A stretch of 64,000 bases of DNA, taken from NCBI GenBank assembly GCA_012728435.1, contig JAAYFC010000053.1, positions 1,662 to 65,661 on the forward strand. The letters are read 5' to 3'. Origin of the DNA: Clostridiales bacterium (GTDB lineage: Bacteria > Bacillota > Clostridia > Christensenellales > Aristaeellaceae). Below the pieces are notes generated by a model. The model saw nothing but the letters and a program-made list of their open reading frames with translations. It had not been told where the DNA came from and made no database searches. Positions 1 through 64,000 of this stretch are shown one piece after another. Every line of letters begins with the position of its first letter. Position 1 is the first letter of the stretch. A program made the position numbers and the translations under genes.

Positions 1-2
1 AA

Positions 3-3000
3 GTCAGCGTGCCTGATGGCTATACCTCCAGCGGTGCCGGCAATGCCGCCAATGATTACACCATCACAAACACCTACTACCTGCTGCGCATCACCGGCAA
101 GAAATTGTGGGTGGATGTGCCAGAAGGAGCAACGAAGCCGACGGTCACTTTTAGGCTGTACAGACAAGGAACCATTAATGGCTCAGCCTACACTCAGCAA
201 GTCCCGGGTTCTGGAGATAAATATCCTACTAAGGATAACGATTGGACTGTAATCTGGGACGGCGTTGAACCCAAACAGCCGAATGGTCAACCGTTTTCTT
301 TCTTTGTACGGGAAGTGGAGTTTGCTGGAGGTTACGAAACCACAAACAATGATGCCGTTGTAAATGAAAGCAACGCCTATTCCGCAACCATTACAAACAA
401 GTATACTGGTGGTACTGCAAAAAGCGTTTATGCTACTAAGAGCTGGTTTGCCTCCGCTTCACCCAGCGGTGATTATCCGGAGGTTGAGTTCCGGCTGTAT
501 CGGCATGAGCAAGGCAGCACTGAGAAGGAGCAAGTTGGCGATCCGAAAGTAATCGATGCTCAGTCTGAGGGTCTGGGTATGCCCGGGGAAAACCAGACAG
601 TACAATGGGATGGATTAGAGACCTATTCTCCTGAGGCGAAGCTTTACATTTACTCCGTAGATGAAGTGGAAGTGCCATTTGGCTATAAGAAGAGCGATCC
701 TGTTGGATACGGGACAGAAAGCTCTCCCTTCGTCATCACCAATAAACTCCAGGACGCCCAGATTCAGCTGTTCAAGTTCTATTTAGACAGCAACAATAAT
801 GAAATGCCCGCCCGGGACTTCACTTTCAAACTGGAGGGCAAAGGCGCAAATGGCGTAGACGAGTTCTTGGTTGCCATTCCTGGGAAAGACAACATTGTGG
901 TGAAATCTGGAGAAACCTTCACCATGTCCAGCATTGGAGAAAGTGCAACCATCAGCGGCCTCATGGTTGGGCAGCCCTTTACTGTAACAGAGATGGACAG
1001 TGAAGCCTTCGATGTGCGTAACAGCACCGGGGCTCCCCCCTCAAATTGGGAGTTTGACAACTCAAGAACCATTACCCCAACGGATATCTATCCGATTTTC
1101 CCCTCCCTGACAACAGAGTTTATCAACAAGCTGGTGGGCCAGCTCAAGGTCACCAAGACGGTGACTGGCCTGACGGACGAAGAACTTGTAAGCGCCCCGG
1201 CCTTCAGCTTCAAAGTGACCGGGCCGGAAGGCTTTGACGAATCCTTCACCCTCAAACATGGCGAGAGCAAGGAATTTGACAGCCTGCTGCTGGGCGAATA
1301 CACCGTGACCGAAACCAAGGTGAATGGTTATACAACCACCATGAACCCGGCAGACGGCAAGGTTACCCTGAGTCTGGACAACCGCAGCCAGACGGTGGCT
1401 GTCACCAACAACTACACCGGCAGCCCAAGGGAGAAGGTGGTCACAAAGAAGTGGGTCACCACCGTGATGCCGGAAGGCGACTTCCCCACCCTGATGATCC
1501 AGGTTTACCGCCGGATTGGCAGCTCGGGTAACGGCACCCCGGTGGGTGACCCCAAAGAGCTCAGCACCGGCTCTGCCACAACTGACAGCATCACCTTCAC
1601 CGGGCTGCCCTTCTACGCCCCTTCCGGCGCACAGTACACCTACTACGTACGGGAAACCACGGTGCCCAACGGCTACACCGTCAAATACCCCGGTGCCGGC
1701 AACGCGGCGACGCCCGTTACCATCACCAATACCTATGACGGTAACACCAGCCATGAGCCAGGTGTGCCCTCTGGACCGGTGAGCATCAAGGCCACCAAGA
1801 AGTGGACCGGTCTGCCTCAGAACACCAATGGCGCTACGGTCGAACTGCAGCTGGTGCGCAGCGGTGCGGCCTTTGGCGACCTGGAGACTTTAACGGACAC
1901 AGGCAACCAGACCACACCCCACCAGAGCGTACACACCTGGGATAATCTGTACAAATTTGCGCCAGATGGCAAAATGTACGCCTACACAGTAGAGGAGCCC
2001 ACGGTGCCCAACGGCTACACGGCAGCAGTCACAGGTGACGCCACGGACGGCTTCACGGTGACCAATACCTACGATGGTGTGACGACAGACGACGACGACC
2101 CGACGAACGACACCAAGATTGAAGTCAAGGCGACGAAGGTGTTTAAGGACACACCAACAGGAGCAACGCTGCCTGAAGTGACCTTGAGCCTGACGGGCGC
2201 AGCACCGCAGACAGTCGAAGACAAGACGATTCCCAGCGGCACGGCTACCAGTGTTGAAGTGACTTGGACAGACCTGCTGCGCTTCAAGGCGGACAGCACA
2301 GCCTTTGAGTATGGCGTGGAAGAGTCAGAAGTACCCAACGGCTACACGGTAGCAGTCACAGGTGACGCCACGGACGGCTTCACGGTGACCAATACCTACG
2401 ATGGTCTTGGAGGTGAAGAACCAGTTGTATTCACCGCCAAGAAGATGTGGGAGAACATCCCGGACGGGACAGCGGCAGACAAAATGCCCAAGGCGACCAT
2501 CACCCTGTATCAGGATGGTGAGGAGCATGGGACAGCCAAGGAGCTGACCGCGACCGGCAACGGCACCCAGGAAGCCAAGTGGGAGAACCTGCTCAAGTAC
2601 GCGCCGGATGGATCGGAGTTCGTGTACACGGCGAAGGAAACAGCGGCCTCCAATGGTTACAAGCTGACCGTAAGCGATGACAAGCTGACCTTCACCAACA
2701 CCTACGACGGTACATCCACCAACAACCCGGATCCGGATGATCCTGAGGACACCACCAACCCAGAGAACCCGAAGACTGAGTACGCTGCCTTGACCGCCAA
2801 GAAGGTCTGGGCGAACATTCCTGAAGGAACCGAAAGCTTCCCGAAGGCGACCATCACCCTGTACCAGGATGGTGAGGAGCATGGGACAGCCAAGGAGCTG
2901 ACCGCGGACGGCAACGGTGAGCAGGAAGCCAAGTGGGAGAACCTGCTCAAGTACGCGCCGGATGGAACGGAGTTCGTGTACACAGCGAAGGAGACGGCTG

Positions 3001-3470
3001 CATCCAATGGTTACAAGCTGACCATCAGTGATGACAAGCTGACCTTCACCAACACCTACGACGGCACATCCACCAACAACCCGGATCCGGATGATCCTGA
3101 GGACACCACCAGCCCAGAGAACCCGAAGACCAAGCAGGTGGACATTACAGCCACCAAGGTTTGGAAGGGTGTTCCTGCAGGGGATAAAGTGCCGCAGATT
3201 AGCTTCCAGCTAACCCAGAACGGCAAGGCCTTTGAAGAGGCCATCACCCTGGAACCAGGGACCACCACAGCCACCTGGACAAAGCTAGCTGCTTATACGC
3301 CTGATGGACAGGATTTCCGTTATGACGTGACGGAGGAGAAGGTACCTGCTGGCTACAGCATGAGAAAGCAGGGCTTTGAAATCACCAATACCTTCGTGAC
3401 AGATAAGCCCACCATCACCGTGCTGCTGGGCACTGGCTTGAACAACAACCTGGGTGACTGTATCGACTGA
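3..3470 (+). CDS. Cna-B / SpaA-type repeat surface adhesin (5' end outside window)
   Basis: The frame is open from the window edge to the TGA at 3468-3470. There are about ten 90-120 aa modules, each opening with TKxW / KKxW and closing with VPxGY...TNTY(D)G, the pattern of Cna-B (prealbumin-fold) stalk domains. Linkers are D/P/T-rich. There is no LPXTG plus hydrophobic tail at the C-terminus. Confidence 0.85.
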   Translation, partial: VSVPDGYTSSGAGNAANDYTITNTYYLLRITGKKLWVDVPEGATKPTVTFRLYRQGTINGSAYTQQVPGSGDKYPTKDNDWTVIWDGVEPKQPNGQPFSFFVREVEFAGGYETTNNDAVVNESNAYSATITNKYTGGTAKSVYATKSWFASASPSGDYPEVEFRLYRHEQGSTEKEQVGDPKVIDAQSEGLGMPGENQTVQWDGLETYSPEAKLYIYSVDEVEVPFGYKKSDPVGYGTESSPFVITNKLQDAQIQLFKFYLDSNNNEMPARDFTFKLEGKGANGVDEFLVAIPGKDNIVVKSGETFTMSSIGESATISGLMVGQPFTVTEMDSEAFDVRNSTGAPPSNWEFDNSRTITPTDIYPIFPSLTTEFINKLVGQLKVTKTVTGLTDEELVSAPAFSFKVTGPEGFDESFTLKHGESKEFDSLLLGEYTVTETKVNGYTTTMNPADGKVTLSLDNRSQTVAVTNNYTGSPREKVVTKKWVTTVMPEGDFPTLMIQVYRRIGSSGNGTPVGDPKELSTGSATTDSITFTGLPFYAPSGAQYTYYVRETTVPNGYTVKYPGAGNAATPVTITNTYDGNTSHEPGVPSGPVSIKATKKWTGLPQNTNGATVELQLVRSGAAFGDLETLTDTGNQTTPHQSVHTWDNLYKFAPDGKMYAYTVEEPTVPNGYTAAVTGDATDGFTVTNTYDGVTTDDDDPTNDTKIEVKATKVFKDTPTGATLPEVTLSLTGAAPQTVEDKTIPSGTATSVEVTWTDLLRFKADSTAFEYGVEESEVPNGYTVAVTGDATDGFTVTNTYDGLGGEEPVVFTAKKMWENIPDGTAADKMPKATITLYQDGEEHGTAKELTATGNGTQEAKWENLLKYAPDGSEFVYTAKETAASNGYKLTVSDDKLTFTNTYDGTSTNNPDPDDPEDTTNPENPKTEYAALTAKKVWANIPEGTESFPKATITLYQDGEEHGTAKELTADGNGEQEAKWENLLKYAPDGTEFVYTAKETAASNGYKLTISDDKLTFTNTYDGTSTNNPDPDDPEDTTSPENPKTKQVDITATKVWKGVPAGDKVPQISFQLTQNGKAFEEAITLEPGTTTATWTKLAAYTPDGQDFRYDVTEEKVPAGYSMRKQGFEITNTFVTDKPTITVLLGTGLNNNLGDCID
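2430..3146. repeat. Tandem ~360-bp duplication (two near-identical Cna-B modules) inside the adhesin gene
   Basis: Units 2430-2789 and 2790-3146 align almost base for base. Both encode KATITLYQDGEEHGTAKELTA.GNG.QEAKWENLLKYAPDG.EFVYTAKETAASNGYKLT.SDDKLTFTNTYDGTSTNNPDPDDPEDTT.PENPKT. A further ~75-85 bp copy pair lies at 2003-2087 and 2331-2405. Confidence 0.9.
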
Positions 3471-3490
3471 TTCTGTTACAAGTTGAACCT

Positions 3491-3526
3491 GCACCCCCGG
3501 GAGCATTTCTGGGGGTGCTGCATTTC
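3491..3526 (+). terminator. Putative intrinsic terminator after the adhesin gene
   Basis: An 8-bp GC stem, GCACCCCC (3491-3498) / GGGGGTGC (3511-3518), is followed by a weak T-containing tail. Confidence 0.5.
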
Positions 3527-3538
3527 ATACAGACAAAC

Positions 3539-3567
3539 ACGACAAAGCGCTTAAAGCAGGGTATAAT
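3539..3567 (+). promoter_or_regulatory. Putative sigma-A promoter of the Rrf2 regulator gene
   Basis: A perfect -10 TATAAT lies at 3562-3567. The -35 is a partial ACGACA at 3539-3544 with a 17-nt spacer. Confidence 0.4.
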
Positions 3568-3629
3568 ACCTTCGTCGTATACTTTAAGTGCGGGTTTACG
3601 GGATATTCCAATAAGAAAGGCGCCACAAG

Positions 3630-4037
3630 ATGCAATTAAACCTATCTACCGACTACGCAATCAGGAGCATGGTCCACCTGGCTCAGATGCCGGGGGGCGA
3701 CAGTGCGTCCGGAATCTCCAAGATGATTGGCATCGAAAGGGTCCACACCCAGAAGATTCTGCGCAGTCTGCAGAAGGCTGATCTAGTCAAAAGCACGATG
3801 GGGAGCATGGGCGGCTTTTCTCTCACCCGTCCGCCGGACACCATCACCCTCCTGGACATCATCATCGCCATGGAAAAGACCATTCTGATCAACCGCTGCT
3901 TGGAGGAGGATCGCTTTTGCAGCCTCACCCGCACCCATGTGTGCCCGGTGCGCAGTGTGTATATCAACTTACAGACCCAGGTGGAGGATTATTTGCGCTC
4001 ATGGAGCTTGACCAAGCTGCTAGAAGAGGCCAAATGA
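3630..4037 (+). CDS. Rrf2 family transcriptional regulator (IscR/CymR-like)
   Basis: The N-terminus MQLNLSTDYAIRSMVHLAQ is the typical Rrf2 winged helix. The C-terminal half has a three-Cys cluster (CLEEDRFCSLTRTHVC), consistent with Fe-S ligation. The protein is 135 aa. Confidence 0.9.
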   Translation: MQLNLSTDYAIRSMVHLAQMPGGDSASGISKMIGIERVHTQKILRSLQKADLVKSTMGSMGGFSLTRPPDTITLLDIIIAMEKTILINRCLEEDRFCSLTRTHVCPVRSVYINLQTQVEDYLRSWSLTKLLEEAK

Positions 4038-4066
4038 TACCCGCCCGATAAGTCGCCGTTTTCTTT

Positions 4067-4091
4067 CTGCCACGCCAAGTGGCAGTTTTTT
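4067..4091 (+). terminator. Intrinsic terminator of the Rrf2 gene
   Basis: The stem CTGCCAC / GTGGCAG has a 5-nt loop and is followed by TTTTTT. Confidence 0.8.
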
Positions 4092-4272
4092 GCATAATAA
4101 ATTGAGGCCGCCTCGCTTAGAAATGGCCTCCTTCAATTGGAATCATCCAAGGCTAGGCTTGTACAGCTTAATAGCGATGGCGATAACACGAACTGAATGT
4201 AAATCACGGCAACGCAGTTGCAAAGACCCCGGCTGCTGAAAGTATCTTACAACAAAGCTCACAAAACCTCGC

Positions 4273-5406
4273 CTAGGTACTTTTTCCCTCCATCAACTCC
4301 ACAGGAATCTGGCGAATCTGCCGGCGCATATTTTTGTTGGCCAACATGCTTTCCAGGATATCCAGTGCGCTATGGGCGATGGCAGTTTCATCCTGTTTGA
4401 CATGGGTAAAAAAGTATTCACCCAAATAGCCGTATTTTTCATCAAAGCAGCAAATGGATAGGTCTTTTGGATCATCGCGGCCCAGCTGACGCGCGGCGGC
4501 GTGAACCAGGCGGGCGATGCCATATTCAGCGCACACAACAGCGCTTACCTCCTGGTGCGCGTTCAGCCAATTCATCAGGAACTCCTGGGTTGCAGGCTGG
4601 CCCCGGTCTTGCGGATGTGCAGGATAGGCAAACTGGGCAACCTGGGGGACGACCACCGGCAAGGCGGCGGTGAGCCCGGCCCCCTCCATCGCCTTTTTAT
4701 AGCCCTGGTAGCGGTCCTCCAGGGAGATGGCCTCGGACACTTCGGAGGTGAGGTACATAATGCGGCGATGCCCGCGGCTTTGCAAATGCTGTGTCAGCAT
4801 GCTTGCGCCTTCCTCATGACGGGAGCAGACGCAGGGGGCTGGGATGCCCAGCAGCGGCCTGTCCAGCAGCACCACGGGGAAATGATCCAGCACCAGGCGT
4901 AAAAGATCCGTGTCGTAGTAGGTGCCATGCGCGGGCATCACCAACAGGCCTTCCACGTCAAGGGCAAGCAGTTGGTGTAAAGATTTTCGTTCCACCGCTT
5001 GCTGTCCATAGGATACCCCAAGACAGATTTGGAAACCACGCTGGCTGGCCAGTTGATCCAGCGCGTAGAACAGGCTCATGGCGTAGGATTCGCCCAAGTC
5101 CTCCATAATCAGCCCAATACGCCTTTGACCATTTTTGCTGGCAGCCATTTTAAGGCGGGCACTGGCCATAAAACGCCCTGGTTGAAGCGATTGCGACACA
5201 AAGGTGCCCAGCCCCCGTTTGCGGACAACAAGCCCCTGATCAGCCAATAAATTCAGCGCACGCTTGCTGGTGATGCGGCTGACACCAAACTGATCGGCAA
5301 GCTGCATCTCGGTGGGCAATTGATCCCCCGGCTTCCAGTCGCCATTGGTGATTCCTTGCGCGATGTGGCGGTAGAGGATTTCGTATTGATAAGAGAGTTC
5401 ATCCAT
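4273..5406 (-). CDS. AraR-type chimeric regulator (GntR winged-HTH plus LacI/PBP1 sugar-binding core)
   Basis: The N-terminus has a GntR signature (LPTEMQLADQFGVSRITSKRALNLLADQGLVVRKRGLGTFV). About 270 aa of periplasmic-binding-protein-like fold follow. It is divergent from the ABC operon. The start is uncertain: ATG at 5406 versus GTG at 5418, which sits next to an AAGGGAG site. Confidence 0.85.
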   Translation of the reverse strand: MDELSYQYEILYRHIAQGITNGDWKPGDQLPTEMQLADQFGVSRITSKRALNLLADQGLVVRKRGLGTFVSQSLQPGRFMASARLKMAASKNGQRRIGLIMEDLGESYAMSLFYALDQLASQRGFQICLGVSYGQQAVERKSLHQLLALDVEGLLVMPAHGTYYDTDLLRLVLDHFPVVLLDRPLLGIPAPCVCSRHEEGASMLTQHLQSRGHRRIMYLTSEVSEAISLEDRYQGYKKAMEGAGLTAALPVVVPQVAQFAYPAHPQDRGQPATQEFLMNWLNAHQEVSAVVCAEYGIARLVHAAARQLGRDDPKDLSICCFDEKYGYLGEYFFTHVKQDETAIAHSALDILESMLANKNMRRQIRQIPVELMEGKST

Positions 5407-5418
5407 GTTGTGCAGCAC

Positions 5419-5720
5419 ACTCCCTTTGTCTGTATTTTATGCTTACAGCATATCAAATATATCATTTAAGCGCAAGCCTTTATCAATCATTCTGAGCGTA
5501 TAATCATCAGAAAATAAGAGAAAACATAATGCATACAAACGGAAAACGCGTGTATCTTCATAGCGGCATCCGGCTTGTCCAATGGTCACAAGGCACACAT
5601 GTAAAAAGAAAAATAGTTATAATGATATATAATGGAATAAAGTGGTATACTAATCATAACAGTATGTGTATGCCCAAAAACCACATGAGGGCTGCATGTC
5701 AACATGAATGGAGGTTAAAC
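5419..5720. promoter_or_regulatory. AT-rich divergent control region between the regulator and the ABC operon
   Basis: This ~300-bp region is clearly AT-richer than its flanks and has several TATAAT-like boxes (GTATAATCAT, GTTATAATGAT, TATATAAT, GGTATACT). An imperfect inverted repeat ATACAAACG-N5-CGCGTGTAT lies at 5533-5555. These are operator candidates only. Confidence 0.45.
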
Positions 5721-7094
5721 ATGAAAGGAAACACCATCAAAAAACTTCTGTCGATGGCTCTGGCGCTGTCCATGTTTCTGTCCTTAGGCTTCGTCTTAAG
5801 CGTTCAGGCGGAGGACATCGGCACCGTCAGAATCCTGACCAACGTAACCGGCGGCAAGGACGAGGCAGAGATGCTGCTGTTCGGTGAGGCTTTTGGCAAA
5901 GGCATCAACGGCACTGTCATCATGGAAAAGCCAACCGCCAACTACGGCGAATACGTGATGAACAAACTCAATGCAGGGGAGCAGTATGATTTGATCTATG
6001 TCGCCCTGCAGGATCTGTACGACATGCAAAAGGACGAAATCCTGACTGATTTGACCGATTGGGTCAAGGCGTCACCCATCCTGGGCGATCCAGACGTTGT
6101 GCCCGAGCAGGAATGGGAGCAGCTGACAATCAATGGCCGCATCTGGGGCGGTTTCAACAAGACTGAAGTGCACAAGCTTCCGGCCATCAACACGGTGATT
6201 GCCAACAAGGCCGGTGTGGATCTGGAAAAGGTAGAGCCCACGCTGGAAGGCTATCACGAATTGTTCAAGCAACTGCAGGCAGTTGGTGGGGAGGGCTTCT
6301 ACGCTTTCAACACCCACATCCCCGGGCTTCATGACCTGCAGCCCTGGTTTGCCGCAGTGGATCTGAAGATGGGCTTTGCCAAGAATGAGGATGGCTCCCT
6401 GTACATCCCCATCGCGACTGAGGCAGCCATCCCCGTATGGGAGTGGTTTGCTCAGCTGTACAAGGAAGGGCTGATGGATCCCGATGCCCTGATTAACACA
6501 ACGGGCGACATGCGCAACAAGATGATGGCTGGACAGACCGGCCTGGTTGTTGACTGGGCCGCCTGGGTAGGCCTTTACAATGTGCGCTCGGGCGAGAATT
6601 ATCCGGATGTGGTCAACGTGATGCCCTTGGGCGGCGTGAAGAATTCCAATGGCGACTTCATGTTCTCCCGCGGGGACCCATCCATCTGGGTTATCCCCAT
6701 CAACGCCAATAACCCCGAAGGGGGCTTCAAGGCACTTGAGTACATGGCAACCCAGGAAGGCGGCCAGCTGCTGTCCATTGGCATTGAAGGGCATGACTAC
6801 AACGTGGTGGACGGCAAGGTGGTCATGACCGAGATTGGCTTAAGCCACGGCAATGATCACGGCGCGCCGGTGCCCACCAGCCGCAAGTATGTAAGCCCTG
6901 TTCCGCTTAACCCCGGTTTTGCGGAGGCGATGGCCTTCCTGCCGTACGCATCTTTGGACATGAGCACTGACATGAACAACACCTACAAGGAAATCGTGGC
7001 CAAGTACGCCACCGAGATCATTATTGGCACCAAGACCGGCGCTGAAGGTGTGGAAGCCATGCAAAAGGAGCTCAAGGAGCGCGGCGTAATCTAA
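5721..7094 (+). CDS. ABC transporter extracellular solute-binding protein (family 1, oligosaccharide type)
   Basis: The ATG at 5721 is preceded by GGAGG. The signal peptide is MKGNTIKKLLSMALALSMFLSLGFVLSVQA. The ~457-aa size and composition are typical of a CUT1 binding protein. The in-frame upstream extension from 5529 has no ribosome-binding site. Confidence 0.85.
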   Translation: MKGNTIKKLLSMALALSMFLSLGFVLSVQAEDIGTVRILTNVTGGKDEAEMLLFGEAFGKGINGTVIMEKPTANYGEYVMNKLNAGEQYDLIYVALQDLYDMQKDEILTDLTDWVKASPILGDPDVVPEQEWEQLTINGRIWGGFNKTEVHKLPAINTVIANKAGVDLEKVEPTLEGYHELFKQLQAVGGEGFYAFNTHIPGLHDLQPWFAAVDLKMGFAKNEDGSLYIPIATEAAIPVWEWFAQLYKEGLMDPDALINTTGDMRNKMMAGQTGLVVDWAAWVGLYNVRSGENYPDVVNVMPLGGVKNSNGDFMFSRGDPSIWVIPINANNPEGGFKALEYMATQEGGQLLSIGIEGHDYNVVDGKVVMTEIGLSHGNDHGAPVPTSRKYVSPVPLNPGFAEAMAFLPYASLDMSTDMNNTYKEIVAKYATEIIIGTKTGAEGVEAMQKELKERGVI

Positions 7095-7126
7095 TCCAAG
7101 CTTCTGACCAAAAGACCGATGATTTC

Positions 7127-7156
7127 GCTGGTCCGCTGAGCCATCAGCGGGCCAGC
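7127..7156 (+). other. Intercistronic stem-loop between the binding-protein and permease genes
   Basis: A 13-bp stem, GCTGGTCCGCTGA / TCAGCGGGCCAGC (one G-U pair), has a 4-nt loop and no T-run. Confidence 0.5.
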
Positions 7157-7251
7157 ATTACAATAATCAGCCTGCTACCTGACTCAAACTGCAGCTTTCG
7201 TCCAGTATATATCGTCTCGTAGAACATCAATTTTAATAGGCCCAGGAGGTC

Positions 7252-8193
7252 GTGATGAGCACCATTCAAGCGCAGCCCCCCCTCACCAGACGGCAGCAAC
7301 ACCGTGCGTGGCGCAGGCGCAAAATGTGGCAGTACAAAAGCATCTATCTGATGATTGTGCCTGTGTTTTTGTATTTTGCCATTTTCACTTTTTACCCGCT
7401 AGGCCTTGGCTTGGTGCAGAGTTTTCAGCGCGTTCCCTTGATTGGCAAGGCCACCTACATCGGCGTGACCAACTACCAGCAGGTGCTCAAGGACCCCATC
7501 TTCATCAAATCCATGACCAACTCCATGCTGGTGGGGACCACTTCGCTGCTCATCAACCTGGCAGTTGCCCTTGTGTTGGCCATCTCTGTCAACGAGGTTC
7601 GAAACCGCTTTAGCAAATCCCTCATTCAAACCGCCACCTTCCTTCCGTATCTATTTTCTTGGACGGTAGTTGGCGGGATGTGGCTGCAGATTTTAGCTCA
7701 CAACGGCATGATGAACAACTTCTTAGCTTTGGTGGGGCTGGACCGCTTGCCATTTTTCACCTCCCCTGTATGGGGGCGTCCGGTCATCCTGTTCACCAAT
7801 GCCTGGAAGCAGGCGGGTTATTTTGTGGTACTCATGTTGGCCAGTGTGGTCAGCATCGATCCAACCATCTATGAAGCGGCCCGCATCGACGGTGCTTCCC
7901 GGATCAAACAAATCAGCTACATCATCATCCCTCAGGTCTGGCCCACCATCAAGACACTTCTTGTTTTAGGGGCAACCGGTGTGCTTCGCAATTTTGACCA
8001 GGTATTGATTATGAACCGCCCGGCGACCAAGGACAGCATCCGGACTTTGCTTTTGTATATCTACGAAGAGGGCATCACAAAACGGCGCATCGGCACCGCC
8101 ACAGCGGCTGCCAGCGTGGTGATGGTGATAACCTTGGTGATTACCGTGGTTGTCAGGCGCATGGCGCGCTACGACCAGGATGCCAGCTATTAA
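7252..8193 (+). CDS. Sugar ABC transporter permease (LplB/MalF-like)
   Basis: AGGAGG lies upstream. The protein has six predicted hydrophobic spans and the ABC TMD loop EAARIDGASRIKQISYIIIP (EAA motif). Confidence 0.9.
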   Translation: MMSTIQAQPPLTRRQQHRAWRRRKMWQYKSIYLMIVPVFLYFAIFTFYPLGLGLVQSFQRVPLIGKATYIGVTNYQQVLKDPIFIKSMTNSMLVGTTSLLINLAVALVLAISVNEVRNRFSKSLIQTATFLPYLFSWTVVGGMWLQILAHNGMMNNFLALVGLDRLPFFTSPVWGRPVILFTNAWKQAGYFVVLMLASVVSIDPTIYEAARIDGASRIKQISYIIIPQVWPTIKTLLVLGATGVLRNFDQVLIMNRPATKDSIRTLLLYIYEEGITKRRIGTATAAASVVMVITLVITVVVRRMARYDQDASY

Positions 8194-8202
8194 GGAGGGG
8201 AC

Positions 8203-9099
8203 ATGAGCACAAAATTGTCTGACAGGCCAGAGAAACTGCCCAAGGCCAACCGGAATGAGCTGCCCCCTTTGGGCCGCGTCATCAACGCGGTATTCCTGGT
8301 CCTGATTTTCTTAATTATGCTTTTGCCCATGGTGAATGTGCTGGCCATTTCGCTGTCCAGCAACGCGGCGTCCCAGGTCTCGGATGTGACCTTATGGCCG
8401 AAGAATTTTTCGACCGAGGGCTATACCTTCATCTGGAACGCCCAGAACCTGGGCAGGGCTTTTGGCAACAGCTCCTTTGTATCAGTGGTGGGCACCCTGT
8501 TCACGGTGTTTATTTCATCCATGGCAGGCTACGCGCTGATTCAGCGCGAACTCCCCTTCCGCAAGGCAATTGCCACAGGCATCTTAATCACCATGATGAT
8601 CCCCGGGGACTTGACCTTGGTGTCCATCTTCTCCCTAAACAAGGCACTGGGGCTCATCGACTCCTACCGGGGGCTGATTCTAAACGGCTTGGTGTCCGCT
8701 TTTTCCATCATGCTGATGCGCAACTATTTCCTCTCAGTGCCCGAATCCCTGGCGGAATCCGGACGGATTGACAACGCCTCGGAGCTGCGCATCTTTTTGT
8801 CCATCTACCTGCCCTTGTCTTTGCCTGGCCTTGCGGCCATCACCTTCCTGGAGTTTATCGGCAAATGGAACTCCTTCATGGTGCCCCTGATTATCACCAC
8901 CAAGCCGCAGCTGTTTACCCTGCCAATTATCCTCCGGCAGCTAACCCAGCCTACAGACTCCACCTCCGGCGTGGTGCAGATTTATGAGAACGCACGCATG
9001 GCGGCCATTGTCATCACCGTCATCCCCTTGCTTGTGCTGTACAGCTTTGCCCAGCGGTTTTTAATTGGCGGCTTGACCTTGGGCGCATCCAAAGGCTAA
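8203..9099 (+). CDS. Sugar ABC transporter permease (LplC/MalG-like)
   Basis: It starts 9 nt after the previous stop. It is a multi-span membrane protein with the EAA-like loop ESGRIDNASELRIFLSIYLP. Confidence 0.9.
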   Translation: MSTKLSDRPEKLPKANRNELPPLGRVINAVFLVLIFLIMLLPMVNVLAISLSSNAASQVSDVTLWPKNFSTEGYTFIWNAQNLGRAFGNSSFVSVVGTLFTVFISSMAGYALIQRELPFRKAIATGILITMMIPGDLTLVSIFSLNKALGLIDSYRGLILNGLVSAFSIMLMRNYFLSVPESLAESGRIDNASELRIFLSIYLPLSLPGLAAITFLEFIGKWNSFMVPLIITTKPQLFTLPIILRQLTQPTDSTSGVVQIYENARMAAIVITVIPLLVLYSFAQRFLIGGLTLGASKG

Positions 9100-9109
9100 G
9101 GGAGGGAAT

Positions 9110-10420
9110 ATGCAACCAACGATTAACGATTTCACCCGGCGCATTGACCGAAGGGAGATGGGTCAATACCTGCGCGTGCCCTTTATCATGCCGCCGGATG
9201 CTGACACCCTGCGCGTGACCTATTCCTATGAGCGCCATCGCCTTCATGATGAGGGGGATGGCCGTGTAACACGGGACGAGATCAACATCGTGGATCTGGC
9301 TTTGGAAAAGCCCGGCTATGAACTGGTGGGCGCTTCTGGCTCAAACCGCCAGGAGATTACCCTGCATGAAAACTACGCAACGCCGGGCTATCATCCCCAC
9401 AGGCTGACACCCGGCACCTGGCATATCATCCTGGGCGCATACCAGATTGAGGAGGCGGGCTGCCCGGTTAAAATACGGGTAGAGATTATGCTCAAGCAAG
9501 GCTTGCTTGTAAAGGGAGACACTCATACCCACACAGTCCACTCCGACGGCTGGTATACGGTGGAGGAAGCCATTGAAAGAGCCCGGGGGGACAGGATGGA
9601 TTTTCTCTTCCTCACCGACCACAACAGCATGGCCTCCAATCCCCTTGTGCGCTCCTATCCGGATTTAACGGTCATCCCCGGGGTGGAGATAACCTACTAT
9701 GGCGGGCATTACAACCTCTTTGGGGTGCAGCGTCCGGTGAAGACCTATGTGGCCAACACCCGGGATGAGGTGTTAACAATTATGGCAGAGGGGCGATATA
9801 ACAAGGCCTTGTGTTCCGTCAACCATCCCACGGATGCCAATTGCCCCTGGACCTTTGGTTTAGGCGAGGATGTGCCGGTGGACATGGTGGAAATCTGGAA
9901 TGGTCCTTACACACCCTGGAACCAAAAGGCCATCGACCTGTGGCAGGAGCATCTGTGCGCTGGGCGGATCTGGCCTGCAATCGGCGGCAGCGATGTCCAC
10001 CACAGCGAGCTGTTCCGCACCTATGGAACCCCGACGACCTTTTTGTACACCAGGTCCCGGGGCGCGTCAGATATTTTGGATGCGATGCGAAAGGGACACG
10101 CCTTTGTGGGCATGCATCCCGAAGCGCCTCATATCCACCTTGGCATCAAAGACGCGCGAATGGGCGATGTGTACCACGGGGAGCCGTCGCCCTTGCGCCT
10201 GCAGGTGGGCCCGCTATCCGCGACGGACGAAGTCCTGGTCATCAACCAGACGGGGGTTCTTTGGCGGCAAACTCCCGGAAAATGCCACCTGTTTGAGGCG
10301 GAAGTATCCGCACATGGCAGCCGTTTTCTGCGGGTGGAGGTTCGCCGCGAATTGCCCAACGGCCTCCCCACCCTGGCAAGCATCAGCAACCCCATCTACA
10401 TCAATCCGGTAGGGGGCTAG
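9110..10420 (+). CDS. PHP-domain metallohydrolase (CehA/McbA-like)
   Basis: A ~135-aa N-terminal beta-rich domain is followed by PHP motifs GDTHTHTVHSDG, FLFLTDHNS and GGSDVHH. The gene is tightly coupled within the operon, with a 10-nt gap upstream. Confidence 0.8.
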   Translation: MQPTINDFTRRIDRREMGQYLRVPFIMPPDADTLRVTYSYERHRLHDEGDGRVTRDEINIVDLALEKPGYELVGASGSNRQEITLHENYATPGYHPHRLTPGTWHIILGAYQIEEAGCPVKIRVEIMLKQGLLVKGDTHTHTVHSDGWYTVEEAIERARGDRMDFLFLTDHNSMASNPLVRSYPDLTVIPGVEITYYGGHYNLFGVQRPVKTYVANTRDEVLTIMAEGRYNKALCSVNHPTDANCPWTFGLGEDVPVDMVEIWNGPYTPWNQKAIDLWQEHLCAGRIWPAIGGSDVHHSELFRTYGTPTTFLYTRSRGASDILDAMRKGHAFVGMHPEAPHIHLGIKDARMGDVYHGEPSPLRLQVGPLSATDEVLVINQTGVLWRQTPGKCHLFEAEVSAHGSRFLRVEVRRELPNGLPTLASISNPIYINPVGG

Positions 10421-10426
10421 GTAAGA

Positions 10427-12496
10427 ATGGACATCCGCAAGGTTCATGTGATTTTTAAGACCCATTTGGACATCGGGTTTACCGACCTGGCCAGCTCAGT
10501 CACGCAGAACTATCTGGAGCACTTCATCCCAGCCGCGCTTGCCACTGCGCGGCTGCATAATATGAAGGGTCAGCCCAAACGCTTTGTGTGGACGGTGGGC
10601 GCGTACCTGATTGACCTGGCGCTGCGCACAGGAAGCACCGCTTTGATTCGGGATCTTGAGGCCGCCATCCATGCGGGGGACATCACCTACCACGCCTTGC
10701 CCTACACCCTCCACTCGGAATTGTGCAGCCCCGCGCTGCTAAAGGCGGGGCTGGGCATCGCGGCGCGGCTGGATGCCCGTTTCGGCCGGCGCACCATCGC
10801 CGCCAAGATGACCGATGTACCCGGCCATACCCGAAGCATCATCAAGCCTTTAACAGAGCAGGGGATCCAGTACCTGCACATCGGCATCAATGATGTAGCC
10901 TGCATGCCGCAGGTTCCTCCCCTGTTTCTCTGGGAGAACGTGGAAGGGCATCAGCTGCTGGTGCACTATGAGCGAGGCTATGGCGGGATCACCGTAGTAC
11001 CCGGCCACCCGGAGGCACTGTGCTTCCTGCACAGTGTGGATAACGCAGGCCCCCCGGATTCCAGGGGGCTAACCCAGTCGTTTGAGCACCTGCAATCCCA
11101 GTTCCCAGGCGCTGTGATTGAGGCATCCACCTTGGACGCCTTTGCCCGCAGCCTCAAAAACAGCCGGGTGAAACTGCCCATATTAAGGCAGGAAATCGGG
11201 GATACATGGATTCATGGCATCGGCACTGATCCCTATAAAACGTCGACGCTGCGCAAACTGGACATGCTCAATACACAATGGGATATTTCAGGACGCTGGG
11301 CAGGTTTTGAAGACCCTTTGCCGGATGGACGCCTGCCGCGACAGGCCTGGCTAGAGCAGCTGTTGCTTACGTGCGAGCACACATGGGGGATGGATTGTAA
11401 GAAGTTTTTAACCGACTACCGCAACTGGACCCGGGATGATTTTGATGCTGCGCGCAAGCGGGACAGGCTGTTGGATGAGGATGCTCATCTCACCGATTAT
11501 TTAGAGTATTTCCATTTTGCAAAGCAAGAATTTGACGCGCTTTCGCCCCGCGGTATCGCCTGGGATCATCGCAGCTACGCGCTGTTTGAGCGCTCCCATC
11601 AGGAGCAACGGGATTATTTGCGAACCGCTGTTGCTTTGCTGCCGCCCTCATTACAGGGGGAAGCTGCGCCTTTGCTTGAGCCGCCCGCCATTTTGGCTGT
11701 GCCACAGGGCGGGGAGCTGCCCCCTCATCAGCAGGTAAACCTGGCAGGCTGGCAGGCTGTATCTGGCGCTGAAGGGTTGATGCTCCGCTCTCCCGATGGG
11801 CAGGAGCTTACAATCGGCTTCCCGATCTACCAGGAAGTGGGCCTGAAGGCCTATGAAAAGCTGACCGGGCATTACCTTAAGCATGTGGAGCACTTCCGCC
11901 TCTGGGCTCTTCCTGACAATACCAAGCTTGGCGTGGAACACAGCGACGCGCCCCTTTTTGACCGTCTGCATCTTCCAAGGGAAGTTCAGGTTCGTTTCCA
12001 TGACGGGTGCTTGTTCGTAAGTGGAAGCTATGGGGAATTAGCCCATCGACTTGCCGGATGCCCAGGGCGCTTTGCCCTGCGTTGCATGCCCGAAAACGGG
12101 CGTCTCCACATCACCTTGCAGCTGCTGGACAAACCAGCAAACCGAAAGCCAGAGACCTTGTTTTTACCGTTTTTCTATTCAGGAAAAGGGGCATTGGCTG
12201 CGCGTAAAATCGGCCAATGGCAAAACCCACAGGACACCGTTTCAGGCGGCAATCAGCGTACGCACGGGATGGACGCCTTTCGTTGGCATCACCCAGAGGG
12301 CCAGGGGCTTGTCGTCCACAGCCCGCATGCCGTCTTGGCATCCATCAGCAAGCCCGCCCTGCTGGACTTTGATGGGGACAGCGCACAGAACCGGGTGTAT
12401 GTTAACCTGTACAACAACCTGTGGGGTACCAACTTTAAAATGTGGTATGACGAGCCCATCAGCTGTGACTTCCAGATAGAGCAAATCTACAAATAA
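10427..12496 (+). CDS. GH38-like / DUF5054-like putative glycoside hydrolase
   Basis: The N-terminus VHVIFKTHLDIGFTD resembles the first metal-binding strand of GH38 alpha-mannosidases. The protein is 689 aa and starts 6 nt after the PHP gene. The family assignment is from memory only. Confidence 0.6.
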   Translation: MDIRKVHVIFKTHLDIGFTDLASSVTQNYLEHFIPAALATARLHNMKGQPKRFVWTVGAYLIDLALRTGSTALIRDLEAAIHAGDITYHALPYTLHSELCSPALLKAGLGIAARLDARFGRRTIAAKMTDVPGHTRSIIKPLTEQGIQYLHIGINDVACMPQVPPLFLWENVEGHQLLVHYERGYGGITVVPGHPEALCFLHSVDNAGPPDSRGLTQSFEHLQSQFPGAVIEASTLDAFARSLKNSRVKLPILRQEIGDTWIHGIGTDPYKTSTLRKLDMLNTQWDISGRWAGFEDPLPDGRLPRQAWLEQLLLTCEHTWGMDCKKFLTDYRNWTRDDFDAARKRDRLLDEDAHLTDYLEYFHFAKQEFDALSPRGIAWDHRSYALFERSHQEQRDYLRTAVALLPPSLQGEAAPLLEPPAILAVPQGGELPPHQQVNLAGWQAVSGAEGLMLRSPDGQELTIGFPIYQEVGLKAYEKLTGHYLKHVEHFRLWALPDNTKLGVEHSDAPLFDRLHLPREVQVRFHDGCLFVSGSYGELAHRLAGCPGRFALRCMPENGRLHITLQLLDKPANRKPETLFLPFFYSGKGALAARKIGQWQNPQDTVSGGNQRTHGMDAFRWHHPEGQGLVVHSPHAVLASISKPALLDFDGDSAQNRVYVNLYNNLWGTNFKMWYDEPISCDFQIEQIYK

Positions 12497-12692
12497 CAGC
12501 ATCAGGCTTTCAGCTTCAAAAGCCATGCTCCGCTCACCTTAAGGCACAGGGCGTCGTTTGATCAATCAACATCAACCTGTATCAACAGCTGTGTCAGCAC
12601 AAGAGCACTCCGTTCTTGTGCATGGCTGCAGCCTGTGATACCATGATGTCAAACAGTGGTTGAACGCATATTGGTGTAAAGGGGGGAGTGTT

Positions 12693-13709
12693 TTGTCGAA
12701 GAAACAGAAGTTGCCCAAACACATCTACGAACAAGAGCTGGAAAGGCTCCAGCTTGAGTTGGTCTATGTCCAGCGCTGGGCCAATAAAACCAAAGCCAGG
12801 ATTGTGATTATCTTCGAGGGACGGGACGCTGCCGGCAAGGGCGGCGTCATCAAAAGCATTACCGAACGGCTCAACCCCAGAACCTGCCGCACCGTTGCCC
12901 TGCCCGTGCCTACAGAAAAAGAGAAGACCCAATGGTACTTCCAACGCTATGTTGCGCACCTGCCCTCTGCCGGTGAAATTGTCATCTTTGACCGCAGTTG
13001 GTACAACCGCGCCGGGGTAGAGCGCGTGATGGGCTTTTGTACGGAGAAGGAACACGAGGACTTTATGCGCGATTGCCCGGATTTTGAGGCCATGCTGATC
13101 AGGTCCGGCATCATCCTGATCAAGTATTGGTTTTCTGTCAGCGCGCAGGAGCAGAAGCGCCGTTTCCAATCGCGGATTTCGGATCCAAGCAAAAACTGGA
13201 AGATCAGCCCCATGGACATGCAAGCCCGCCAGCACTGGGTGGATTATTCACGGGCCAAGGATACCATGCTGCGCTACACGGATACCAAGCTGTCCCCGTG
13301 GTACATCGTGGATTCGGATGATAAAGCGAAATCAAGAATCAATTGCATCAGCCACCTGCTAACCCTGATTCCCTACGAAATCATCCCCTATGAAAAGATG
13401 GCGCTAAAGCCGCTGCAGCGGGATGATTCCTACATCCGCAAACCCATGTCCGAGCAAACCTGGATACCCGATGTCACCTCTGCGCTGATGCAGGCAGAAG
13501 ATCCTCTAACAGAGCGCAAAAAAGCCAAGAAAAAGCCCAATAAGAAGAAAAAAGCGAAGAAGAAAAGCCAGGAGCAGAGCAAACTGGAAGCACCCAAAGC
13601 TGAAGACCAAGCGGAAGAGCTGGATGGGCAGGCAATCGCAAAAGAGGGGGAAAGCCCCATCCCCTCCATTGAAGAAAACGAAGAGGCGCCTGTTCAAACC
13701 CAGGAGTAA
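12693..13709 (+). CDS. ppk2: Polyphosphate kinase 2 (PPK2) with a charged C-terminal extension
   Basis: The Walker A motif is FEGRDAAGKGG. PPK2 core motifs are present (QWYFQRYVAHLP, IFDRSWYNRAGVERVMGF). The likely start is the TTG at 12693, 4 nt after GGGGGGAG. The ORF track start at 12660 lacks a ribosome-binding site. Confidence 0.9.
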   Translation: MSKKQKLPKHIYEQELERLQLELVYVQRWANKTKARIVIIFEGRDAAGKGGVIKSITERLNPRTCRTVALPVPTEKEKTQWYFQRYVAHLPSAGEIVIFDRSWYNRAGVERVMGFCTEKEHEDFMRDCPDFEAMLIRSGIILIKYWFSVSAQEQKRRFQSRISDPSKNWKISPMDMQARQHWVDYSRAKDTMLRYTDTKLSPWYIVDSDDKAKSRINCISHLLTLIPYEIIPYEKMALKPLQRDDSYIRKPMSEQTWIPDVTSALMQAEDPLTERKKAKKKPNKKKKAKKKSQEQSKLEAPKAEDQAEELDGQAIAKEGESPIPSIEENEEAPVQTQE

Positions 13710-13810
13710 GCCCTATCCCAAGTTAGAGTGACTGGCCCTGGACAGGGGATGGATTCAAAGCCCCAGTCAATTTGAGGAGCCCTTGGACGCAAACTCCCTG
13801 ATAAAAACGC

Positions 13811-13841
13811 GAGCTTGTTCCGCATGGAACAGGCTCTTTTT
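13811..13841 (+). terminator. Intrinsic terminator of ppk2
   Basis: An 11-bp stem, GAGCTTGTTCC / GGAACAGGCTC (one G-U pair), has the loop GCAT and is followed by TTTTT. Confidence 0.8.
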
Positions 13842-13904
13842 AGTCTGGCGCTATATCCAAACATGGGCATTTCACGATACAAGCGAGGGAAAGCAAATTA
13901 ATTA

Positions 13905-13918
13905 TACACCTAGGTGTA
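13905..13918. promoter_or_regulatory. Perfect 14-bp palindrome TACACCTAGGTGTA (candidate operator)
   Basis: The sequence is exactly self-complementary and lies in a non-coding region upstream of the surface-protein locus. Confidence 0.3.
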
Positions 13919-13985
13919 GGCATAAAAACGCCCCTTAAACGCACAACCTACCCAAACGGGTGGGTATCCTTTTGCTGTATTTTGA

Positions 13986-13994
13986 TGGTATGAT
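13986..13994 (+). promoter_or_regulatory. Extended -10 promoter element TGgTATGAT
   Basis: It matches the TGnTATAAT extended -10 at 8 of 9 positions. It would give a ~280-nt leader to the surface-protein gene. Confidence 0.35.
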
Positions 13995-14279
13995 GTAAGC
14001 GCATATTAATGTTCATATCAAGCGACCTCATGGACCGATTCAATCTCGTGATGTTATATCTTTGCGGCTAGTCAATCCAAACCGCGTCCCCTTCTATCAT
14101 ACCGGAAGAACAACCCCTGAATCCAGGCATACTGCAAACGAAGCTGACGATGGCAGCAGGATTCATGCATCCATCAAAAACAGACGCAATTCCCCGATAT
14201 GCGGACACATCATTTCTGTTAGCCTTTGTCAACTTATCAGAACCTACCACCAAATCCCAGACAAGTCGAAAGGATGTCC

Positions 14280-15005
14280 ATGATGAAAAGATCAAAACTA
14301 CTATGCGGGCTCTTGGCACTGTTGATGGTTTCAGGGATTTTGCTGGCAATGCCTGTGATTGGTGCAGCCACCAGCACAGGAAAGCTCATCAATGTCCCGC
14401 CCACTTTCGCGACCCCGAAGACACAGCCAACGCCAAAGCCCCCGCCCGTTACACTGACGCTGGAAGTGGATAAAGAGGAAGCGCATGTCGGTGAAACCTT
14501 GACATTCACGGCCACGGCAAGAGGGGGCTCCAGGATGCAAAGCATGTGGCTTTGGATTGTACGGGAAAAGGAACGTCTGGAGGTACTGCCTGAAAATCGG
14601 GAAAACAAATGGACGTATGAACCTGAAGAACCGGGCATCTATTGGGGCGTCTTGATTTATAGCGACTCGTTGCAAACGGTGAACAAGAAAGGCAAGGAGA
14701 TCATTGTAAAGCTGCCGCCCACGCCGGAACCTCCGACGCCGGATCCTCCCACACCGGCACCACCCACACCGGAGCCACCGCCTGAAGAGCTGCCCAGTGA
14801 GCCCATGCAGGTCATGAGTCTAACCAAGCATATTTGGATTACACCCATTGAGGATTTCACGCTGTTAGAAGGCACCACCCTGGAGCAGATCCCTGTTGTA
14901 GTAAGCGCAAAAGAAGAGGTCAGCGACATCCAGATGAAGTTCAAGGGGCTGGCGCCGTATCTGAAGTTTGTAAAGAACCCAAGGACGGACGGGCACCTGG
15001 GCTGA
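14280..15005 (+). CDS. Secreted protein; probable N-terminal fragment of the downstream giant surface protein
   Basis: The signal peptide is MMKRSKLLCGLLALLMVSGILLAMPVIGA. It is followed by an Ig-like segment and the proline-rich linker PPTPEPPTPDPPTPAPPTPEPPPEE. The ORF ends inside what looks like the first half of a He_PIG-type repeat. Confidence 0.6.
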   Translation: MMKRSKLLCGLLALLMVSGILLAMPVIGAATSTGKLINVPPTFATPKTQPTPKPPPVTLTLEVDKEEAHVGETLTFTATARGGSRMQSMWLWIVREKERLEVLPENRENKWTYEPEEPGIYWGVLIYSDSLQTVNKKGKEIIVKLPPTPEPPTPDPPTPAPPTPEPPPEELPSEPMQVMSLTKHIWITPIEDFTLLEGTTLEQIPVVVSAKEEVSDIQMKFKGLAPYLKFVKNPRTDGHLG

Positions 15006-15076
15006 AAGGATACATCAGGCAGGCGGAGCCAAAGCTGGTTCGACCTTTGCGCAAGGTAGAACAAGAGGATGGCACC

Positions 15077-18000
15077 ATGATTGATGTGCCAGGTACACGC
15101 GTTCTCTCCAATTGGATGCCCGGAGAGATGGAGAGGGTGTACAGCTTTTACATCAATGCCACCGGCAAGCATCCGGATGGGGAGAAAAGCATTACCATCA
15201 TGGTCAACATGCGTTATCTGCGTGACGCCAATCGCAACGGCATCCCTGATATGTATGAAGAGTTTGCCCAAAATCCTTTTATACTATCAGATATCCCGGA
15301 CATCAGCATCCTCTCGTCCGAAAAACTCCAAAGTATGCACTATTATGCGATGAAAAACCTGGAATTGGAGGGGGATGATGTCAAGTGGCCTGTTCGGTAT
15401 GGCCTGGGCATGCATCCACCCGGTGTCCGTCTGCACGCAAATGCCCAAGGCAATGAAAAAGGGGAACAAGCCAAAATTGACGGTAAAATAAACCTTGAAT
15501 GGGCAGAACATGAGATGTCCAGAAAAGTGCGAGTCTTTTACACTGGCGAAGACAGTGATGGGAAAACTGCCCAAAATGCGATGGATATCAAGGTGCTGCG
15601 CGATGACGACGCGGATGGGATGCCCGATGGGCTCCTTTCCATCGCCGCGATTCCGCCCAGGATGATTGTTGAGGGTGAATCTATCAAGCCAATCCCCATT
15701 ACTGTCCGCAGTAGCTTGCCAGACCCTGTGGAACTGGGAGTTTTTGCAGGTGTCTTCTATATAAAAGACGACCTACCTCACATCGTATTTTTAGGGCCGG
15801 CGGATTATAACTTGGAGCTGGTCAAGCTGTCAGAAGGCCCTTCTTTTGCGCAGGAAAAGGACGTGAAGCTGCATCATTATGAGATCAGGGGCAAGTTCCG
15901 GTTCCCAAGCGACTTAGGTGATTATGGTTGGGGAAAGAATCAATCGATTAGAAGGTTATATTTACAAGCTTCTGCCTGGAGTGGCGAATACAGTAGTGAG
16001 CCGATGGACCTTTCAATCATGGTGTTGCGTTCAGGTGACAAGGAGGACCCAAGGGTCAAGTATCAGTTTGTTCCTATACCCGACATAACGGTCTATCAAA
16101 CGCAGGAAATACCAACCGTCAAACTGCAAATGAAGCAAGGCAACGAGGATATTCGCTTTCTCACCTCTGAATTGCCCAGCGGACTATCCTTCAATAAAGA
16201 AAACAACACAATCACAGGCTCAATTGCGGTTGGCGAATGGCAGGACTGGGAGGCAGACCGGCGCTACAGCGTCACTGCGTATGCTGTTTATAAGCCAGAG
16301 TGGAATAAAACGTACGAGTTTGATGACCCAAAGGTCATCGCAATCGAACAATTCTACATCACCGTTTTACCCGAAGTCATCGATATGGGCAAGGGCGTCG
16401 CGCCCATTGCGGATCAAACTGTGCTTAACCACACAGTCATCAAGCCCATCATGGTGCGGGGTGAACATGACACACAACTGGCAGGTATCAGGCTGGAAGG
16501 GATGCCCGCTGGAATCAGAGGTGGTCCAGGCGGCTTCATTGAAGGCGCGGTCAACATTTATGATTGGGAAGAAGGGGAGAGCATACGCGGTTTTAATGTG
16601 ACAGTGGAAGCTTCATTTAAAACAGTGCCCAAAGCCCATCGGGACGGCGTCCCCACCATCCAAATCGCGGACACGGCTACCACCAGCTTCACCATGCATG
16701 TCCTGCGGGATGAACCAAGCGGCTGGACGGAAGGGGATGAGCTTGTACCGCTTGCAATCCTCAACATCCCCCAACAAGACATGCAAAATGGGGAGGCAAT
16801 TGCCCCCATCATCATTCAGGTGCAGGACATCAGCAACAGCGGTGTTGAGATTCATGCATTAGGCTTGCCCCCAGGACTCGTCCACGAGCCTGAGGGAGAG
16901 ATTCACGGCACACCTGCTGTAGAAGACTGGGGTGAGAATGAGTTCACCCGCATCTACCATATCACCATTAAGGTGATGAACGGACTGGGACAAGAAACCA
17001 GCAGCATCTTTAAAGCAGCAATCTCGCGGGAAGGTGTAACGGACGAGAATCCGCCGATTCCGGATCCGGACGAGGCGCCGCCATCCGAATACGGCGATAT
17101 GCCGCCATCTGAATCGGGCGATATGCCGCCATCTGAATGGGGTGATATGCCCCCTGCGGAAGAACCGCCCGCGGAAGCACCGCCGGCTGAAGAACCGCCC
17201 GCAGAAGCACCGCCGGCTGAAGAACCACCCGCGGAAGTACCACCTGCGGAAGAACCACCCGCGGAAGTACCACCTGCGGAAGAACCCATCGAGATGCCCG
17301 ACGACATACCCGAGGACATCCCGGAAGATCCTGCGGATAACCCACTGGAAGCCCTTCTGCCGCCGCCGGTTGTCATTGCCGCCAAGGAAGGCTTGACCAT
17401 CGCCATTGCCCAGGGCGAGCAAAGCCAGCACCAGGAGAAAATCCTGCATGGCATCTTTGCGGGCTTGAATCAGGCTGGCTACAGACCGGGTGACAACATC
17501 ACCGTTGAGTACTATCTGGCAGATGAAGAGAACCAGACAGTGGGACGCATCGCAGAACAGCTCAGGCAAAAAGACTATGCGCTTGTCATAGCCATTGGTG
17601 AACCCATGGCTCAAACGGCCCAGCAAGCACTTGAGGGACGAAACCCGCTGGTGTTTGTGGATGTGGCAGATCCGGTAGCGGCAGGGCTGACAGGCTCAGT
17701 CACGGGCATTATCGCAAGCCTTGCCCCCCACCAACTGCTCAATGCCATTGGCACAATCCAACCAAACGCCATGTCCATTGCGTACCTGTACGCGCAAGCC
17801 GCGGACTATGCCGCAAACTACATCAAGGAGGCGGAGGGGGATGGCATGCTGGCTCTGGCTGCGGCTGTCACTGATCCTGCCGCCCTGGTACAGGAAGGGA
17901 TGACACTGCTGGAAACCGCCGAATTGTTGATTGTCAACCAGGAGTTTGAGGACGAAGAATCCTTAAAACAGCTCATTGAAGCGGCCAAGGCAAACGGGAA

Positions 18001-18205
18001 GCCTGTATATGGCCTGCATGCAGCCCAGCTTGATTTGGGGGCAGCGGCGGTTATCACTACTGATGCCGCAAACATGGGCGCACGAAGCGGTCTGCTGGCA
18101 GCCCGTATCCTATCAGGCGAGAACGCAGCAAACATCCCCTATGAAACACCGCGCAGGTATCAAATTCTGTTAAACTTCGATATCATACAGGAGCTTGGGC
18201 TCTAA
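15077..18205 (+). CDS. Large surface protein: TSP3-like Ca-binding motifs, about four He_PIG-like Ig repeats, a Pro/Glu-rich linker, and a C-terminal ABC_sub_bind-type solute-binding domain
   Basis: There is no signal peptide at its own N-terminus. DxDxDGxPD motifs are present (DANRNGIPD, DDDADGMPD). The repeated pattern is IPxI...LP.GL.F....G.I.G.......W......Y.(V/I)T(V/I). The C-terminal ~280 aa match the PF04392 pattern (DYALVIAIGEPMAQTAQQA...NPLVFVDVADPVAAGL...AARILSGENAANIPYET...ILLNFDIIQELGL). Confidence 0.7.
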   Translation: MIDVPGTRVLSNWMPGEMERVYSFYINATGKHPDGEKSITIMVNMRYLRDANRNGIPDMYEEFAQNPFILSDIPDISILSSEKLQSMHYYAMKNLELEGDDVKWPVRYGLGMHPPGVRLHANAQGNEKGEQAKIDGKINLEWAEHEMSRKVRVFYTGEDSDGKTAQNAMDIKVLRDDDADGMPDGLLSIAAIPPRMIVEGESIKPIPITVRSSLPDPVELGVFAGVFYIKDDLPHIVFLGPADYNLELVKLSEGPSFAQEKDVKLHHYEIRGKFRFPSDLGDYGWGKNQSIRRLYLQASAWSGEYSSEPMDLSIMVLRSGDKEDPRVKYQFVPIPDITVYQTQEIPTVKLQMKQGNEDIRFLTSELPSGLSFNKENNTITGSIAVGEWQDWEADRRYSVTAYAVYKPEWNKTYEFDDPKVIAIEQFYITVLPEVIDMGKGVAPIADQTVLNHTVIKPIMVRGEHDTQLAGIRLEGMPAGIRGGPGGFIEGAVNIYDWEEGESIRGFNVTVEASFKTVPKAHRDGVPTIQIADTATTSFTMHVLRDEPSGWTEGDELVPLAILNIPQQDMQNGEAIAPIIIQVQDISNSGVEIHALGLPPGLVHEPEGEIHGTPAVEDWGENEFTRIYHITIKVMNGLGQETSSIFKAAISREGVTDENPPIPDPDEAPPSEYGDMPPSESGDMPPSEWGDMPPAEEPPAEAPPAEEPPAEAPPAEEPPAEVPPAEEPPAEVPPAEEPIEMPDDIPEDIPEDPADNPLEALLPPPVVIAAKEGLTIAIAQGEQSQHQEKILHGIFAGLNQAGYRPGDNITVEYYLADEENQTVGRIAEQLRQKDYALVIAIGEPMAQTAQQALEGRNPLVFVDVADPVAAGLTGSVTGIIASLAPHQLLNAIGTIQPNAMSIAYLYAQAADYAANYIKEAEGDGMLALAAAVTDPAALVQEGMTLLETAELLIVNQEFEDEESLKQLIEAAKANGKPVYGLHAAQLDLGAAAVITTDAANMGARSGLLAARILSGENAANIPYETPRRYQILLNFDIIQELGL
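17078..17284. repeat. In-frame tandem repeats: 3 x 24 bp (PPSE.GDM), then 9 x 15 bp (PPAEE/PPAEA/PPAEV)
   Basis: Three 24-mers lie at 17078-17101, 17102-17125 and 17126-17149. Nine consecutive 15-mers cover 17150-17284. Confidence 0.9.
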
Positions 18206-18221
18206 TCCTTTCTCCCAAACG

Positions 18222-18256
18222 CACCGGGGTTGCGACACAAGCAGCCCCGGTTTTTT
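18222..18256 (+). terminator. Intrinsic terminator of the surface-protein gene
   Basis: The stem ACCGGGG / CCCCGGT has a 15-nt loop and is followed by TTTTTT. Confidence 0.75.
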
Positions 18257-18439
18257 GCGCCTTTGCTTTTTGCAATCAAGCCCGTCTCAATCGGCAGAAA
18301 CAGGCTGATATAATCCTGGTTTTGCATCAAGCGCGGCATCTTAACCCTTCTGCAAACGCACCAGGGCATCCTGTTTTTTAGGGGATATACTTAGCTTTCC
18401 CCCTGTGTTCGCGGGCGTATTAAAATGCCTCGGAGGTCA

Positions 18440-19456
18440 TCACATGGGGTTGTTCGTGAAATAACGAATCAAGGCCTCGCTGTAGCAGGACATGCCCCAG
18501 TCATTGGGGTACAGGTTCCGGTCATCAAAGGCTTCCGGCACGTGGGGGACGATGCCCCGGCCGTCCAGCGCCGGGATGTCACAGCGCTTGGCCGCATCCA
18601 GCAACGCGTCACAGAAGGCATGAAAGCCGCCAGCACCTTGTGAGGTGTGAATATCCGCACGCCAAAGGGGGGAGATGTACAGCACCCGGGCATTTTTATA
18701 CATGCGCTTGATTTTATGAAAATAGAGTTCGGCTTGCTCAACCGCCTCCTGCACACTCGCGCGCTTGTTCCAGTCATTGGTGCCAAATGCGATGGTGACG
18801 ATGTCCGGTTCAAAAGGCAGCTCCTCATCCAGCAGCAGGTGGTCAAATTGATATCCGCTCAGCCCCGCGTTCCACAGCTCCCAGTCAAAATATCGCGCAA
18901 GCCGCACGGCATAGGTCTGGGAGGGATGCAGCGCGTCATATCCCTGGGTGATGGAATCGCCATAGCACAGCAGCTTCCGCCGGCGGGGAAGGGAGGCGCG
19001 CTCTCTTTTTTCATGAACAGGGATGAAAACGGCGTTTTGGGAGAGGGAGAGGTTCTTTATGCGGACGCGGCTCATATAGGGCAGCCAGATGGTCACGCGG
19101 CGGAAGCCGTCTTTGTTTTCCGGTATCTCTATTTGGATTGTGCCCGAAAGATAAAGCTCGGGCTTTTGGTTGATGCCGCCAATCAGCAGGCCATCCAGGC
19201 ACACATCAATCTGGGCGATGTCCCGGTCCGACATCTCAAAAAGTTCATAGTCAAAGCGCACACTGCGCGCGGTGGTATAAAAATCAAGGCAGATACCGGC
19301 AGCGCATACATAGCGGTGCTTGAAGCGGACATCCTCTTCACGAACAAAATAGCGATACTGCTTGTCCGTCATCCGATAAAAACAGAAGGAGCCGTCTTCC
19401 GCCAACTCCACCAAGCCGCCATGCGTTACGGCGCGCAGTTCGTCAATCCCCAGCAT
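18440..19456 (-). CDS. SGNH/GDSL family hydrolase (probable carbohydrate esterase) with an N-terminal beta-rich domain
   Basis: Block I is LLCYGDSITQGY, block III-like is IAFGTNDW, and the C-terminal region contains DDRNLYPND. The ATG at 19456 is preceded by GAGGGGTGG. The TTG at 19489 in the ORF track is less likely. Confidence 0.8.
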   Translation of the reverse strand: MLGIDELRAVTHGGLVELAEDGSFCFYRMTDKQYRYFVREEDVRFKHRYVCAAGICLDFYTTARSVRFDYELFEMSDRDIAQIDVCLDGLLIGGINQKPELYLSGTIQIEIPENKDGFRRVTIWLPYMSRVRIKNLSLSQNAVFIPVHEKRERASLPRRRKLLCYGDSITQGYDALHPSQTYAVRLARYFDWELWNAGLSGYQFDHLLLDEELPFEPDIVTIAFGTNDWNKRASVQEAVEQAELYFHKIKRMYKNARVLYISPLWRADIHTSQGAGGFHAFCDALLDAAKRCDIPALDGRGIVPHVPEAFDDRNLYPNDWGMSCYSEALIRYFTNNPM

Positions 19457-19647
19457 ATGCCACCCCTCATCAAATTTATCCTGGCACAATCACCTGTCCA
19501 CTGCATGATTCCTTCGTGCCAGGTTCATACACGCATCAAACCACAGGCGGTTTCGTTTCAACCTGTTAACTGCTATACTATCAAAAGAAGATACCCATCA
19601 CAAACGATAAATGAGCGGATGTAAAGCCGGAAAAGAGGCGATGGCCA

Positions 19648-20343
19648 ATGAATCATCAGGAAATCAGAGCGCAGATGTGCGATGTATGCCACAGGATGTG
19701 GCAGCAGGGCTGGGTCGCAGCCAATGACGGCAATCTCAGCGTCAAGCTGGCGGACGGCACCTATTTGTGCACGCCCACCGGTATGTCAAAAAGTTTCATC
19801 ACAAAGGAGTCCCTCCTTCACGTGGACGCAGGGCTCAACATCCTAAAAGGCATGCCCGGCCTCAAACCTTCCAGCGAAATGAAAATGCACATGCGCTGCT
19901 ATACGGAGCGCCCGGATGTGGGCGCGGTGCTGCACGCGCACCCGCCGACAGCCACGGGTTATGCGGTCGCGGGCAAGAGTTTGGACGATTACTCGATGAT
20001 CGAAACGGTGGTCACCATGGGCTCCATCCCGCTGACGCCCTATGGCACGCCCTCCACCTATGAGGTGCCTGAGGCGATTGCGCCTTACTTGCAGGAACAC
20101 GATGTGGTGCTGCTGCAAAACCACGGCGCGCTGGCGGTTGGCGTGGATTTGCTGACGGCATACTACCGCATGGAAACCCTGGAGCTGTTTGCCAAGATCA
20201 GCCTGGTCGCCCACCAACTGGGCGGCGCAAAGGAAATACCAAAAGAGCAGATTAACAAGCTGTTGGAACTGCGCAAGAACTACTACCAGGTGTCCGGGCG
20301 GCATCCCGGCTATAAAAAATACCCCACTCGCAAGGAGGACTGA
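19648..20343 (+). CDS. fucA: Class II aldolase/adducin family protein, probable L-fuculose-1-phosphate aldolase
   Basis: Motifs are ANDGNLSVKL, TPTGM, KPSSEMKMH, HAHPP and LLQNHGALAVG. It sits immediately upstream of fucI. Confidence 0.75.
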   Translation: MNHQEIRAQMCDVCHRMWQQGWVAANDGNLSVKLADGTYLCTPTGMSKSFITKESLLHVDAGLNILKGMPGLKPSSEMKMHMRCYTERPDVGAVLHAHPPTATGYAVAGKSLDDYSMIETVVTMGSIPLTPYGTPSTYEVPEAIAPYLQEHDVVLLQNHGALAVGVDLLTAYYRMETLELFAKISLVAHQLGGAKEIPKEQINKLLELRKNYYQVSGRHPGYKKYPTRKED

Positions 20344-20344
20344 C

Positions 20345-22111
20345 ATGCTGTATCCCAAAATCGGAATCCGCCCCACCATCGACGGCCGCTGGGGCGGTGT
20401 GCGCGAAGGCCTGGAGGCGCAGACCATGGCTATGGCCACATCCGCCAAGGCGCTGATTGAAACGCTGCGCTATCCGGATGGCAGCCCGGTGCAGGTGGTC
20501 ATCTCGCCCACCACCATCGGCGGCGGGGCGGAGGCAGCCCAGTGTGAGGACTTCTTCAGCACACAAAACGTTGTCGCCACACTGACGGTCACCCCCTGCT
20601 GGTGCTATGGCATGGAAACCTTTGACATGAACCCTCACACAATCAAAGCAGTCTGGGGCTTCAACGGCACCGAACGCCCGGGCGCGGTCTATTTAGCGGC
20701 TGTGCTGGCGGCCTACGCGCAAAAAGGGCTTCCCGCCTTTTCCATCTACGGGCATGATGTGCAGGACGCTCATGATCCCACCTTGCCCAAGGACGTGCAG
20801 GAGAAAATGCTCGCCTTCGCCCGCTGCGCCGTCACGGTGGGCTGGATGCGGAACAAAGCTTACGTCAACCTGGGCGGCATCTCCATGGGCATCGCCGGCA
20901 GCTACTGCGACACCAACATGCTGCAAAAGGTCTTTGGCATTCGTGCGGAATGGGTGGATATGACAGAAATCCTGCGCCGCATCACCCTGGAAATTTACGA
21001 TCAGGACGAATACAAAAAGGCGCTTGCCTGGATTCACGACAACTGCAAGGAAGGCTATGACACCAACGCCGGCAAAACCTTAAGCGGGATTGTGACGCGC
21101 TCCAAGGTTGTCCCGCCGGAGAAGGACTGGGAGTTTATCGCCAAGATGACGCTGATTGTGCGCGATATCCTGTATGGTAACCCAAAATTGGCCATCATGG
21201 GCTGGCATGAGGAAGCCCTGGGCAAAAACGCCCTGCTGGGCGGCTTCCAGGGCCAGCGCAACTGGACAGACTGGCTGCCCAACGCCGACTTTACCGAGGC
21301 CATCATGGCCAGCACCTTTGACTGGAATGGCCCCAAGCAGCCAACGCCTTTCGCAACGGAAAACGACACCTTAAACGGCGTGGCGATGATGATGGGCACC
21401 CTCCTTACCAATACCGCGCCCTGTTTCCACGACGTGCGCACCTACTGGAGCCCGGAGGCCGTGAAAAGGGTGTCCGGCAAGGAGTTGTCCGGTCAAGCAG
21501 CAGGCGGCTTCATCCATTTAATCAACTCCGGCGCGACGGCGCTTGACTGTACCGGCGCCAGCGACGGCAAAATGAAGCCCTTTTGGGAGATGACGCAGGA
21601 GAACATCAAGGCCTGCCTGGACGCCACCGATTGGTGCCGTGCTAACTATGAGTACTTCCGGGGCGGCGGCTTCTCCAGCCATTTCAAGACCCAGGCGGAG
21701 ATGCCCGTCACCATGCTGCGCGCCAACGTGGTGGATGGCATTGGCCTCACTCTGCAGATTGCGGAGGGGCAGACGATTACCCTGCCGGACGATGTCCATC
21801 GCAAATTGGATGAGCGAACCGACCGCACCTGGCCTACCACCTGGTTTGTGCCGCGTATAACGGGCGAAGGCGCCTTCCGCGATGTATACAGCGTCATGGC
21901 CAACTGGGGCGCCAACCATGGCGTAACCGTCTATGGCCATGCGGGGGCGGAGCTGCTCACCTTGTGCGCCATGCTGCGCATTCCGGTTAACATGCACAAC
22001 GTGCCCGAGGACAAGGTCTACCGCCCGCATAGCTGGGCTGCCTTTGGCACCCTTGACAGCCAGGCTGCCGACTATGCAGCCTGTAAATTCTACGGCCCGC
22101 TGTATCGGTAA
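20345..22111 (+). CDS. fucI: L-fucose isomerase
   Basis: The N-terminus MLYPKIGIRPTIDGRWGGVREGLEAQTM is characteristic of FucI. The protein is ~588 aa. The ATG at 20345 follows AAGGAGGA and lies 1 nt after the fucA stop. The ORF-track start at 20189 is inside fucA. Confidence 0.9.
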   Translation: MLYPKIGIRPTIDGRWGGVREGLEAQTMAMATSAKALIETLRYPDGSPVQVVISPTTIGGGAEAAQCEDFFSTQNVVATLTVTPCWCYGMETFDMNPHTIKAVWGFNGTERPGAVYLAAVLAAYAQKGLPAFSIYGHDVQDAHDPTLPKDVQEKMLAFARCAVTVGWMRNKAYVNLGGISMGIAGSYCDTNMLQKVFGIRAEWVDMTEILRRITLEIYDQDEYKKALAWIHDNCKEGYDTNAGKTLSGIVTRSKVVPPEKDWEFIAKMTLIVRDILYGNPKLAIMGWHEEALGKNALLGGFQGQRNWTDWLPNADFTEAIMASTFDWNGPKQPTPFATENDTLNGVAMMMGTLLTNTAPCFHDVRTYWSPEAVKRVSGKELSGQAAGGFIHLINSGATALDCTGASDGKMKPFWEMTQENIKACLDATDWCRANYEYFRGGGFSSHFKTQAEMPVTMLRANVVDGIGLTLQIAEGQTITLPDDVHRKLDERTDRTWPTTWFVPRITGEGAFRDVYSVMANWGANHGVTVYGHAGAELLTLCAMLRIPVNMHNVPEDKVYRPHSWAAFGTLDSQAADYAACKFYGPLYR

Positions 22112-22173
22112 ACTAAAACAACCGGGTGCTAAATTCATTCGCGCCCGGTCATCTCATCGCCCTTTTCAGGGTT

Positions 22174-23388
22174 TTATTGCCCTGGTCTCAACTGGTAGAG
22201 CCGCCCTTCATCCGTCACAAAATAGATGGAACCATCCGCGCTGGCAGCCACATCACGGAAGCGCTGCCCTTGGTCTGCCAGCAGGCGCTCCTCTCCTGTC
22301 ACCTTGCCATCCTCAATGCGCAGACGCATCACGTGGCTGCCTGCCAAGCCGCCGATGAACAGGTTGTTCTGCCACTCGGGGATGGCATTGCCTGTGTAAA
22401 AATCCATGCCGGAGATGGCCGGCGTGGGATCCCAATAGTACAGCGGCTGCTCCATGCCCTCCATCTGTGTAAGGCCTTCGCCCACAGGGGCATGGGAGTA
22501 CTCCAGGCCATAGGTGATGACCGGCCAGCCGTAGTTGCGCCCGGGCATAATCAGGTTAATCTCGTCCCCGCCCAGCGGGCCCATCTCCCCGGCATACAGC
22601 GCGCGGCTCACCGGATGAATCGCCAAGCCTTGCACATTGCGGTGACCCATGGAGTACACCTGGGGCATCGCGCCAGAATCATTGATAAACGGATTGTCAA
22701 AAAGGGGGTTCCCATCCCGATCCATGCGCAGGATCTTGCCAATACCGCTGCCAAAATCCTGCGCGTATTTGCGTGTGTAATCATGTTGTCGGTCCCCGGT
22801 GGACAGGAAGAGGGTGTCATTGTCAACAAAGGCGATCCGGCTGCCAAAATGTCCGCTGCTTTGGACTGCGGGCAAGGCTTCAAACAGCAGCTCGGCATTC
22901 ATCAGGCTGCCCTCGTCCGCTGATAACGCCACCCGGCCAAGCGCTGTGACTGACCCATCCTTCACAGGCCGGGCAAAACTGAAGTACAGCTGGCGGCTGG
23001 TCTGAAAATCAGGTGCAGGCACCAGGTCCAGCAATCCGCCCTGGCCGTTGTACGCGACATCCAGAAAGCCATAGATGGGGGAAGAGAGGCCGCTCTCCTG
23101 GCTAAAGATGCGCATGCTGCCGCGTTTCTCACTGATGATGAGCCGTCCATCAGGCAAGACGGACACCGCCCAGGGTTGGCTTAAGTCCTCAGTGAGCACA
23201 GAGACGTGATACGGTGCCAGCGTCTTCATCCCCGGCGCGCGCGTTTGACCCGGGAAGGCGGGCTGATAGCTGCTAAATGGATGGCGATCCTCAACCGGGG
23301 GCAAGCTTTCCGCAATTCCTAGCAGCAGTAGAGACGGCATCAACATAAGAAGCAGCGAAAGCATAAGGATGGTTCTGTGTCTTGTCAT
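22174..23388 (-). CDS. PQQ-dependent sugar dehydrogenase (soluble glucose/sorbosone dehydrogenase family), secreted
   Basis: It has a signal peptide and beta-propeller motifs HFGSRIAF, GKILRMDRDGNP, SMGHRNVQG and NYGWP. AAGGAGG lies 6 nt upstream of the ATG. Confidence 0.85.
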   Translation of the reverse strand: MTRHRTILMLSLLLMLMPSLLLLGIAESLPPVEDRHPFSSYQPAFPGQTRAPGMKTLAPYHVSVLTEDLSQPWAVSVLPDGRLIISEKRGSMRIFSQESGLSSPIYGFLDVAYNGQGGLLDLVPAPDFQTSRQLYFSFARPVKDGSVTALGRVALSADEGSLMNAELLFEALPAVQSSGHFGSRIAFVDNDTLFLSTGDRQHDYTRKYAQDFGSGIGKILRMDRDGNPLFDNPFINDSGAMPQVYSMGHRNVQGLAIHPVSRALYAGEMGPLGGDEINLIMPGRNYGWPVITYGLEYSHAPVGEGLTQMEGMEQPLYYWDPTPAISGMDFYTGNAIPEWQNNLFIGGLAGSHVMRLRIEDGKVTGEERLLADQGQRFRDVAASADGSIYFVTDEGRLYQLRPGQ

Positions 23389-23529
23389 ACCATGCCTCCT
23401 TAAACAACAGTCTGTTATTAATGTACCCGCGGCGGGGCAACCCCCCCATCATGCTGTCGCGTCCCATTATGCTTTGGTTCATCTTTGGTTTCTTTTGTTT
23501 GCCAGACCATCCTTAAACAGGATACATTA

Positions 23530-23538
23530 TGATAGAAT
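23530..23538 (+). promoter_or_regulatory. Extended -10 element TGaTAGAAT upstream of the M48 peptidase gene
   Basis: It matches TGnTATAAT at 8 of 9 positions and lies ~28 nt upstream of the ATG at 23566. Confidence 0.45.
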
Positions 23539-23565
23539 CATATCAATGAATGGGAGGTGTTTTGC

Positions 23566-24786
23566 ATGCTGATTAAAACTGTCATTATAGTGGTCATGAC
23601 GGCTGTCTTCCTGTTTGAGGTGTACAAGCATCGCCTCACCGCGCGCCAGCGCAGGCTCAGCCTGCCTGAAAACGTGCGCGGCATCTACGACACGCAGAAG
23701 TATCAGACCTGGGTGGCCTATTCCACGGACACAAACCGGGTAGGTCTGATGGAAAAATCCGCGCAGTTCGTCCTGATGCTCTTGCTGTTGCTGTTTAACG
23801 CGCATGCTTGGCTGTCCGGGATGCTGCCGGGCGGGGTATGGGCCAACAGCATCCTGCTGGTGGTGCTGGACATGCTGATTTCCCTGCCAATTGGTGTGGT
23901 TTTCGCCTGGATTCAACAGATGCGGGTAGAGGAGCAATACGGCTTTAACCGCACCACCAAGAAAACCTTCATCGCCGACCAGGTGAAGCAAGCGCTTATT
24001 GGCTTCATTTTGATGACAACCATCCTAAGCCTGTACATCCTCTTTTACCAAATGCTGGGGCTCTTGGGCTTTATATTGCTGTTTGTGGCACTGGCTGTAA
24101 TTATCACGCTCATTTCCACGTTTTCCTTGCAGCTTAGCAAATTATTCAACAAGTATGAGCCGCTTCCCGAGGGCGAGTTGCGCACGGGGCTGGAAGCGAT
24201 GTTTGAAAAACATGGTTACCACCTGCGGCACATCTATGTGATGGATGCGTCCAAGCGCACCAGCAAGGTGAACGCCTTTTGTACCGGCCTTGGCAAAAAC
24301 AAGGAAATCGCCCTGTTTGATAACCTTGTGTCCAATTATTCCGCGGATGAAATCACCGCTGTGTTCGCGCATGAGTTGGCGCACTTCCACTACCGCGACA
24401 CATTGATGCTGTCATTGACCAACCTGGTAACCTTCCTGCCCATGGTTGCGCTGCTGCTTATCATGACGGCGGTACCAGCATTTAGCCAAGCCTTTGGCTT
24501 TGCAAAAACGCACTATGGCATGGTGTTTTTGCTGATGGGACCTTTGATGCAGGCGGCCTTGATTCCTGTCCGCATCCCGGTGATGAAGTTTATGCGCGCC
24601 TGTGAGTACCGCGCGGATGCCTTCGCAGCACAAAACGGGTACGCAGAGGGCTTAATCTCGGCGCTCAAGCGCTTAAGCCAGGACAATCTTGCCGATTTAA
24701 ACCCCCACCCGCTGATTGTGGCGGTGGAGCACAGCCACCCGCCCCTTTCCCAGCGCATTGCGGCCTTGACCGCGCAGATGGAATAA
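23566..24786 (+). CDS. M48 family zinc metallopeptidase (Ste24/HtpX-like), membrane bound
   Basis: It has multiple TM spans, the HEXXH motif HELAHFHYRD, and a C-terminal HPPLSQRI. The ATG at 23566 lies 8 nt after GGGAGG. Confidence 0.85.
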   Translation: MLIKTVIIVVMTAVFLFEVYKHRLTARQRRLSLPENVRGIYDTQKYQTWVAYSTDTNRVGLMEKSAQFVLMLLLLLFNAHAWLSGMLPGGVWANSILLVVLDMLISLPIGVVFAWIQQMRVEEQYGFNRTTKKTFIADQVKQALIGFILMTTILSLYILFYQMLGLLGFILLFVALAVIITLISTFSLQLSKLFNKYEPLPEGELRTGLEAMFEKHGYHLRHIYVMDASKRTSKVNAFCTGLGKNKEIALFDNLVSNYSADEITAVFAHELAHFHYRDTLMLSLTNLVTFLPMVALLLIMTAVPAFSQAFGFAKTHYGMVFLLMGPLMQAALIPVRIPVMKFMRACEYRADAFAAQNGYAEGLISALKRLSQDNLADLNPHPLIVAVEHSHPPLSQRIAALTAQME

Positions 24787-24897
24787 TCCGGATAATACAT
24801 CGCAAACTGCGGGCAGCAGTACACCCAGCATGTCTGTGACTTGTAGGTGTATGGGAATAAAGGCTGCAGGGGTTTTGCGCGGGTTTGTGCATCCTTC

Positions 24898-24926
24898 TTG
24901 ACAGCCTAATGCCTTCAACGCATACT
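24898..24926 (+). promoter_or_regulatory. Putative sigma-A promoter of the MATE gene
   Basis: TTGACA (24898-24903), a 17-nt spacer, and CATACT (24921-24926). Confidence 0.4.
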
Positions 24927-24957
24927 GGCACAAACACAGCCAGGAGCGGAGACTTAA

Positions 24958-26343
24958 ATGAGCGGACACAGCGGGGACTTGACACAGGGCGGGATCTTAA
25001 AAAAGATCCTCCTGGTAGCGGTGCCCATTATGGGCACGCAGCTTTTGCAGATGACCTACAATTTAACCGATATGTTTTGGCTGGGCCGCCTGCCAGGGTC
25101 CGTCACCGCGGTGGCTGCCAGCGGCTTGGCCGGCATGTTTTTATGGTTGGGCATGGCGCTATTAATCTTTGGTCGCATCGGCGCTGAGATCGGGGTGTCC
25201 CAAAATTTAGGCGCCGGCAACCGCGCAGCTGCACAGGGCTTCGCAGAGGACGCAGGCAGAACCGCGCTGCTGTTGGGCAGCGCATATGGATTGATTTTGT
25301 TGACCCTGGCCAAGCCTTTGGTGTCCCTTCTGCGGGTGCAGGAGGCGGATGTGTTTGACAGCGCCTGCGCCTATCTGCGCATCGCGGGCTTGGGCTTGCC
25401 CTTTAGCTATCTGTCCGCATCCATCACGGGCGGATTCAATGGCGCGGGCAACGCCAAACTGGGTTTCTGGGCCAACGCTTCCGGCCTTGCGGTCAACATG
25501 GTGCTAGATCCGCTGATGATCTTGGTCTGGGGATGGGGGATCAAGGGCGCCGCCATCGCCACTGTGATTGCACAGGGCATTGTGTGCATGATGCTCTTGT
25601 ATTTTGCCAAGCAGCATCCCCGCCGCCCCTTTGAGCACTTCCGCCTGCTGGGGCGGTTTCATCTGTCACGTGTGAAGCAGATTTTTTCCTGGAGCCTGCC
25701 CGTATCCCTGGAGAGCGGTGCGTTCACGGCGCTGGCCATGGTGGTGACCGGTATGATTTCCGCGTCCTTTGGCGCGGATGCGGTGGCTGTGCAGCGGGTG
25801 GGCAGCCAGATCGAGTCCCTCTCCTGGCTCATAGGCGGGGGTTTCTCCTCCGCTGTTGCGGCCTTTATGGGGCAGAACTACGGCGCACGCAAATGGGCGC
25901 GCATCCGAAGGGGGTATCGCATCTCCCTGGGCTTCATGTTGGCGTGGGAAAGCTTCATCACCCTGCTTCTTGTCTTAGGGGGCCGTTTCCTGTTCTCGCT
26001 CTTTTTGAGCGATCCGCCCCACCTGGTAAACATGGGGCGGGAATACCTGATGATCCTGGCCGGCTGTCAGGTGTTCATGGCGCTGGAAGGCACCTGTGCG
26101 GGCACCTTCCGCGGCATTGGCAAGACTCTGCCGCCCAGCATCTCCAGCATCACCTCCAATGTCCTACGCCCTTTTTTATGCTGGGCCTTGGCGCAGCGGA
26201 TGGGGCTCAACGGCTTCTGGCTGGGCGTGACCCTCTCAGCTGCCCTGCGCGGCCTGTTGATGTTTATCTGGTTCTCTCTCTACCAGCGCCAAATGCCGCA
26301 CCACAATGAAGAGGCGGCAGTAATCCAAGGCGGCACAGCTTAG
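24958..26343 (+). CDS. MATE family efflux transporter
   Basis: The N-terminus ILKKILLVAVPIMGTQLLQMTYNLTDMFWLGRL is typical of MATE proteins. There are about 12 hydrophobic spans over 461 aa. Confidence 0.9.
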   Translation: MSGHSGDLTQGGILKKILLVAVPIMGTQLLQMTYNLTDMFWLGRLPGSVTAVAASGLAGMFLWLGMALLIFGRIGAEIGVSQNLGAGNRAAAQGFAEDAGRTALLLGSAYGLILLTLAKPLVSLLRVQEADVFDSACAYLRIAGLGLPFSYLSASITGGFNGAGNAKLGFWANASGLAVNMVLDPLMILVWGWGIKGAAIATVIAQGIVCMMLLYFAKQHPRRPFEHFRLLGRFHLSRVKQIFSWSLPVSLESGAFTALAMVVTGMISASFGADAVAVQRVGSQIESLSWLIGGGFSSAVAAFMGQNYGARKWARIRRGYRISLGFMLAWESFITLLLVLGGRFLFSLFLSDPPHLVNMGREYLMILAGCQVFMALEGTCAGTFRGIGKTLPPSISSITSNVLRPFLCWALAQRMGLNGFWLGVTLSAALRGLLMFIWFSLYQRQMPHHNEEAAVIQGGTA

Positions 26344-26424
26344 GGCTTTTGATTTAATCATTTTCAGGCAGTGACACAGCATTCAATCGCGAAACAAGTA
26401 CTGGGCAAGTAAGTAGGAGCGTGC

Positions 26425-26934
26425 ATGAACATCCAATTTGAGGGGCAGATTCAACTGGTCGCGGGCTACCGCATCGTCCGCCTGCCAAACGAGGCAAGCA
26501 TCCAACTGCCCTCACGCGGCATGGTGATGGCGCAGGTTCATGCAGGCAGTCAGTCCGTGATCGCACCTCTTGAGCCCGATGGCAAAGGCGGCCACTGGCT
26601 GCAGTTGACGGAAGAAATTGAAGGAAAGCCAGGCGATACGGTATCGTTTGCTGTCACATTAATCAAAGACTGGCCAAAGCCCAATCTCCCGCAGGATATG
26701 CTGGAAGGAATCACGGCTGCTGGCCTGCTTGATGTCTGGGATGATCTTACAGTCAAGGCGCAATGGGAATGGCTGCGCTGGATGCGCGCAACCAACAATC
26801 CCGCCACGCGCAAAAAGCGCATCCTGGTGGCCTGCTCCAAACTGCAGGCGGGCGAACGTAGGCCCTGCTGTTTTAATTCTGCCAGCTGCACCGTGATGGA
26901 GGTATCAAAATCCGGCGTATTGATGGACGCGTAG
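26425..26934 (+). CDS. DUF1905 / YdeI-like family protein
   Basis: The N-terminal beta domain (RIVRLPNEASIQLPSRGMVMAQV...PDGKGGHWLQL) and the C-terminal helical WEWLRWMRATNNPATRKKRI resemble the DUF1905 plus YdeI/OmpD-associated architecture. The assignment is from memory. Confidence 0.6.
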   Translation: MNIQFEGQIQLVAGYRIVRLPNEASIQLPSRGMVMAQVHAGSQSVIAPLEPDGKGGHWLQLTEEIEGKPGDTVSFAVTLIKDWPKPNLPQDMLEGITAAGLLDVWDDLTVKAQWEWLRWMRATNNPATRKKRILVACSKLQAGERRPCCFNSASCTVMEVSKSGVLMDA

Positions 26935-27181
26935 ACGCGCAAACAAATGGTTTATCAATACCTGTCCTTGATGCGCAAACCACCCGGTCCATAGAATAAC
27001 CTGTCAAAGCCTCGGGCTAGTAATGATTGTTTAAAATGATACAAACAAACATCAACACCAATTTATCATCGTGACAAACCGCTTTTGCTTGCGTAGCGCC
27101 GGACAAAGAGGTACACTGTAACTGGCAGATGAAAATACCCAGTTAGACGGATTGGCTTGTTTTAATGTAAGGGTGGTGTAT

Positions 27182-28711
27182 ATGAGCACTTCTGACCAGT
27201 ACATCGTGGAGATGAATGGGATCAGCAAGTCCTTTCCAGGCGTAAAAGCCTTGGATGATGTGCGCTTTTCGCTCAAAGCGGGCGAAGTGATGGCGCTGCT
27301 TGGCGAAAACGGCGCAGGCAAATCCACGCTGATGAAGATTTTAAGCGGCGTGTACCAGCGCGATGCCGGCCAGTTGACCGCCTTTGGCCAGGATGTTGAA
27401 GCGAACCTGACACCCCGCAAGGCACAGGACCTGGGCATCGCCATCATCCATCAGGAATTGAACATGTGCCAACACCTGAGTGTGGCGGAGAACATCTTTT
27501 TGGGGCGGGAAATTCTCACAGGCGGCCGCCTCAACACGCGGGAAATGAACAAACAAGCCACAGAAGTGCTGCGCAGCATGAATGTGGATATCGCGCCAAC
27601 CACCATTGTAGGGACCTTGCCGCTTTCCAAGCAGCAGATGGTGGAGATTGCCAAGGCACTTTCCACCAATGCGCGCGTGTTGATTATGGACGAGCCCACC
27701 AGTTCGCTGACCGCCCATGAAATTGAAAATTTATTCACCATCATCCGCCAACTGCGTGACGAGGGGCGAGGCATTGTCTATATCAGCCACCGCCTGGAAG
27801 AACTGCATCACATTGTGGACCGTGTCACCATTTTACGGGATGGGCAGTACATCATCACAATGCCATTTAAAGAGACCACGCTGCCAGAGATTATCAGTTA
27901 CATGGTGGGGCGGGACATTACAGAGAAGTATCCCCGCGTTCCAAGCAGCCGCGGGAAGCTGATTTTTGAAGCGCGCAAGCTTCAGGCTGGTCGTCTGGTC
28001 CGGGATGTATCGCTGAAGGTGTACGAGGGGGAGATCGTTGGCATCGCCGGCCTGGTCGGCGCTGGCCGCACCGAAACCACCCGTGTCATCTTTGGCGCGG
28101 ATTCAAGGGAGGGCGGCCAGTTTTTCCTGGATGACAAGGAGATCCACATCCGCAAGCCAATGGATGCCATCCGCCATGGCGTGGTGCTGGTGCCGGAGGA
28201 CAGGAAGCACGATGGCCTGTGTGTGAAGCTCAGCGTAAAAAGCAACATCGAACTGCCAAATCTGGATTTCCTGTCCAACAAAGCAGGGGTGGTGGACACA
28301 AAGCGCGTAACGCGGGTGGTGAAGGAGGGCATCCAAAGCCTTGGCATCCGCCTGCCGGGGGCGGAGGTGAACGCTGCCAGTTTGTCAGGCGGGAATCAAC
28401 AAAAGGTGGTTGTGGCCAAGTGGCTTGCGCGCAAATCGCGCTTGGTTATTTTTGATGAACCCACCCGCGGCATCGACGTAGCCGCCAAGGTGGAGATTTA
28501 TCACCTGATGAACAAGCTGAAAGAGCAGGGCATTGGCGTCGTATTTGTGTCATCAGAGATGCCCGAGGTGATGGGCATTGCGGACCGTATTGTCGTGATG
28601 TGCGATGGCCGGGTCACCGGCGAGTTGATGCGCAATGAGGCAACCCAGGAGAAGATCATGGCGCTGGCAACACAGTTTGAAAAAAAGCTGGATGTTGCTG
28701 TGGGCCAGTAA
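27182..28711 (+). CDS. Sugar ABC transporter ATP-binding protein (duplicated ATPase, RbsA/MglA type)
   Basis: There are two Walker A motifs (GENGAGKST, GLVGAGRTE), the signature LSGGNQQK, and Walker B motifs LIMDEPT / VIFDEPT. Confidence 0.9.
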   Translation: MSTSDQYIVEMNGISKSFPGVKALDDVRFSLKAGEVMALLGENGAGKSTLMKILSGVYQRDAGQLTAFGQDVEANLTPRKAQDLGIAIIHQELNMCQHLSVAENIFLGREILTGGRLNTREMNKQATEVLRSMNVDIAPTTIVGTLPLSKQQMVEIAKALSTNARVLIMDEPTSSLTAHEIENLFTIIRQLRDEGRGIVYISHRLEELHHIVDRVTILRDGQYIITMPFKETTLPEIISYMVGRDITEKYPRVPSSRGKLIFEARKLQAGRLVRDVSLKVYEGEIVGIAGLVGAGRTETTRVIFGADSREGGQFFLDDKEIHIRKPMDAIRHGVVLVPEDRKHDGLCVKLSVKSNIELPNLDFLSNKAGVVDTKRVTRVVKEGIQSLGIRLPGAEVNAASLSGGNQQKVVVAKWLARKSRLVIFDEPTRGIDVAAKVEIYHLMNKLKEQGIGVVFVSSEMPEVMGIADRIVVMCDGRVTGELMRNEATQEKIMALATQFEKKLDVAVGQ

Positions 28712-28729
28712 GGAAAGGGAGCAGAACAC

Positions 28730-29767
28730 ATGGGGGAAAAATCAAACCAAAAAAGCTGGTGGAGAAGACTGTTTGCCGTACGGGGGATGGGGCAGGTTAT
28801 CACCGTTTTTATTGGCCTGGTCATCCTATGCGTGGTCTTTTATTCTATCAACAAAAACTTCCTGTCCGAGCGCAACATCGCCAATCTCTTAAGGCAGATT
28901 GCGCCTTATTTGATTATCAGTATCGGTCAGGGCTATGTTTTGATCACCGGCAACATCGACCTGTCCATCGGCTCTGTCATCGGCATGAGCACCATGATCT
29001 CCGCCACGCTGATGCCCCACGGGATGGATCCCTGGCTGGCCACCTTGATTACCATGCTGCCCTGCCTTATAACCGGGGCTGTGAACGGGTTCTTGGTAGC
29101 GACCGCCAAACTCCCGCCCTTTATTGCCACGCTGGGCACCATGACCATCGCGCGCGGGGTGGCACAGCTGGTGAACGGCAATATGAACACCGATGCAATT
29201 GGCGCTGCGGCAAATGATTGGCGCAGTGTGCTGTACTATGGCAAGTCTTTGGGCATTTACAATACGTTCTGGATTGCGCTGGGGATCTGGTTTGTTTTCA
29301 ACTTTGTACTGTCTAAAACGCGGACGGGACGGCATATCTACGCAACCGGCAGCAATATTGAGGCAGCCAAGCTGTCCGGTGTGAATGTAGCGGCCATCAC
29401 CACCAAGGCCTATGTGGTCAGCGGCTTTTGCGCGGGCGTGGTTGGTTTGATTTCCAGCGCGCAGGCTGGGATGGGGGCGATGGACGCAGGCACGGGCTAT
29501 GAATTGTTCGCGGTTGCCGCATCCGTCATTGGCGGCATCTCCACCCTAGGCGGTCAGGGCATCCTGCTGGGCAACATCATGGGTGCCAGCGTGTGGGGCG
29601 TTATGTACAACGGCCTGTCGCTGATTGGGGCACCCGTGGCGTGGCGCAATATTGTCGTAGGCTTCATCGTGGTGCTGTCCGTGCTCATTGACGTCATTAT
29701 CCGTGGCGGCGGTTTCAGCAAAGCCCGCTTTAAGGCGGCGTTTCAAAAAGGAAGTCAAGCGCATTAA
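28730..29767 (+). CDS. Sugar ABC transporter permease (RbsC-like)
   Basis: It is a multi-span membrane protein typical of the CUT2 family (IDLSIGSV, ATGSNIEAAKLSGV). Confidence 0.9.
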   Translation: MGEKSNQKSWWRRLFAVRGMGQVITVFIGLVILCVVFYSINKNFLSERNIANLLRQIAPYLIISIGQGYVLITGNIDLSIGSVIGMSTMISATLMPHGMDPWLATLITMLPCLITGAVNGFLVATAKLPPFIATLGTMTIARGVAQLVNGNMNTDAIGAAANDWRSVLYYGKSLGIYNTFWIALGIWFVFNFVLSKTRTGRHIYATGSNIEAAKLSGVNVAAITTKAYVVSGFCAGVVGLISSAQAGMGAMDAGTGYELFAVAASVIGGISTLGGQGILLGNIMGASVWGVMYNGLSLIGAPVAWRNIVVGFIVVLSVLIDVIIRGGGFSKARFKAAFQKGSQAH

Positions 29768-29800
29768 GCGTTTTGATAAAAATAAGGAGGTTTCTGTTTC

Positions 29801-30733
29801 ATGAAAAAGACATTAGCGTTGGTTCTCTGCGTGATGATGATCCTGGGTCTTGCTTCTGCGGTTGCAGCGGAAGAGTTCAACATCTACCTGATTACCATGG
29901 ACTTAATGGACCAGCACTGGGTAAACGGGGACGCCGGCTGTAAGGCGGCGGTCGAAGAGCTGGGCAAGGAAGGCATCAAGGTGAACTACACCTGGGACGC
30001 GCCCACCCAGGGCAAGGATGACGCGGCCCAGATTGAGTCCATCAACAATGCCTACGCCAATAACGCGCAGGCCATCCTGCTGGCGTCCAACGGGCCGGAC
30101 ACCCAGGTGGCAACCATTCAGCAGTACCAAAACGACGGTGTGAAATTTATCTACGTGGACAGCCCTGCCAACACCCCGGCGGAGCAGATACTGGCTACCG
30201 ACAACAAGGAAGCCGGCAGAATCGCTGGTGTGGAAATGCTCAACAAACTGAAAGAAAATGGCATTGAAGAAGGCAAAATCGGCATCGTGAACGTCAACTC
30301 CTCCACCACATCCACGCAGCTGCGTGAAGAGGGCTTCCGTTCCGCCTTTGAAGGCAGCAAGTTTGAAATTCTGGAAACACAGTATGGCGAGGGCCAGGTG
30401 ACCGCGTCCCAGTCCATTGCTGAAAACTACATCACCGAAGGCGTCGTAGGCATCTTTGGCTGCAACGAGGGCAGCACCACCGGAACTGGCAACGCCATTA
30501 AGGAAGCGGGCAGCGCTGTCATCGGCGTGGGCTTTGACCAGTCCGACGCCATTTTGCAGCTTGTGAAAGAGGGCGCGCTACTGGCCACCATGGCACAAAA
30601 CCCCTATGTGATGGGATACGAAGGCATCATGAGCGCTGTGAAGGTGCTAAAGGGTGAGGAGATTCCGGAAGACCAGAAGCTCTTTGACACCGGCGTCACC
30701 GTCGTCAACAAAGCCTTCCTGGAAGCAGAATAA
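29801..30733 (+). CDS. Sugar ABC transporter substrate-binding protein (RbsB-like, PBP1)
   Basis: It has a signal peptide and a ~310-aa type I periplasmic-binding fold. AAGGAGG lies upstream. Confidence 0.9.
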   Translation: MKKTLALVLCVMMILGLASAVAAEEFNIYLITMDLMDQHWVNGDAGCKAAVEELGKEGIKVNYTWDAPTQGKDDAAQIESINNAYANNAQAILLASNGPDTQVATIQQYQNDGVKFIYVDSPANTPAEQILATDNKEAGRIAGVEMLNKLKENGIEEGKIGIVNVNSSTTSTQLREEGFRSAFEGSKFEILETQYGEGQVTASQSIAENYITEGVVGIFGCNEGSTTGTGNAIKEAGSAVIGVGFDQSDAILQLVKEGALLATMAQNPYVMGYEGIMSAVKVLKGEEIPEDQKLFDTGVTVVNKAFLEAE

Positions 30734-30755
30734 TCATTACCTAACCAACATAAAA

Positions 30756-30779
30756 GGGACTGGGTAAAAGCCCAGTCCC
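30756..30779. terminator. Hairpin between convergent genes (bidirectional terminator candidate)
   Basis: A 9-bp stem, GGGACTGGG / CCCAGTCCC, is flanked by an A-tract upstream and T-rich sequence downstream. Confidence 0.65.
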
Positions 30780-30785
30780 ATCTAT

Positions 30786-31445
30786 TTATGAAGCGCGAAA
30801 GCGCTCCTTTACAATGTTTAAAAGCTCCGGCACCTCTTCAATCAGCGCATTGGGCCTGGCTTCCTCCAGCTGCTCCTTGCTTTGGAAACCCCATAGCGCC
30901 CCAACGGCGTAAATGCCCACGGCCTTCGCGCACGCCATGTCCATCATGGTATCACCCACATACAGCCCGTCTTCGGGCTCAAGCTCCAGCTCCGCCAACA
31001 AATCCTGCAGGGCGGTCGGGTCGGGCTTGAGCGGCACATCCGGCAAACTGCCCACAACCGCTGCGAAGGGGATGTCAGGGAAGTAATGCTTGATGACATC
31101 CTGGGCCTCCGGGTTGTCCTTGTTGCTGTATACAATCAGGCGAATGCCCTTGTTCGCCAGTGCCTTCAGCGTGTCCACCATGCCCTCATAGGGGACGGTT
31201 TTCACGCGGCTGTTGCGCGCGTACTCGTTCAAATAGGCGGGGTAGACATGGTTCTCCATCTCCTCCTGACCAGCCAGCACGCGCTGGGTCAACACCTTGG
31301 CGCCATTGCCTGTAAACTGCTTATAGCTCTCCATGGCGTGCTGGGGCATACCAAAACGGAAGAGCACCTTGTTCATCGCCGTGGCGATGTCCGGCAAGGT
31401 GTTTAGCAGGGTACCATCCAGATCAAACACAATAAAATGCTTCAT
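30786..31445 (-). CDS. HAD family hydrolase (phosphoglycolate phosphatase/PpaX-like)
   Basis: The ATG at 31445 follows AGGAGGA. Motif I is FDLDGTLLNT, and a VGDTMMD motif is present. The ORF-track extension to 31700 has no support. Confidence 0.85.
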   Translation of the reverse strand: MKHFIVFDLDGTLLNTLPDIATAMNKVLFRFGMPQHAMESYKQFTGNGAKVLTQRVLAGQEEMENHVYPAYLNEYARNSRVKTVPYEGMVDTLKALANKGIRLIVYSNKDNPEAQDVIKHYFPDIPFAAVVGSLPDVPLKPDPTALQDLLAELELEPEDGLYVGDTMMDMACAKAVGIYAVGALWGFQSKEQLEEARPNALIEEVPELLNIVKERFRAS

Positions 31446-31563
31446 ACGTCCTCCTGTTTGCTTCCAGGGGATTATACAAAATCCGCCAGCGTATATCAAA
31501 CCCCCTTGTTTGACAGGAGCGGGCACCGGTTTTATACTGTGTAAACGAGAAACGGGAGGGTGT

Positions 31564-32040
31564 ATGGAGAAGCAGCAGGCGAGGCGGACAGGCAGCAGTT
31601 GGATTATCCTGGCGGCAATTGTTTTGCTGTTAGCCGGCCTGTTCTTCCTCATCCGCTCAGGCCAAATCAAAAGGGAGTATGAAGCGCTGGCGGCCACCAC
31701 GCCCGTGCCCAGCCAGGCGCCGCCGCTGCTTGATTACCGCGAGCTGGCGCCGATGTACCGCTATGGGTCGGTGGGGCCGGAGGTCATCGCGCTGCAGGAG
31801 CGCCTGACGGAGTTGGGCTATTACACAGGCGGGATAGATGGCAAGTATTATGAGGGCACAGCCGCTTCGGTCAAGGTGTTCCAATCGCAAAATGGCCTGG
31901 ATGCCGATGGCATCGCGGGCGAAAAAACACTGGCCGTGCTGCGCAGCGATCAGGCAAAGCGCTACCAACCGCCGGTGGAGGCCACAGGATCTCCCAGCCC
32001 AAACCCCACAAACCAGGACGGCAGCTACAACAAGCCATAA
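31564..32040 (+). CDS. Membrane-anchored peptidoglycan-binding (PG_binding_1) domain protein
   Basis: The ATG at 31564 follows GGGAGGG. It has an N-terminal TM helix, then GPEVIALQERLTELGYYTGGIDGKYYEGTAASVKVFQSQNGLDADGIAGEKT. Confidence 0.8.
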   Translation: MEKQQARRTGSSWIILAAIVLLLAGLFFLIRSGQIKREYEALAATTPVPSQAPPLLDYRELAPMYRYGSVGPEVIALQERLTELGYYTGGIDGKYYEGTAASVKVFQSQNGLDADGIAGEKTLAVLRSDQAKRYQPPVEATGSPSPNPTNQDGSYNKP

Positions 32041-32136
32041 AACATAAGAAAATGACCGCGATCACTTTCTCGGTTTAAACAATCTAATTTTGAATAATCT
32101 CATCCAAACACAAAACTACACAATCAACATACCAGA

Positions 32137-33267
32137 TTAAAGTTTTTTGGGCAGCTTTTTTTCAAAAAAGCTGCGGTCCCCGTCATCATCCTCTCCGTCC
32201 ACCTCAACCTTCACCCCGTCCTCCAAATCCTCCGCAGTGAGGGTCATCAGCTCCTCCCGGGTCAGCACGTCCTTTTTCGCCAGCCTGTTGGCCTGGCGGG
32301 AGACGGCCTGCTCAAACAGGTTGCGCACACCCCGCGCGTTGCCAAAGCCAATGTTGTCCTCGCTTTCCTCCTTGATGATGCGGCGCAGCACGCTGTCCGC
32401 CTCCTCATCCAGCTGATAGCCCGCCTTTTTGCAGCGCATCTCAAAGATGGCCGCCATCTCCTCCACAGAGTAATCCGGGAAATACAAAAAGCGGTTGAAC
32501 CGGCTTTGCAGCCCTGGGTTGCTGTGGACAAAATCGTTCATCAGGTCCACATAGCCGGCCACAATCACCACCAGGTCCTCGCGGTGGTCCTCCATGTTTT
32601 TCAGCAAGGTTTCAATGGCTTCCTGGCCATAGTCCTGGGACCCCCTGGTAGAAAGCGCATAGGCCTCATCAATAAACAGCACGCCGCCCAGGGCCTTGTC
32701 GATGACTTCCTTGGTTTTAATGGCGGTCTGTCCCACATAGCCTGCTACCAGGCCCGAGCGGTCCACCTCCACCAGGTGCCCCTTGGAGAGGATCCCCAGG
32801 CTGTGGTAGATGCGGCTCATGAGCCGGGCAATCATGGTTTTCCCGGTGCCGGGGTTGCCGGAGAACACCATGTGCAGGGACAGCTCCTCCGTGGGCAATT
32901 CATGCTGGCGGCGCAGCTTGTTCACCTTCACCAGGTTAATGAGGCTCTCCACCTCCGCCTTCACCACATCCAGGCCGATGTAGCTGTTCAGCTCGGCCAG
33001 CAGGGTGTCCATATCCTCTTTGATAACAGGTGATTGTTCCTGCGCGGCTTTCGGGGCGTCTTTGCCGTCTGCCTGCCTGTCCTCCTCATCCCCGCGCTCA
33101 CCCAGGACGTCGGGCACGGGCGGGAATCCGGGCGGCGGGGTTAACTCCACCGTGTCCTCAGTCACAGGACCCCACAGGTCCTCGCCGACCTTCAACAGGT
33201 TGCGCCGGGTCATATCCCGGATAATTTGGTTTTGAAGGCGGATGATCTCATTTGTGCGGTCTGCCAT
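32137..33267 (-). CDS. AAA+ ATPase, SpoVK/CbbX family
   Basis: Walker A is GNPGTGKT and Walker B is VLFIDEAYAL. The surrounding sequence is typical of SpoVK (IGLDVVKAEVESLINL...). Confidence 0.85.
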   Translation of the reverse strand: MADRTNEIIRLQNQIIRDMTRRNLLKVGEDLWGPVTEDTVELTPPPGFPPVPDVLGERGDEEDRQADGKDAPKAAQEQSPVIKEDMDTLLAELNSYIGLDVVKAEVESLINLVKVNKLRRQHELPTEELSLHMVFSGNPGTGKTMIARLMSRIYHSLGILSKGHLVEVDRSGLVAGYVGQTAIKTKEVIDKALGGVLFIDEAYALSTRGSQDYGQEAIETLLKNMEDHREDLVVIVAGYVDLMNDFVHSNPGLQSRFNRFLYFPDYSVEEMAAIFEMRCKKAGYQLDEEADSVLRRIIKEESEDNIGFGNARGVRNLFEQAVSRQANRLAKKDVLTREELMTLTAEDLEDGVKVEVDGEDDDGDRSFFEKKLPKKL

Positions 33268-33379
33268 GGTGATGCCCCCCTGTTTTCTGTGCTTTCCCTA
33301 GTATACCACGGTTTTTGATGGAAAAATCCAGAAAATGGCGTATGATAGAAGGGAGACAAGAAAGAAGTGGGAGGCACCC

Positions 33380-34123
33380 GTGGCAGAAAACCGGTCCATC
33401 AACAAGTTCATCTCCGACAGCGGCCTGTGCTCCCGCCGCCAGGCAGACCAGCTTATTTTAGAAGGCCGGGTCAGGATTAACGGCCGGGTGGCAAAAAAGG
33501 GGGAGCGGGTGCAGCCCGGTGACCGGGTCCTGGTGGACGGAACAGCTGTGGACGGCGCGGGGGAAAAGGTCTATCTTGCCCTTAATAAGCCGCGCGGCAT
33601 CGTCTGCACCACGGACCGCCGGGAGCCCATGAACATTGTGGATTATCTCAATTATCCCGGCCGCATCTTTCCCATCGGCCGCCTGGACAAGGACAGCTGC
33701 GGCCTGATCCTCCTCACCAGCGACGGGGATATCGTCAACCGCGTCCTGCGGGCGACCGGCCAGCACCAGAAGGAATACCAGGTTACCGTGGACAAGCCGG
33801 TCACCCCGCGTTTCCTTCAGCGCATGCAGGAGGGCGTGCCCGTTTTGGGTCAGATTACCCTGCCTTGTCAAATCCACCAGACAGGGCCGCGCTCCTTCCG
33901 GCTGATTCTGGTGCAGGGGCTGAACCGGCAAATCAGGCGCATGTGCGAGTACCTGGGTTATGAGGTCACCCACCTGCGCCGTGTGCGCATCATGAACATC
34001 CGCTTGGGCAGGATGCAGCCGGGGGAGTATCGGGAATTGACGGAGCAGGAGCTGGACACCCTGATGAACACACTGGCCCAAGCGGCAGATGACACAGCGA
34101 CCGATGTGGATGATGAAGAATAA
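33380..34123 (+). CDS. Pseudouridine synthase, RsuA/RluF family, with an S4 domain
   Basis: The S4 motif is INKFISDSGLCSRRQADQLI, and the catalytic motif is GRLDKDSCGLILLT. The GTG at 33380 lies 6 nt after GTGGGAGG and matches the RluF N-terminal length better than the ATG at 33335. Confidence 0.85.
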   Translation: MAENRSINKFISDSGLCSRRQADQLILEGRVRINGRVAKKGERVQPGDRVLVDGTAVDGAGEKVYLALNKPRGIVCTTDRREPMNIVDYLNYPGRIFPIGRLDKDSCGLILLTSDGDIVNRVLRATGQHQKEYQVTVDKPVTPRFLQRMQEGVPVLGQITLPCQIHQTGPRSFRLILVQGLNRQIRRMCEYLGYEVTHLRRVRIMNIRLGRMQPGEYRELTEQELDTLMNTLAQAADDTATDVDDEE

Positions 34124-34137
34124 TATGTAAGATTCAT

Positions 34138-34179
34138 ATAAAACAGCGCCCGGTGGATATCTGCCGGGCGCTGTTGTTT
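34138..34179. terminator. Bidirectional terminator between the rluF-like gene and ppdK
   Basis: A 12-bp stem, AACAGCGCCCGG / CCGGGCGCTGTT, is flanked by A-rich and T-rich sequence. It is followed by a perfect 20-bp palindrome ACCTTGGCCTAGGCCAAGGT at 34180-34199. Confidence 0.8.
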
Positions 34180-34210
34180 ACCTTGGCCTAGGCCAAGGTT
34201 GTTGATTGTG

Positions 34211-36847
<2,637 letters not shown>

Positions 36848-36913
36848 TCGTTTTCCTCCTTAAGTATCATCTCTAGTGGCAGTTTGCGCCTGCCGCGGCG
36901 CACACCACCTTCT

Positions 36914-36942
36914 ATCATACAGAAAACTACCCATTTTTTCAA
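36914..36942 (-). promoter_or_regulatory. Putative sigma-A promoter of ppdK
   Basis: On the minus strand: TTGAAA, a 17-nt spacer, and TATGAT. Confidence 0.55.
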
Positions 36943-36995
36943 TGCTTCCGGGCATTTTTCCTTCAAATCTCCTGCAAACCACTCGGCGCGCCAGA

Positions 36996-37025
36996 TTGAC
37001 ATCATCCTAATTTGTCTGTTACAAT
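36996..37025 (+). promoter_or_regulatory. Putative sigma-A promoter of the SH3b-protein gene
   Basis: TTGACA (36996-37001), an 18-nt spacer, and TACAAT (37020-37025). Confidence 0.6.
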
Positions 37026-37074
37026 TCAATCAACTCATGGTACAACAAAAAACAGAAGAAGGGTGGGTGATTCA

Positions 37075-37608
37075 ATGCGTCGAAACAGGCGGCTGGCTTG
37101 CGTGTTGTTCTCCCTGCTCCTGTGTGTCTGCCTGCTGATCACCTCGAATGCCGGGGCGGTTACAGCAAATTTGAAGATGCAGCTGTCCACCAGGACAGGC
37201 CCGGGCACCCAGTATGACGAACCGGGCACCTATTTTCAAAATGACTGGCAAAGCACACAGGTGGAGGTCATCAGCGCAGCCTGGGACAATCACAACGACA
37301 TCTGGTGGGTGCAAGTGGACTTTCTTGTCAAGGGCACCTCTTACCGCGCGTACACCGGCCTTAAGCGGGTGAATGTGGACATCAATACCGTATACCATGA
37401 CACGCTTCTTGGAATTGACTCAACAACTTCTGCCGCCAAGGCCTATTGGGGTCCGGGGTCAAACTACGCCATGTCCAAATTCAATGTGCCAAAAGGAACC
37501 GCGGTCAAGGTCTATGATGTGGAAAATGGCTTTGTGCAGGTGGAGTTTTATGACGCGCGCACAGCCACAAGCGACCGCTCCATGCGCAGGGCCTGGTTAA
37601 TGAGGTAA
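37075..37608 (+). CDS. Secreted protein with two SH3b-like segments
   Basis: The signal peptide is MRRNRRLACVLFSLLLCVCLLITSNAGA. SH3_3-like stretches are present (RTGPGTQYDEPG...WWVQVDF; YWGPGSNYAMSKFNVPKGTAVKVYDVENGFVQVEF). Confidence 0.65.
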   Translation: MRRNRRLACVLFSLLLCVCLLITSNAGAVTANLKMQLSTRTGPGTQYDEPGTYFQNDWQSTQVEVISAAWDNHNDIWWVQVDFLVKGTSYRAYTGLKRVNVDINTVYHDTLLGIDSTTSAAKAYWGPGSNYAMSKFNVPKGTAVKVYDVENGFVQVEFYDARTATSDRSMRRAWLMR

Positions 37609-37643
37609 CACTCAACGACCATTGGGTCAGCCAGCGCCTGGGC

Positions 37644-37769
37644 ATGCCCAGCATTCCTCCGCCCACCCCCTGGTATGCCTATTGCCCCAACTGCAGCAGG
37701 CACCTGACAGAAGGGAACAACTTCAACTACTGCCCTTATTGCGGTGTTTTCCTCACCAACGGCTACTAA
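37644..37769 (+). CDS. 41-aa zinc-ribbon mini-ORF, or the frame-shifted C-terminus of the preceding gene
   Basis: It encodes MPSIPPPTPWYAYCPNCSRHLTEGNNFNYCPYCGVFLTNGY, with a CxxC-N13-CxxC pattern. This frame is open from 37554 and overlaps the end of the upstream CDS. A strong terminator follows. Confidence 0.35.
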   Translation: MPSIPPPTPWYAYCPNCSRHLTEGNNFNYCPYCGVFLTNGY

Positions 37770-37828
37770 TAAACACAGCTAATTCCTGCATGCATTAGAA
37801 AGTCTTTTCTACAGTTCTTCGTACTGGC

Positions 37829-37860
37829 CGGGCTGCACAAGTTGCAGCCCGCCTTTTTTT
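37829..37860 (+). terminator. Intrinsic terminator
   Basis: The stem CGGGCTGCA / TGCAGCCCG is followed by a T7 run. Confidence 0.85.
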
Positions 37861-37932
37861 CTGATACCTTAAGCATGTGTTTAGACTGGTTTTAAGATGT
37901 CAAACCAAGACCACACGGAGGTAGGAATTCAC

Positions 37933-38820
37933 ATGAAACGATTGGCTACAGCCCTTGTGGCATTGCTGCTTGTCCTGTCCCTGCTGCCGGCAACGGCTGC
38001 CAGCAAGCGCCCCCCAAAACTGCACCTGCTGCACCTGCAGGAAGGCGAAGTAAGCACGCCTTTTGGCGCGGAAGGCACCTGGGAAAGCGAGCATCAAGAC
38101 ATCGCGACAGTCACAAAGGAGGGGATCATCACAGCGGTGGCGGAAGGCTACACGCTGGTGTTGTGCCGGAATAAAAAAGAGGAAGTCATCATCCGCTGCG
38201 AGGTTCAGGTGGGGGAAAAGCCCGTACCGGAAGAGATTGAGCAGGTGATTGAGCGCGCCATTTCCGAGTGGGCGGAGGCAAACAACCAAGCCTTTCCCAA
38301 GTATAATAAGTACACCCAATGGTACAATCCCGGCGCCAAAAGCGGCTTTGGTTGGTGTGGTGCCTTCGTCGGCTACCAGTTTGATGAGGTGGGCATCCAG
38401 ATGGACAAGGAATACCGTGCCAAGTCCGCACCGCCGCTTACGGATGGCTCCCTGTTCGCGGTAAAGCAGGCCTCCCAAACCAAGCTGTTTGAGGGCTTTC
38501 AAAGCCGCAACCGCCTCTCCAACATCCCTCGCCCTGGGTACTATATCGTCTATGGCCGCAGGGGCAGCACGCCTTACACACATATCGGGCTGGTAACAGC
38601 GGTGCAGCCGCTGGACGATGGCAAATACATTCTGGACACGGTGGAAGGCAACTTAAACGCGCGCATCCGCCGTTATCAGTACATCTATGACAGCCAGGCG
38701 GAGCGCCCGGATCGCAACATCACCTCCGTCCCCCAGGAGATGCAGACGGCGCCGGACACCTATCTGTACAAGTATGTCGATAATTTCTATATCAACGTCT
38801 TCGGTCAAACCTGGTACTGA
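37933..38820 (+). CDS. Secreted Big_2 plus CHAP-domain peptidoglycan hydrolase candidate
   Basis: The signal peptide is MKRLATALVALLLVLSLLPATAAS. A Big_2-like segment is present (ATVTKEGIITAVAEGYTLV). The CHAP-like catalytic context is GWCGAFVGYQF ... YTHIGLV ... TVEGN. Confidence 0.75.
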   Translation: MKRLATALVALLLVLSLLPATAASKRPPKLHLLHLQEGEVSTPFGAEGTWESEHQDIATVTKEGIITAVAEGYTLVLCRNKKEEVIIRCEVQVGEKPVPEEIEQVIERAISEWAEANNQAFPKYNKYTQWYNPGAKSGFGWCGAFVGYQFDEVGIQMDKEYRAKSAPPLTDGSLFAVKQASQTKLFEGFQSRNRLSNIPRPGYYIVYGRRGSTPYTHIGLVTAVQPLDDGKYILDTVEGNLNARIRRYQYIYDSQAERPDRNITSVPQEMQTAPDTYLYKYVDNFYINVFGQTWY

Positions 38821-38848
38821 TATCTGTTCAAGCTGTTCATCTCTTCAT

Positions 38849-38871
38849 GCCGCCATCGCGCGGCTTTTTTT
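38849..38871 (+). terminator. Intrinsic terminator
   Basis: A short GC stem, GCCGC / GCGGC, is followed by a T7 run. Confidence 0.6.
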
Positions 38872-38917
38872 ATGGGGGAACAACGCCCGTAAAGCCCTTG
38901 AAGATTTCCGTCACAAC

Positions 38918-38946
38918 TTGCATTTTTGTTGTGAAACGTTTATTAT
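38918..38946 (+). promoter_or_regulatory. Putative sigma-A promoter of the degV-pdxK-zupT gene string
   Basis: TTGCAT, a 17-nt spacer, and TATTAT. Confidence 0.6.
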
Positions 38947-38987
38947 CATACTGGTTTGAGACAACCTGAAAAGACAGGAGGGGGCCT

Positions 38988-39866
38988 ATGTCCAAAAATT
39001 ATATCCTCATGAGTGACAGCGACAGCGACCTGCATTTTGAAATCGCCAAGGAAAAGAACATTCCCATCGTCAGGATGCCCTACAACCTGGATGATGTTGA
39101 GTATTTTGATGACAACGGCGCTTCCGGCGCTGAGAAGGTGCTGTTTGACCGCATGCGCGCGGGTGCTAAGCCCTTTACATCGCTTCTGCCCACCGCGGTT
39201 TATCTGGAGTATTTTGAGCCAATTTTAAAAGAGCAGGACCTGCTCTTCCTTGCCTTCTCCTCCCAGATTTCAGCCACCTACCTCAACATCCTGGAAGCGC
39301 AAAAGGAGCTGCTGGAGAGGTATCCAAACCGCCGCTTCATCGTGGTGGACACCCTGTCCATCTCAGCGCCCCAGTCCCTGTTGATTTTGGGCGCGCATGA
39401 GCTATACGAACAGGGCGCCGACATGGATACGGTCGCCAAGTGGGTGATGGACACCCGCATGAAGGCCCAGGCCTGGTTTACTGTGGGGGATTTGACTTAT
39501 CTGCGCCGCGGCGGCCGCATCTCCGCCACCAGCGCCATCATGGGCACGATGCTGGACATCAAGCCCATCTTGACCGTGTCACGCGAAGGCAAGCTGGAGC
39601 CGCACGCCAAGGTTCAGGGCCGCAAGAAGGCGATTAAGATGCTGGTGGATAAAACGGTGGAGAACATCGGGGACAGCAAGGGCAAATCTGTCATCATCCT
39701 GCATGGCGACGCGCAGGAGGAAGCCGAGATGCTCAAGAACCAGCTCAAAAACCGCTTGAGCGACCTGGGCGAGATCCGCATTCAGATGATCGGGCCGGTC
39801 ATCGGCGCCCACGCGGGCCCCGGCACCCTCAACATCGGCTTCATCGGAAACGAACGTACCGTTTAA
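38988..39866 (+). CDS. DegV family fatty-acid-binding protein
   Basis: The N-terminus is ILMSDSDSDL, and GGRISATSAIMGTMLDIKPIL and GPVIGAHAGPGT are present. The protein is 292 aa. Confidence 0.9.
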   Translation: MSKNYILMSDSDSDLHFEIAKEKNIPIVRMPYNLDDVEYFDDNGASGAEKVLFDRMRAGAKPFTSLLPTAVYLEYFEPILKEQDLLFLAFSSQISATYLNILEAQKELLERYPNRRFIVVDTLSISAPQSLLILGAHELYEQGADMDTVAKWVMDTRMKAQAWFTVGDLTYLRRGGRISATSAIMGTMLDIKPILTVSREGKLEPHAKVQGRKKAIKMLVDKTVENIGDSKGKSVIILHGDAQEEAEMLKNQLKNRLSDLGEIRIQMIGPVIGAHAGPGTLNIGFIGNERTV

Positions 39867-39884
39867 TTCCCTTTGGAACAGAAG

Positions 39885-40715
39885 ATGAAGACGCAAGCCC
39901 GTCTGCTTGTCGTCACGGATGTTGCAGGCGTGGGGCGCTGCTCCGCGCTGGTTGTGCTGCCTGTATTGGCGTTGTCAGGGGACAGCATCGCGCTTTTGCC
40001 CACGGCTTATTTCAGCACCCATACGGGGGGCTTTGGGCCTGTGCACCGCCTGGATATGACGCAGGATATGCAGGGCACCATCGCCCATTGGCAGCGCCTG
40101 GGCCTCCAGTTTGACGCGGTCTATCTGTCCTATGTTGCAAATGCCCGTCAATTGCAAATCATTCAGGACGCCTTGCCCACCCTCTTGCGTAAAGATGGTA
40201 CACTATATGTTGACCCTGTCATGGGGGATCATGGCCGCCCGTACGCTTTTTGCGGGCAGGACTTGGTGAGCGCCTTCGCGCAGCTGTGTAAACAGGCGGA
40301 TGTCATCTTCCCCAACCGCACAGAAGCCGCGTTGTTGCTGGGCTTGCCGCTCACAGACGGGGTGGAGCCCGCCCCGCCCGATATCAGGAGCCTGCGCGCC
40401 CTTGGTGCCAAACACGTGGTTTTAAGCGGCGTCGCGCGGGGGGATGAGCTGGGTGTGATGGCGGTATCCGCGCATCAAGCGCCGTACAGCAGCTTCCGCA
40501 AACGATTCGCAGGGTCCTATCCCGGCACGGGAGATTTGCTGGCGGCCAGCCTTATTGCGGCGCTGCGCAAGGGAAATACCTTGCAAGCAGCCTGTGAGGC
40601 CGCCCTTGATTTTCTGCAAGCAGCGCTTGAAAACACTGCGCGCTATCAGTCAGAGCCGCGCTTCGGCCTGGCCTTTGAGGAAGCCTTGCCCGGCCTGAAT
40701 GATGTCTTATCCTAG
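39885..40715 (+). CDS. pdxK: Pyridoxal/pyridoxamine kinase (ribokinase-like)
   Basis: The N-terminus LLVVTDVAGVGRCSALVVLPVLALSG, then DPVMGDHG, and the C-terminal GTGDLLAASL are typical of PdxK/PdxY. The start is ATG at 39885 or TTG at 39873. Confidence 0.8.
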   Translation: MKTQARLLVVTDVAGVGRCSALVVLPVLALSGDSIALLPTAYFSTHTGGFGPVHRLDMTQDMQGTIAHWQRLGLQFDAVYLSYVANARQLQIIQDALPTLLRKDGTLYVDPVMGDHGRPYAFCGQDLVSAFAQLCKQADVIFPNRTEAALLLGLPLTDGVEPAPPDIRSLRALGAKHVVLSGVARGDELGVMAVSAHQAPYSSFRKRFAGSYPGTGDLLAASLIAALRKGNTLQAACEAALDFLQAALENTARYQSEPRFGLAFEEALPGLNDVLS

Positions 40716-40733
40716 GGATGTGGGAGTATTGCT

Positions 40734-41540
40734 GTGGACATGATGAGCAATGTGCTGGAAGCCTTTTTCTTCACCCTCTTAGCCGGGCTGTCAACCGGCA
40801 TCGGCGGCGCCTTCGTGTTCTTCGCCAAAACCATCGACCGCCGCGTGCTGGCGGTCAGTTTGGGCTTGTCCGCCGGCGTGATGATCTATGTCTCCCTGGT
40901 TGAAATGCTGCCCGAATCCCGGCAAATGATCGCCCAGGTGCACGGGGACAAATCCGGCTTGCTCTATTCCCTGATTGCTTTTTTTGGCGGCATCCTGTTA
41001 ATTGCCATCATTGACAAGCTGATCCCCTGTGAGGAAAACCCGCACGAGATGGTCTGCCCCGTGCCAGCCAAGCCCAGTTTGCACGACAGCCGCTTAAAGC
41101 GCACAGGCCTGCTTACCGCGATGGCGATTGCCATTCACAATTTCCCAGAGGGCATGGCTGCCTTTGTCTCTGCCACCCAGTCGCTGAAACTGGCGATTCC
41201 CATCGTCGCGGCCATCGCGATTCACAACATCCCCGAGGGCATCTCCATTTCCATGCCCATCTTTTACGCAACGGGCAGCCGTCGCATTGCGATGCGCTAT
41301 TCAATCTTGGCCGGGCTGGCAGAGCCGCTGGGCGCGTTGATTGCGTTTTTAATCCTGCGGCCCTTTATGTCGGTGGTCTTGCAGGGGGTGTTGTTCGCCG
41401 GCACCGCGGGTGTCATGATTTTCATCTCCCTGGACGAACTGCTGCCCAGCGCGCAGCTGTATGGGGAGCATCATTACAGCATGTATGGGCTGGTGCTGGG
41501 CATGGCCATTATGGCGCTCAGCCTGTGGCTATTCATTTAA
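40734..41540 (+). CDS. zupT: Zinc transporter ZupT (ZIP family)
   Basis: The pattern MSNVLEAFFFTLLAGLSTGIGG ... AIAIHNFPEG ... AIAIHNIPEGISIS is the classic ZupT pattern. Confidence 0.9.
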   Translation: MDMMSNVLEAFFFTLLAGLSTGIGGAFVFFAKTIDRRVLAVSLGLSAGVMIYVSLVEMLPESRQMIAQVHGDKSGLLYSLIAFFGGILLIAIIDKLIPCEENPHEMVCPVPAKPSLHDSRLKRTGLLTAMAIAIHNFPEGMAAFVSATQSLKLAIPIVAAIAIHNIPEGISISMPIFYATGSRRIAMRYSILAGLAEPLGALIAFLILRPFMSVVLQGVLFAGTAGVMIFISLDELLPSAQLYGEHHYSMYGLVLGMAIMALSLWLFI

Positions 41541-41581
41541 CTTGTATTTTCAACAACTAAAGAGGAGGAATCGCGCGGCTC

Positions 41582-44416
41582 ATGGATGAACAGATGCATT
41601 TTCAGGTGGATTGCCAGGAATTGCTGGACGCCGCGCAAAACGTGCTGCCCGAAAGCGGTGTGGTCACACTCAAACCCATCCTGAAAATTCTGGAAGACCG
41701 CGTGACCATCAGCTTAAAGGCGGGGGAGGGCCGCGTCAGCTATATCCGCGATGTGCCCGCGTTTTTTGAGGCAATCCGGGACCGGCAGCCCTTCCCCATC
41801 AGCAAGAACTTCACCTACTCACCGGCCTGGATGCGGCTTGATAAGGCGTCCCAGTCGCTGTGTGACCAGTTGTTTGCCTATCTGGAGACGCTGTCGCATT
41901 CCAATCAGCCGTTGACAGGGATGTCCAAGCGGGACATCCCACTGTCTGGCAGCATGCTCAAATTGGTGCTAAACGCGCTTGTTGCCATGGACTTTGTCCT
42001 CACCCTCTCCCCCAAGCAAGAGCACGAGCAAAATGGCATCGAACAAGAGAGCTTGCCGCTCCTTTTCCGCCTGGGCTATGACATCAGGGGCGTGGTGCTG
42101 ACCGGCTCCTGGCAGGAGAACGTACAGGCGGTTGTAGAGGACGGCAGCTTTGTCATCATGAAAGGTCGTTTGTTTCAGCTGTCGCTGTCTGATGCCCTGC
42201 TGATGCGTACCCTGCCAAAGCCGATGGAGGGGGAGGAGTTTACCATTCCCTTCTCGCGCTCCCAGACGCCGCGCGTGTTTGCAGAGCTGCTGCCCTTTTT
42301 GCAGCGTTCCCACGCGGTGGTAATGGAAGAGGATTTACAGGAGCGCCTGCTTCAGTATCCGCTCAAGGCCAGAATCTATCTGGATTCGGAGGGCAGCGGC
42401 ATTGCTGCCCGGGTAGCCTTTGTTTATGGCGACCTGAAGGCGGACCCCTTCTCGCATGAGCAGAACCTGCCGGCCTATCTGCTCAGGGACGCTGCGGGCG
42501 AGCGCAAAATCATGGATTTGCTGGCGCAGTACGGCTTCCGCGCGCGGACTGGCCGCGCGGACCTGCAAAACACCGATTTAATCTTCGAGTTTCTCATGAA
42601 GGGCGTGTCCGACCTGCACCGCTTGGGTGAGGTCTACCTCAGCCAGGCCTTCCGCCAGCTCACACCGCGCGCGCCCTCGTTTAGTGCCCATATGCGCATG
42701 CGCTCTGGCCGCATCAGCCTGGAGTTGGCGGATGACGGACAGTTTTCCGATGAATTGCTTCCCCTGATGCAGGCGCTCAGCAAACGCAAGAAGTATTTCC
42801 GCTACAAGAATGGCGCTTTCATCACCTTGGATGACGCGCGGGAGTGGCAGGCGCTGGCGGATGCTTACTTAGAAAGCCTGGCGCCCCAGCAGGATGAGCG
42901 GGATTTGCCCGCCATGCGCGCGCATTACCTGGCCGCCCTCATTGACAAAAGCCAGCTGCCCGTCACCTTTGATGAGGGCACAAGAAACGCCGTGGCACTC
43001 GATCCCGAGCGCATCACAAGCCCGGTGGACGGCCTGTTTGCGTATCAATTACGGGGCTTCCGCTGGATTTGTGCGCTGAACATCCTGGGCTTGGGTGGCA
43101 TTCTGGCGGATGAGATGGGCCTTGGCAAGACGGTGCAGATGATTGCTGCCATAGCGTATTTCGCGCGCAGCGAGCCTGTGCGCTTGCCCAGCTTAATCGT
43201 GTCGCCAACCACCCTTTTGTATAACTGGCAGTCGGAGATTGAGCGTTTCGCGCCCAACCTGTGCGCGACGGTCATCAGCGGCAGCAAGCCCATCCGGGAA
43301 AAATTGCTGGAAGAAGCCCTGAAGGATGAGAGCAACGATGTCATCATCACCAGCTATCCCTTGCTTCGGCAGGACATCGCGCTGTATGAAAACCTGCGCT
43401 TCCGCTTCGCGGTGCTGGATGAGGCACAGAACATCAAAAACTTCACCAGCCAGACGGCGCGCACCGCCAAGCGCATCAACGCGCATACCCGTCTGGCTCT
43501 CACCGGCACGCCCATGGAAAACAATGTAACAGAGCTGTGGTCGCTGTTTGATTTTGTTTTGCCGGGCTATTTGTTCTCCGCGCGGGAGTTTATCAGGCGC
43601 TATGAGGATGGCCGCCACGCGGAGGAGCTGCGCCTGCGCATTCGTCCCTTCTTGATGCGCCGGCTCAAATCAGATGTCATGGCAGAACTGCCGGAGAAAC
43701 TCAGCACCACCATGTATTGCGAGATGGGGGCGGAGCAGCGCAGGGTCTACCAGGCTGCGCTGCTCAAAAGCCGCACCTGGGTGAATGAGCTGATGGAAAA
43801 GAAGGGGCTGGACGGCAGCCGGATTGAGGTGCTGTCCGCGATTACCCTCATGCGCCAGCTCTGCTGCCACCCCCTCTTAATGATGGAGGACTATGCGGGC
43901 GACTCCGCCAAGCTGGATTTGCTGATGGAGGTGTTGCCCGATGCCCTCAAAAGCGGACGGCGGATCCTGCTTTTTTCCCAGTTCACCTCAATGCTCAAGA
44001 TTATCCGCGCGCGGCTGGATGAGGCGGGCATTCCCAGCCTCTACCTGGATGGCGAGACCGGCGCGCAGGAGCGCGTCTTGCTGGCAGACCGCTTCAATCA
44101 AGGGCAGGTGCCTGTCTTCCTGATTTCGCTCAAGGCGGGCGGAACAGGGCTGAACCTCACAGGCGCTGACATGGTGATTCACTATGACCCATGGTGGAAC
44201 CCGACCGCGGAGGACCAGGCCAATGACCGCGCGCACCGGCTGGGCCAGGATAAAACGGTGCAGATACTGCACCTGATAACCCGCAAATCCATAGAGGAGG
44301 CGGTGGTCGAAATGGGCAGGCGCAAGCGCCGCTTGTTTGATCGCCTCATCACGCCCGGGGAAACCATGCCCCAGAAACTCAGCCAAAGCGATGTACTGCG
44401 TTTGTTTGAAAAATAA
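41582..44416 (+). CDS. SNF2 family helicase with a bacterial SNF2-associated N-terminal region
   Basis: Motif I is ILADEMGLGKT and motif II is LDEAQNIKN. The helicase C motifs are LKAGGTGLNLTGAD and QANDRAHRLGQ. The ~480-aa N-terminal region has no motif I recognise. Confidence 0.9.
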   Translation: MDEQMHFQVDCQELLDAAQNVLPESGVVTLKPILKILEDRVTISLKAGEGRVSYIRDVPAFFEAIRDRQPFPISKNFTYSPAWMRLDKASQSLCDQLFAYLETLSHSNQPLTGMSKRDIPLSGSMLKLVLNALVAMDFVLTLSPKQEHEQNGIEQESLPLLFRLGYDIRGVVLTGSWQENVQAVVEDGSFVIMKGRLFQLSLSDALLMRTLPKPMEGEEFTIPFSRSQTPRVFAELLPFLQRSHAVVMEEDLQERLLQYPLKARIYLDSEGSGIAARVAFVYGDLKADPFSHEQNLPAYLLRDAAGERKIMDLLAQYGFRARTGRADLQNTDLIFEFLMKGVSDLHRLGEVYLSQAFRQLTPRAPSFSAHMRMRSGRISLELADDGQFSDELLPLMQALSKRKKYFRYKNGAFITLDDAREWQALADAYLESLAPQQDERDLPAMRAHYLAALIDKSQLPVTFDEGTRNAVALDPERITSPVDGLFAYQLRGFRWICALNILGLGGILADEMGLGKTVQMIAAIAYFARSEPVRLPSLIVSPTTLLYNWQSEIERFAPNLCATVISGSKPIREKLLEEALKDESNDVIITSYPLLRQDIALYENLRFRFAVLDEAQNIKNFTSQTARTAKRINAHTRLALTGTPMENNVTELWSLFDFVLPGYLFSAREFIRRYEDGRHAEELRLRIRPFLMRRLKSDVMAELPEKLSTTMYCEMGAEQRRVYQAALLKSRTWVNELMEKKGLDGSRIEVLSAITLMRQLCCHPLLMMEDYAGDSAKLDLLMEVLPDALKSGRRILLFSQFTSMLKIIRARLDEAGIPSLYLDGETGAQERVLLADRFNQGQVPVFLISLKAGGTGLNLTGADMVIHYDPWWNPTAEDQANDRAHRLGQDKTVQILHLITRKSIEEAVVEMGRRKRRLFDRLITPGETMPQKLSQSDVLRLFEK

Positions 44417-44501
44417 AAGCAGAATGCAAAACAGGATGTAATTGGGTAAGATAAGTTTGAAACGCGCGCGGACGCGCAACACTGCTTAGGAGGTACATGA
44501 A

Positions 44502-45374
44502 GTGTCCTTTTGGATTGTAACGGACGTTGGTGCAGATATCTCACTGGAATATTTCAAGAAACAGCGGGATTTACAGATTCTGCCCATGCCCTATCGGATG
44601 GACGGGGTGGAGAAGCTTTACAACGTCCAGGACGAGCCCAGCCTGGTGCAATTCTACCAGGACCTGCGCGCAGAAAAAACGGCCACCACGGCCCAGGTGA
44701 CGGTGGACAGCGCCTTTACTTGTTTTGAACGTCTCACCAATGAGGGCAAGCAGGTGTTGTACATTGGCTTGTCCAGCGGCATTTCCGGCACCGTTCAATC
44801 CGGCCTTACCGCCAGGGACATGGTGCTGGAAAAGAACCCTCAGGCTAAGATTTCCGTTGTGGACTCCCTCCTGGCTTCTGCCGGCGAAGCCCTGCTGGTT
44901 CACTATGCCATCCAACTGCGCGAAGAGGGGAAAACCCTGGAAGAAACCGTTCAGTGGCTGGTGAACAACCGCCAGCGCTTTAACTCCTGGTTCACCGTGG
45001 AAGACCTGAACTTCCTCTTCCGGGGTGGCAGGGTCAGCCGCACCTCGGCCTTGTTGGGCAGCATGATGCGGATCAAGCCCATCATGCATGTCAATTTTGA
45101 TGGCAAGCTCATCCCCATGGACAAGATCACCGGCCGCAAACGCTCCTTGAAAGCCCTGGCAGAAAAGGTTCAAGAGCTGTCCAACCTCAAGGAAGGGCAG
45201 ACCATCTTCATCAGCCATGGCGACTGCAGGGAAGATGCGGAGTACCTGGCCCAGCAGATTAAGGAAAACATGCCCAACATCAAAGACATCCAGTTCTTCA
45301 CCTTGGGGCCCATCATCGGCGCTCATGCAGGCCCCGGCACCGTTGCCGTCTTCTTTACTGGCGACGCAAGATAA
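44502..45374 (+). CDS. DegV family fatty-acid-binding protein (second paralog)
   Basis: The GTG at 44502 lies 8 nt after TAGGAGG. Motifs are IVTDVGADI, RGGRVSRTSALLGSMMRIKPIM and GPIIGAHAGPGT. Confidence 0.9.
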   Translation: MSFWIVTDVGADISLEYFKKQRDLQILPMPYRMDGVEKLYNVQDEPSLVQFYQDLRAEKTATTAQVTVDSAFTCFERLTNEGKQVLYIGLSSGISGTVQSGLTARDMVLEKNPQAKISVVDSLLASAGEALLVHYAIQLREEGKTLEETVQWLVNNRQRFNSWFTVEDLNFLFRGGRVSRTSALLGSMMRIKPIMHVNFDGKLIPMDKITGRKRSLKALAEKVQELSNLKEGQTIFISHGDCREDAEYLAQQIKENMPNIKDIQFFTLGPIIGAHAGPGTVAVFFTGDAR

Positions 45375-45394
45375 GGATTGTCCCGCGCATCACA

Positions 45395-45421
45395 AACCGC
45401 CTGGTTATGCCGGGCGGTTTT
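45395..45421 (+). terminator. Intrinsic terminator of the second degV
   Basis: The stem AACCGCC / GGCGGTT is followed by TTTT. Confidence 0.7.
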
Positions 45422-45427
45422 CGTCTG

Positions 45428-45457
45428 TTGACAAGCGCTGACCACGCTTGTTATGCT
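45428..45457 (+). promoter_or_regulatory. Putative sigma-A promoter of recO
   Basis: TTGACA, an 18-nt spacer, and TATGCT. Confidence 0.5.
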
Positions 45458-45486
45458 CAAACTGAACGAATGTCAAGGAGTGCTCA

Positions 45487-46209
45487 TTGCCTTACAAAAC
45501 TTTCCAGGCCATCGTGCTGCAGCGCGTGGACTGGCGCGAGAACGACCGCATCCTCACCCTGTTCTCCCCGGAGCATGGCAGGGTGGATGTGCTGTGCCGC
45601 TCCTGCAGGAAACCAAAGAGCCCTTTGATGAGCGCAGCGGAACTGTTTACCATGGGGGAGTACGTGGTGTTTTCGGGCAAAGGGCGGGACTATGTCCAGT
45701 CCTGCTCCATTATCGAAAGCTTTTACCCCCTGCGGCTTGATTACGCCCGCCTGGCGGCTGCCGCAATGATGGCCAGCGCCTGTCTTAAAACCATCCAGCC
45801 CGAGGAACCCATGGGGCATCTGTACATCCTGCTCGCGCGTTCCTTCCGCCGCCTTGCCTTTGAGGACAGCGATATCACCGCTGTGACCAGTGCCTTTTTG
45901 CTGCACTTCATCACGCTGCAGGGCTTCAAGCCCCGGCTGAATCACTGTGTGCGCTGCCAAAAGCGCATGGGGGATGCGGAGGGCGGCTATTTGATGGAGC
46001 AGGAGGATGGCATCTGCTGCGCTGCCTGCGCGCCGCAGGCAAACAGGCGCAGCTGGCTATCCGCTGAGCAAACAGCCTGGCTACGGGATGTGCTTGTTTT
46101 GGGTATTGATAAGATTTCGCGCGAATTAGGCGCTTACCCCCTTGGTCATCTAAAACGATATACAGAATATCAGCTGGAAACAAACCTGCCTGATTTGCCA
46201 AAACAATAA
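45487..46209 (+). CDS. recO: DNA repair protein RecO
   Basis: The TTG start follows AAGGAG. The N-terminal OB fold is FQAIVLQRVDWRENDRILTLFSPEHGRVDVLCRSCRKPKS. The zinc motif is CVRC...CCAAC. Confidence 0.9.
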   Translation: MPYKTFQAIVLQRVDWRENDRILTLFSPEHGRVDVLCRSCRKPKSPLMSAAELFTMGEYVVFSGKGRDYVQSCSIIESFYPLRLDYARLAAAAMMASACLKTIQPEEPMGHLYILLARSFRRLAFEDSDITAVTSAFLLHFITLQGFKPRLNHCVRCQKRMGDAEGGYLMEQEDGICCAACAPQANRRSWLSAEQTAWLRDVLVLGIDKISRELGAYPLGHLKRYTEYQLETNLPDLPKQ

Positions 46210-46234
46210 AAACCACCAGGCGCCTGGCCTGGTG
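46205..46234. terminator. Bidirectional terminator between recO and the convergent gene
   Basis: An 8-bp stem, CACCAGGC / GCCTGGTG, has an A-tract on the plus strand, which reads as a T-run on the minus strand. Confidence 0.7.
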
Positions 46235-46252
46235 TAATCAGGATTGGTTTAA

Positions 46253-46738
46253 TCAGTAGGCCCGAATCTCTAGCGCGTACCGCTCCGCCAGCAGCAGATC
46301 CTTGTAGCCGCGCTGCATGATAAAGGAATAGTCCTGCTCCTTCCGGCCGTTTTGCCGGTACACGGTGTAACTGTGCAGGGTATAGATTCGCTTTTGCATG
46401 AAGATGGGAAAATCCTCCGCAATCAGCTCCGTATATAGCCGGGTAAAGGCATCGTTTCGCAGGCTGTTGCCGTTATGCTTGAACTTGAAGTCAAGCACAA
46501 TATGCGCAGGGCAGACGGTGGTCATGGTGATGCCGCTGCCCTCAATGCGGATGGTGTCGATATCCAGGTGGCGAAGCGCAGACATTTTTAAGTGTAACTC
46601 TTGGTAAAGCGCAGTTTCCCGTAGCCGGTTCAGCTGTGCTGTCTCATCCACATGAGCCTTGGCGCAAGCCAGGTAGATTGCGATGGCAGCTACCACGCAA
46701 GCCACAAAGCTGAATACAGCCAAAGAACTCATTTTCAC
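46253..46738 (-). CDS. Hypothetical membrane-anchored protein
   Basis: It has an N-terminal TM helix (SSLAVFSFVACVVAAIAIYLA) and a ~130-aa C-terminal domain with no motif I recognise. It has a good ribosome-binding site (AGAGG) and a strong upstream promoter. Confidence 0.6.
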   Translation of the reverse strand: MKMSSLAVFSFVACVVAAIAIYLACAKAHVDETAQLNRLRETALYQELHLKMSALRHLDIDTIRIEGSGITMTTVCPAHIVLDFKFKHNGNSLRNDAFTRLYTELIAEDFPIFMQKRIYTLHSYTVYRQNGRKEQDYSFIMQRGYKDLLLAERYALEIRAY

Positions 46739-46751
46739 AAACCGCCTCTTC

Positions 46752-46767
46752 CCACAATATATTGTGG
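46752..46767. promoter_or_regulatory. Perfect 16-bp palindrome CCACAATATATTGTGG at the predicted transcription start (operator candidate)
   Basis: It is exactly self-complementary and abuts the -10 box. A third TTGTGG half-site lies in the promoter spacer. Confidence 0.4.
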
Positions 46768-46796
46768 ATTATAGCGGATGTTACCACAAGAATCAA
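46768..46796 (-). promoter_or_regulatory. Strong sigma-A promoter for the hypothetical membrane protein gene
   Basis: On the minus strand: TTGATT, a 17-nt spacer, and TATAAT. Confidence 0.7.
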
Positions 46797-46879
46797 GCAA
46801 AATGTTCGGAATTTATACATTCTATCCATCTATTTACAGCCAAAACTTTTTTGATGTTAGATACACAAATTTCAGAATC

Positions 46880-46902
46880 AAAAAAGGAGGCCGAAGCCTC
46901 CC
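46880..46902 (-). terminator. Intrinsic terminator of groEL
   Basis: On the minus strand: GGAGGC-TTCG-GCCTCC followed by TTTTTT. Confidence 0.85.
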
Positions 46903-46973
46903 TTTAGGAATCATACCAAACGCACTTTTTAATGCACTTATGGAAGCGTTAACGGGTGCGTTCCGTATCTGTT

Positions 46974-48966
<1,993 letters not shown>

Positions 48967-48976
48967 ACCTGCTCAT

Positions 48977-49005
48977 AATATACCCTAAATCTTCTCCTTG
49001 TGCAA
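48977..49005 (-). promoter_or_regulatory. Sigma-A promoter of the groES-groEL operon
   Basis: On the minus strand: TTGCAC, a 17-nt spacer, and TATATT, immediately upstream of CIRCE. Confidence 0.7.
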
Positions 49006-49122
49006 GGGGTAGATATGAATTTTCGTTAAAATCATCACAAAGCATAAATATGCCGCGGTTTCAAGCACTGGTTTCAGCCTGCCAAAAGCCGCGGCGCGGG
49101 TTTCCCTGCAATCAGGGGCTTG

Positions 49123-49599
49123 TTATTTGTTGTTCTCGTAGACCTCACTTAAAATTTCTACCTTGGGTGAGACCAACAGCACCAGATTGAGCCCTTCCCT
49201 TTTCAGGATTCCTTTTTGGATGATGGCATACTGCTCCGGTGAGTAATTCCTTGCCTCTTTCGCCTTGGCGTCCAATCGCCCTTCCAGCAATTCATACACC
49301 GCATCCGCGGCGGCTTTGTCCTTTGACCGGATGAGGATGACTTCATCAGCCAGCAGGCTGTTTTGGGAGATCATCACCACGTATTCTGCTAAACGGTCAT
49401 ACTCAAGCCCGATGAGGTTATAAGCTTCCTCTGCGTCAAGGGGCAGCATCTCTGGCAGCACCTGCGTTTGCTCCATCTCCTGGTAAAGCTGGCTCAAACT
49501 GACCTGTTTGCCTTGGGGTGTGCAGGCGGCAAGCAGCGCTATAAGCAGCAACAAACAAAGGCTAAGAAGTCGGCTCTTACTTAAATAAATGTGGTCCAT
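49123..49599 (-). CDS. Lipoprotein, DUF4358-like
   Basis: The lipobox is LLAAC. The size and sequence flavour match DUF4358 proteins as I remember them. The ATG at 49599 shares its A with the final A of the upstream gene's TGA stop (49601-49599). Confidence 0.55.
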   Translation of the reverse strand: MDHIYLSKSRLLSLCLLLLIALLAACTPQGKQVSLSQLYQEMEQTQVLPEMLPLDAEEAYNLIGLEYDRLAEYVVMISQNSLLADEVILIRSKDKAAADAVYELLEGRLDAKAKEARNYSPEQYAIIQKGILKREGLNLVLLVSPKVEILSEVYENNK

Positions 49600-50330
49600 C
49601 AATCATGCTCCTGTAAGCGGGTTTGCGCAAAACTGTGCAAGGTATCAACCCAAATTTTGATTCCTTCGAGGTTAAGATGGATTCTTTGATCTGTTGATCG
49701 TTCCATTGGCAGAAATCCGTCTTCACCTTTGAGGGGCGTAGCAATATCCAAAAAATAGACCCCTTTTTCTGCACACATCGACGCGAGGGACGCATTGAAG
49801 GAATCAATCAGATCCTGCTGCAGCAGCGGATCTTTCATTTTTTGTGTGACGGGAGTGAGGGCTTGCACAACAAGCATCGCATCCGGCGCTGCTTCAGCCA
49901 TCAGATCCAGTGCTTTTGCGTAGCGTACGATGAGATGTTGATGGGATTTTTTCATCCCATCATTCATCCCCAGGAGGATAAACACCTTGGCAGGCTGCAC
50001 ATCCTTTAATAGCTTAAACACACTCCAGTCCAACCCGCGATACTGTATGTTCACTACGTTTTCTGAGCTAAACCGTCTTGTGGCATTATAGATTGTGTAA
50101 TTGGGCGAGGCCAGCATCAGCGCCTTGCCAAGCGTATGCTTTTCTTCGTGGCGTTCCTTCATCACCGTGTTATGCAACTGCCGTGTGAGGGAATCACCAA
50201 TAAAGAGGGCATCGTCAAACCAATGATCAACCTCTGCCTGAGGATGTTCCAACTGAATGGCTTCTTCCGTGTAACTGACCCCGGGAAAAAGCGCTATCAC
50301 GCAGCATAACACGATGAAAAACGGCTTCAC
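49599..50330 (-). CDS. Secreted SGNH/GDSL-type hydrolase
   Basis: The GTG start follows AAGGAG. It has a signal peptide, a block I-like FIGDSLTRQL, and ILLGMNDG. Confidence 0.7.
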   Translation of the reverse strand: MKPFFIVLCCVIALFPGVSYTEEAIQLEHPQAEVDHWFDDALFIGDSLTRQLHNTVMKERHEEKHTLGKALMLASPNYTIYNATRRFSSENVVNIQYRGLDWSVFKLLKDVQPAKVFILLGMNDGMKKSHQHLIVRYAKALDLMAEAAPDAMLVVQALTPVTQKMKDPLLQQDLIDSFNASLASMCAEKGVYFLDIATPLKGEDGFLPMERSTDQRIHLNLEGIKIWVDTLHSFAQTRLQEHD

Positions 50331-50418
50331 ACAGCACTCCTTACAGATTAGATACAGTGAGTATAATCATCTCTTGGTGTCTGGTCAATCAAAGCTTGCA
50401 AGACCAGCGTTCACACAG

Positions 50419-50448
50419 AAAAAACGGACAGGCCCTTCGCCTGTCCGT
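50419..50448 (-). terminator. Intrinsic terminator of htrA
   Basis: On the minus strand: a 9-bp stem ACGGACAGG / CCTGTCCGT followed by TTTTTT. Confidence 0.85.
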
Positions 50449-50468
50449 CAAGTCATGTGGGGGGTAGC

Positions 50469-51782
50469 TTACATGTCTGCGCCATCCTGGATAATCATCT
50501 GGGCTGTGATATCAATGTACTCACCCTTGCCAAGCGATTGCAGCTTGCTAAGGTCCTCCAGCGCTGCCATCAGGCCTGTCATCCGGTAGACTTTCAGCAC
50601 CAGCTCATCCCCGTTGTTCTTTTCCTGAATCTTCGCGACCAACTGGCTGTTGGTGGTGATGACCTCCCCATCCGCTTCAACGATGATGTCACCCACCTGG
50701 ATGCCGGCCGCTTGCGCGGGGGTGTTCTCAAACACTTCCATAACCAAGGCGCCTTGGGGCACAATGCCCTGTGAGGCGGACAGGAAGCTGTTGACGCTGC
50801 GGACGCTGACGCCTAACTTAGGCCTGGGCTTGGCCGCATCAGCTGCCTGATGCTCTTCCTGCTCACGCACTTTCTGCGCCTGGGCCTCGGCCTCCTGGGC
50901 GTTGTAGTTTTCAAGAACGGTGCGGATTAAGGGCTTGGCGGCGTTGATCGGCACGCACATGCCAATGTTATCGATGGAGTAGTTGCTGGGGGAGAAGGGG
51001 CTGGCGTTGTCCACCAGCTTCATGGTGGGAATCCCCTGCAGCTGGCCCAGGGTATTGAACATGCCGCCGCCGGAGTTGCCGGAGGAGATGGCCGCGTCCA
51101 CCTGGATCATGTTGTTCTCAATCTCAGTCCGCAGGCCATAGCGGTCACGGCCGCTGGAGGTCATGGTGCGGGAGACCGCGGACACGATGCCAACAGACAC
51201 GCTGCGCTCAAACTGTGTGCCAAGCGGGTTGCCAATCACAATCGCGTACTCACCCACCTGAATCCCGTCGCTGTCGCCCAGGGTGACATGCGGCAGGTCC
51301 AGACCGGGCACCAAAAGGACGGCGATGTCCAGGTCCGCGTCAGTGCCCAGCACCGCGGCTTCCAGTTCACGGTCGCCGACGTTCACCGTCACGCGGGAGG
51401 CGTCACGGATGACATGGAAGTTGGTCAGCACATGGCCATAGGGGGAGATTACCGTGCCAGAGCCAGTGCCAACCCTGCGCTCCTGCTCAAACTCCTCCGG
51501 GGTCTGGTCAAAGAAGAAGCCAAAGCTGTGGCTAAACTGGCTTCTGCGGGAGACCTGGTAGTTGTTCACGCCCACCACGCTCTCCTGTGCCTTCTTTGAA
51601 ATCTCAATAAAGGGGCTGGTGACCTCTTCCTGCTTGGTGGAGGTGTTCACAATCTTCTCCACTTCTTCCTGGGTCAAGGTACCAGCAGTGTCCTTGGCAT
51701 AGGCTGTGATGCCAATGCCCAGCAGCAGGCTAAGGGCCAGTACCGCCGCGATTATTCCCGTAATTCTTCTATTTGTTTTCAT
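50469..51782 (-). CDS. htrA: HtrA/DegP-type serine protease with a PDZ domain
   Basis: It has an N-terminal TM anchor and a trypsin-like domain (TNFHVI, DIAVL, GNSGGGMFN). The C-terminal PDZ segment is GIQVGDIIVEADGEVI. Confidence 0.9.
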   Translation of the reverse strand: MKTNRRITGIIAAVLALSLLLGIGITAYAKDTAGTLTQEEVEKIVNTSTKQEEVTSPFIEISKKAQESVVGVNNYQVSRRSQFSHSFGFFFDQTPEEFEQERRVGTGSGTVISPYGHVLTNFHVIRDASRVTVNVGDRELEAAVLGTDADLDIAVLLVPGLDLPHVTLGDSDGIQVGEYAIVIGNPLGTQFERSVSVGIVSAVSRTMTSSGRDRYGLRTEIENNMIQVDAAISSGNSGGGMFNTLGQLQGIPTMKLVDNASPFSPSNYSIDNIGMCVPINAAKPLIRTVLENYNAQEAEAQAQKVREQEEHQAADAAKPRPKLGVSVRSVNSFLSASQGIVPQGALVMEVFENTPAQAAGIQVGDIIVEADGEVITTNSQLVAKIQEKNNGDELVLKVYRMTGLMAALEDLSKLQSLGKGEYIDITAQMIIQDGADM

Positions 51783-52050
51783 AAAAAGCGTCCTTTCTAT
51801 CGTTTAAGTTGCTCAGATGCGTTCATCATCCTGCATATCAAGCATACCCTTCTATTTTGATTCTTTTTTTACCAGATGATGAATTAAATGTAAACTCAAA
51901 TCAACATCCCTGCCACCGCACAAGATGTATGAAAGCAGCAGCCCAGGGTAAAATAGGTGTAGGTTGTTGCACTTGATGCAAGAAACACCGGTTCAATCCC
52001 GTTGTATGTATGAGTCCTGTCAATGGGCTTAGAAAAAGGAGATGTAATGT

Positions 52051-53031
52051 ATGAAAAGGTTTTTATCCCTCACGCTGACACTGATGATAGCGCTTGCACT
52101 ATTGCCAAACGTCGCATTGGCTGCGGAGACCATCAAGATTGAAGTCGTCAACAAGGAGTTTCGCTTCTCGGGCGTTCATGCCAGTGAGCATCTGTTCACC
52201 ATCGAGAACATCAGCGATGCTGATGTTGACGTGGTCATCACCGTGTATGATCAGGCGGACAAAAAGGTTGTTGAGACCATGAACTACACCATCATGAAGG
52301 GTGACGGGCCGCAAATGGTGCTGGCCAGCGTCTACAAACCCCTCACCCACAATGGAGAGGTGAATACCTACAGCTACAAAATCGCGCCAAACACCGGCAA
52401 CGCGAAGTATCTGTACTACGCGCAGAAACTCACCATCGTCAAAGAAAATGGTGTGGAAACCCACTACTATGACCAGTATACCAACACAATTTATCCCAGG
52501 AACACTGTTTCTTCCTTTGGCCCGCACTTCCGTGATGTGACCCCGGCTTTGACAGACAAATGGTACATGTTTACCCCCATTGACCTTTCGATTCAAGGCC
52601 GACAAACATTTATCCTTGCAGCCAGCAATATCTATGAAGTGGGCGAGGTCTATGTGGATGTCAACCAGGACACCGTGGTCGTCAGCTACCGGATGTTCCA
52701 TGATGGGAAGCAGGGCTTTAGCACCGAAACGCTCAGTGAATTCATCACCTTCTACAACTCCTATGCCGATGTGGACATCGTGGAGCCAGAGGAGATGAAG
52801 GAGCCCAGCATGTATGCCTTCAACCAACCCATCAGCATCCTCAATCACTTTGGTGGGGATACCAATGTGCTGATGTTCATCCGCAACCGCATTACCTACA
52901 AACGCTTCCCTACGCCTAAGACCGAATACGTCCGCTTTTGGGAAAACACGCCGGAAAACAAGGCCCACCGTGAGCGCATGTTGGAGTTCATGGATCCCAT
53001 TATGACGGTAGACCTGGGAAATAAACACTGA
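52051..53031 (+). CDS. Hypothetical secreted protein
   Basis: AAAGGAG lies upstream. The signal peptide is MKRFLSLTLTLMIALALLPNVALA. I recognise no family. A strong terminator follows. Confidence 0.7.
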   Translation: MKRFLSLTLTLMIALALLPNVALAAETIKIEVVNKEFRFSGVHASEHLFTIENISDADVDVVITVYDQADKKVVETMNYTIMKGDGPQMVLASVYKPLTHNGEVNTYSYKIAPNTGNAKYLYYAQKLTIVKENGVETHYYDQYTNTIYPRNTVSSFGPHFRDVTPALTDKWYMFTPIDLSIQGRQTFILAASNIYEVGEVYVDVNQDTVVVSYRMFHDGKQGFSTETLSEFITFYNSYADVDIVEPEEMKEPSMYAFNQPISILNHFGGDTNVLMFIRNRITYKRFPTPKTEYVRFWENTPENKAHRERMLEFMDPIMTVDLGNKH

Positions 53032-53043
53032 CTAACCCAATAA

Positions 53044-53080
53044 GGGGCTGCAGCAAACAGATATTGCTACAGCCCCTTTT
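53044..53080 (+). terminator. Intrinsic terminator
   Basis: A 13-bp stem, GGGGCTGCAGCAA / TTGCTACAGCCCC (one mismatch), is followed by TTTT. Confidence 0.85.
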
Positions 53081-53094
53081 AATATGATTTATAA

Positions 53095-53634
53095 TTAGTG
53101 CTGCGTCAGCGGGAACATCCTGTATTCCTTCAAAGCCAGCAGAATGGGCGGAATAATGACAATATGGAAAATGATACCGGGGATGGGTGTGACAAAGGCG
53201 GCGGTCCAGAACATGGTCAGGGTGAAGGGATTGCCCATGGCGGAGAAAATGATGTAGCTGGCCAGACCCCAGACCAGGCGGCCGCCCAGCATGGACAGAA
53301 TCAAGGCCAGGTACAGGCCTGTTATCGTCTTAGGCAGTGCCTTATACAGAAGGCCCGCCAAGGCGCCATAGGCAGCCAGCTCAAACGCCATTGCCAGCGC
53401 AACAGGCAACATGGGCGGCATCCCCACAATGAGGGAACGCAAAAGCGGCGTGATACAGCCAATAGCCAGGCCGTATTGCCATCCGCAGACAAAGCCGCAC
53501 AGCAACACCGGGACATGCATCAGGCTCATGATGTTGCCCAGCTGGCGGTTGTTGCCGGTCAGGAAAGGCAACAGAATGCCCAAGGCCAAAAACAGGGCGG
53601 ATAAGGTTAAACGCAGCACTTTGTTATCTCTCAT
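53095..53634 (-). CDS. ECF transporter S (substrate-capture) component, substrate unknown
   Basis: The ATG at 53634 has a GAAGGCGAGGA site upstream. The protein is ~179 aa with 5-6 TM spans. The sequence LPFLTGNNRQLGNIMSLMHVPVLLCGFVCGWQYGL is typical of ECF S components. Confidence 0.75.
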   Translation of the reverse strand: MRDNKVLRLTLSALFLALGILLPFLTGNNRQLGNIMSLMHVPVLLCGFVCGWQYGLAIGCITPLLRSLIVGMPPMLPVALAMAFELAAYGALAGLLYKALPKTITGLYLALILSMLGGRLVWGLASYIIFSAMGNPFTLTMFWTAAFVTPIPGIIFHIVIIPPILLALKEYRMFPLTQH

Positions 53635-53707
53635 GGTGTCCTCGCCTTCGTGAGTTCTGTGTAGCCAAAGCAAGCGCCCGTGACAGCTTTTGGCCTAACT
53701 ATTGAAC

Positions 53708-53736
53708 ATTTTATGCATGCCCGGCAGGGCTGTCAA
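53708..53736 (-). promoter_or_regulatory. Sigma-A promoter of the ECF S-component gene
   Basis: On the minus strand: TTGACA, a 17-nt spacer, and TAAAAT. Confidence 0.7.
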
Positions 53737-53799
53737 GCGATACGTCTGCCAGTAAATGTGGTATGATAGAAGGGCAATCAACCTGAAAGGAACAGGCCA

Positions 53800-54198
53800 A
53801 TGAATCAAGCGATGGTTCTTTGTTACAACATGGAGGGTGAGCGCGCAGATCAGGTGCGCGCGCTGGCAGAGGCCCTCAATATCCAAGCCTTCCTGGTGCC
53901 CAGGGAGGCCTACTTGCAGAAGATTGGCGCGCTCTGCGGCTTGTTTGAGCCCACCAAGGAAGCCTATCATGGCGAAGGCTTTGAGGGGGAGATGATGCTG
54001 ATGGCCTTCTTTGAAAAAGGCATGCTGGGCCAGTTTTTGGACGGTTTCCGCGAGCAGGGCCTGCCGCCCGTGCCGCTAAAGGCCATGTTGACGGAGAAGA
54101 ACAGCCAGTGGAACTCCATGGCGCTGCAGGCAGAGCTCCTGGATGAATATGAACACTTCAAAAAAATGCACAAAACGACCAAAAAGGCCCGGCAGTGA
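53800..54198 (+). CDS. DUF3783-like small protein
   Basis: The protein is 132 aa. The N-terminus MVLCYNMEGERADQVRALAEALNIQAFLV...IGALCG resembles DUF3783 proteins of Clostridia. The assignment is from memory. Confidence 0.55.
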   Translation: MNQAMVLCYNMEGERADQVRALAEALNIQAFLVPREAYLQKIGALCGLFEPTKEAYHGEGFEGEMMLMAFFEKGMLGQFLDGFREQGLPPVPLKAMLTEKNSQWNSMALQAELLDEYEHFKKMHKTTKKARQ

Positions 54199-55247
54199 GT
54201 GTTAAAGCGACGGCCATCACCAGCAGGCTTTTGGCCTGGTATGACGCGCACCAGCGCGTCTTTCCTTTCCGCGGCACCAAGGATCCTTACCGCATCTGGT
54301 TAAGTGAAATCATGCTGCAGCAGACGCGGACGGAAACCGTAGGCCCATATTATGAGCGGTTCCTGCGGCTGTTTCCGGATGTGCACATCCTGGCTAAGGC
54401 GCCCATTGAACAGGTGCTCAAGGCATGGGAAGGCCTGGGTTACTACACCCGGGCGCGCAACCTGCACAAAACGGCAGGCATCATAGTAAAGGACCATGGC
54501 GGCGTTTTCCCAAGCACCGCGCAAGGCTTGCAAAAGCTGCCCGGGATTGGCCCTTACGCTGCCGCGGCCATCGCCTCCATCGCCTACGGCGAGCCCGTCC
54601 CCGCCATGGACGGCAACCTGTACCGTGTCATCAGCCGGCTGTTTTTGTATATGCAGGATACCGGCACCGCCCGCGCGAAGAAAGAACTGCAGGCCCTGGG
54701 GCTGTCCCTGATGCCGCACACCCATGCCGGGGATATGAACCAGGCCCTCATGGACCTGGGCGCGACCATCTGCCTGCCCGGCACACCGGATTGTGACAAA
54801 TGCCCTTTATCAGAGGACTGCGCGGCTTTCAAAGCGGGGAATCCCGCGTCACTGCCCATGATGAAAGCCAAAAAACCGCCGAAGCAGGTTCCTGTCAGCG
54901 TGGTGCTGCTGGTATGCGATGGGCATGTGTTGCTGCTGAAGCGCGAGAAGGCGCTGCTCAAAGGCATGTACCTCTTTGTGTTGAGTGAAGGTGAGGACAG
55001 CCTAATGGCTGCCGAGAAAGCTGCAAAAAAATATGCGAAGGATTGTTGTGATGTCCAGGTGTTGGGCACAGCCCGTCATGTGTTTACCCACCAGGTATGG
55101 AATATGACCATCTACCTGGCGCGGGCAAGGTCCTGCGCACCTGTTAAAAACGGTGTCTGGGCCAGTTGTTCCCAGTTGGATGCCTTGCCTGTGCCAGTGG
55201 CCATGAACGCCGCGCTCAGCTATGCGCGCAAGCTTGTAAACAGTTGA
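54195..55247 (+). CDS. mutY: A/G-specific adenine DNA glycosylase MutY
   Basis: It contains LLAWYDAHQRVFPFRGTKDPYRIWLSEIMLQQTRTETV, an HhH-GPD region, and a 4Fe-4S loop CLPGTPDCDKCPLSEDC. The C-terminal domain is NUDIX-like. The GTG start overlaps the previous stop. Confidence 0.9.
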   Translation: MSVKATAITSRLLAWYDAHQRVFPFRGTKDPYRIWLSEIMLQQTRTETVGPYYERFLRLFPDVHILAKAPIEQVLKAWEGLGYYTRARNLHKTAGIIVKDHGGVFPSTAQGLQKLPGIGPYAAAAIASIAYGEPVPAMDGNLYRVISRLFLYMQDTGTARAKKELQALGLSLMPHTHAGDMNQALMDLGATICLPGTPDCDKCPLSEDCAAFKAGNPASLPMMKAKKPPKQVPVSVVLLVCDGHVLLLKREKALLKGMYLFVLSEGEDSLMAAEKAAKKYAKDCCDVQVLGTARHVFTHQVWNMTIYLARARSCAPVKNGVWASCSQLDALPVPVAMNAALSYARKLVNS

Positions 55248-55320
55248 GCCTGACGTATTTTGCGCTAATCACCTAAAACATGGTAAAATGGTGCAAACAA
55301 TAGAAAAGAGGCAAGGTATC

Positions 55321-56295
55321 ATGATTAAAAAACTGGTGCTGCTTTTCCTGGTATTGATGCTGGCCTGTCCCCTGGCGCTTGCGGAGGACTTGACCGATGC
55401 TGAGGCGGAAACCTTGCGGCAACTCAAGCAGGTGGTGATGGATTTTCTTGACAATGAAGAATACACTTACGAAACGAATGAAGATGGCTTTAGTCTGGGC
55501 TTTGCACTGGACGGCAAACTGGAATCCTGTTTGGTGGTCGTGACGGTTTATTATGATGGCATTGAGATCACCGCAACCCCAAATCTTGAAATCCCGGAAC
55601 AGAACCGCGACAAGGTGGCGGTGCTGCTGGCTTTGATCAATCATTACAGTTTTTATTCCCACCTGGGGATGCGCCATGAAACGGGCAAGCTCTACTCCTT
55701 TTCGGATCAGCTGGTGGAGCAGGTGCTGCCTGGGATGGCGGAAATGAATGTCCTCTTCCACGAGCCGCTGCATATGCTTGAGAAATGGGGCGAAGGCTTG
55801 ATGAAAGTTGCCCTGGAAGGCGCAGATCCAGTGGCGTGCTACACCAAAATAAAAGCGGGTGAACCTTTAGATGAATCCGTGGCTTTGCCAATTTCAGATG
55901 CACAAAACAGTCCGGGTCAAACAGGCGATGCCTATTTGCTGTCAGGGACGTATGACGGCGCATTGATTGGCTTAAAAGAAGTATTGACACAAGATGAGGG
56001 CGATGACAAGATTCTGATATTGGTTTTCGATTTTTCACACGATAAGGATGAGGCGCAGATGTTCTCCTTGGCTGCCAACATCACAGTCTATCAAGATGGG
56101 ATTGAACTTGACGACGCATATTTTTATAAGCATGCGTCGCAAGGGAATGCGATAAAGAACATTAAAAGAGGGGCCGTGCTGGAAACCACAAAGGCATATA
56201 CACTTCGTTCCAATTCACCGGTAGAAATTGAAATGAACGAGTTTTTCAGTTTCAATGACAGAAAGCCGGATGCGATAACAGTTCCTGTTCCATAG
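55321..56295 (+). CDS. Hypothetical secreted protein or lipoprotein
   Basis: The ATG at 55321 follows AAGAGG. The signal sequence is MIKKLVLLFLVLMLACPLALA. I cannot assign a family with confidence. Confidence 0.6.
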   Translation: MIKKLVLLFLVLMLACPLALAEDLTDAEAETLRQLKQVVMDFLDNEEYTYETNEDGFSLGFALDGKLESCLVVVTVYYDGIEITATPNLEIPEQNRDKVAVLLALINHYSFYSHLGMRHETGKLYSFSDQLVEQVLPGMAEMNVLFHEPLHMLEKWGEGLMKVALEGADPVACYTKIKAGEPLDESVALPISDAQNSPGQTGDAYLLSGTYDGALIGLKEVLTQDEGDDKILILVFDFSHDKDEAQMFSLAANITVYQDGIELDDAYFYKHASQGNAIKNIKRGAVLETTKAYTLRSNSPVEIEMNEFFSFNDRKPDAITVPVP

Positions 56296-56316
56296 CGTGA
56301 TGTAAGCGCAATAAAG

Positions 56317-56356
56317 GGTAAACGCTTCGTGATGAGCCGAGGCGTTTACCTTTTTT
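56317..56356 (+). terminator. Intrinsic terminator
   Basis: The stem GGTAAACGC / GCGTTTACC is followed by TTTTTT. Confidence 0.85.
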
Positions 56357-56365
56357 GATTCCTTA

Positions 56366-57274
56366 TTAAATCCGTTTGTAATATGCTAAAAAATTAAGCC
56401 CCGCAATCGCCTCAACATCGGCTGGTGAATACCCCCGTTCTATCAGCCTTGTTATAAGCTTGGGGAAATCAGAGGGATTATCCAGGCCTTCGGGCTTTTC
56501 GCTAATGCCGTCAAAATCGCTGCCAAAGCCCACCATGCCCTCGCCGCCCAGTTGGTGCATATGGTCGATGTGGTCAATGACGGTGTCAATGGTGCAATCT
56601 GTCCCGCCCGGCGTTAAGAACAAGGGCAGGAAGTTGATGCCCACATAGCCGCCTGCGGCAAAAAGGTCCCTCAGCTGCTGATCCGTCAGGTTCCGGGGGT
56701 GGTCGCACAGGGCCCGGGCGCAGGAGTGGCTGGCCAGTGGCGGGGCATCGGTCTTGCCCAGCAGGTCGTAAAAGCCAGGGATGTTCAGGTGGGACACGTC
56801 CAGCGCCATGCCCAGGCTTTGCATATGCTTTGCTGCCTTCAGACCGTAGGGTTTCAGTCCATCGTCCTGGTTGATACAGGCAGGGGTGCCCAGCGCGTTT
56901 CCGTAGTTCCAGGTGATGGCAGCCATGCGTACGCCCCGCTTGCGGTAGTCGTCAATGACATGAAGTCCGGGTTCAAAGATTTCGCAGCCTTCCACCGATA
57001 GCAGGAAGCGGGGCTGGTCCGTGGCGGCTTCCTGTGGGTCCATGGCTTGCAACCAGCCCTCCTGCTTCAATTGCTCTGCCGCCTGCCACATGTTGTTGTA
57101 CAGGCCAGCCACTACGTGGGGGTCAGGGTCGACCCCCACAAACATGGCCAGCACCTGCAGGGATACGCCGCCTTCTTTGAGGCGGTCCAGGCTCAGGTCA
57201 AAGGGCTTTTTATCCCCAGTCGCCATCCGGTGAAGGGTGTCCGCATGGGCATCACACAGGATCATGGGCATCAC
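56366..57274 (-). CDS. M19 family membrane dipeptidase
   Basis: Motifs are [23 protein letters not shown] and [20 protein letters not shown]. The GTG-ATG start overlaps the GH130 stop (ATGTGATG). Confidence 0.85.
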
Positions 57275-58245
57275 ATGGGATGGGCCTTGATGTAATCAAG
57301 CACCTCATCCACCGTGGTAAAGCACAGCCCGGTGACTGTGTCCGCGCAGCCATAGTAGATGGCGATGCGGCCGGTGTCCGCGTCTGTGAGCGCCGCGCAG
57401 GGGAAGGTGACGCCAGGGACGTCCCCGGCCAGTTCATACAGCGTCTCCGGTCCCAGCAGGTACCAGTCACCCCGGGTAATCACCTTCCAGGGCTCATCCA
57501 GATCCAGCAGGGCAGCGCCAAAGCGGTAGACATAGCCGTTGCAGGTGGTGATTACGCCGTGGTAGATCATCAGCCAGCCTTCATCCGTCTCAATCGGCGT
57601 TGGGCCCGCGCCCACCTTGGTGGACTGCCAGCCCCCGGCGGTGCCAAAGACGTGGCGGTGGCGGCCCCAGTACTCCAGGTCCTTGGATTGGCTGATGAAA
57701 ATATCGCCAAAGGAAGTGTGCCCGGTGTCCGAGGGCCGGGACAGCATCAGGTAGTGGCCGCCCACCTTCCGGGGGAAGAGCACACCGTTCCTGTTGTAGG
57801 GCAAAAAGCAGTTTTCCAGCTGGTGGAAGGTCTTGAAGTCCTCCGTATAGCCCAGGCCGATGGTGGGGCCGTGGTAGCCATTGCACCAAACCACGTAGTA
57901 TTTGCCTTCCACCTCGCACACCCTGGCATCATAGCGGTACTGCAGCTTGGTGATGTAGGGGTCGCCCTGAAACTGGATGGGCTCGTGGTCGATCTTCCAG
58001 TTGATGCCGTCATCGCTGAAACCGGCATGGATGTTCATCTCCACCGCCTTGTTATCGCAGCGAAAGACGCCCGCAAACTTGCCCTTGAAGGCCACTGCCG
58101 CGGAGTTGAAGATGCTGTTGCTGGAAGGGATGGCGTCCTTTTTGATGATGGGGTTGCCGCTGTAGCGCCATACGGGGGTCTTGCAGTCTTTGGGCTTGTC
58201 CTCCCAGGGGATGTTGGGCAGGGCCTTGCCAATAATCTTTGCCAT
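57271..58245 (-). CDS. GH130 family beta-mannoside phosphorylase/glycosidase
   Basis: It contains [25 protein letters not shown]...[21 protein letters not shown] and later YGCADT. The 324-aa size fits the short GH130 subfamilies. AAGGAG lies upstream. Confidence 0.8.
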
Positions 58246-58257
58246 GTCAGTCTCCTT

Positions 58258-58833
58258 TCAGATGTTGTGATGGTTGCTTTGTCGTTGTTCTTGCAGTTTT
58301 AGAAAGCTTTCCCGGGTCAGCTCGTATTCCACGGCGTCCTGGGGGACACCCAACTGGTCGGTGAAGGCTTCCTCCACCACCCGCAGCCGGGTGGCGCCCA
58401 GGCTTTCGTAGACATGCTGGGCCCTGGTGTTGGTCAGGTTGGTGTCCCAGAAGATGCAGTGGATGGGCATTTTGGTGTTCAATGCTTTATCCAGGAAGAG
58501 GTATTCAAAGGTCATCCAGATAATCTGTCTGCCATAGCCCTTGTTTTGATAGCGGGTTTCGCAGATTTTCCAGCCCGGTCTGGCCTCGTTTTGACCAATC
58601 TGGAAGCTGAGTTCACCCACCGGCACCCCGTCAATCAGGATGATGCACAGCTGGCTCAGCCTGCCCTCATTGGCGGCAAGCTGCTGGCGGGTCTGTTCCA
58701 TACTTTGCCCCAAGCCATTGGAAAAGCCGGCGTGTGCCATCACAGCGCCATCATTCCACCAGGCGTTCAGCATTGGCGCGTCCGCTTCCACGGCGCTTCT
58801 TATTTCGATGTTGTTTTTAATGATGATGACCAT
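58258..58833 (-). CDS. GNAT family N-acetyltransferase (RimJ/RimL-like)
   Basis: The protein is 191 aa and has the acetyl-CoA-binding core YQNKGYGRQII. Confidence 0.8.
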   Translation of the reverse strand: MVIIIKNNIEIRSAVEADAPMLNAWWNDGAVMAHAGFSNGLGQSMEQTRQQLAANEGRLSQLCIILIDGVPVGELSFQIGQNEARPGWKICETRYQNKGYGRQIIWMTFEYLFLDKALNTKMPIHCIFWDTNLTNTRAQHVYESLGATRLRVVEEAFTDQLGVPQDAVEYELTRESFLKLQEQRQSNHHNI

Positions 58834-58845
58834 ATCTACGCCTAT

Positions 58846-58868
58846 AAAAAAGACCAGGGAACCCCTGG
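58846..58868 (-). terminator. Intrinsic terminator after the HPr-like gene
   Basis: On the minus strand: CCAGGG-GTT-CCCTGG followed by TTTTTT. Confidence 0.65.
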
Positions 58869-58890
58869 CCTTTACCTGATCACGTAAACC

Positions 58891-59118
58891 TCACACCACA
58901 AAGGCTTTGAGGTCATCAAGCAGGTCATCACAGTCGTCAGAGTAGATCTCCAGCGTGATGGGCTTGCTTAAGTCCAGGGAGAAAATGCCAAGGATGGACT
59001 TCGCGTCCACCACGTGGCGGCCTGCGCGCAGGTCCATGTCATAGTCATAACGGTTGGCGACGTTGACGAAGGTTTTTACTTCCTCAGCGAAACTCAATTT
59101 GATCGGGACTGATTTCAT
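58891..59118 (-). CDS. HPr-like small protein lacking the His15 active-site segment
   Basis: The protein is 75 aa. HVVDAKSILGIFSLDLSKPITLEIYSDDCDDLLDDLKAF aligns with the HPr region around Ser46 ([10 protein letters not shown]...). There is no GIHARP motif. GGAGG lies upstream. Confidence 0.55.
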   Translation of the reverse strand: MKSVPIKLSFAEEVKTFVNVANRYDYDMDLRAGRHVVDAKSILGIFSLDLSKPITLEIYSDDCDDLLDDLKAFVV

Positions 59119-59231
59119 CTATTGTTACCTCCATTTAATTCTGTCCACAGTATACATGGCTTGGCGGCCCTGTTCAAGTAAATTCTGGATGTTCTGGCCG
59201 ATTATCGGCGTTTTTTACCAGTTGTTGATAT

Positions 59232-60686
59232 TTAGGCCTGCCCAAGCTGGTCCATCGCGCTGCGCAGGCGCCTCAAGGCTTCCTCCCGCCCCAGCAGGTA
59301 AGCAATCTCAATCGCGCCGCCGGGGGTGGAGAGGAGGCCCGACAGTGCAATGCGCAGCGGCCACAGCACGGTGCCATTCTTCATGCTGGCTTCCTTGATC
59401 CCGGAAATCAGGGCTTCGTGGAGGTTTTCCTCCGTCCAGTCCCCAAGCCCCTCAAGCAACTTTTCTGCCAGGGCCAGCGCCTCTGATGCGCTCTCCAGGC
59501 TGGATTTCTGCTTTTTGTTGATGTACAGCTCCAGGTTAATAGCCGGGCGCTCGCGGAAGAAGTCAATCATCTCCGGTATGCGGTTAAATACCTCTGTCCT
59601 GCTTTGCATAAGTTCCGACAGCCTCTTCAGGTCCTTGATGCTGCCTCCCAGCGCTTGATCAAACCAGGGCTTGGCCATCTCAAAATAGGCTTCCGGCTCC
59701 ATGCGCCGGATGTATTCCGCGTTAAACCAGGTTAATTTGTTTGTGTCAAAAATGGCGGGGGATTTGGAGATGCCTTGGACGGTGAAAGCTTCAATCAGCT
59801 CATCCATCGTGAAGAACTCGCGCTCGTCCCCCGGGTTCCAACCCACCAGCGCAAGATAATTAATCAGCGCTTCGGTTAGGTAGCCCTTTTTGATAAAGTC
59901 GCTGTAATAGGCGTCCCCGTCACGCTTGGATAGCTTGTGCTTGCTGTCACGCATGACGGTGGGTAAATGGATGTACTGCGGGATATCAAAGCCCAGCGCC
60001 TTGTACAGCAGGTTGTACTTGGGTGTGCTGGAGAGGTATTCCATCCCGCGCATGACATGGGTAATCCCCATGGTGTGGTCATCAATCACGTTGGCGAAGT
60101 TGTAGGTGGGCATGCCATCCTGTTTGATGAGCACCATGTCATCCAGCGTGTCATTGGGGGCAGCGATGTGGCCGTAGACCAGGTCATCAAAGCTGCTGTC
60201 ACCCGTTGTTGGCGTATTTTGCCTGATGACACAGGGAAGCCCCGCATCCAGCTTCTGCTGGATTTTTTCAGGCGTCAGGTGCAGGCAGTGCTTGTCATAT
60301 TTCCAGGTGTCGCCCCGGGCCTCTACCGCTTCCCTGCGCTCCTGCAGCTCTTCCTTGGTGCAAAAGCAGTAGTAGGCGTGGCCGCAGTCAACCAACTGCT
60401 TCGCATAGGGCAGGTAGCTGTCCTTGCGCTCGGACTGGATATAGGGCGCCACGGGGCCGCCGATGTCCGGCCCTTCATCCCAGTGGATGCCGCAGCCGCG
60501 CAGCGTGTCATAGATGACATCCGTCGCGCCTTCTACATAGCGCTCCTGGTCGGTATCCTCAATGCGCAGAATGAACTTGCCGTCATGCTTCCTGGTAAAC
60601 AGGTAGCAGTACAAGGCGGTGCGCAGGCCGCCTAAGTGCATAAATCCGGTGGGGGAAGGGGCAAATCGGGTACGAACTTGGGTCAT
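59232..60686 (-). CDS. gltX: Glutamate--tRNA ligase
   Basis: It contains VRTRFAPSPTGFMHLGGLRTALY and the KMSKS-type motif KLSKRDG. The protein is 484 aa. Confidence 0.95.
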   Translation of the reverse strand: MTQVRTRFAPSPTGFMHLGGLRTALYCYLFTRKHDGKFILRIEDTDQERYVEGATDVIYDTLRGCGIHWDEGPDIGGPVAPYIQSERKDSYLPYAKQLVDCGHAYYCFCTKEELQERREAVEARGDTWKYDKHCLHLTPEKIQQKLDAGLPCVIRQNTPTTGDSSFDDLVYGHIAAPNDTLDDMVLIKQDGMPTYNFANVIDDHTMGITHVMRGMEYLSSTPKYNLLYKALGFDIPQYIHLPTVMRDSKHKLSKRDGDAYYSDFIKKGYLTEALINYLALVGWNPGDEREFFTMDELIEAFTVQGISKSPAIFDTNKLTWFNAEYIRRMEPEAYFEMAKPWFDQALGGSIKDLKRLSELMQSRTEVFNRIPEMIDFFRERPAINLELYINKKQKSSLESASEALALAEKLLEGLGDWTEENLHEALISGIKEASMKNGTVLWPLRIALSGLLSTPGGAIEIAYLLGREEALRRLRSAMDQLGQA

Positions 60687-60821
60687 GAATTCCTCTCTTT
60701 TGCTCCATGCGGGATCCCGGGATGGTATCCCGCACCAAGCATCGCAAATTAAATGTCATTTGGAAGTTTGAACCCTTTTTTGAAGAAAGGGTTTCAGGGC
60801 TCTCCTCCCTTCTGCCCGACC

Positions 60822-62519
60822 TTAGGGCCGGTAGCTGTCCTTTAAGGACACAACCAGGTTAAACACCGGCATCTCTTCAGTGGAATCACGGTCCTTGCAG
60901 AAGTAACCGGTGCGCATGAACTGGAAGGTATCGCCTGCTTCCGCGTCTTTTAAACTGGGCTCCATCAGGCCGTGCACCACCTTGAGGCTGTCGGGGTTGA
61001 GCCTGGAGATGAAGTCCTTCTTGTCCGTGCCGTCGTCCACGTCATCGGGATCTGCCAGCAGCGACTCATACAGCCGGGCCTCAAAGGGGACAGCTGTTGC
61101 TGCGTCCACCCAGTGCAGGGTGCCCTTCACCTTGCGGCGGGCGCCTTCGCTGCCGGAGCGGGTCTCAAAGTCCACGGTGCACACCAGGTGGTCGATGCTG
61201 CCGTCAGGCTGTTTAACAACTTCTTCGCACTTGATGATATAGGCACCCATCAGGCGCACTTCGCCGCCGGGCTTTAAGCGGAAGAACTTGCCAGGAGGGT
61301 TCTCCGAGAAATCTTCCTGTTCGATATAAATCTCCCGGCCCAGGCTGATGTGACGTGTGCCAAACTCCGGATGGTCCGGGTGGTTCACCATCTCCAGGGA
61401 GTCGGTCTTGCCCGCTTCCCAGTTGGACAGGACCACCTTTAAGGGGTTTTGCACGGCCATCACCCGGGGCGCCTTGCTGCCCAGGTCGTTGCGCACGCAA
61501 AACTCCAGCAGGCCCAGGTCCACCACGCTGTCGGCCTTGGCCAGGCCCACCCGGTCGATGAAATCCCGGATGGATTCGGGTGTATAGCCGCGGCGGCGCA
61601 TGGCGATGAGGGTGGGCATGCGCGGGTCATCCCAGCCGGTGACATAGCCTTCTTCCACCAGGCGGCGCAGGTAGCGCTTGCTCATGACGGTGCGGGTCAG
61701 GTTCAGCCTTGCAAACTCAATCTGCCGCGGGCCATATGTGATGTAGCCGTGCTTGTCCTTGTGCGGCTCACGGAAGCCTGCGTGCTCCACCGCCCAGTCA
61801 TACAGCGGGCGGTGATCCTCATACTCAAGCGAGCACAGGCTGTGGGTGATGCCTTCGATTGCGTCGCCCAGGGGGTGGGAGAAGTCGTACATCGGGTAGA
61901 TGCACCAGTCCTTCCCGGTGCGGTGATGTTCCAAATACAAAATGCGGTACATCACAGGGTCGCGCATGTTGATGTTGGGGGAGGCCATGTCAATCTTGCT
62001 GCGCAGTACATAGCTGCCTTCAGGGAACTCGCCGTTGCGCATGCGTCGGAAGAGGTCCAGGCTCTCCTCCGCCGGGCGGTCGCGGAAGGGGCTGTTGCGG
62101 CCCGGCTCCGTCAACGTGCCGCGGTATTCCCGGATTTGCTCCTGCGTCAGCTCGTCCACATAGGCCAGGCCTCTTTTGATAAAATCCTCCGCGATGTCGT
62201 AGCATTGCTGGTAATAATCGCTGGCGAAATACAGCCCGCCGTTCCATTCAAAGCCCAGCCAGCGGATGTCCTCCATGATGCCCTCGACGTATTCGGTTTC
62301 CTCCTTGGCGGGGTTGGTATCGTCAAACCGGAGGTTGCACAAGCCGCCATAGCGTTCCGCAGTCGCGAAATCCGCCACCAGCGCCTTGCAGTGGCCGATG
62401 TGCAAATAGCCGTTGGGCTCTGGCGGGAAGCGTGTGTGCACGCGCTGCACGCGGCCTTCCTGTAAGTCCTGGTCAATCGCGTCCCAGATAAAATTGGATT
62501 TTTCGCTTTCTATACTCAT
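60822..62519 (-). CDS. glnS: Glutamine--tRNA ligase
   Basis: The ATG at 62519 follows AAAGGG. It contains RFPPEPNGYLHIGH and VMSKR. The protein is ~565 aa. The ORF-track extension to 62615 overlaps the upstream gene. Confidence 0.95.
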   Translation of the reverse strand: MSIESEKSNFIWDAIDQDLQEGRVQRVHTRFPPEPNGYLHIGHCKALVADFATAERYGGLCNLRFDDTNPAKEETEYVEGIMEDIRWLGFEWNGGLYFASDYYQQCYDIAEDFIKRGLAYVDELTQEQIREYRGTLTEPGRNSPFRDRPAEESLDLFRRMRNGEFPEGSYVLRSKIDMASPNINMRDPVMYRILYLEHHRTGKDWCIYPMYDFSHPLGDAIEGITHSLCSLEYEDHRPLYDWAVEHAGFREPHKDKHGYITYGPRQIEFARLNLTRTVMSKRYLRRLVEEGYVTGWDDPRMPTLIAMRRRGYTPESIRDFIDRVGLAKADSVVDLGLLEFCVRNDLGSKAPRVMAVQNPLKVVLSNWEAGKTDSLEMVNHPDHPEFGTRHISLGREIYIEQEDFSENPPGKFFRLKPGGEVRLMGAYIIKCEEVVKQPDGSIDHLVCTVDFETRSGSEGARRKVKGTLHWVDAATAVPFEARLYESLLADPDDVDDGTDKKDFISRLNPDSLKVVHGLMEPSLKDAEAGDTFQFMRTGYFCKDRDSTEEMPVFNLVVSLKDSYRP

Positions 62520-62549
62520 CACATAAACGCCCTTTCTTGCTATACGCGT

Positions 62550-62578
62550 ATTATACAGAGGTTCCTTGATTGGGGCAA
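62550..62578 (-). promoter_or_regulatory. Putative sigma-A promoter of glnS
   Basis: On the minus strand: TTGCCC, a 17-nt spacer, and TATAAT. It leaves a leader of only ~25 nt. Confidence 0.5.
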
Positions 62579-62587
62579 GGAAACAGG

Positions 62588-63760
62588 CTATTTCATCACC
62601 CTCAGGATAACGCATTTCAGGTAATTGGTCTCTGGGGACGCGGGCAGCATGGGGTGGTCTTTGGCCGGCCCCCGCCAGTCCAGAATCTGGGTTAAGACCC
62701 GCGCGTCATTGGCAGCCTGCTTAAGCATATCCTGGAATAAGTGCGGCTGCATGGCCTGGGAGCAGGAGCAGGTGACCAGAATCCCGCCCGGTTCCAGCAT
62801 CTTCATCGCGCGCAGGTTGATTTCTTTATAGCCCTTCATGGCGCCGTGCAGGCTGGCTTTGTTCTTGGCAAAGGCGGGCGGATCCAGGATGATTAGATCA
62901 TAGCGCTCAAAGGCATCCGATTGCTCTCTCAAATAGTCAAAAGCGTTCGCTGCGACAAAGTGAATATTGTTAAAGCCGTTTACCTTCGCGTTGTTTTTCG
63001 CGCAGTCCAGTGCCGCATCAGAGATATCTACTGCTGTTACGTCCCTGGCGCCATAGTGTGCAGCGTGCAGCGCGAAGGAGCCTGTGTGCGTGCAGATATC
63101 CAGCACGCGCGCGTCCTTGCAAAAAGGCGCGATGGCGGCGCGGTTCTCACGCTGGTCTAAGAAGTATCCGGTCTTTTGGCCGCGCTTCACATCCACCAAA
63201 ATCCTCAGGCCATTTTCCGTCATTTCCACCTGTTCAGGCACATTGCCATACAAAAGGCCGGTGGATTGCTCCATGCCCTCCAGCTTGCGGACCGGCACAT
63301 CATTGCGCTCCCAAATGCCCCTGGGCTTCAGTTCTTCCGCCAGGGTGTCCACAATGTCCTGCAAAAAACGCGCCATGCCCAGGGAAAGGATTTGGAGGGA
63401 CAGCACATCCGCGTATTGGTCTACAATCACGGCGGGCAGGCCGTCGCTCTCCGCGTTGATTAAGCGGCAGGCGCCCAAAACACCCAGCTGGCGGCGCAGG
63501 CTGATGGCCTGGCGCACCCTGTCTTTGATAAAGGCCGCGTCAATCTCCGTCTCGCGGTCTGTCAGCACGCGCAGCATGATTTGGGAATGAGGGTTGTACA
63601 CCGCCATCCCAACCGGCCGGCCGCGCGCGGCGACCACTGTGACAATGTCACCCGGGCGCACATCCCGCTCAGCGCGGTCAATGTCGCTGGCGAACACCCA
63701 GGGGTGCCCCTCCAGCACGCGCCTTTCCTTGGTTGGTTTTAAAAAGACCCGTTTACTCAT
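62588..63760 (-). CDS. Class I SAM-dependent rRNA methyltransferase, RlmI/RlmK-like (PUA plus MTase)
   Basis: The N-terminal PUA-like segment is RVLEGHPWVFASDI. The SAM motif is VLDICTHTGSFALHAA, and IILDPPAF is present. Confidence 0.85.
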   Translation of the reverse strand: MSKRVFLKPTKERRVLEGHPWVFASDIDRAERDVRPGDIVTVVAARGRPVGMAVYNPHSQIMLRVLTDRETEIDAAFIKDRVRQAISLRRQLGVLGACRLINAESDGLPAVIVDQYADVLSLQILSLGMARFLQDIVDTLAEELKPRGIWERNDVPVRKLEGMEQSTGLLYGNVPEQVEMTENGLRILVDVKRGQKTGYFLDQRENRAAIAPFCKDARVLDICTHTGSFALHAAHYGARDVTAVDISDAALDCAKNNAKVNGFNNIHFVAANAFDYLREQSDAFERYDLIILDPPAFAKNKASLHGAMKGYKEINLRAMKMLEPGGILVTCSCSQAMQPHLFQDMLKQAANDARVLTQILDWRGPAKDHPMLPASPETNYLKCVILRVMK

Positions 63761-64000
63761 AAGCTTCTTCTTTCAAATCCATTTGGTTTTTGGGCGGGAT
63801 GTTGAGCAGGTAGTAGGAAAGAAAACCGGAGATAAGCGCGAAGCCCGCCACCGCGAAAAAGGCCGCGTTTAAGCCTTGGCTGTCAATCAGCACACCCATC
63901 AAGACAGGCCCCAGCGTCATGCCAATGCCGTACACCGCCTGGTAAAAACCCATGGCAACCGCGCGCAGCTCTTGTTTGATGTCACGCACGCTCTGGCCAA
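63753..64000 (-). CDS. MFS transporter, C-terminal part (5' end outside window)
   Basis: The frame is open to the window edge. The hydrophobic C-terminal helices are GFYQAVYGIGMTLGPVLMGVLID...AFFAVAGFALISGFL. Confidence 0.65.
   Translation of the reverse strand, partial: GQSVRDIKQELRAVAMGFYQAVYGIGMTLGPVLMGVLIDSQGLNAAFFAVAGFALISGFLSYYLLNIPPKNQMDLKEEAYE

Follow-up and report, generated by a model that had tools for sequence, protein, structure and literature searches.

A conserved six-gene sugar-uptake operon with a PHP metallohydrolase and a GH38-like DUF5054 protein: a candidate system for ester-bearing alpha-mannosides

Organization of the locus

The stretch of DNA analysed here (64,000 nucleotides, hereafter the window) carries a regulator gene and, on the opposite strand, five co-directional genes for an extracellular solute-binding protein, two ABC permeases, a PHP-superfamily metallohydrolase, and a DUF5054 protein (Table 1). 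The five genes are separated by gaps of 157, 9, 10, and 6 nt, and the sole strong hairpin of the operon lies 3' of the binding-protein gene, which supports a self-contained operon. The locus is a genuine six-gene sugar-uptake operon when the divergent regulator is counted in. In the first-pass annotation of positions 4273-12496, all six ORF coordinates and the gaps proved exact on re-check, and every quoted motif (GDTHTHTVHSDG, FLTDHNS, GGSDVHH, and VHVIFKTHLDIGFTD) was found at its place. Its domain calls, namely an AraR-type regulator, a binding protein, two CUT1 permeases, a PHP protein, and a GH38-like protein, were likewise borne out.

Table 1 Features of the operon and its control region in the window.
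Feature	Position	Strand	Basis
Regulator, 381 aa	4273-5418	-	GntR + Peripla_BP_3 + Peripla_BP_1
Regulator/transporter intergenic control region	5419-5720	.	Promoter scan and cross-locus alignment
Extracellular solute-binding protein, 457 aa (mechanical ORF 5529-7094, 521 aa)	5721-7094	+	RBS, weak SBP_bac_1
Intra-operon hairpin, 13 bp	7127-7156	+	RNA fold
ABC permease 1, 313 aa	7252-8193	+	BPD_transp_1, UgpA/MalF-like
ABC permease 2, 298 aa	8203-9099	+	BPD_transp_1, UgpE/MalG-like
PHP-superfamily metallohydrolase, 436 aa	9110-10420	+	NF038032 CehA_McbA_metalo
DUF5054 protein, 689 aa	10427-12496	+	PF16477

Regulator and control region

The regulator consists of a GntR winged-helix-turn-helix domain (residues 12-74) and a LacI/PBP type-I sugar-binding core (residues ~100-381). 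Pfam matches to GntR (5e-19), Peripla_BP_3 (1.3e-20), and Peripla_BP_1 (1e-13) confirm its AraR architecture, and its PDB matches include the AraR C-domain (3tb6, 6.7e-9) and N-domain (4egy, 2.1e-7) amid LacI/PurR/CcpA cores. AraR of Bacillus subtilis has the same two-domain layout of GntR and LacI/GalR-type effector modules, both detectably similar to those of the regulator, and the same divergent placement beside a regulated sugar operon. However, no AraR-specific NCBIfam model matched, the best being generic HutC, FruR, and GalR models far under their cutoffs; the regulator is therefore not an AraR orthologue.

Regulators of the same type occupy the equivalent position in loci L086, L084, and L002. 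Alignment of the intergenic region with these loci revealed conserved blocks around GCATATCAAAyATAyCAT and TATAtTGA...TGgTATAmT. In the window, this region contains repeated ATATCA(A/T)/TGATAT elements, which could be operator half-sites, and the promoter scan picked out 5622-5651(+) as promoter-like (ATGATA-18-TATACT with TG).

Transporter

The true start of the binding protein is almost certainly ATG 5721 rather than 5529; this codon has GGAGG 7 nt upstream and gives a predicted signal peptide. The signal peptide contains no lipobox Cys. The protein matches SBP_bac_1 weakly (Pfam, 8.9e-4), and among solved structures it comes closest to 5gub/5gx8/5xs8 ("extracellular solute-binding protein family 1") and AlgQ1/AlgQ2, with E values of ~5e-9 over only ~150 aa. 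Orthologues are found in the equivalent position in eight loci (L001-L003, L007, L043, L082, L086, and L088). The hairpin just 3' of the stop codon, GCUGGUCCGCUGA-GCCA-UCAGCGGGCCAGC, is perfect and GC-rich and has no T-run; the entire segment 7090-7255 folds at -45.1 kcal/mol (z = -1.98). The hairpin would probably act within the operon as a stabiliser or a partial terminator and so raise the ratio of binding protein to permease.

Permease 1 (GTG start with GGAGG upstream) matches BPD_transp_1 at 6.7e-13, UgpA at 2.8e-24, and GlcT at 1.1e-21, and permease 2 matches BPD_transp_1 at 7.5e-14, GlcU at 1.9e-34, UgpE at 9.5e-32, and MalG at 4.5e-25; the best NCBIfam models of both are of the UgpA/UgpE/MalG type. 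The ORF and domain check agrees with the earlier observation that the operon encodes no ATPase, and a phmmer scan of the 64-kb window with one MsmK-type query from the Clostridium sp. DJ247 locus found no ATPase partner. The lone match of this query was a two-domain ATPase at 27152-28711, adjoining a BPD_transp_2 permease.

PHP metallohydrolase

The 436-aa protein had been described as a PHP protein with a beta-rich N-domain, in agreement with its match to NCBIfam NF038032 (CehA_McbA_metalo, 186.7 bits against a cutoff of 80, 6.9e-55) and with its AF2 model (pLDDT 94.8). Its Pfam PHP score (25.2 bits) is marginally below the cutoff. An N-terminal beta-sandwich (residues 1-130) precedes the PHP barrel (~135-335) and a C-terminal beta-sandwich. 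All nine ligands of the trinuclear site (H139, H141, D146, H171, E193, H200, H239, D295, and H297) are present and invariant among 95 family members. The protein has no signal peptide and is, as read from its sequence, cytoplasmic.

Foldseek matched the model to 3e38 BVU_3505 (5.7e-13), TM0559, RNase AM, and Cv1693, the closest structures being structural-genomics proteins and RNase AM (PDB entries of the structural neighbours: 3e38, 2anu, 7ug9, 9etk, and 2yb1). The PHP barrel and the full nine-residue trinuclear site are shared with the PHP phosphoesterases RNase AM/TrpH, Cv1693 pAp phosphatase, and histidinol-phosphate phosphatase, and the match to the CehA/McbA domain model is a likeness to CehA and McbA, which are carbaryl hydrolases according to reviews. 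In contrast to these known enzymes, the family in the window adds the N-terminal beta-sandwich (motifs GxSG, ATPGY, and W104) and the C-terminal beta-sandwich, and its genes neighbour sugar transporters and mannan-related glycosidases rather than nucleotide, histidine, or pesticide genes.

DUF5054 protein as a distant GH38 relative

The 689-aa protein matches PF16477 (DUF5054) with 147 bits (cutoff 37.6, 1.2e-42) and is cytoplasmic. Its AF2 model (pLDDT 89.8) comprises an N-terminal (beta/alpha) barrel, a helical linker, and a C-terminal beta-sandwich. The top 40 Foldseek matches are nearly all GH38 alpha-mannosidases (best 7.8e-19, TMq 0.49-0.62), and hhalign against 12 canonical GH38 sequences gave Prob 95.2% and E 2.5e-8. 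These matches uphold the GH38/DUF5054 likeness noted earlier, and at the level of fold and profile we regard DUF5054 as a distant GH38 relative and a candidate glycosidase. Sequence identity to GH38 is ~10%. PF01074 (GH38N) was matched by 14 of 34 relatives; in the Pfam search the protein in the window stayed below its threshold, and no PDB sequence match was obtained, profile search included.

The barrel residues H13/D15, D130 (TDVPGH), D205, and H318 (EHTWG) are invariant in 34 sequences. H13/D15, D130, and D205 are matched in the alignment with MngB, and H318, the second His ligand, lies outside the region covered by hhalign. The Lys reported in the first-pass annotation at the first-His position was also found: K11 aligns with the first His of H-x-H-x-D and is invariant across the DUF5054 family. 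The known metal ligands of GH38 in this motif are the second His and the Asp, not the first His. Since both (H13 and D15) are conserved, K11 is no evidence of a lost metal site.

DUF5054 thus shares the fold, the three-part architecture, the HxD metal motif, the nucleophile Asp in D-x-x-G, and the candidate acid/base Asp with GH38 enzymes such as E. coli MngB, S. pyogenes SpGH38, Bifidobacterium Bl_Man38A, and Drosophila Golgi mannosidase II. It differs from them in the invariant Lys, in its length (689 aa versus ~880-1100 aa), and in lacking the Alpha-mann_mid and GH38C Pfam domains. The E. coli mngR-mngA-mngB locus offers a parallel, with a cytoplasmic enzyme, a sugar importer as operon partner, and a GntR-type regulator.

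Conservation of the gene set

The adjacency of the PHP and DUF5054 genes is conserved across genomes. PHP was found at most 10 kb from DUF5054 in 19 of 80 species-level loci (at least four phyla), and among 25 plasmid or chromid records the two are 6-7 kb apart in at least 21. Since many of the loci belong to related lineages, there are fewer independent events than these counts suggest. Members of the Clostridia, Bacilli, Spirochaetota, and Rhizobiaceae carry the complete cassette (binding protein, two permeases, PHP, and DUF5054). We found it in loci L001, L002, L003, L007, L088, and L124, in Clostridium sp. DJ247, where LacI and a MalK-type ATPase accompany it, in a gut MAG carrying the same regulator, in Sphaerochaeta (L043), in Rhizobiaceae and Martelella, and in the plasmid records counted above (at least 21 of 25). 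Chloroflexota-type loci keep PHP, with or without DUF5054, and carry an MFS_2 (GPH) symporter and a PF00756 esterase in place of the ABC importer.

A sugar transporter directly precedes the PHP gene in 16 of 18 metagenome loci with good flanks, and likewise in every listed genome locus, across phyla and two unrelated transporter types. Against a strict PHP-DUF5054 linkage, Christensenellales contain a PHP-only operon, DUF5054 genes without PHP within 10 kb exist (e.g. the close homologue L004), and only 7 of the 18 close PHP loci with good flanks contain DUF5054. The invariant core is the transporter with PHP; DUF5054 often accompanies it but is dispensable.

Mannose- and inositol-related neighbours

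Among more distant PHP relatives, PHP is followed immediately by a canonical GH38 gene in six loci (L129, L131, L135, L137, L138, and L143) and stands beside GH76 in the haloarchaeon Haladaptatus; GH38 is also near PHP in L147, L151, L163, and L167. A GH2 beta-mannosidase-like enzyme is near DUF5054 in seven loci and ROK kinases in five. These GH38, GH76, and GH2 neighbours strengthen the mannan part of the earlier substrate guess. A phosphate on the substrate is plausible. Two kinds of neighbourhood point to inositol. In one Hymenobacter PUL, PHP is flanked by a PI-specific phospholipase C and an NPP-type phosphodiesterase, and in several Bacillales loci (L009, L028, L039, L044, L057, and L059), DUF5054, with or without PHP, is joined to a complete myo-inositol (iol) operon. 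Inositol-linked mannosides possibly match these contexts at least as well as the phosphomannan or Man-6-P glycans guessed before.

Two described systems resemble these arrangements. In Geobacillus sp. [quoted passage not shown] This cluster parallels the Bacillales loci in its regulator family, ABC system, cytoplasmic alpha-mannosidase, and iol genes, whereas the paper reports no PHP gene and the enzyme is named alpha-mannosidase by annotation only (PMC4428132). In the yeast-mannan PULs of Bacteroides thetaiotaomicron, the metal-dependent phosphatase BT3783 works alongside GH92 and GH38 alpha-mannosidases on phosphorylated high-mannose glycans (PMC4978465). BT3783 is not a PHP protein, since it was overlaid on tyrosyl-DNA phosphodiesterase (PMC4978465), and those loci are Sus-type PULs, in contrast to the ABC importer and two cytoplasmic enzymes here.

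Proposed function

HMM, PDB-sequence, and fold searches did not assign either enzyme to a family whose function is characterised and unrelated, and the literature yielded nothing on DUF5054 and no biochemistry for either family in this sugar-operon role; the pair spans many phyla without an assigned role. We propose, at a probability of about one half, that the operon serves the self-contained catabolism of a small imported ester-bearing alpha-mannoside conjugate, most probably a phosphate mono- or diester. The AraR-architecture protein would repress the divergent promoter until released by substrate or product. The secreted binding protein and the CUT1 permeases would import the compound with an ATPase encoded elsewhere, the PHP enzyme would hydrolyse the ester in the cytoplasm via its three-metal center, by phosphoester rather than carboxyl-ester chemistry, and DUF5054, as a sister family of GH38, would then hydrolyse the alpha-glycosidic bond, putatively manno-configured. 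A phosphomonoesterase that removed the phosphate of Man-6-P in the cytoplasm would squander a useful group, which favours a diester or a phosphate linked to the aglycone over Man-6-P.

The point against phosphoester chemistry is that both namesakes of NF038032, the best family model, hydrolyse a carbamate ester and not phosphate. The PHP protein might accordingly be a carboxyl- or carbamate-esterase that de-acylates an acylated (e.g. acetylated or carbamoylated) alpha-mannoside so that DUF5054 can cleave it. In Chloroflexota-type loci, the insertion of a PF00756 esterase immediately between GPH transporter and PHP shows that ester decorations belong to the substrate there, but a second carboxyl-esterase is less necessary if PF00756 already strips the acyl groups. 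Moreover, all structural neighbours with a named activity are phosphoesterases (RNase AM and the AMP/phosphate complex of Cv1693), the invariant three-metal site is typical of PHP phosphoesterases, and phosphodiester-cleaving neighbours surround PHP in Hymenobacter. We therefore consider this esterase role unlikely.

The manno-specific hydrolysis assigned to DUF5054 can also be questioned. Its low identity to GH38, its score below PF01074, the presence of GH57 among the fold matches (E 8e-12 to 1e-5), and GH35 and GH42 beta-galactosidases near DUF5054 would suit a GH57-like transglycosylase, another glycosidase (e.g. one for an alpha-glucosaminide, alpha-galactoside, or alpha-glucuronide), or, from the same barrel clan, a metal-dependent deacetylase. 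Canonical GH38 also co-occurs with DUF5054 in L007, L014, L016, L062, and L175, so the two are not redundant, and a difference in specificity is implied. On the other hand, GH38 matches spanning the full length dominate the top 40, the TM-scores of GH57 are far lower (0.28-0.33), the GH38-type HxD and nucleophile Asp are invariant, and in L110 a canonical GH38 fills the DUF5054 slot of an otherwise identical operon. A non-mannosidase activity thus seems quite improbable.

It is very improbable that PHP is a passenger, a housekeeping nucleotidase or RNase sharing no substrate with DUF5054, as its best PDB sequence matches (RNase AM and TrpH-type proteins, via the N-terminal HxH...DH motifs) might suggest, given its recurrent position 3' of sugar transporters, its repeated adjacency to DUF5054, GH38, or GH76, and its family-specific terminal beta domains, which RNase AM lacks.

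Organization of the operon and its regulatory region

The gene coordinates of the first-pass annotation were reproduced exactly, and all of the peptide motifs quoted there were found in the proteins of the window. A regulator gene lies divergent from five co-directional genes, which are separated by gaps of 157, 9, 10, and 6 nt. In the regulator, Pfam places GntR at residues 12‒74 and Peripla_BP_1 and Peripla_BP_3 at residues 100‒381, which is the AraR architecture described from the sequence, and the protein matches PDB entries 3tb6 and 4egy. By its domain architecture, the regulator is thus classed as AraR-type.

Coordinates of the operon and of related gene arrangements elsewhere (L numbers denote fetched genome, metagenome, or plasmid loci with DUF5054 or PHP homologues; other positions are those of the window)
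Feature	Location	Strand	Remarks
Regulator, 381 aa	4273‒5418	−	Divergent
Binding protein	5529/5721‒7094	+	Mechanical start 5529, likely ATG 5721
Hairpin	7127‒7156	+	Perfect 13-bp GC-rich stem, GCUGGUCCGCUGA/UCAGCGGGCCAGC, 4-nt loop, no T-run; 33 nt past the binding-protein stop
Permease 1	7252‒8193	+	BPD_transp_1
Permease 2	8203‒9099	+	BPD_transp_1
PHP, 436 aa	9110‒10420	+	NF038032
DUF5054, 689 aa	10427‒12496	+	PF16477
AKR and AP_endonuc_2 pair, Clostridium lamae	L007:12544‒14362		
AKR and AP_endonuc_2 pair, Bacillaceae	L009:8226‒9984		
AKR and AP_endonuc_2 pair, Bacillaceae	L059:8209‒9967		Same as L081:8245‒9976
PHP convergent with GH76, Haladaptatus plasmid	L171:9037‒18610		
PHP convergent with GH76, Haladaptatus plasmid	L173:7887‒17293		
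Sus-type PUL, Hymenobacter volaticus plasmid NZ_CP095068.1	L174:382‒9278		NPP-type phosphodiesterase, SusC, SusD, PI-PLC-C1, and PHP in a row

Both permeases are CUT1-type, as proposed, and their best NCBIfam models are of the UgpA/UgpE/MalG type. The binding protein matches SBP_bac_1 weakly (19.8 bits, below the cutoff of 26) and has clear homologues among the family-1 SBP structures. Its translation most likely starts at ATG 5721, with GGAGG ahead and a signal peptide predicted in the product. The operon indeed carries no ATPase gene, and a phmmer search with one MsmK-type query found no MalK/MsmK-type partner in the 64-kb window; its sole match was a two-domain ATPase at 27152‒28711 that adjoins a BPD_transp_2 permease. 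An ATPase gene is present in the orthologous clusters of L082, C. lamae (L007), and Rhizobiaceae.

The hairpin downstream of the binding-protein gene is likely an mRNA stabilizer or an attenuator that sets the ratio of binding protein to permease. A promoter-like site (5622‒5651) lies inside the intergenic region between the regulator and transporter genes. Comparison of this region in four loci with the same GntR/PBP regulator (window 5419‒5720, L086:3056‒3374, L084:4375‒4694, and L002:5155‒5330) reveals two conserved blocks, GCATATCAAAyATAyCAT near the regulator start and TATAtTGA...TGgTATAmT at the transporter promoter. The ATATCA/TGATAT elements, which occur repeatedly, may serve as operator half-sites.

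The DUF5054 protein as a distant sister of GH38

The 689-aa protein proved to be a DUF5054 protein, as had been suspected: PF16477 scores 147.3 bits against a cutoff of 37.6 over residues 265‒522, and it is matched by all 34 aligned relatives. The family is large, with over 4,800 homologues scored in a single search, and a literature search found no paper mentioning DUF5054 or PF16477. At Pfam thresholds, the window protein matches none of Glyco_hydro_38N, Alpha-mann_mid, and Glyco_hydro_38C, and PF01074 is the only GH38 domain matched among the relatives (14 of 34, best 2.5e-8). PDB sequence and profile searches gave no GH38 and no true match, only chance coiled-coil matches.

The relationship emerges from the fold. 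The AF2 model is confident (pLDDT 89.8), and GH38 α-mannosidases make up almost the whole of its 40 best PDB matches in Foldseek, the best being 2wyi, 7ufu, 5kbp, dGMII, Ams1, and jack bean mannosidase (E 7.8e-19 to 1e-10; TMq 0.49‒0.62 over the full length). GH57 enzymes match far more weakly, and aldose-epimerase-like matches are confined to the C-terminal sandwich. The model has the N-terminal (β/α) barrel, helical linker, and C-terminal β domains of the GH38 fold. Profile alignment by hhalign gave E 8.6e-5 with Escherichia coli MngB, and Prob 95.2% and E 2.5e-8 with a canonical GH38 alignment of 12 members.

The likeness to the first metal-binding strand of GH38, noticed earlier together with a Lys in place of the first His, holds in these alignments, in which H13 and D15 align to the invariant His and Asp of GH38. 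D130 (TDVPGH) aligns to the invariant Asp of the PDxFG motif and D205 to the GHD of MngB, and K11, H13, D15, D130, D205, and H318 are all invariant across the family alignment. GH38 enzymes bind zinc through two residues of HxHxD, its Asp and its second His, as well as through the nucleophile Asp and a His further along, so the Lys replaces a non-ligand residue. H318 (EHTWG, versus the HD motif of GH38) may be the fourth metal ligand, judging from the position of its motif, which lies outside the profile alignment. Since fold matches and profile alignments agree, DUF5054 is a distant sister of GH38; the window protein is a member of DUF5054 and not of GH38 by sequence criteria.

The PHP protein and its metal site

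The PHP motifs of the 436-aa protein had been read correctly. NF038032 scores 186.7 bits against a cutoff of 80, with residues 135‒432 covering profile positions 4‒315 of 315, and PF02811 scores 25.2 bits, marginally below its cutoff of 26.4. The protein is assigned to the CehA/McbA family by this family HMM, and its genomic setting is sugar catabolism, not aromatic degradation. The subfamily comprises 956 clusters (50% identity) at E ≤ 1e-30 in a profile search of 1.84 billion representatives. The AF2 model (pLDDT 94.8) consists of a β-sandwich, the PHP barrel, and a second β-sandwich; the nearest structures are BVU_3505 (3e38), TM0559 (2anu), RNase AM (7ug9 and 9etk), BAD_1165, and Cv1693, among which there is no characterized carbohydrate enzyme. 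None of the nine metal ligands (H139, H141, D146, H171, E193, H200, H239, D295, and H297) varies among 34 close relatives or in a set of 95 relatives, both close and distant. Since GxSG (74‒77), ATPGY (90‒94), and W104 are also conserved, the N-terminal sandwich that bears them is integral to the family. In a Rosetta-stone search for PHP-glycosidase fusions, the long matches (P0361, P0282, P0373, and P0380) carried no informative extra domain.

Conservation of the PHP-DUF5054 pairing

The neighborhood of PHP, DUF5054, and CUT1 genes, whose conservation the first-pass annotation proposed as a check, does recur across genomes, but the linkage is not obligatory. In a DUF5054-anchored scan with one genome per species (the best 80 of at least 599 matches), PHP lies within 10 kb of DUF5054 in 19 of 80 loci. 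These belong to Clostridia and other Bacillota (L001‒L003 and L007), Bacilli (L009, L053, and L059), Anaerolineae and other Chloroflexota (L013, L019, L024, L029, L045, L055, L064, and L074), Sphaerochaeta (L043), Lentisphaerota (L079), and others (L062, and L070 with a weak match of 56 bits). ORFs in the fetched loci are mechanical stop-to-stop frames labeled by HMM or phmmer matches, and locus counts are not counts of independent events, since many loci are phylogenetically related. DUF5054 occurs without PHP in L004 and Rhizobium leguminosarum, and PHP-only operons occur in Christensenellales.

The exact order of binding protein, two permeases, PHP, and DUF5054 is found in Clostridium sp. 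DJ247, where a LacI regulator and a MalK-type ATPase precede it, in C. lamae, in the metagenome contigs L088 and L124, and in a MAG from the human gut that shares the GntR/PBP regulator of the window. In Rhizobiaceae and Martelella, DUF5054 and LacI are divergent from a binding protein-permease-permease-ATPase-PHP array, and of 25 plasmid or chromid records that carry DUF5054, at least 21 have PHP at a distance of 6‒7 kb from it.

In a PHP-anchored metagenome scan, a sugar transporter emerges as the invariant partner of PHP. It is either CUT1 or, in contigs of the Chloroflexota type, an MFS_2 (GPH) symporter with a PF00756 esterase after it. Among the 18 close-subfamily PHP loci flanked on each side by 3 kb or more, a transporter is present in 16 and DUF5054 in 7; in one of the 18 (L110), the operon has the same layout with a canonical GH38 in place of DUF5054. 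In the Chloroflexota-type variant (L013, L019, L024, L029, L045, L055, L074, and many of L090‒L122), MFS_2 and PF00756 are directly upstream of PHP, and DUF5054 is divergent or convergent beside the module in about half of the well-flanked cases. This variant keeps the enzymes and changes the transporter class. When the ORFs surrounding PHP were clustered all versus all, the only recurrent ones were the transporter, the esterase, DUF5054/GH38, and a pair of AKR and AP_endonuc_2 (xylose-isomerase-like TIM barrel) genes; the remaining shared ORFs are lineage-specific synteny. The AKR and AP_endonuc_2 pair lies beside PHP and DUF5054 in C. lamae and two Bacillaceae, and we take these to be the families of IolS and of IolE/IolH/IolI of Bacillus subtilis, respectively. 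No description of the PHP-DUF5054 module was found in a literature search.

Neighboring genes of mannoside and inositol catabolism

Canonical GH38 is the commonest neighbor in a more distant PHP subfamily (38 loci), directly after PHP in L129, L131, L135, L137, L138, and L143 and near it in L147, L151, L163, and L167. Martelella has PHP-GH38 in addition to DUF5054, and L062 has PHP-DUF5054-GH38. On Haladaptatus plasmids, PHP is convergent with GH76, the α-1,6-mannanase family, and the adjoining genes encode a TrmB regulator, a Gfo/Idh/MocA oxidoreductase, and a CUT1 ABC importer that has a UgpC-type ATPase, so that both the PHP family and its mannan link reach Archaea. DUF5054 without PHP is accompanied by GH2 β-mannosidase-like proteins (7 loci), GH35 (6), ROK kinases (5), Opp-type ABC systems, and MR_MLE enzymes. 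The evidence for a possible α-mannosidase activity of DUF5054 is indirect: it takes the position of canonical GH38 in L110-type operons, and GH2 β-mannosidase-like, GH76, and ROK kinase genes co-occur with it. Taken together, the neighbors seem to tie the PHP and DUF5054 families to α-mannoside catabolism.

A second set of neighbors points to inositol. In six Bacillales loci (L009, L028, L039, L044, L057, and L059), DUF5054 directly adjoins a complete iolG/D/E/B/C/A operon, with at least three different arrangements among them. In Metabacillus idriensis (L009), permease-permease-PHP-AKR-AP_endonuc_2-DUF5054-IolGDEBCA-ROK form one co-directional array, and an unlabeled 447-aa ORF (3754‒5094) just upstream of the permeases is presumably the binding protein. 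In Cohnella sp. OV330, about 50 nt separate DUF5054 from IolD, measured between stop-to-stop ORFs, and L151 and L147 combine PHP with iol genes and GH38. The Hymenobacter PUL, whose phospholipase C is Ca-dependent and PI-specific (PF16670, 1e-127), looks like a locus for harvesting inositol phospholipids or inositol phosphoglycans. The iol linkage is limited to Bacillales and two or three metagenome contigs, and no iol genes were found in the 64-kb window. PI-PLC, GH76, and NPP homologues were found in none of the 160 genome and metagenome loci, and each of these links comes from a single lineage.

Proposed function of the operon

The best-supported reading, drawn from homology and gene neighborhood, is that an α-mannoside conjugate is imported, de-esterified by PHP, and cleaved by DUF5054. 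The AraR-architecture repressor would control the uptake of a small α-mannoside conjugate through an ABC importer that borrows its ATPase, the cytoplasmic PHP enzyme would strip an ester, most likely phosphate, and DUF5054 would hydrolyze the α-glycosidic bond. The operon would thereby work like classical sugar operons with an importer and cytoplasmic hydrolases. Its DUF5054 gene resembles mngB, a cytoplasmic GH38 gene behind a GntR-family regulator, and the nearest published parallel is an in-silico GntR/ABC/α-mannosidase cluster of Geobacillus located beside an inositol cluster (PMC4428132). What is new is the enzyme pair, a PHP hydrolase without a known carbohydrate role together with a family without a characterized member.

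Phosphate is favored as the ester since the trinuclear site is intact, all characterized structural neighbors are phosphoesterases, and the Hymenobacter setting includes phosphodiesterase-type enzymes. However, CehA and McbA, the namesakes of the family, hydrolyze a carbamate ester, and acyl esters are also part of the substrate in the Chloroflexota variant, which likewise weighs against certainty; removal of phosphate is therefore plausible rather than proven. A functional precedent for phosphate exists in the mannan PULs of Bacteroides thetaiotaomicron, which combine a phosphatase with GH38/GH92 enzymes (PMC4978465). Since the action of a cytoplasmic phosphomonoesterase on Man-6-P, one of the substrates guessed from the sequence, would be wasteful, it seems more logical that the phosphate forms a diester or is linked to an aglycone, as in inositol phosphate.

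The most novel form of this proposal is that the cassette belongs to a widespread, unrecognized pathway that scavenges mannosylated inositol-phosphate head groups, which we consider rather unlikely, at roughly one chance in five. The narrow spread of the iol and PI-PLC links and the lack of iol genes in the window speak against it. The glycans may come from actinobacterial PIM/lipomannan, fungal MIPC/GIPC, plant GIPC, or GPI anchors, and a fungal phospholipase C releases inositol phosphate glycans from GIPC (PMC11496612). In such a pathway, PHP would be a (glycosyl)inositol-phosphate or cyclic-phosphate phosphoesterase, and DUF5054 a new glycoside hydrolase family cutting the innermost sugar-inositol bond. 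The myo-inositol released by DUF5054 would enter the Iol pathway and mannose would pass to the ROK kinase, while canonical GH38 and GH76, where present, would trim the outer α-mannan. A uronate or GAG substrate was rejected, as the similarity of the binding protein to the AlgQ1/AlgQ2 and 5gub group is weak (about 150 aa, 38 bits) and no uronate-pathway genes lie alongside.

The link between PHP and DUF5054 spans at least five bacterial phyla, and in haloarchaea PHP has GH76 and an ABC importer as neighbors. Carriers of the module are human-gut Christensenellales, other Clostridia, soil Bacillales, plant-associated Rhizobiaceae, haloarchaea, and Chloroflexota-type contigs, including activated-sludge and fermentation metagenomes; because of this wide spread, the substrate is probably common and ecologically relevant. 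No characterized PHP enzyme, whether among those matched here or others, is known to act in glycan catabolism, and the PHP superfamily would gain this role if PHP acts as proposed. Should DUF5054 turn out to be a GH38-like glycosidase of separate specificity, a new CAZy family would be established, and the system could yield both a new glycoside hydrolase family and a new pathway. With an inositol phosphate glycan as substrate, the operon would show bacterial recycling of PIM, GIPC, or GPI-anchor head groups, for which a literature search found no described pathway. Since several carriers are cultivable and both enzymes are soluble and cytoplasmic, the hypothesis is directly testable.

Genes surrounding the operon

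A PPK2 gene (12693‒13709, +; mechanical ORF from 12660; PPK2 3.6e-102, TIGR03707 369 bits) starts about 200 nt past the DUF5054 stop with a separate RBS (GGGGGAG) and TTG as start codon, and the two genes have no clear terminator between them. Considered as a member of the system, PPK2 was absent from all of the orthologous loci examined and, not being conserved there, is probably unrelated. It is a phosphate-metabolism gene adjoining a putative phosphoesterase operon, and in L053, from Bacilli, a Na/Pi cotransporter-PhoU gene follows DUF5054.

An L-fucose isomerase gene (20189‒22111, +) and a separate CUT2-type ABC system with a two-domain ATPase and BPD_transp_2 permeases (27152‒30733, +) lie 8‒18 kb downstream of the operon. 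The rest of the window is housekeeping (PPDK, SNF2 helicase, GroEL, and GlnRS), so the operon is not inside a larger glycan-utilization island. Two very large surface-type proteins flank it. The upstream one (9‒3470, +; 1153 aa) has eight Cna_B repeats and SpaA/DUF5979 domains. The downstream one (15047‒18205, +; 1052 aa) joins a He_PIG Ig-like domain, an extensin-like low-complexity stretch, and a C-terminal ABC_sub_bind domain (3.8e-27) in an unusual fusion.

Follow-up and report, generated by a model that had tools for sequence, protein, structure and literature searches.

A binding-protein fold of the PF04392 family at the C-terminus of large, predicted secreted proteins from uncultured bacteria, away from transporter genes

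Solute-binding proteins are usually annotated and interpreted as transporter parts. Three proteins of the Pfam family PF04392 (ABC_sub_bind) have solved structures: CD0873 of C. difficile (6HNI/6HNJ/6HNK), a stand-alone lipoprotein of ~340 aa that is encoded in a transporter operon and binds L-Tyr; 3LFT, TrpX/SP1069 with L-Trp; and 3LKV, VC_1101 with L-Phe. The periplasmic-binding-protein fold is also used outside transport, by LacI/GalR repressors, LuxP-LuxQ and Venus-flytrap receptor modules, in which it acts as a sensor or regulator coupled to an output domain. SraP of S. aureus (4M00-4M03), an LPXTG-anchored surface protein, projects its binding module, which is legume-lectin-like and lies on the distal N-terminal side, on a cadherin-like stalk. 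The PF04392 fold itself has a precedent for an adhesive role in CD0873, a reported adhesin (PMC6816091), and in S. suis, trpX is under T-box control (PMC9382623).

Here we describe a domain that shares PF04392 and the class I/cluster B two-lobed fold with CD0873 and is homologous in fold and family to TrpX/SP1069 and VC_1101, but forms a module of a predicted secreted protein of ~1310 aa without a transporter. Unlike TrpX, it has neither the conserved ligand residues nor a trpYZ-like permease/ATPase nor a T-box leader. As in GlnPQ/OpuA-type fusions and tandem PF04392 proteins, the binding domain sits within a larger polypeptide; in those cases, however, the binding domains are joined to a permease or come just after a lipoprotein or signal sequence, whereas this one begins at about residue 1033, behind a Pro-rich spacer and with no lipobox. 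Its company is extracellular beta-sandwiches, with no output domain. The similarity to SraP, tandem cadherin-like beta-sandwiches plus a separate binding domain, is weak, and here the binding domain is C-terminal.

The locus lies in a 64,000-nucleotide stretch of DNA (the window) from an NCBI 'Clostridiales bacterium' MAG. One gene of ~1310 codons occupies 14274-18205 (+), and the 1052-aa ORF at 15047-18205 is merely its 3' part. This ORF lacks a signal peptide; that of the gene sits in an upstream ORF in another frame, cut off from the rest by a 1-nt frameshift at about 15001. In the NCBI annotation the gene appears as two separate hypothetical proteins, one of them the 240-aa NLX82831.1 (14283-15005). 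The features of the locus are as follows.

12660-13709: PPK2 gene, upstream
13811-13836, + strand: terminator-like hairpin after PPK2 (11-bp stem and T-tail), upstream boundary of the transcription unit
14274-15005, + strand: 5' part of the gene (frame A, from the ORF listing), ending at the TGA made by the frameshift; aligns with the N-termini of intact P0001/P0002
14274-14369, + strand: Sec signal peptide within frame A, MSMMKRSKLLCGLLALLMVSGILLAMPVIGAA followed by TS
about 14448-14714, + strand: Ig-like domain within frame A
14715-14804, + strand: Pro-rich linker in frame A, after which the first beta-sandwich repeat begins
14997-15005, + strand: frameshift site CTG GGC TGA, located by comparison with homologues and identical in contig L004
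15006-17038, + strand: frame B, ~six tandem all-beta (cadherin-like/He_PIG-like) domains, from AlphaFold2, Foldseek and colinearity with P0001/P0002/P0009
15224-15250, + strand: DANRNGIPD, a Dx[DN]x[DN]GxxD-type motif at a domain boundary (motif scan)
15602-15628, + strand: DDDADGMPD, a second copy of this type of motif (motif scan)
16163-16222, + strand: sole Pfam He_PIG (PF05345) match, core LPSGLSF..NTITGS, 31.9 bits against a cut-off of 24
17039-17368, + strand: acidic Pro-rich spacer of ~110 aa, with tandem repeats
17369-18205, + strand: C-terminal PF04392-type class I (cluster B) solute-binding-protein fold with a remodelled ligand pocket, and stop codon (Pfam, AlphaFold2, Foldseek, pocket alignment)
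18223-18251, + strand: intrinsic-terminator-like hairpin (11 bp, 8 GC, T-tail), 18 nt past the stop
18440-19489, - strand: convergent GDSL esterase, the next gene

When one G is added at CTGGG^CTGAAA (about 15001), a protein of 1310 aa results that is colinear with the intact homologues P0001, P0002 and P0009, and the extra G in the G-run gives ...DGHLG-LKGYIRQ..., which fits the homologues' conserved G-x-LGY-x-G-x-I. The gene would then encode a single Sec-secreted protein with, in order, a cleavable signal peptide, an Ig-like domain, a Pro-rich linker, about six cadherin-like/He_PIG beta-sandwiches, the acidic spacer and the PF04392-fold domain. It ends ~12 residues short of the homologues; a hidden C-terminal tail in another frame beyond 18205 was considered and is not present.

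The state of this copy, which the earlier reading from sequence alone had missed, bears on how the locus is read. The shift lies inside a beta-sandwich domain and inside the conserved motif, and recurs in a second assembly (independent contig L004) that is identical to the window at the site but differs from it at 36 positions elsewhere. These observations, together with the split annotation and the shortened C-terminus, favor a pseudogene in which the shift uncouples the signal peptide from 1050 codons so that nothing functional is made in this genome, a reading to which we assign slightly less than an even chance. What speaks against it is that, apart from the shift, both frames are stop-free over 0.7 and 3.2 kb, which leaves a recent lesion, an error or a bypass; that coverage of L004 is only ~3.8x; that the site of the shift falls exactly on the stop codon; and that a hairpin is predicted 3' of the TGA, which makes -1 recoding conceivable but unproven. 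The hairpin starts 3 nt past the TGA (6 nt past the GGC codon) and has a z of -2.63, with 3 of 200 shuffles equally stable, in a fold window picked after the fact. Programmed -1 frameshifting was not adopted because of this post hoc choice, because the site differs from a canonical slippery heptamer and because the homologues are without the shift; expression of the window copy by -1 frameshifting at CTG GGC TGA is the less likely case. No intact allele was found in metagenome contigs, either by a family-alignment scan or with an exact DNA pattern permitting GGG or GGGG at the site. Short of a recoding event that bypasses the shift, or a sequencing error common to the two assemblies, this copy is probably inactive.

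The identity of the C-terminal domain was clear from several directions. The last 278 codons (17369-18202, +) match PF04392 with an E-value of 1e-28 and 100.9 bits (cut-off 25.9 bits) over profile positions 3-278 of 293. The AlphaFold2 model (pLDDT 91.9) has alternating beta-alpha elements in two lobes, and its best Foldseek match in the PDB is CD0873 (6HNJ, TM 0.87), followed by 3LKV and 3LFT. The three best fold matches are thus the three solved PF04392 proteins, a similarity far beyond chance, and CD0873 is also the best PDB match by sequence (E 1.6e-15). On the NCBIfam model NF041285 (ABC_SBP_TrpX), the protein scores 92.6 bits, below the equivalog cut-off of 390. An earlier sequence-only reading had recognized a PF04392-type C-terminus of ~280 aa and proposed a structure prediction and an HMM search of 17370-18205 as checks; both returned the binding-protein fold. 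As judged from the model, the two-lobed scaffold of the family is kept.

An exhaustive search of representative proteins revealed that the domain arrangement recurs. Homology searches returned two matches for the full ORF and one for the N-terminal region. The intact homologues (815-1358 aa), all from uncultured bacteria, form a monophyletic clade without a name and share the layout of signal peptide, Ig-like domain, cadherin-like/He_PIG beta-sandwiches, Pro-rich acidic spacer and C-terminal PF04392 domain. The domain stands at the C-terminus in at least 12 clusters (50% identity); it is present in every family member, while the number of repeats varies. The fused domains were monophyletic in 39 of 40 neighbor-joining bootstraps, and two residues, G77 and K211, are found in 100% of the clade versus 14% and 7% of stand-alone proteins. 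Sequence comparison thus indicates that the fusion arose once. Two scans of genome contigs, with the single protein and with the family alignment, found no relatives, which, given the few peptide patterns used, is weak evidence for absence from species-representative genomes. In the literature on PF04392 and on binding-protein/Ig-like/adhesin fusions, we did not find this architecture described. The spacer at the junction is a tandem repeat, and the scaffold gap of the second assembly falls exactly there, as would be expected had an ordinary binding-protein gene been joined to a surface-protein gene across the repetitive Pro-rich stretch during assembly. However, uninterrupted ORFs with the same colinear architecture recur in the clusters, which are independent and stem from different samples; the fused domains group in a clade of their own, with G77 and K211 as diagnostic residues; and no lipoprotein signal marks the start of the domain. 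This recurrence across the family effectively refutes an assembly artefact, which we regard as having almost no chance of being correct.

The genomic context places the domain outside transporter operons. Terminators flank the gene on both sides, and the strong intrinsic terminator at 18223-18251 makes it the last, and apparently the only, cistron. That the next gene is a convergent esterase, as stated in the earlier reading, was correct. The same reading had found no transporter nearby, and this holds for ~8-9 kb downstream and ~5 kb upstream but not farther off, where a complete CUT2 system with its own binding protein (27152-30733) and a CUT1-type binding protein with two permeases (5529-9099) are encoded. 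The sole BPD_transp_2 permease in the window belongs to the CUT2 system. In contig-scale context, an adjacent BPD_transp_2 permease or ABC_tran ATPase was found in none of seven family loci (the window, L003, L010, L013, L014, L015 and L016), and none of the family loci examined has a conserved partner gene. As a control, the stand-alone homologue P0163 is directly followed by both permease and ATPase in a canonical operon. An Rfam scan of the whole window matched no family, so no T-box or riboswitch lies upstream. These observations support use of the PF04392 domain outside the transporter operon across the whole clade, not solely in this genome.

The ligand pocket was compared with those of characterized relatives. 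The ligand residues T108, A127, T129, D152 and N233 of S. suis TrpX (PMC9382623) correspond to T114, A133, S135, D158 and N239 of CD0873, in which E263 and Y279 are specificity residues (PMC6816091). At these seven CD0873 positions (T114, A133, S135, D158, N239, E263 and Y279), the window protein has E, D, A, S, F, H and A, the first five being its residues E78, D98, A100, S117 (A116 in the pairwise alignment) and F193. By alignment, the residues that in TrpX/CD0873-type proteins grip the alpha-amino group, the alpha-carboxylate and the aromatic side chain are all replaced. The aromatic amino acids that had been suggested as ligands consequently find none of their holding residues here. Among 15 clade members, T114, S/T135, D158 and N239 are retained in none and A133 once, whereas tandem PF04392 domains keep the equivalents of T114 in 98% and of N239 in 84%. 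The pocket columns rank at 6-24% in entropy in stand-alone proteins versus 41-54% in the clade, where they are no longer under special constraint and only of average conservation. A new conserved pocket was looked for and rejected, since the clade invariants (G77, K211, several Leu and D169) seem to have structural roles and conservation at the pocket columns is no more than average. With the pocket residues lost and their columns unconstrained, the C-terminal domain is not expected to be an aromatic-amino-acid transport receptor.

The same evidence bears on the proposal that the domain is a tethered scavenging receptor, capturing a small nutrient and passing it to an ABC importer encoded elsewhere. 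Its scaffold and hinge are intact in a confident model, and PF04392 domains that are covalently tethered or arranged in tandem do occur in homologues: in P0092 two binding domains are joined to a permease, and 2-4 tandem copies are present in many other proteins. Set against this are the loss of all published ligand contacts in unconstrained columns, the lack of a partner permease or ATPase in the seven loci, and a lone BPD_transp_2 permease already serving the CUT2 system. Moreover, the signal peptide looks cleavable, and if the N-terminus were the tether, the ~1000-aa stalk and 110-aa spacer would put the domain far from the membrane. We consider a scavenging receptor improbable. The earlier idea that the domain had been recruited to a new use thus fares differently in its two parts: the seven loci and the single origin favor non-transport use, while the substituted pocket speaks against scavenging.

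Residues 1-674 of the ORF were modelled by AlphaFold2 as all-beta, with about six sandwiches and a mean pLDDT of 68.8, from an alignment of 4 sequences; within the sandwiches most 10-residue blocks reach about 70-88. The top Foldseek matches of the beta-sandwich region are protocadherin and cadherin ectodomains (E about 1e-17), with SraP also matched, and SraP is the only PDB sequence match for the N-terminal region (E 0.023). The region had been described as He_PIG repeats. Only one PF05345 match supports that name, and it is partial (profile positions 43-64, or 22 of 96); repeated domains are nevertheless predicted in the form of the cadherin-like sandwiches. Among homologues, He_PIG scores are 33.7 bits for P0042, 21.5 for P0002 and 18.3 for P0001 (cut-off 24), with no match in the rest. 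The DANRNGIPD motif is conserved in all 8 full-length homologues scanned, and motifs of this type may have a Ca2+-binding role. The Pro/Glu-rich linker noted earlier ahead of the domain is the acidic spacer, which reads PPSE.GDM three times and then PPAEE/PPAEA/PPAEV repeats (tandem repeats of 24 nt at 17077-17151 and of 30 nt at 17156-17286); L004 has more repeat copies here in addition to its gap, so the repeat number is uncertain. Display on a long stalk, made of a string of cadherin-like sandwiches and the spacer, is plausible on these models.

Apart from the N-terminal signal peptide, which has a small-residue (AxA-like) cleavage motif at its end, the protein contains no hydrophobic segment, and neither a C-terminal LPXTG nor a second hydrophobic segment is present in any of the 8 full-length members. 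A lipoprotein anchor was rejected because the signal-peptide Cys, at residue 11, comes too early and outside a lipobox context; a weak LPAC occurs in P0010 only. With no cell-attachment module found, the protein may simply be released, in which case stalk display would be meaningless. Since every member has a cleavable signal peptide and no LPXTG or transmembrane segment, retention would need other means, and the C-terminal domain could itself supply them by docking, close to the membrane, to a membrane protein or wall component. The acidic Pro-rich spacer would then cross the wall, and the beta-sandwiches and N-terminal Ig-like domain would form the exposed functional end. In Gram-positive surface proteins a wall-spanning region precedes the anchor, and here the invariant C-terminal module, present whatever the repeat number, follows a Pro/Glu-rich segment of 40-150 aa resembling such regions. 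We know of no precedent, however, for a binding-protein fold as an anchor, no locus has a conserved partner gene, and the N-terminus, too, has a Pro-rich stretch behind its signal peptide, which makes the polarity argument symmetric. Envelope retention of this kind seems unlikely.

The explanation that we find best, at roughly even chances, is a secreted stalk protein with a re-purposed, non-transport binding or adhesion module of PF04392 fold. The C-terminal domain would have been withdrawn from ABC transport to serve as a non-transport recognition module, binding a partner, a surface or a non-amino-acid ligand, and would be carried on a flexible spacer at the tip of a semi-rigid beta-sandwich stalk, making the whole protein adhesin-like rather than an uptake receptor. 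Several non-transport proteins with a binding-protein fold appear among the distant Foldseek matches of the domain. The variable pocket positions could equally reflect a degenerate scaffold without binding function.

More tentatively, the PF04392 fold may have been converted once to a new extracellular module outside transport, either a receptor for non-amino-acid ligands or macromolecular surfaces or a non-covalent envelope retention domain; uncultured anaerobic Clostridia would then have a new class of large proteins, secreted or on the surface. With a family that is small and known only from metagenomes, and a copy here that is frameshifted, the practical impact is limited for now. A confident PF04392 match can nonetheless mark an orphan module with a remodelled pocket in a secreted multi-domain protein, for which the automatic label 'ABC transporter substrate-binding protein' would be wrong. 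If a surface or polymer proves to be its target, or if it keeps proteins attached to the cell, the domain would give Gram-positive surface proteins a new kind of module for recognition or retention, and would represent a natural case of a binding-protein scaffold evolving non-nutrient specificity.

The domain under study closes a long reading frame on the forward strand:

15047-18205, + strand: ORF of 1052 aa (translation)

The last 278 residues of this ORF (17369-18202) match the Pfam family PF04392 (ABC_sub_bind) with an E-value of 1e-28 and a score of 100.9 bits over profile positions 3-278 of 293, the gathering score of the family being 25.9. They are residues 775-1052 of the ORF, and the corresponding domain of the intact homologue P0001 comprises residues 1069-1358. 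The top NCBIfam match was the equivalog model for the L-Trp-binding protein TrpX, at only 92.6 bits versus a cut-off of 390. An AlphaFold2 model of the domain, based on an input alignment of 82 sequences, has a mean pLDDT of 91.9 and shows beta and alpha elements in alternation, as in a two-lobed binding protein. When the model was compared with the PDB using Foldseek, the top matches were the three solved PF04392 proteins, led by the open form of the C. difficile tyrosine-binding lipoprotein CD0873 (6HNJ, TM 0.87) and followed by 6HNI, 3LKV, and 3LFT. Far lower in the ranking were sugar-binding proteins and LacI-type folds. The profile match, the model confidence, and the structural similarity bear out the binding-protein fold that the sequence-only reading had proposed for 17370-18205, and a chance match is ruled out.

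An exhaustive search of 1.84 billion representatives (E <= 0.001) recovered 3653 PF04392 relatives in three tiers. At 33-42% identity, the closest tier comprises proteins 815-1358 aa long, along with some fragments, that share the N-terminal architecture and carry one C-terminal PF04392 domain. The second tier consists of proteins with 2-4 tandem PF04392 domains plus P0092, in which two binding domains are joined to a permease, and the third of ordinary stand-alone proteins of ~330 aa with 26-30% identity. Tandem homologues (P0008, P0011-P0031, and others) are many, and their domains begin directly after the signal sequence. Neighbor-joining analysis of 108 domains recovered the fused clade as monophyletic in 39 of 40 bootstraps; the clade is diagnosed by G77 and K211, which are invariant inside the clade and rare outside it. 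The fusion, in which a secreted protein with beta-sandwich repeats ends in a C-terminal PF04392 fold, is real, recurrent, and of single origin. That it represents an assembly chimera is excluded because the same architecture recurs across samples. The family is small and known from metagenomes only, and none of the fused-clade clusters with visible source names is called anything other than "hypothetical protein".

Each of the eight full-length members has a single hydrophobic segment, the N-terminal signal peptide, which ends in a small-residue (AxA-like) cleavage motif; a C-terminal LPXTG motif and a second hydrophobic segment were found in none of the eight. Because no other anchor exists in the protein, a serious alternative to a binding role is that the protein is held at the cell envelope by its C-terminal domain. 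The first 674 residues of the 1052-aa ORF model as about six all-beta sandwiches (AlphaFold2, mean pLDDT 68.8 from an input alignment of only four sequences), with pLDDT values of ~70-88 in most 10-residue blocks inside the sandwiches. Top Foldseek matches for this region were protocadherin/cadherin ectodomains (E ~1e-17) and the staphylococcal adhesin SraP, whose cadherin-like module was also its sole PDB sequence match, a weak one (E 0.023). Pfam detected one partial He_PIG match in the window (31.9 bits), and among eight homologues the family scored above threshold in just one. Calling the repeats He_PIG-like or cadherin-like is thus fair, but the stronger label of He_PIG repeats given to them at first overstates the sequence evidence. 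Two motifs conserved in all full-length members lie at predicted domain boundaries:

15224-15250: RD-x-[ND]-x-[ND]-G-x-x-D (Dx[DN]x[DN]GxxD) motif
15602-15628: second copy of the motif

Both look like Ca2+-binding loops, a putative role that would make the stalk stiffer. The beta-sandwich repeats are then connected to the binding-protein-like domain by an acidic Pro-rich spacer (~110 aa), which is encoded in part by repeated DNA:

17077-17286: tandem repeats with 24-nt and 30-nt units

The corresponding stretch of L004, the contig of a second assembly with the same gene, contains a run of N and additional repeat copies (L004 2296-2500); repeats in the window may thus have been collapsed, or their number may vary between strains.

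Solute-binding domains of this type would be expected beside a transporter, and the following features of the window bear on that point:

5529-9099: CUT1-type binding protein and two permeases
12660-13709, + strand: PPK2 polyphosphate kinase
13811-13836: terminator-like hairpin on one side of the gene
18223-18251: terminator-like hairpin on the other side
27152-30733, + strand: complete CUT2-type ABC importer (519-aa double ATPase, 345-aa BPD_transp_2 permease, 310-aa Peripla_BP_4 binding protein)

The two hairpins bracket the gene, which has the PPK2 kinase gene as one neighbor and a convergent gene for a GDSL esterase as the other. Besides the CUT1-type set and the CUT2 system, the 64-kb window contains no further importer genes. 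The CUT2 system is the nearest with a permease of the type usual for PF04392 proteins, and it has its own binding protein. At six further family loci (L003, L010, L013, L014, L015, and L016), an adjacent permease or ATPase gene was likewise absent, and the neighbors were unrelated and not conserved. As a positive control, BPD_transp_2 and ABC_tran genes were found directly 3' of the stand-alone homologue P0163. The initial observation that no transporter lies nearby therefore holds for adjacent genes in the window and at all six loci, and the C-terminal domain is an orphan with respect to transport genes. An Rfam scan of the window found no T-box and no other family; S. suis trpX is under T-box control (PMC9382623).

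Several other features of the window were recorded:

9-3470, + strand: large ORF of 1153 aa with eight Cna_B and SpaA/DUF5979 prealbumin-like domains
52051-53031, + strand: ORF of 326 aa

The 1153-aa ORF lies ~11 kb upstream of the fused gene and resembles a typical Gram-positive pilin/adhesin-type surface protein; with its listed GTG start just 8 nt inside the window edge, it may in fact begin further upstream. The PPK2 kinase has a C-terminal extension of ~100 aa that is very Lys-rich (KKAKKKPNKKKKAKKK) and then Glu-rich, which is unusual for PPK2. For the 326-aa ORF, Pfam gave no match at E <= 1e-5, and a 309-aa ORF (52099-53028) overlaps it on the opposite strand.

Only three ligands are known for the PF04392 family, L-Trp, L-Tyr, and L-Phe (PMC10443332), and their amino and acid groups are held in one common way in all three structures (PMC6816091). 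The conserved TrpX contacts T108, A127, T129, D152, and N233 (PMC9382623) map by spacing and alignment to T114, A133, S135, D158, and N239 of CD0873, and specificity is set by E263 and Y279 (PMC6816091). The alignment used to compare these positions comprised the three PDB sequences together with 154 stand-alone domains, 165 tandem domains, and 15 domains from the fused clade. In the stand-alone proteins, the contact and specificity residues are 71-92% conserved. In the window protein, the five contacts read E, D, A, S (or A), and F, and the two specificity sites read H and A. Not one of the 15 fused-clade domains keeps T114, S/T135, D158, or N239, and a single one keeps A133, in contrast to the tandem proteins and P0092, which retain the ligand-contact residues. 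Other family-wide polar positions (the H of the beta1 loop, E187, N189, and S190) are also missing from the clade, which still has the structural Gly, Pro, and Leu residues. By entropy, the contact columns rank among the most conserved in the stand-alone proteins (6-24%) versus average in the fused clade (41-54%). The amino-acid-binding residues have been lost, and the alignment indicates that the canonical pocket is dismantled with no new uniformly conserved pocket in its place.

The 1052-aa ORF lacks a signal peptide, and its reading frame stays open far 5' of the first start codon. The missing elements are found in the preceding ORF:

14226-15005, frame different from that of the 1052-aa ORF: Sec signal peptide, Ig-like domain, and Pro-rich linker

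Intact homologues P0001 (1358 aa) and P0002 (1172 aa) each align to both ORFs, and adding one G in the run CTGGG^CTGAAA (~15001) yields a 1310-aa protein that is colinear with homologues over the junction (GHLG-LKGYIRQ vs GELGYKGSIKN). In the NCBI annotation, the split gene appears as GXZ04_03320 (NLX82831.1) and GXZ04_03325 (NLX82832.1), both hypothetical proteins. The frameshift is present in this genome, an NCBI MAG named "Clostridiales bacterium". It is probably also real in the population and not a one-off error because the same site is identical in L004, an independent ENA contig of low coverage with a scaffold gap within the Pro-rich repeat; L004 matches the window at 100% identity over the 2.3 kb that include the frameshift and has 36 differences in 10.9 kb elsewhere. 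Within 14997-15090 of the window, the shift falls exactly on the stop codon of frame A, that of the upstream ORF (CTG GGC TGA). A predicted hairpin of ~80 nt (-28.3 kcal/mol, z = -2.63) begins 3 nt past the TGA, or 6 nt past the GGC codon, and 3 of 200 shuffles reached the same stability. The ATG at 15077 is preceded, at a distance of 7 nt, by a Shine-Dalgarno-like AAGAGGA. The combination of frameshifted stop codon, hairpin, and AAGAGGA could reflect recoding, re-initiation, or coincidence, and recoding is unproven. At its other end, the window protein terminates at ...QELGL (18150-18205), ~11-14 residues short of the conserved tail of its homologues (I-x-PP-x-G-x-MP..F), and no other frame near that position encodes the tail.

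It is well established that periplasmic-binding-protein folds have been recruited to roles other than transport, as in repressors, LuxP, and the flytrap modules of receptors, and a second role as adhesin is also known for binding proteins. The novelty lies in the architecture itself, a PF04392 clade that is orphaned from transport genes and has a remodelled pocket; our literature search turned up no account of it. Between the roles initially put forward, a tethered scavenging receptor is disfavoured, and a recognition or adhesion module displayed on a stalk is favoured by analogy. This preference is based on two precedents: CD0873, the closest solved relative of the C-terminal domain, is itself reported as an adhesin, and SraP shows that cadherin-like modules, which the window protein also has as repeats, can form a projecting stalk. 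We infer that the C-terminal domain now serves as a recognition module outside transport, where it would act in binding or adhesion at the end of the spacer.
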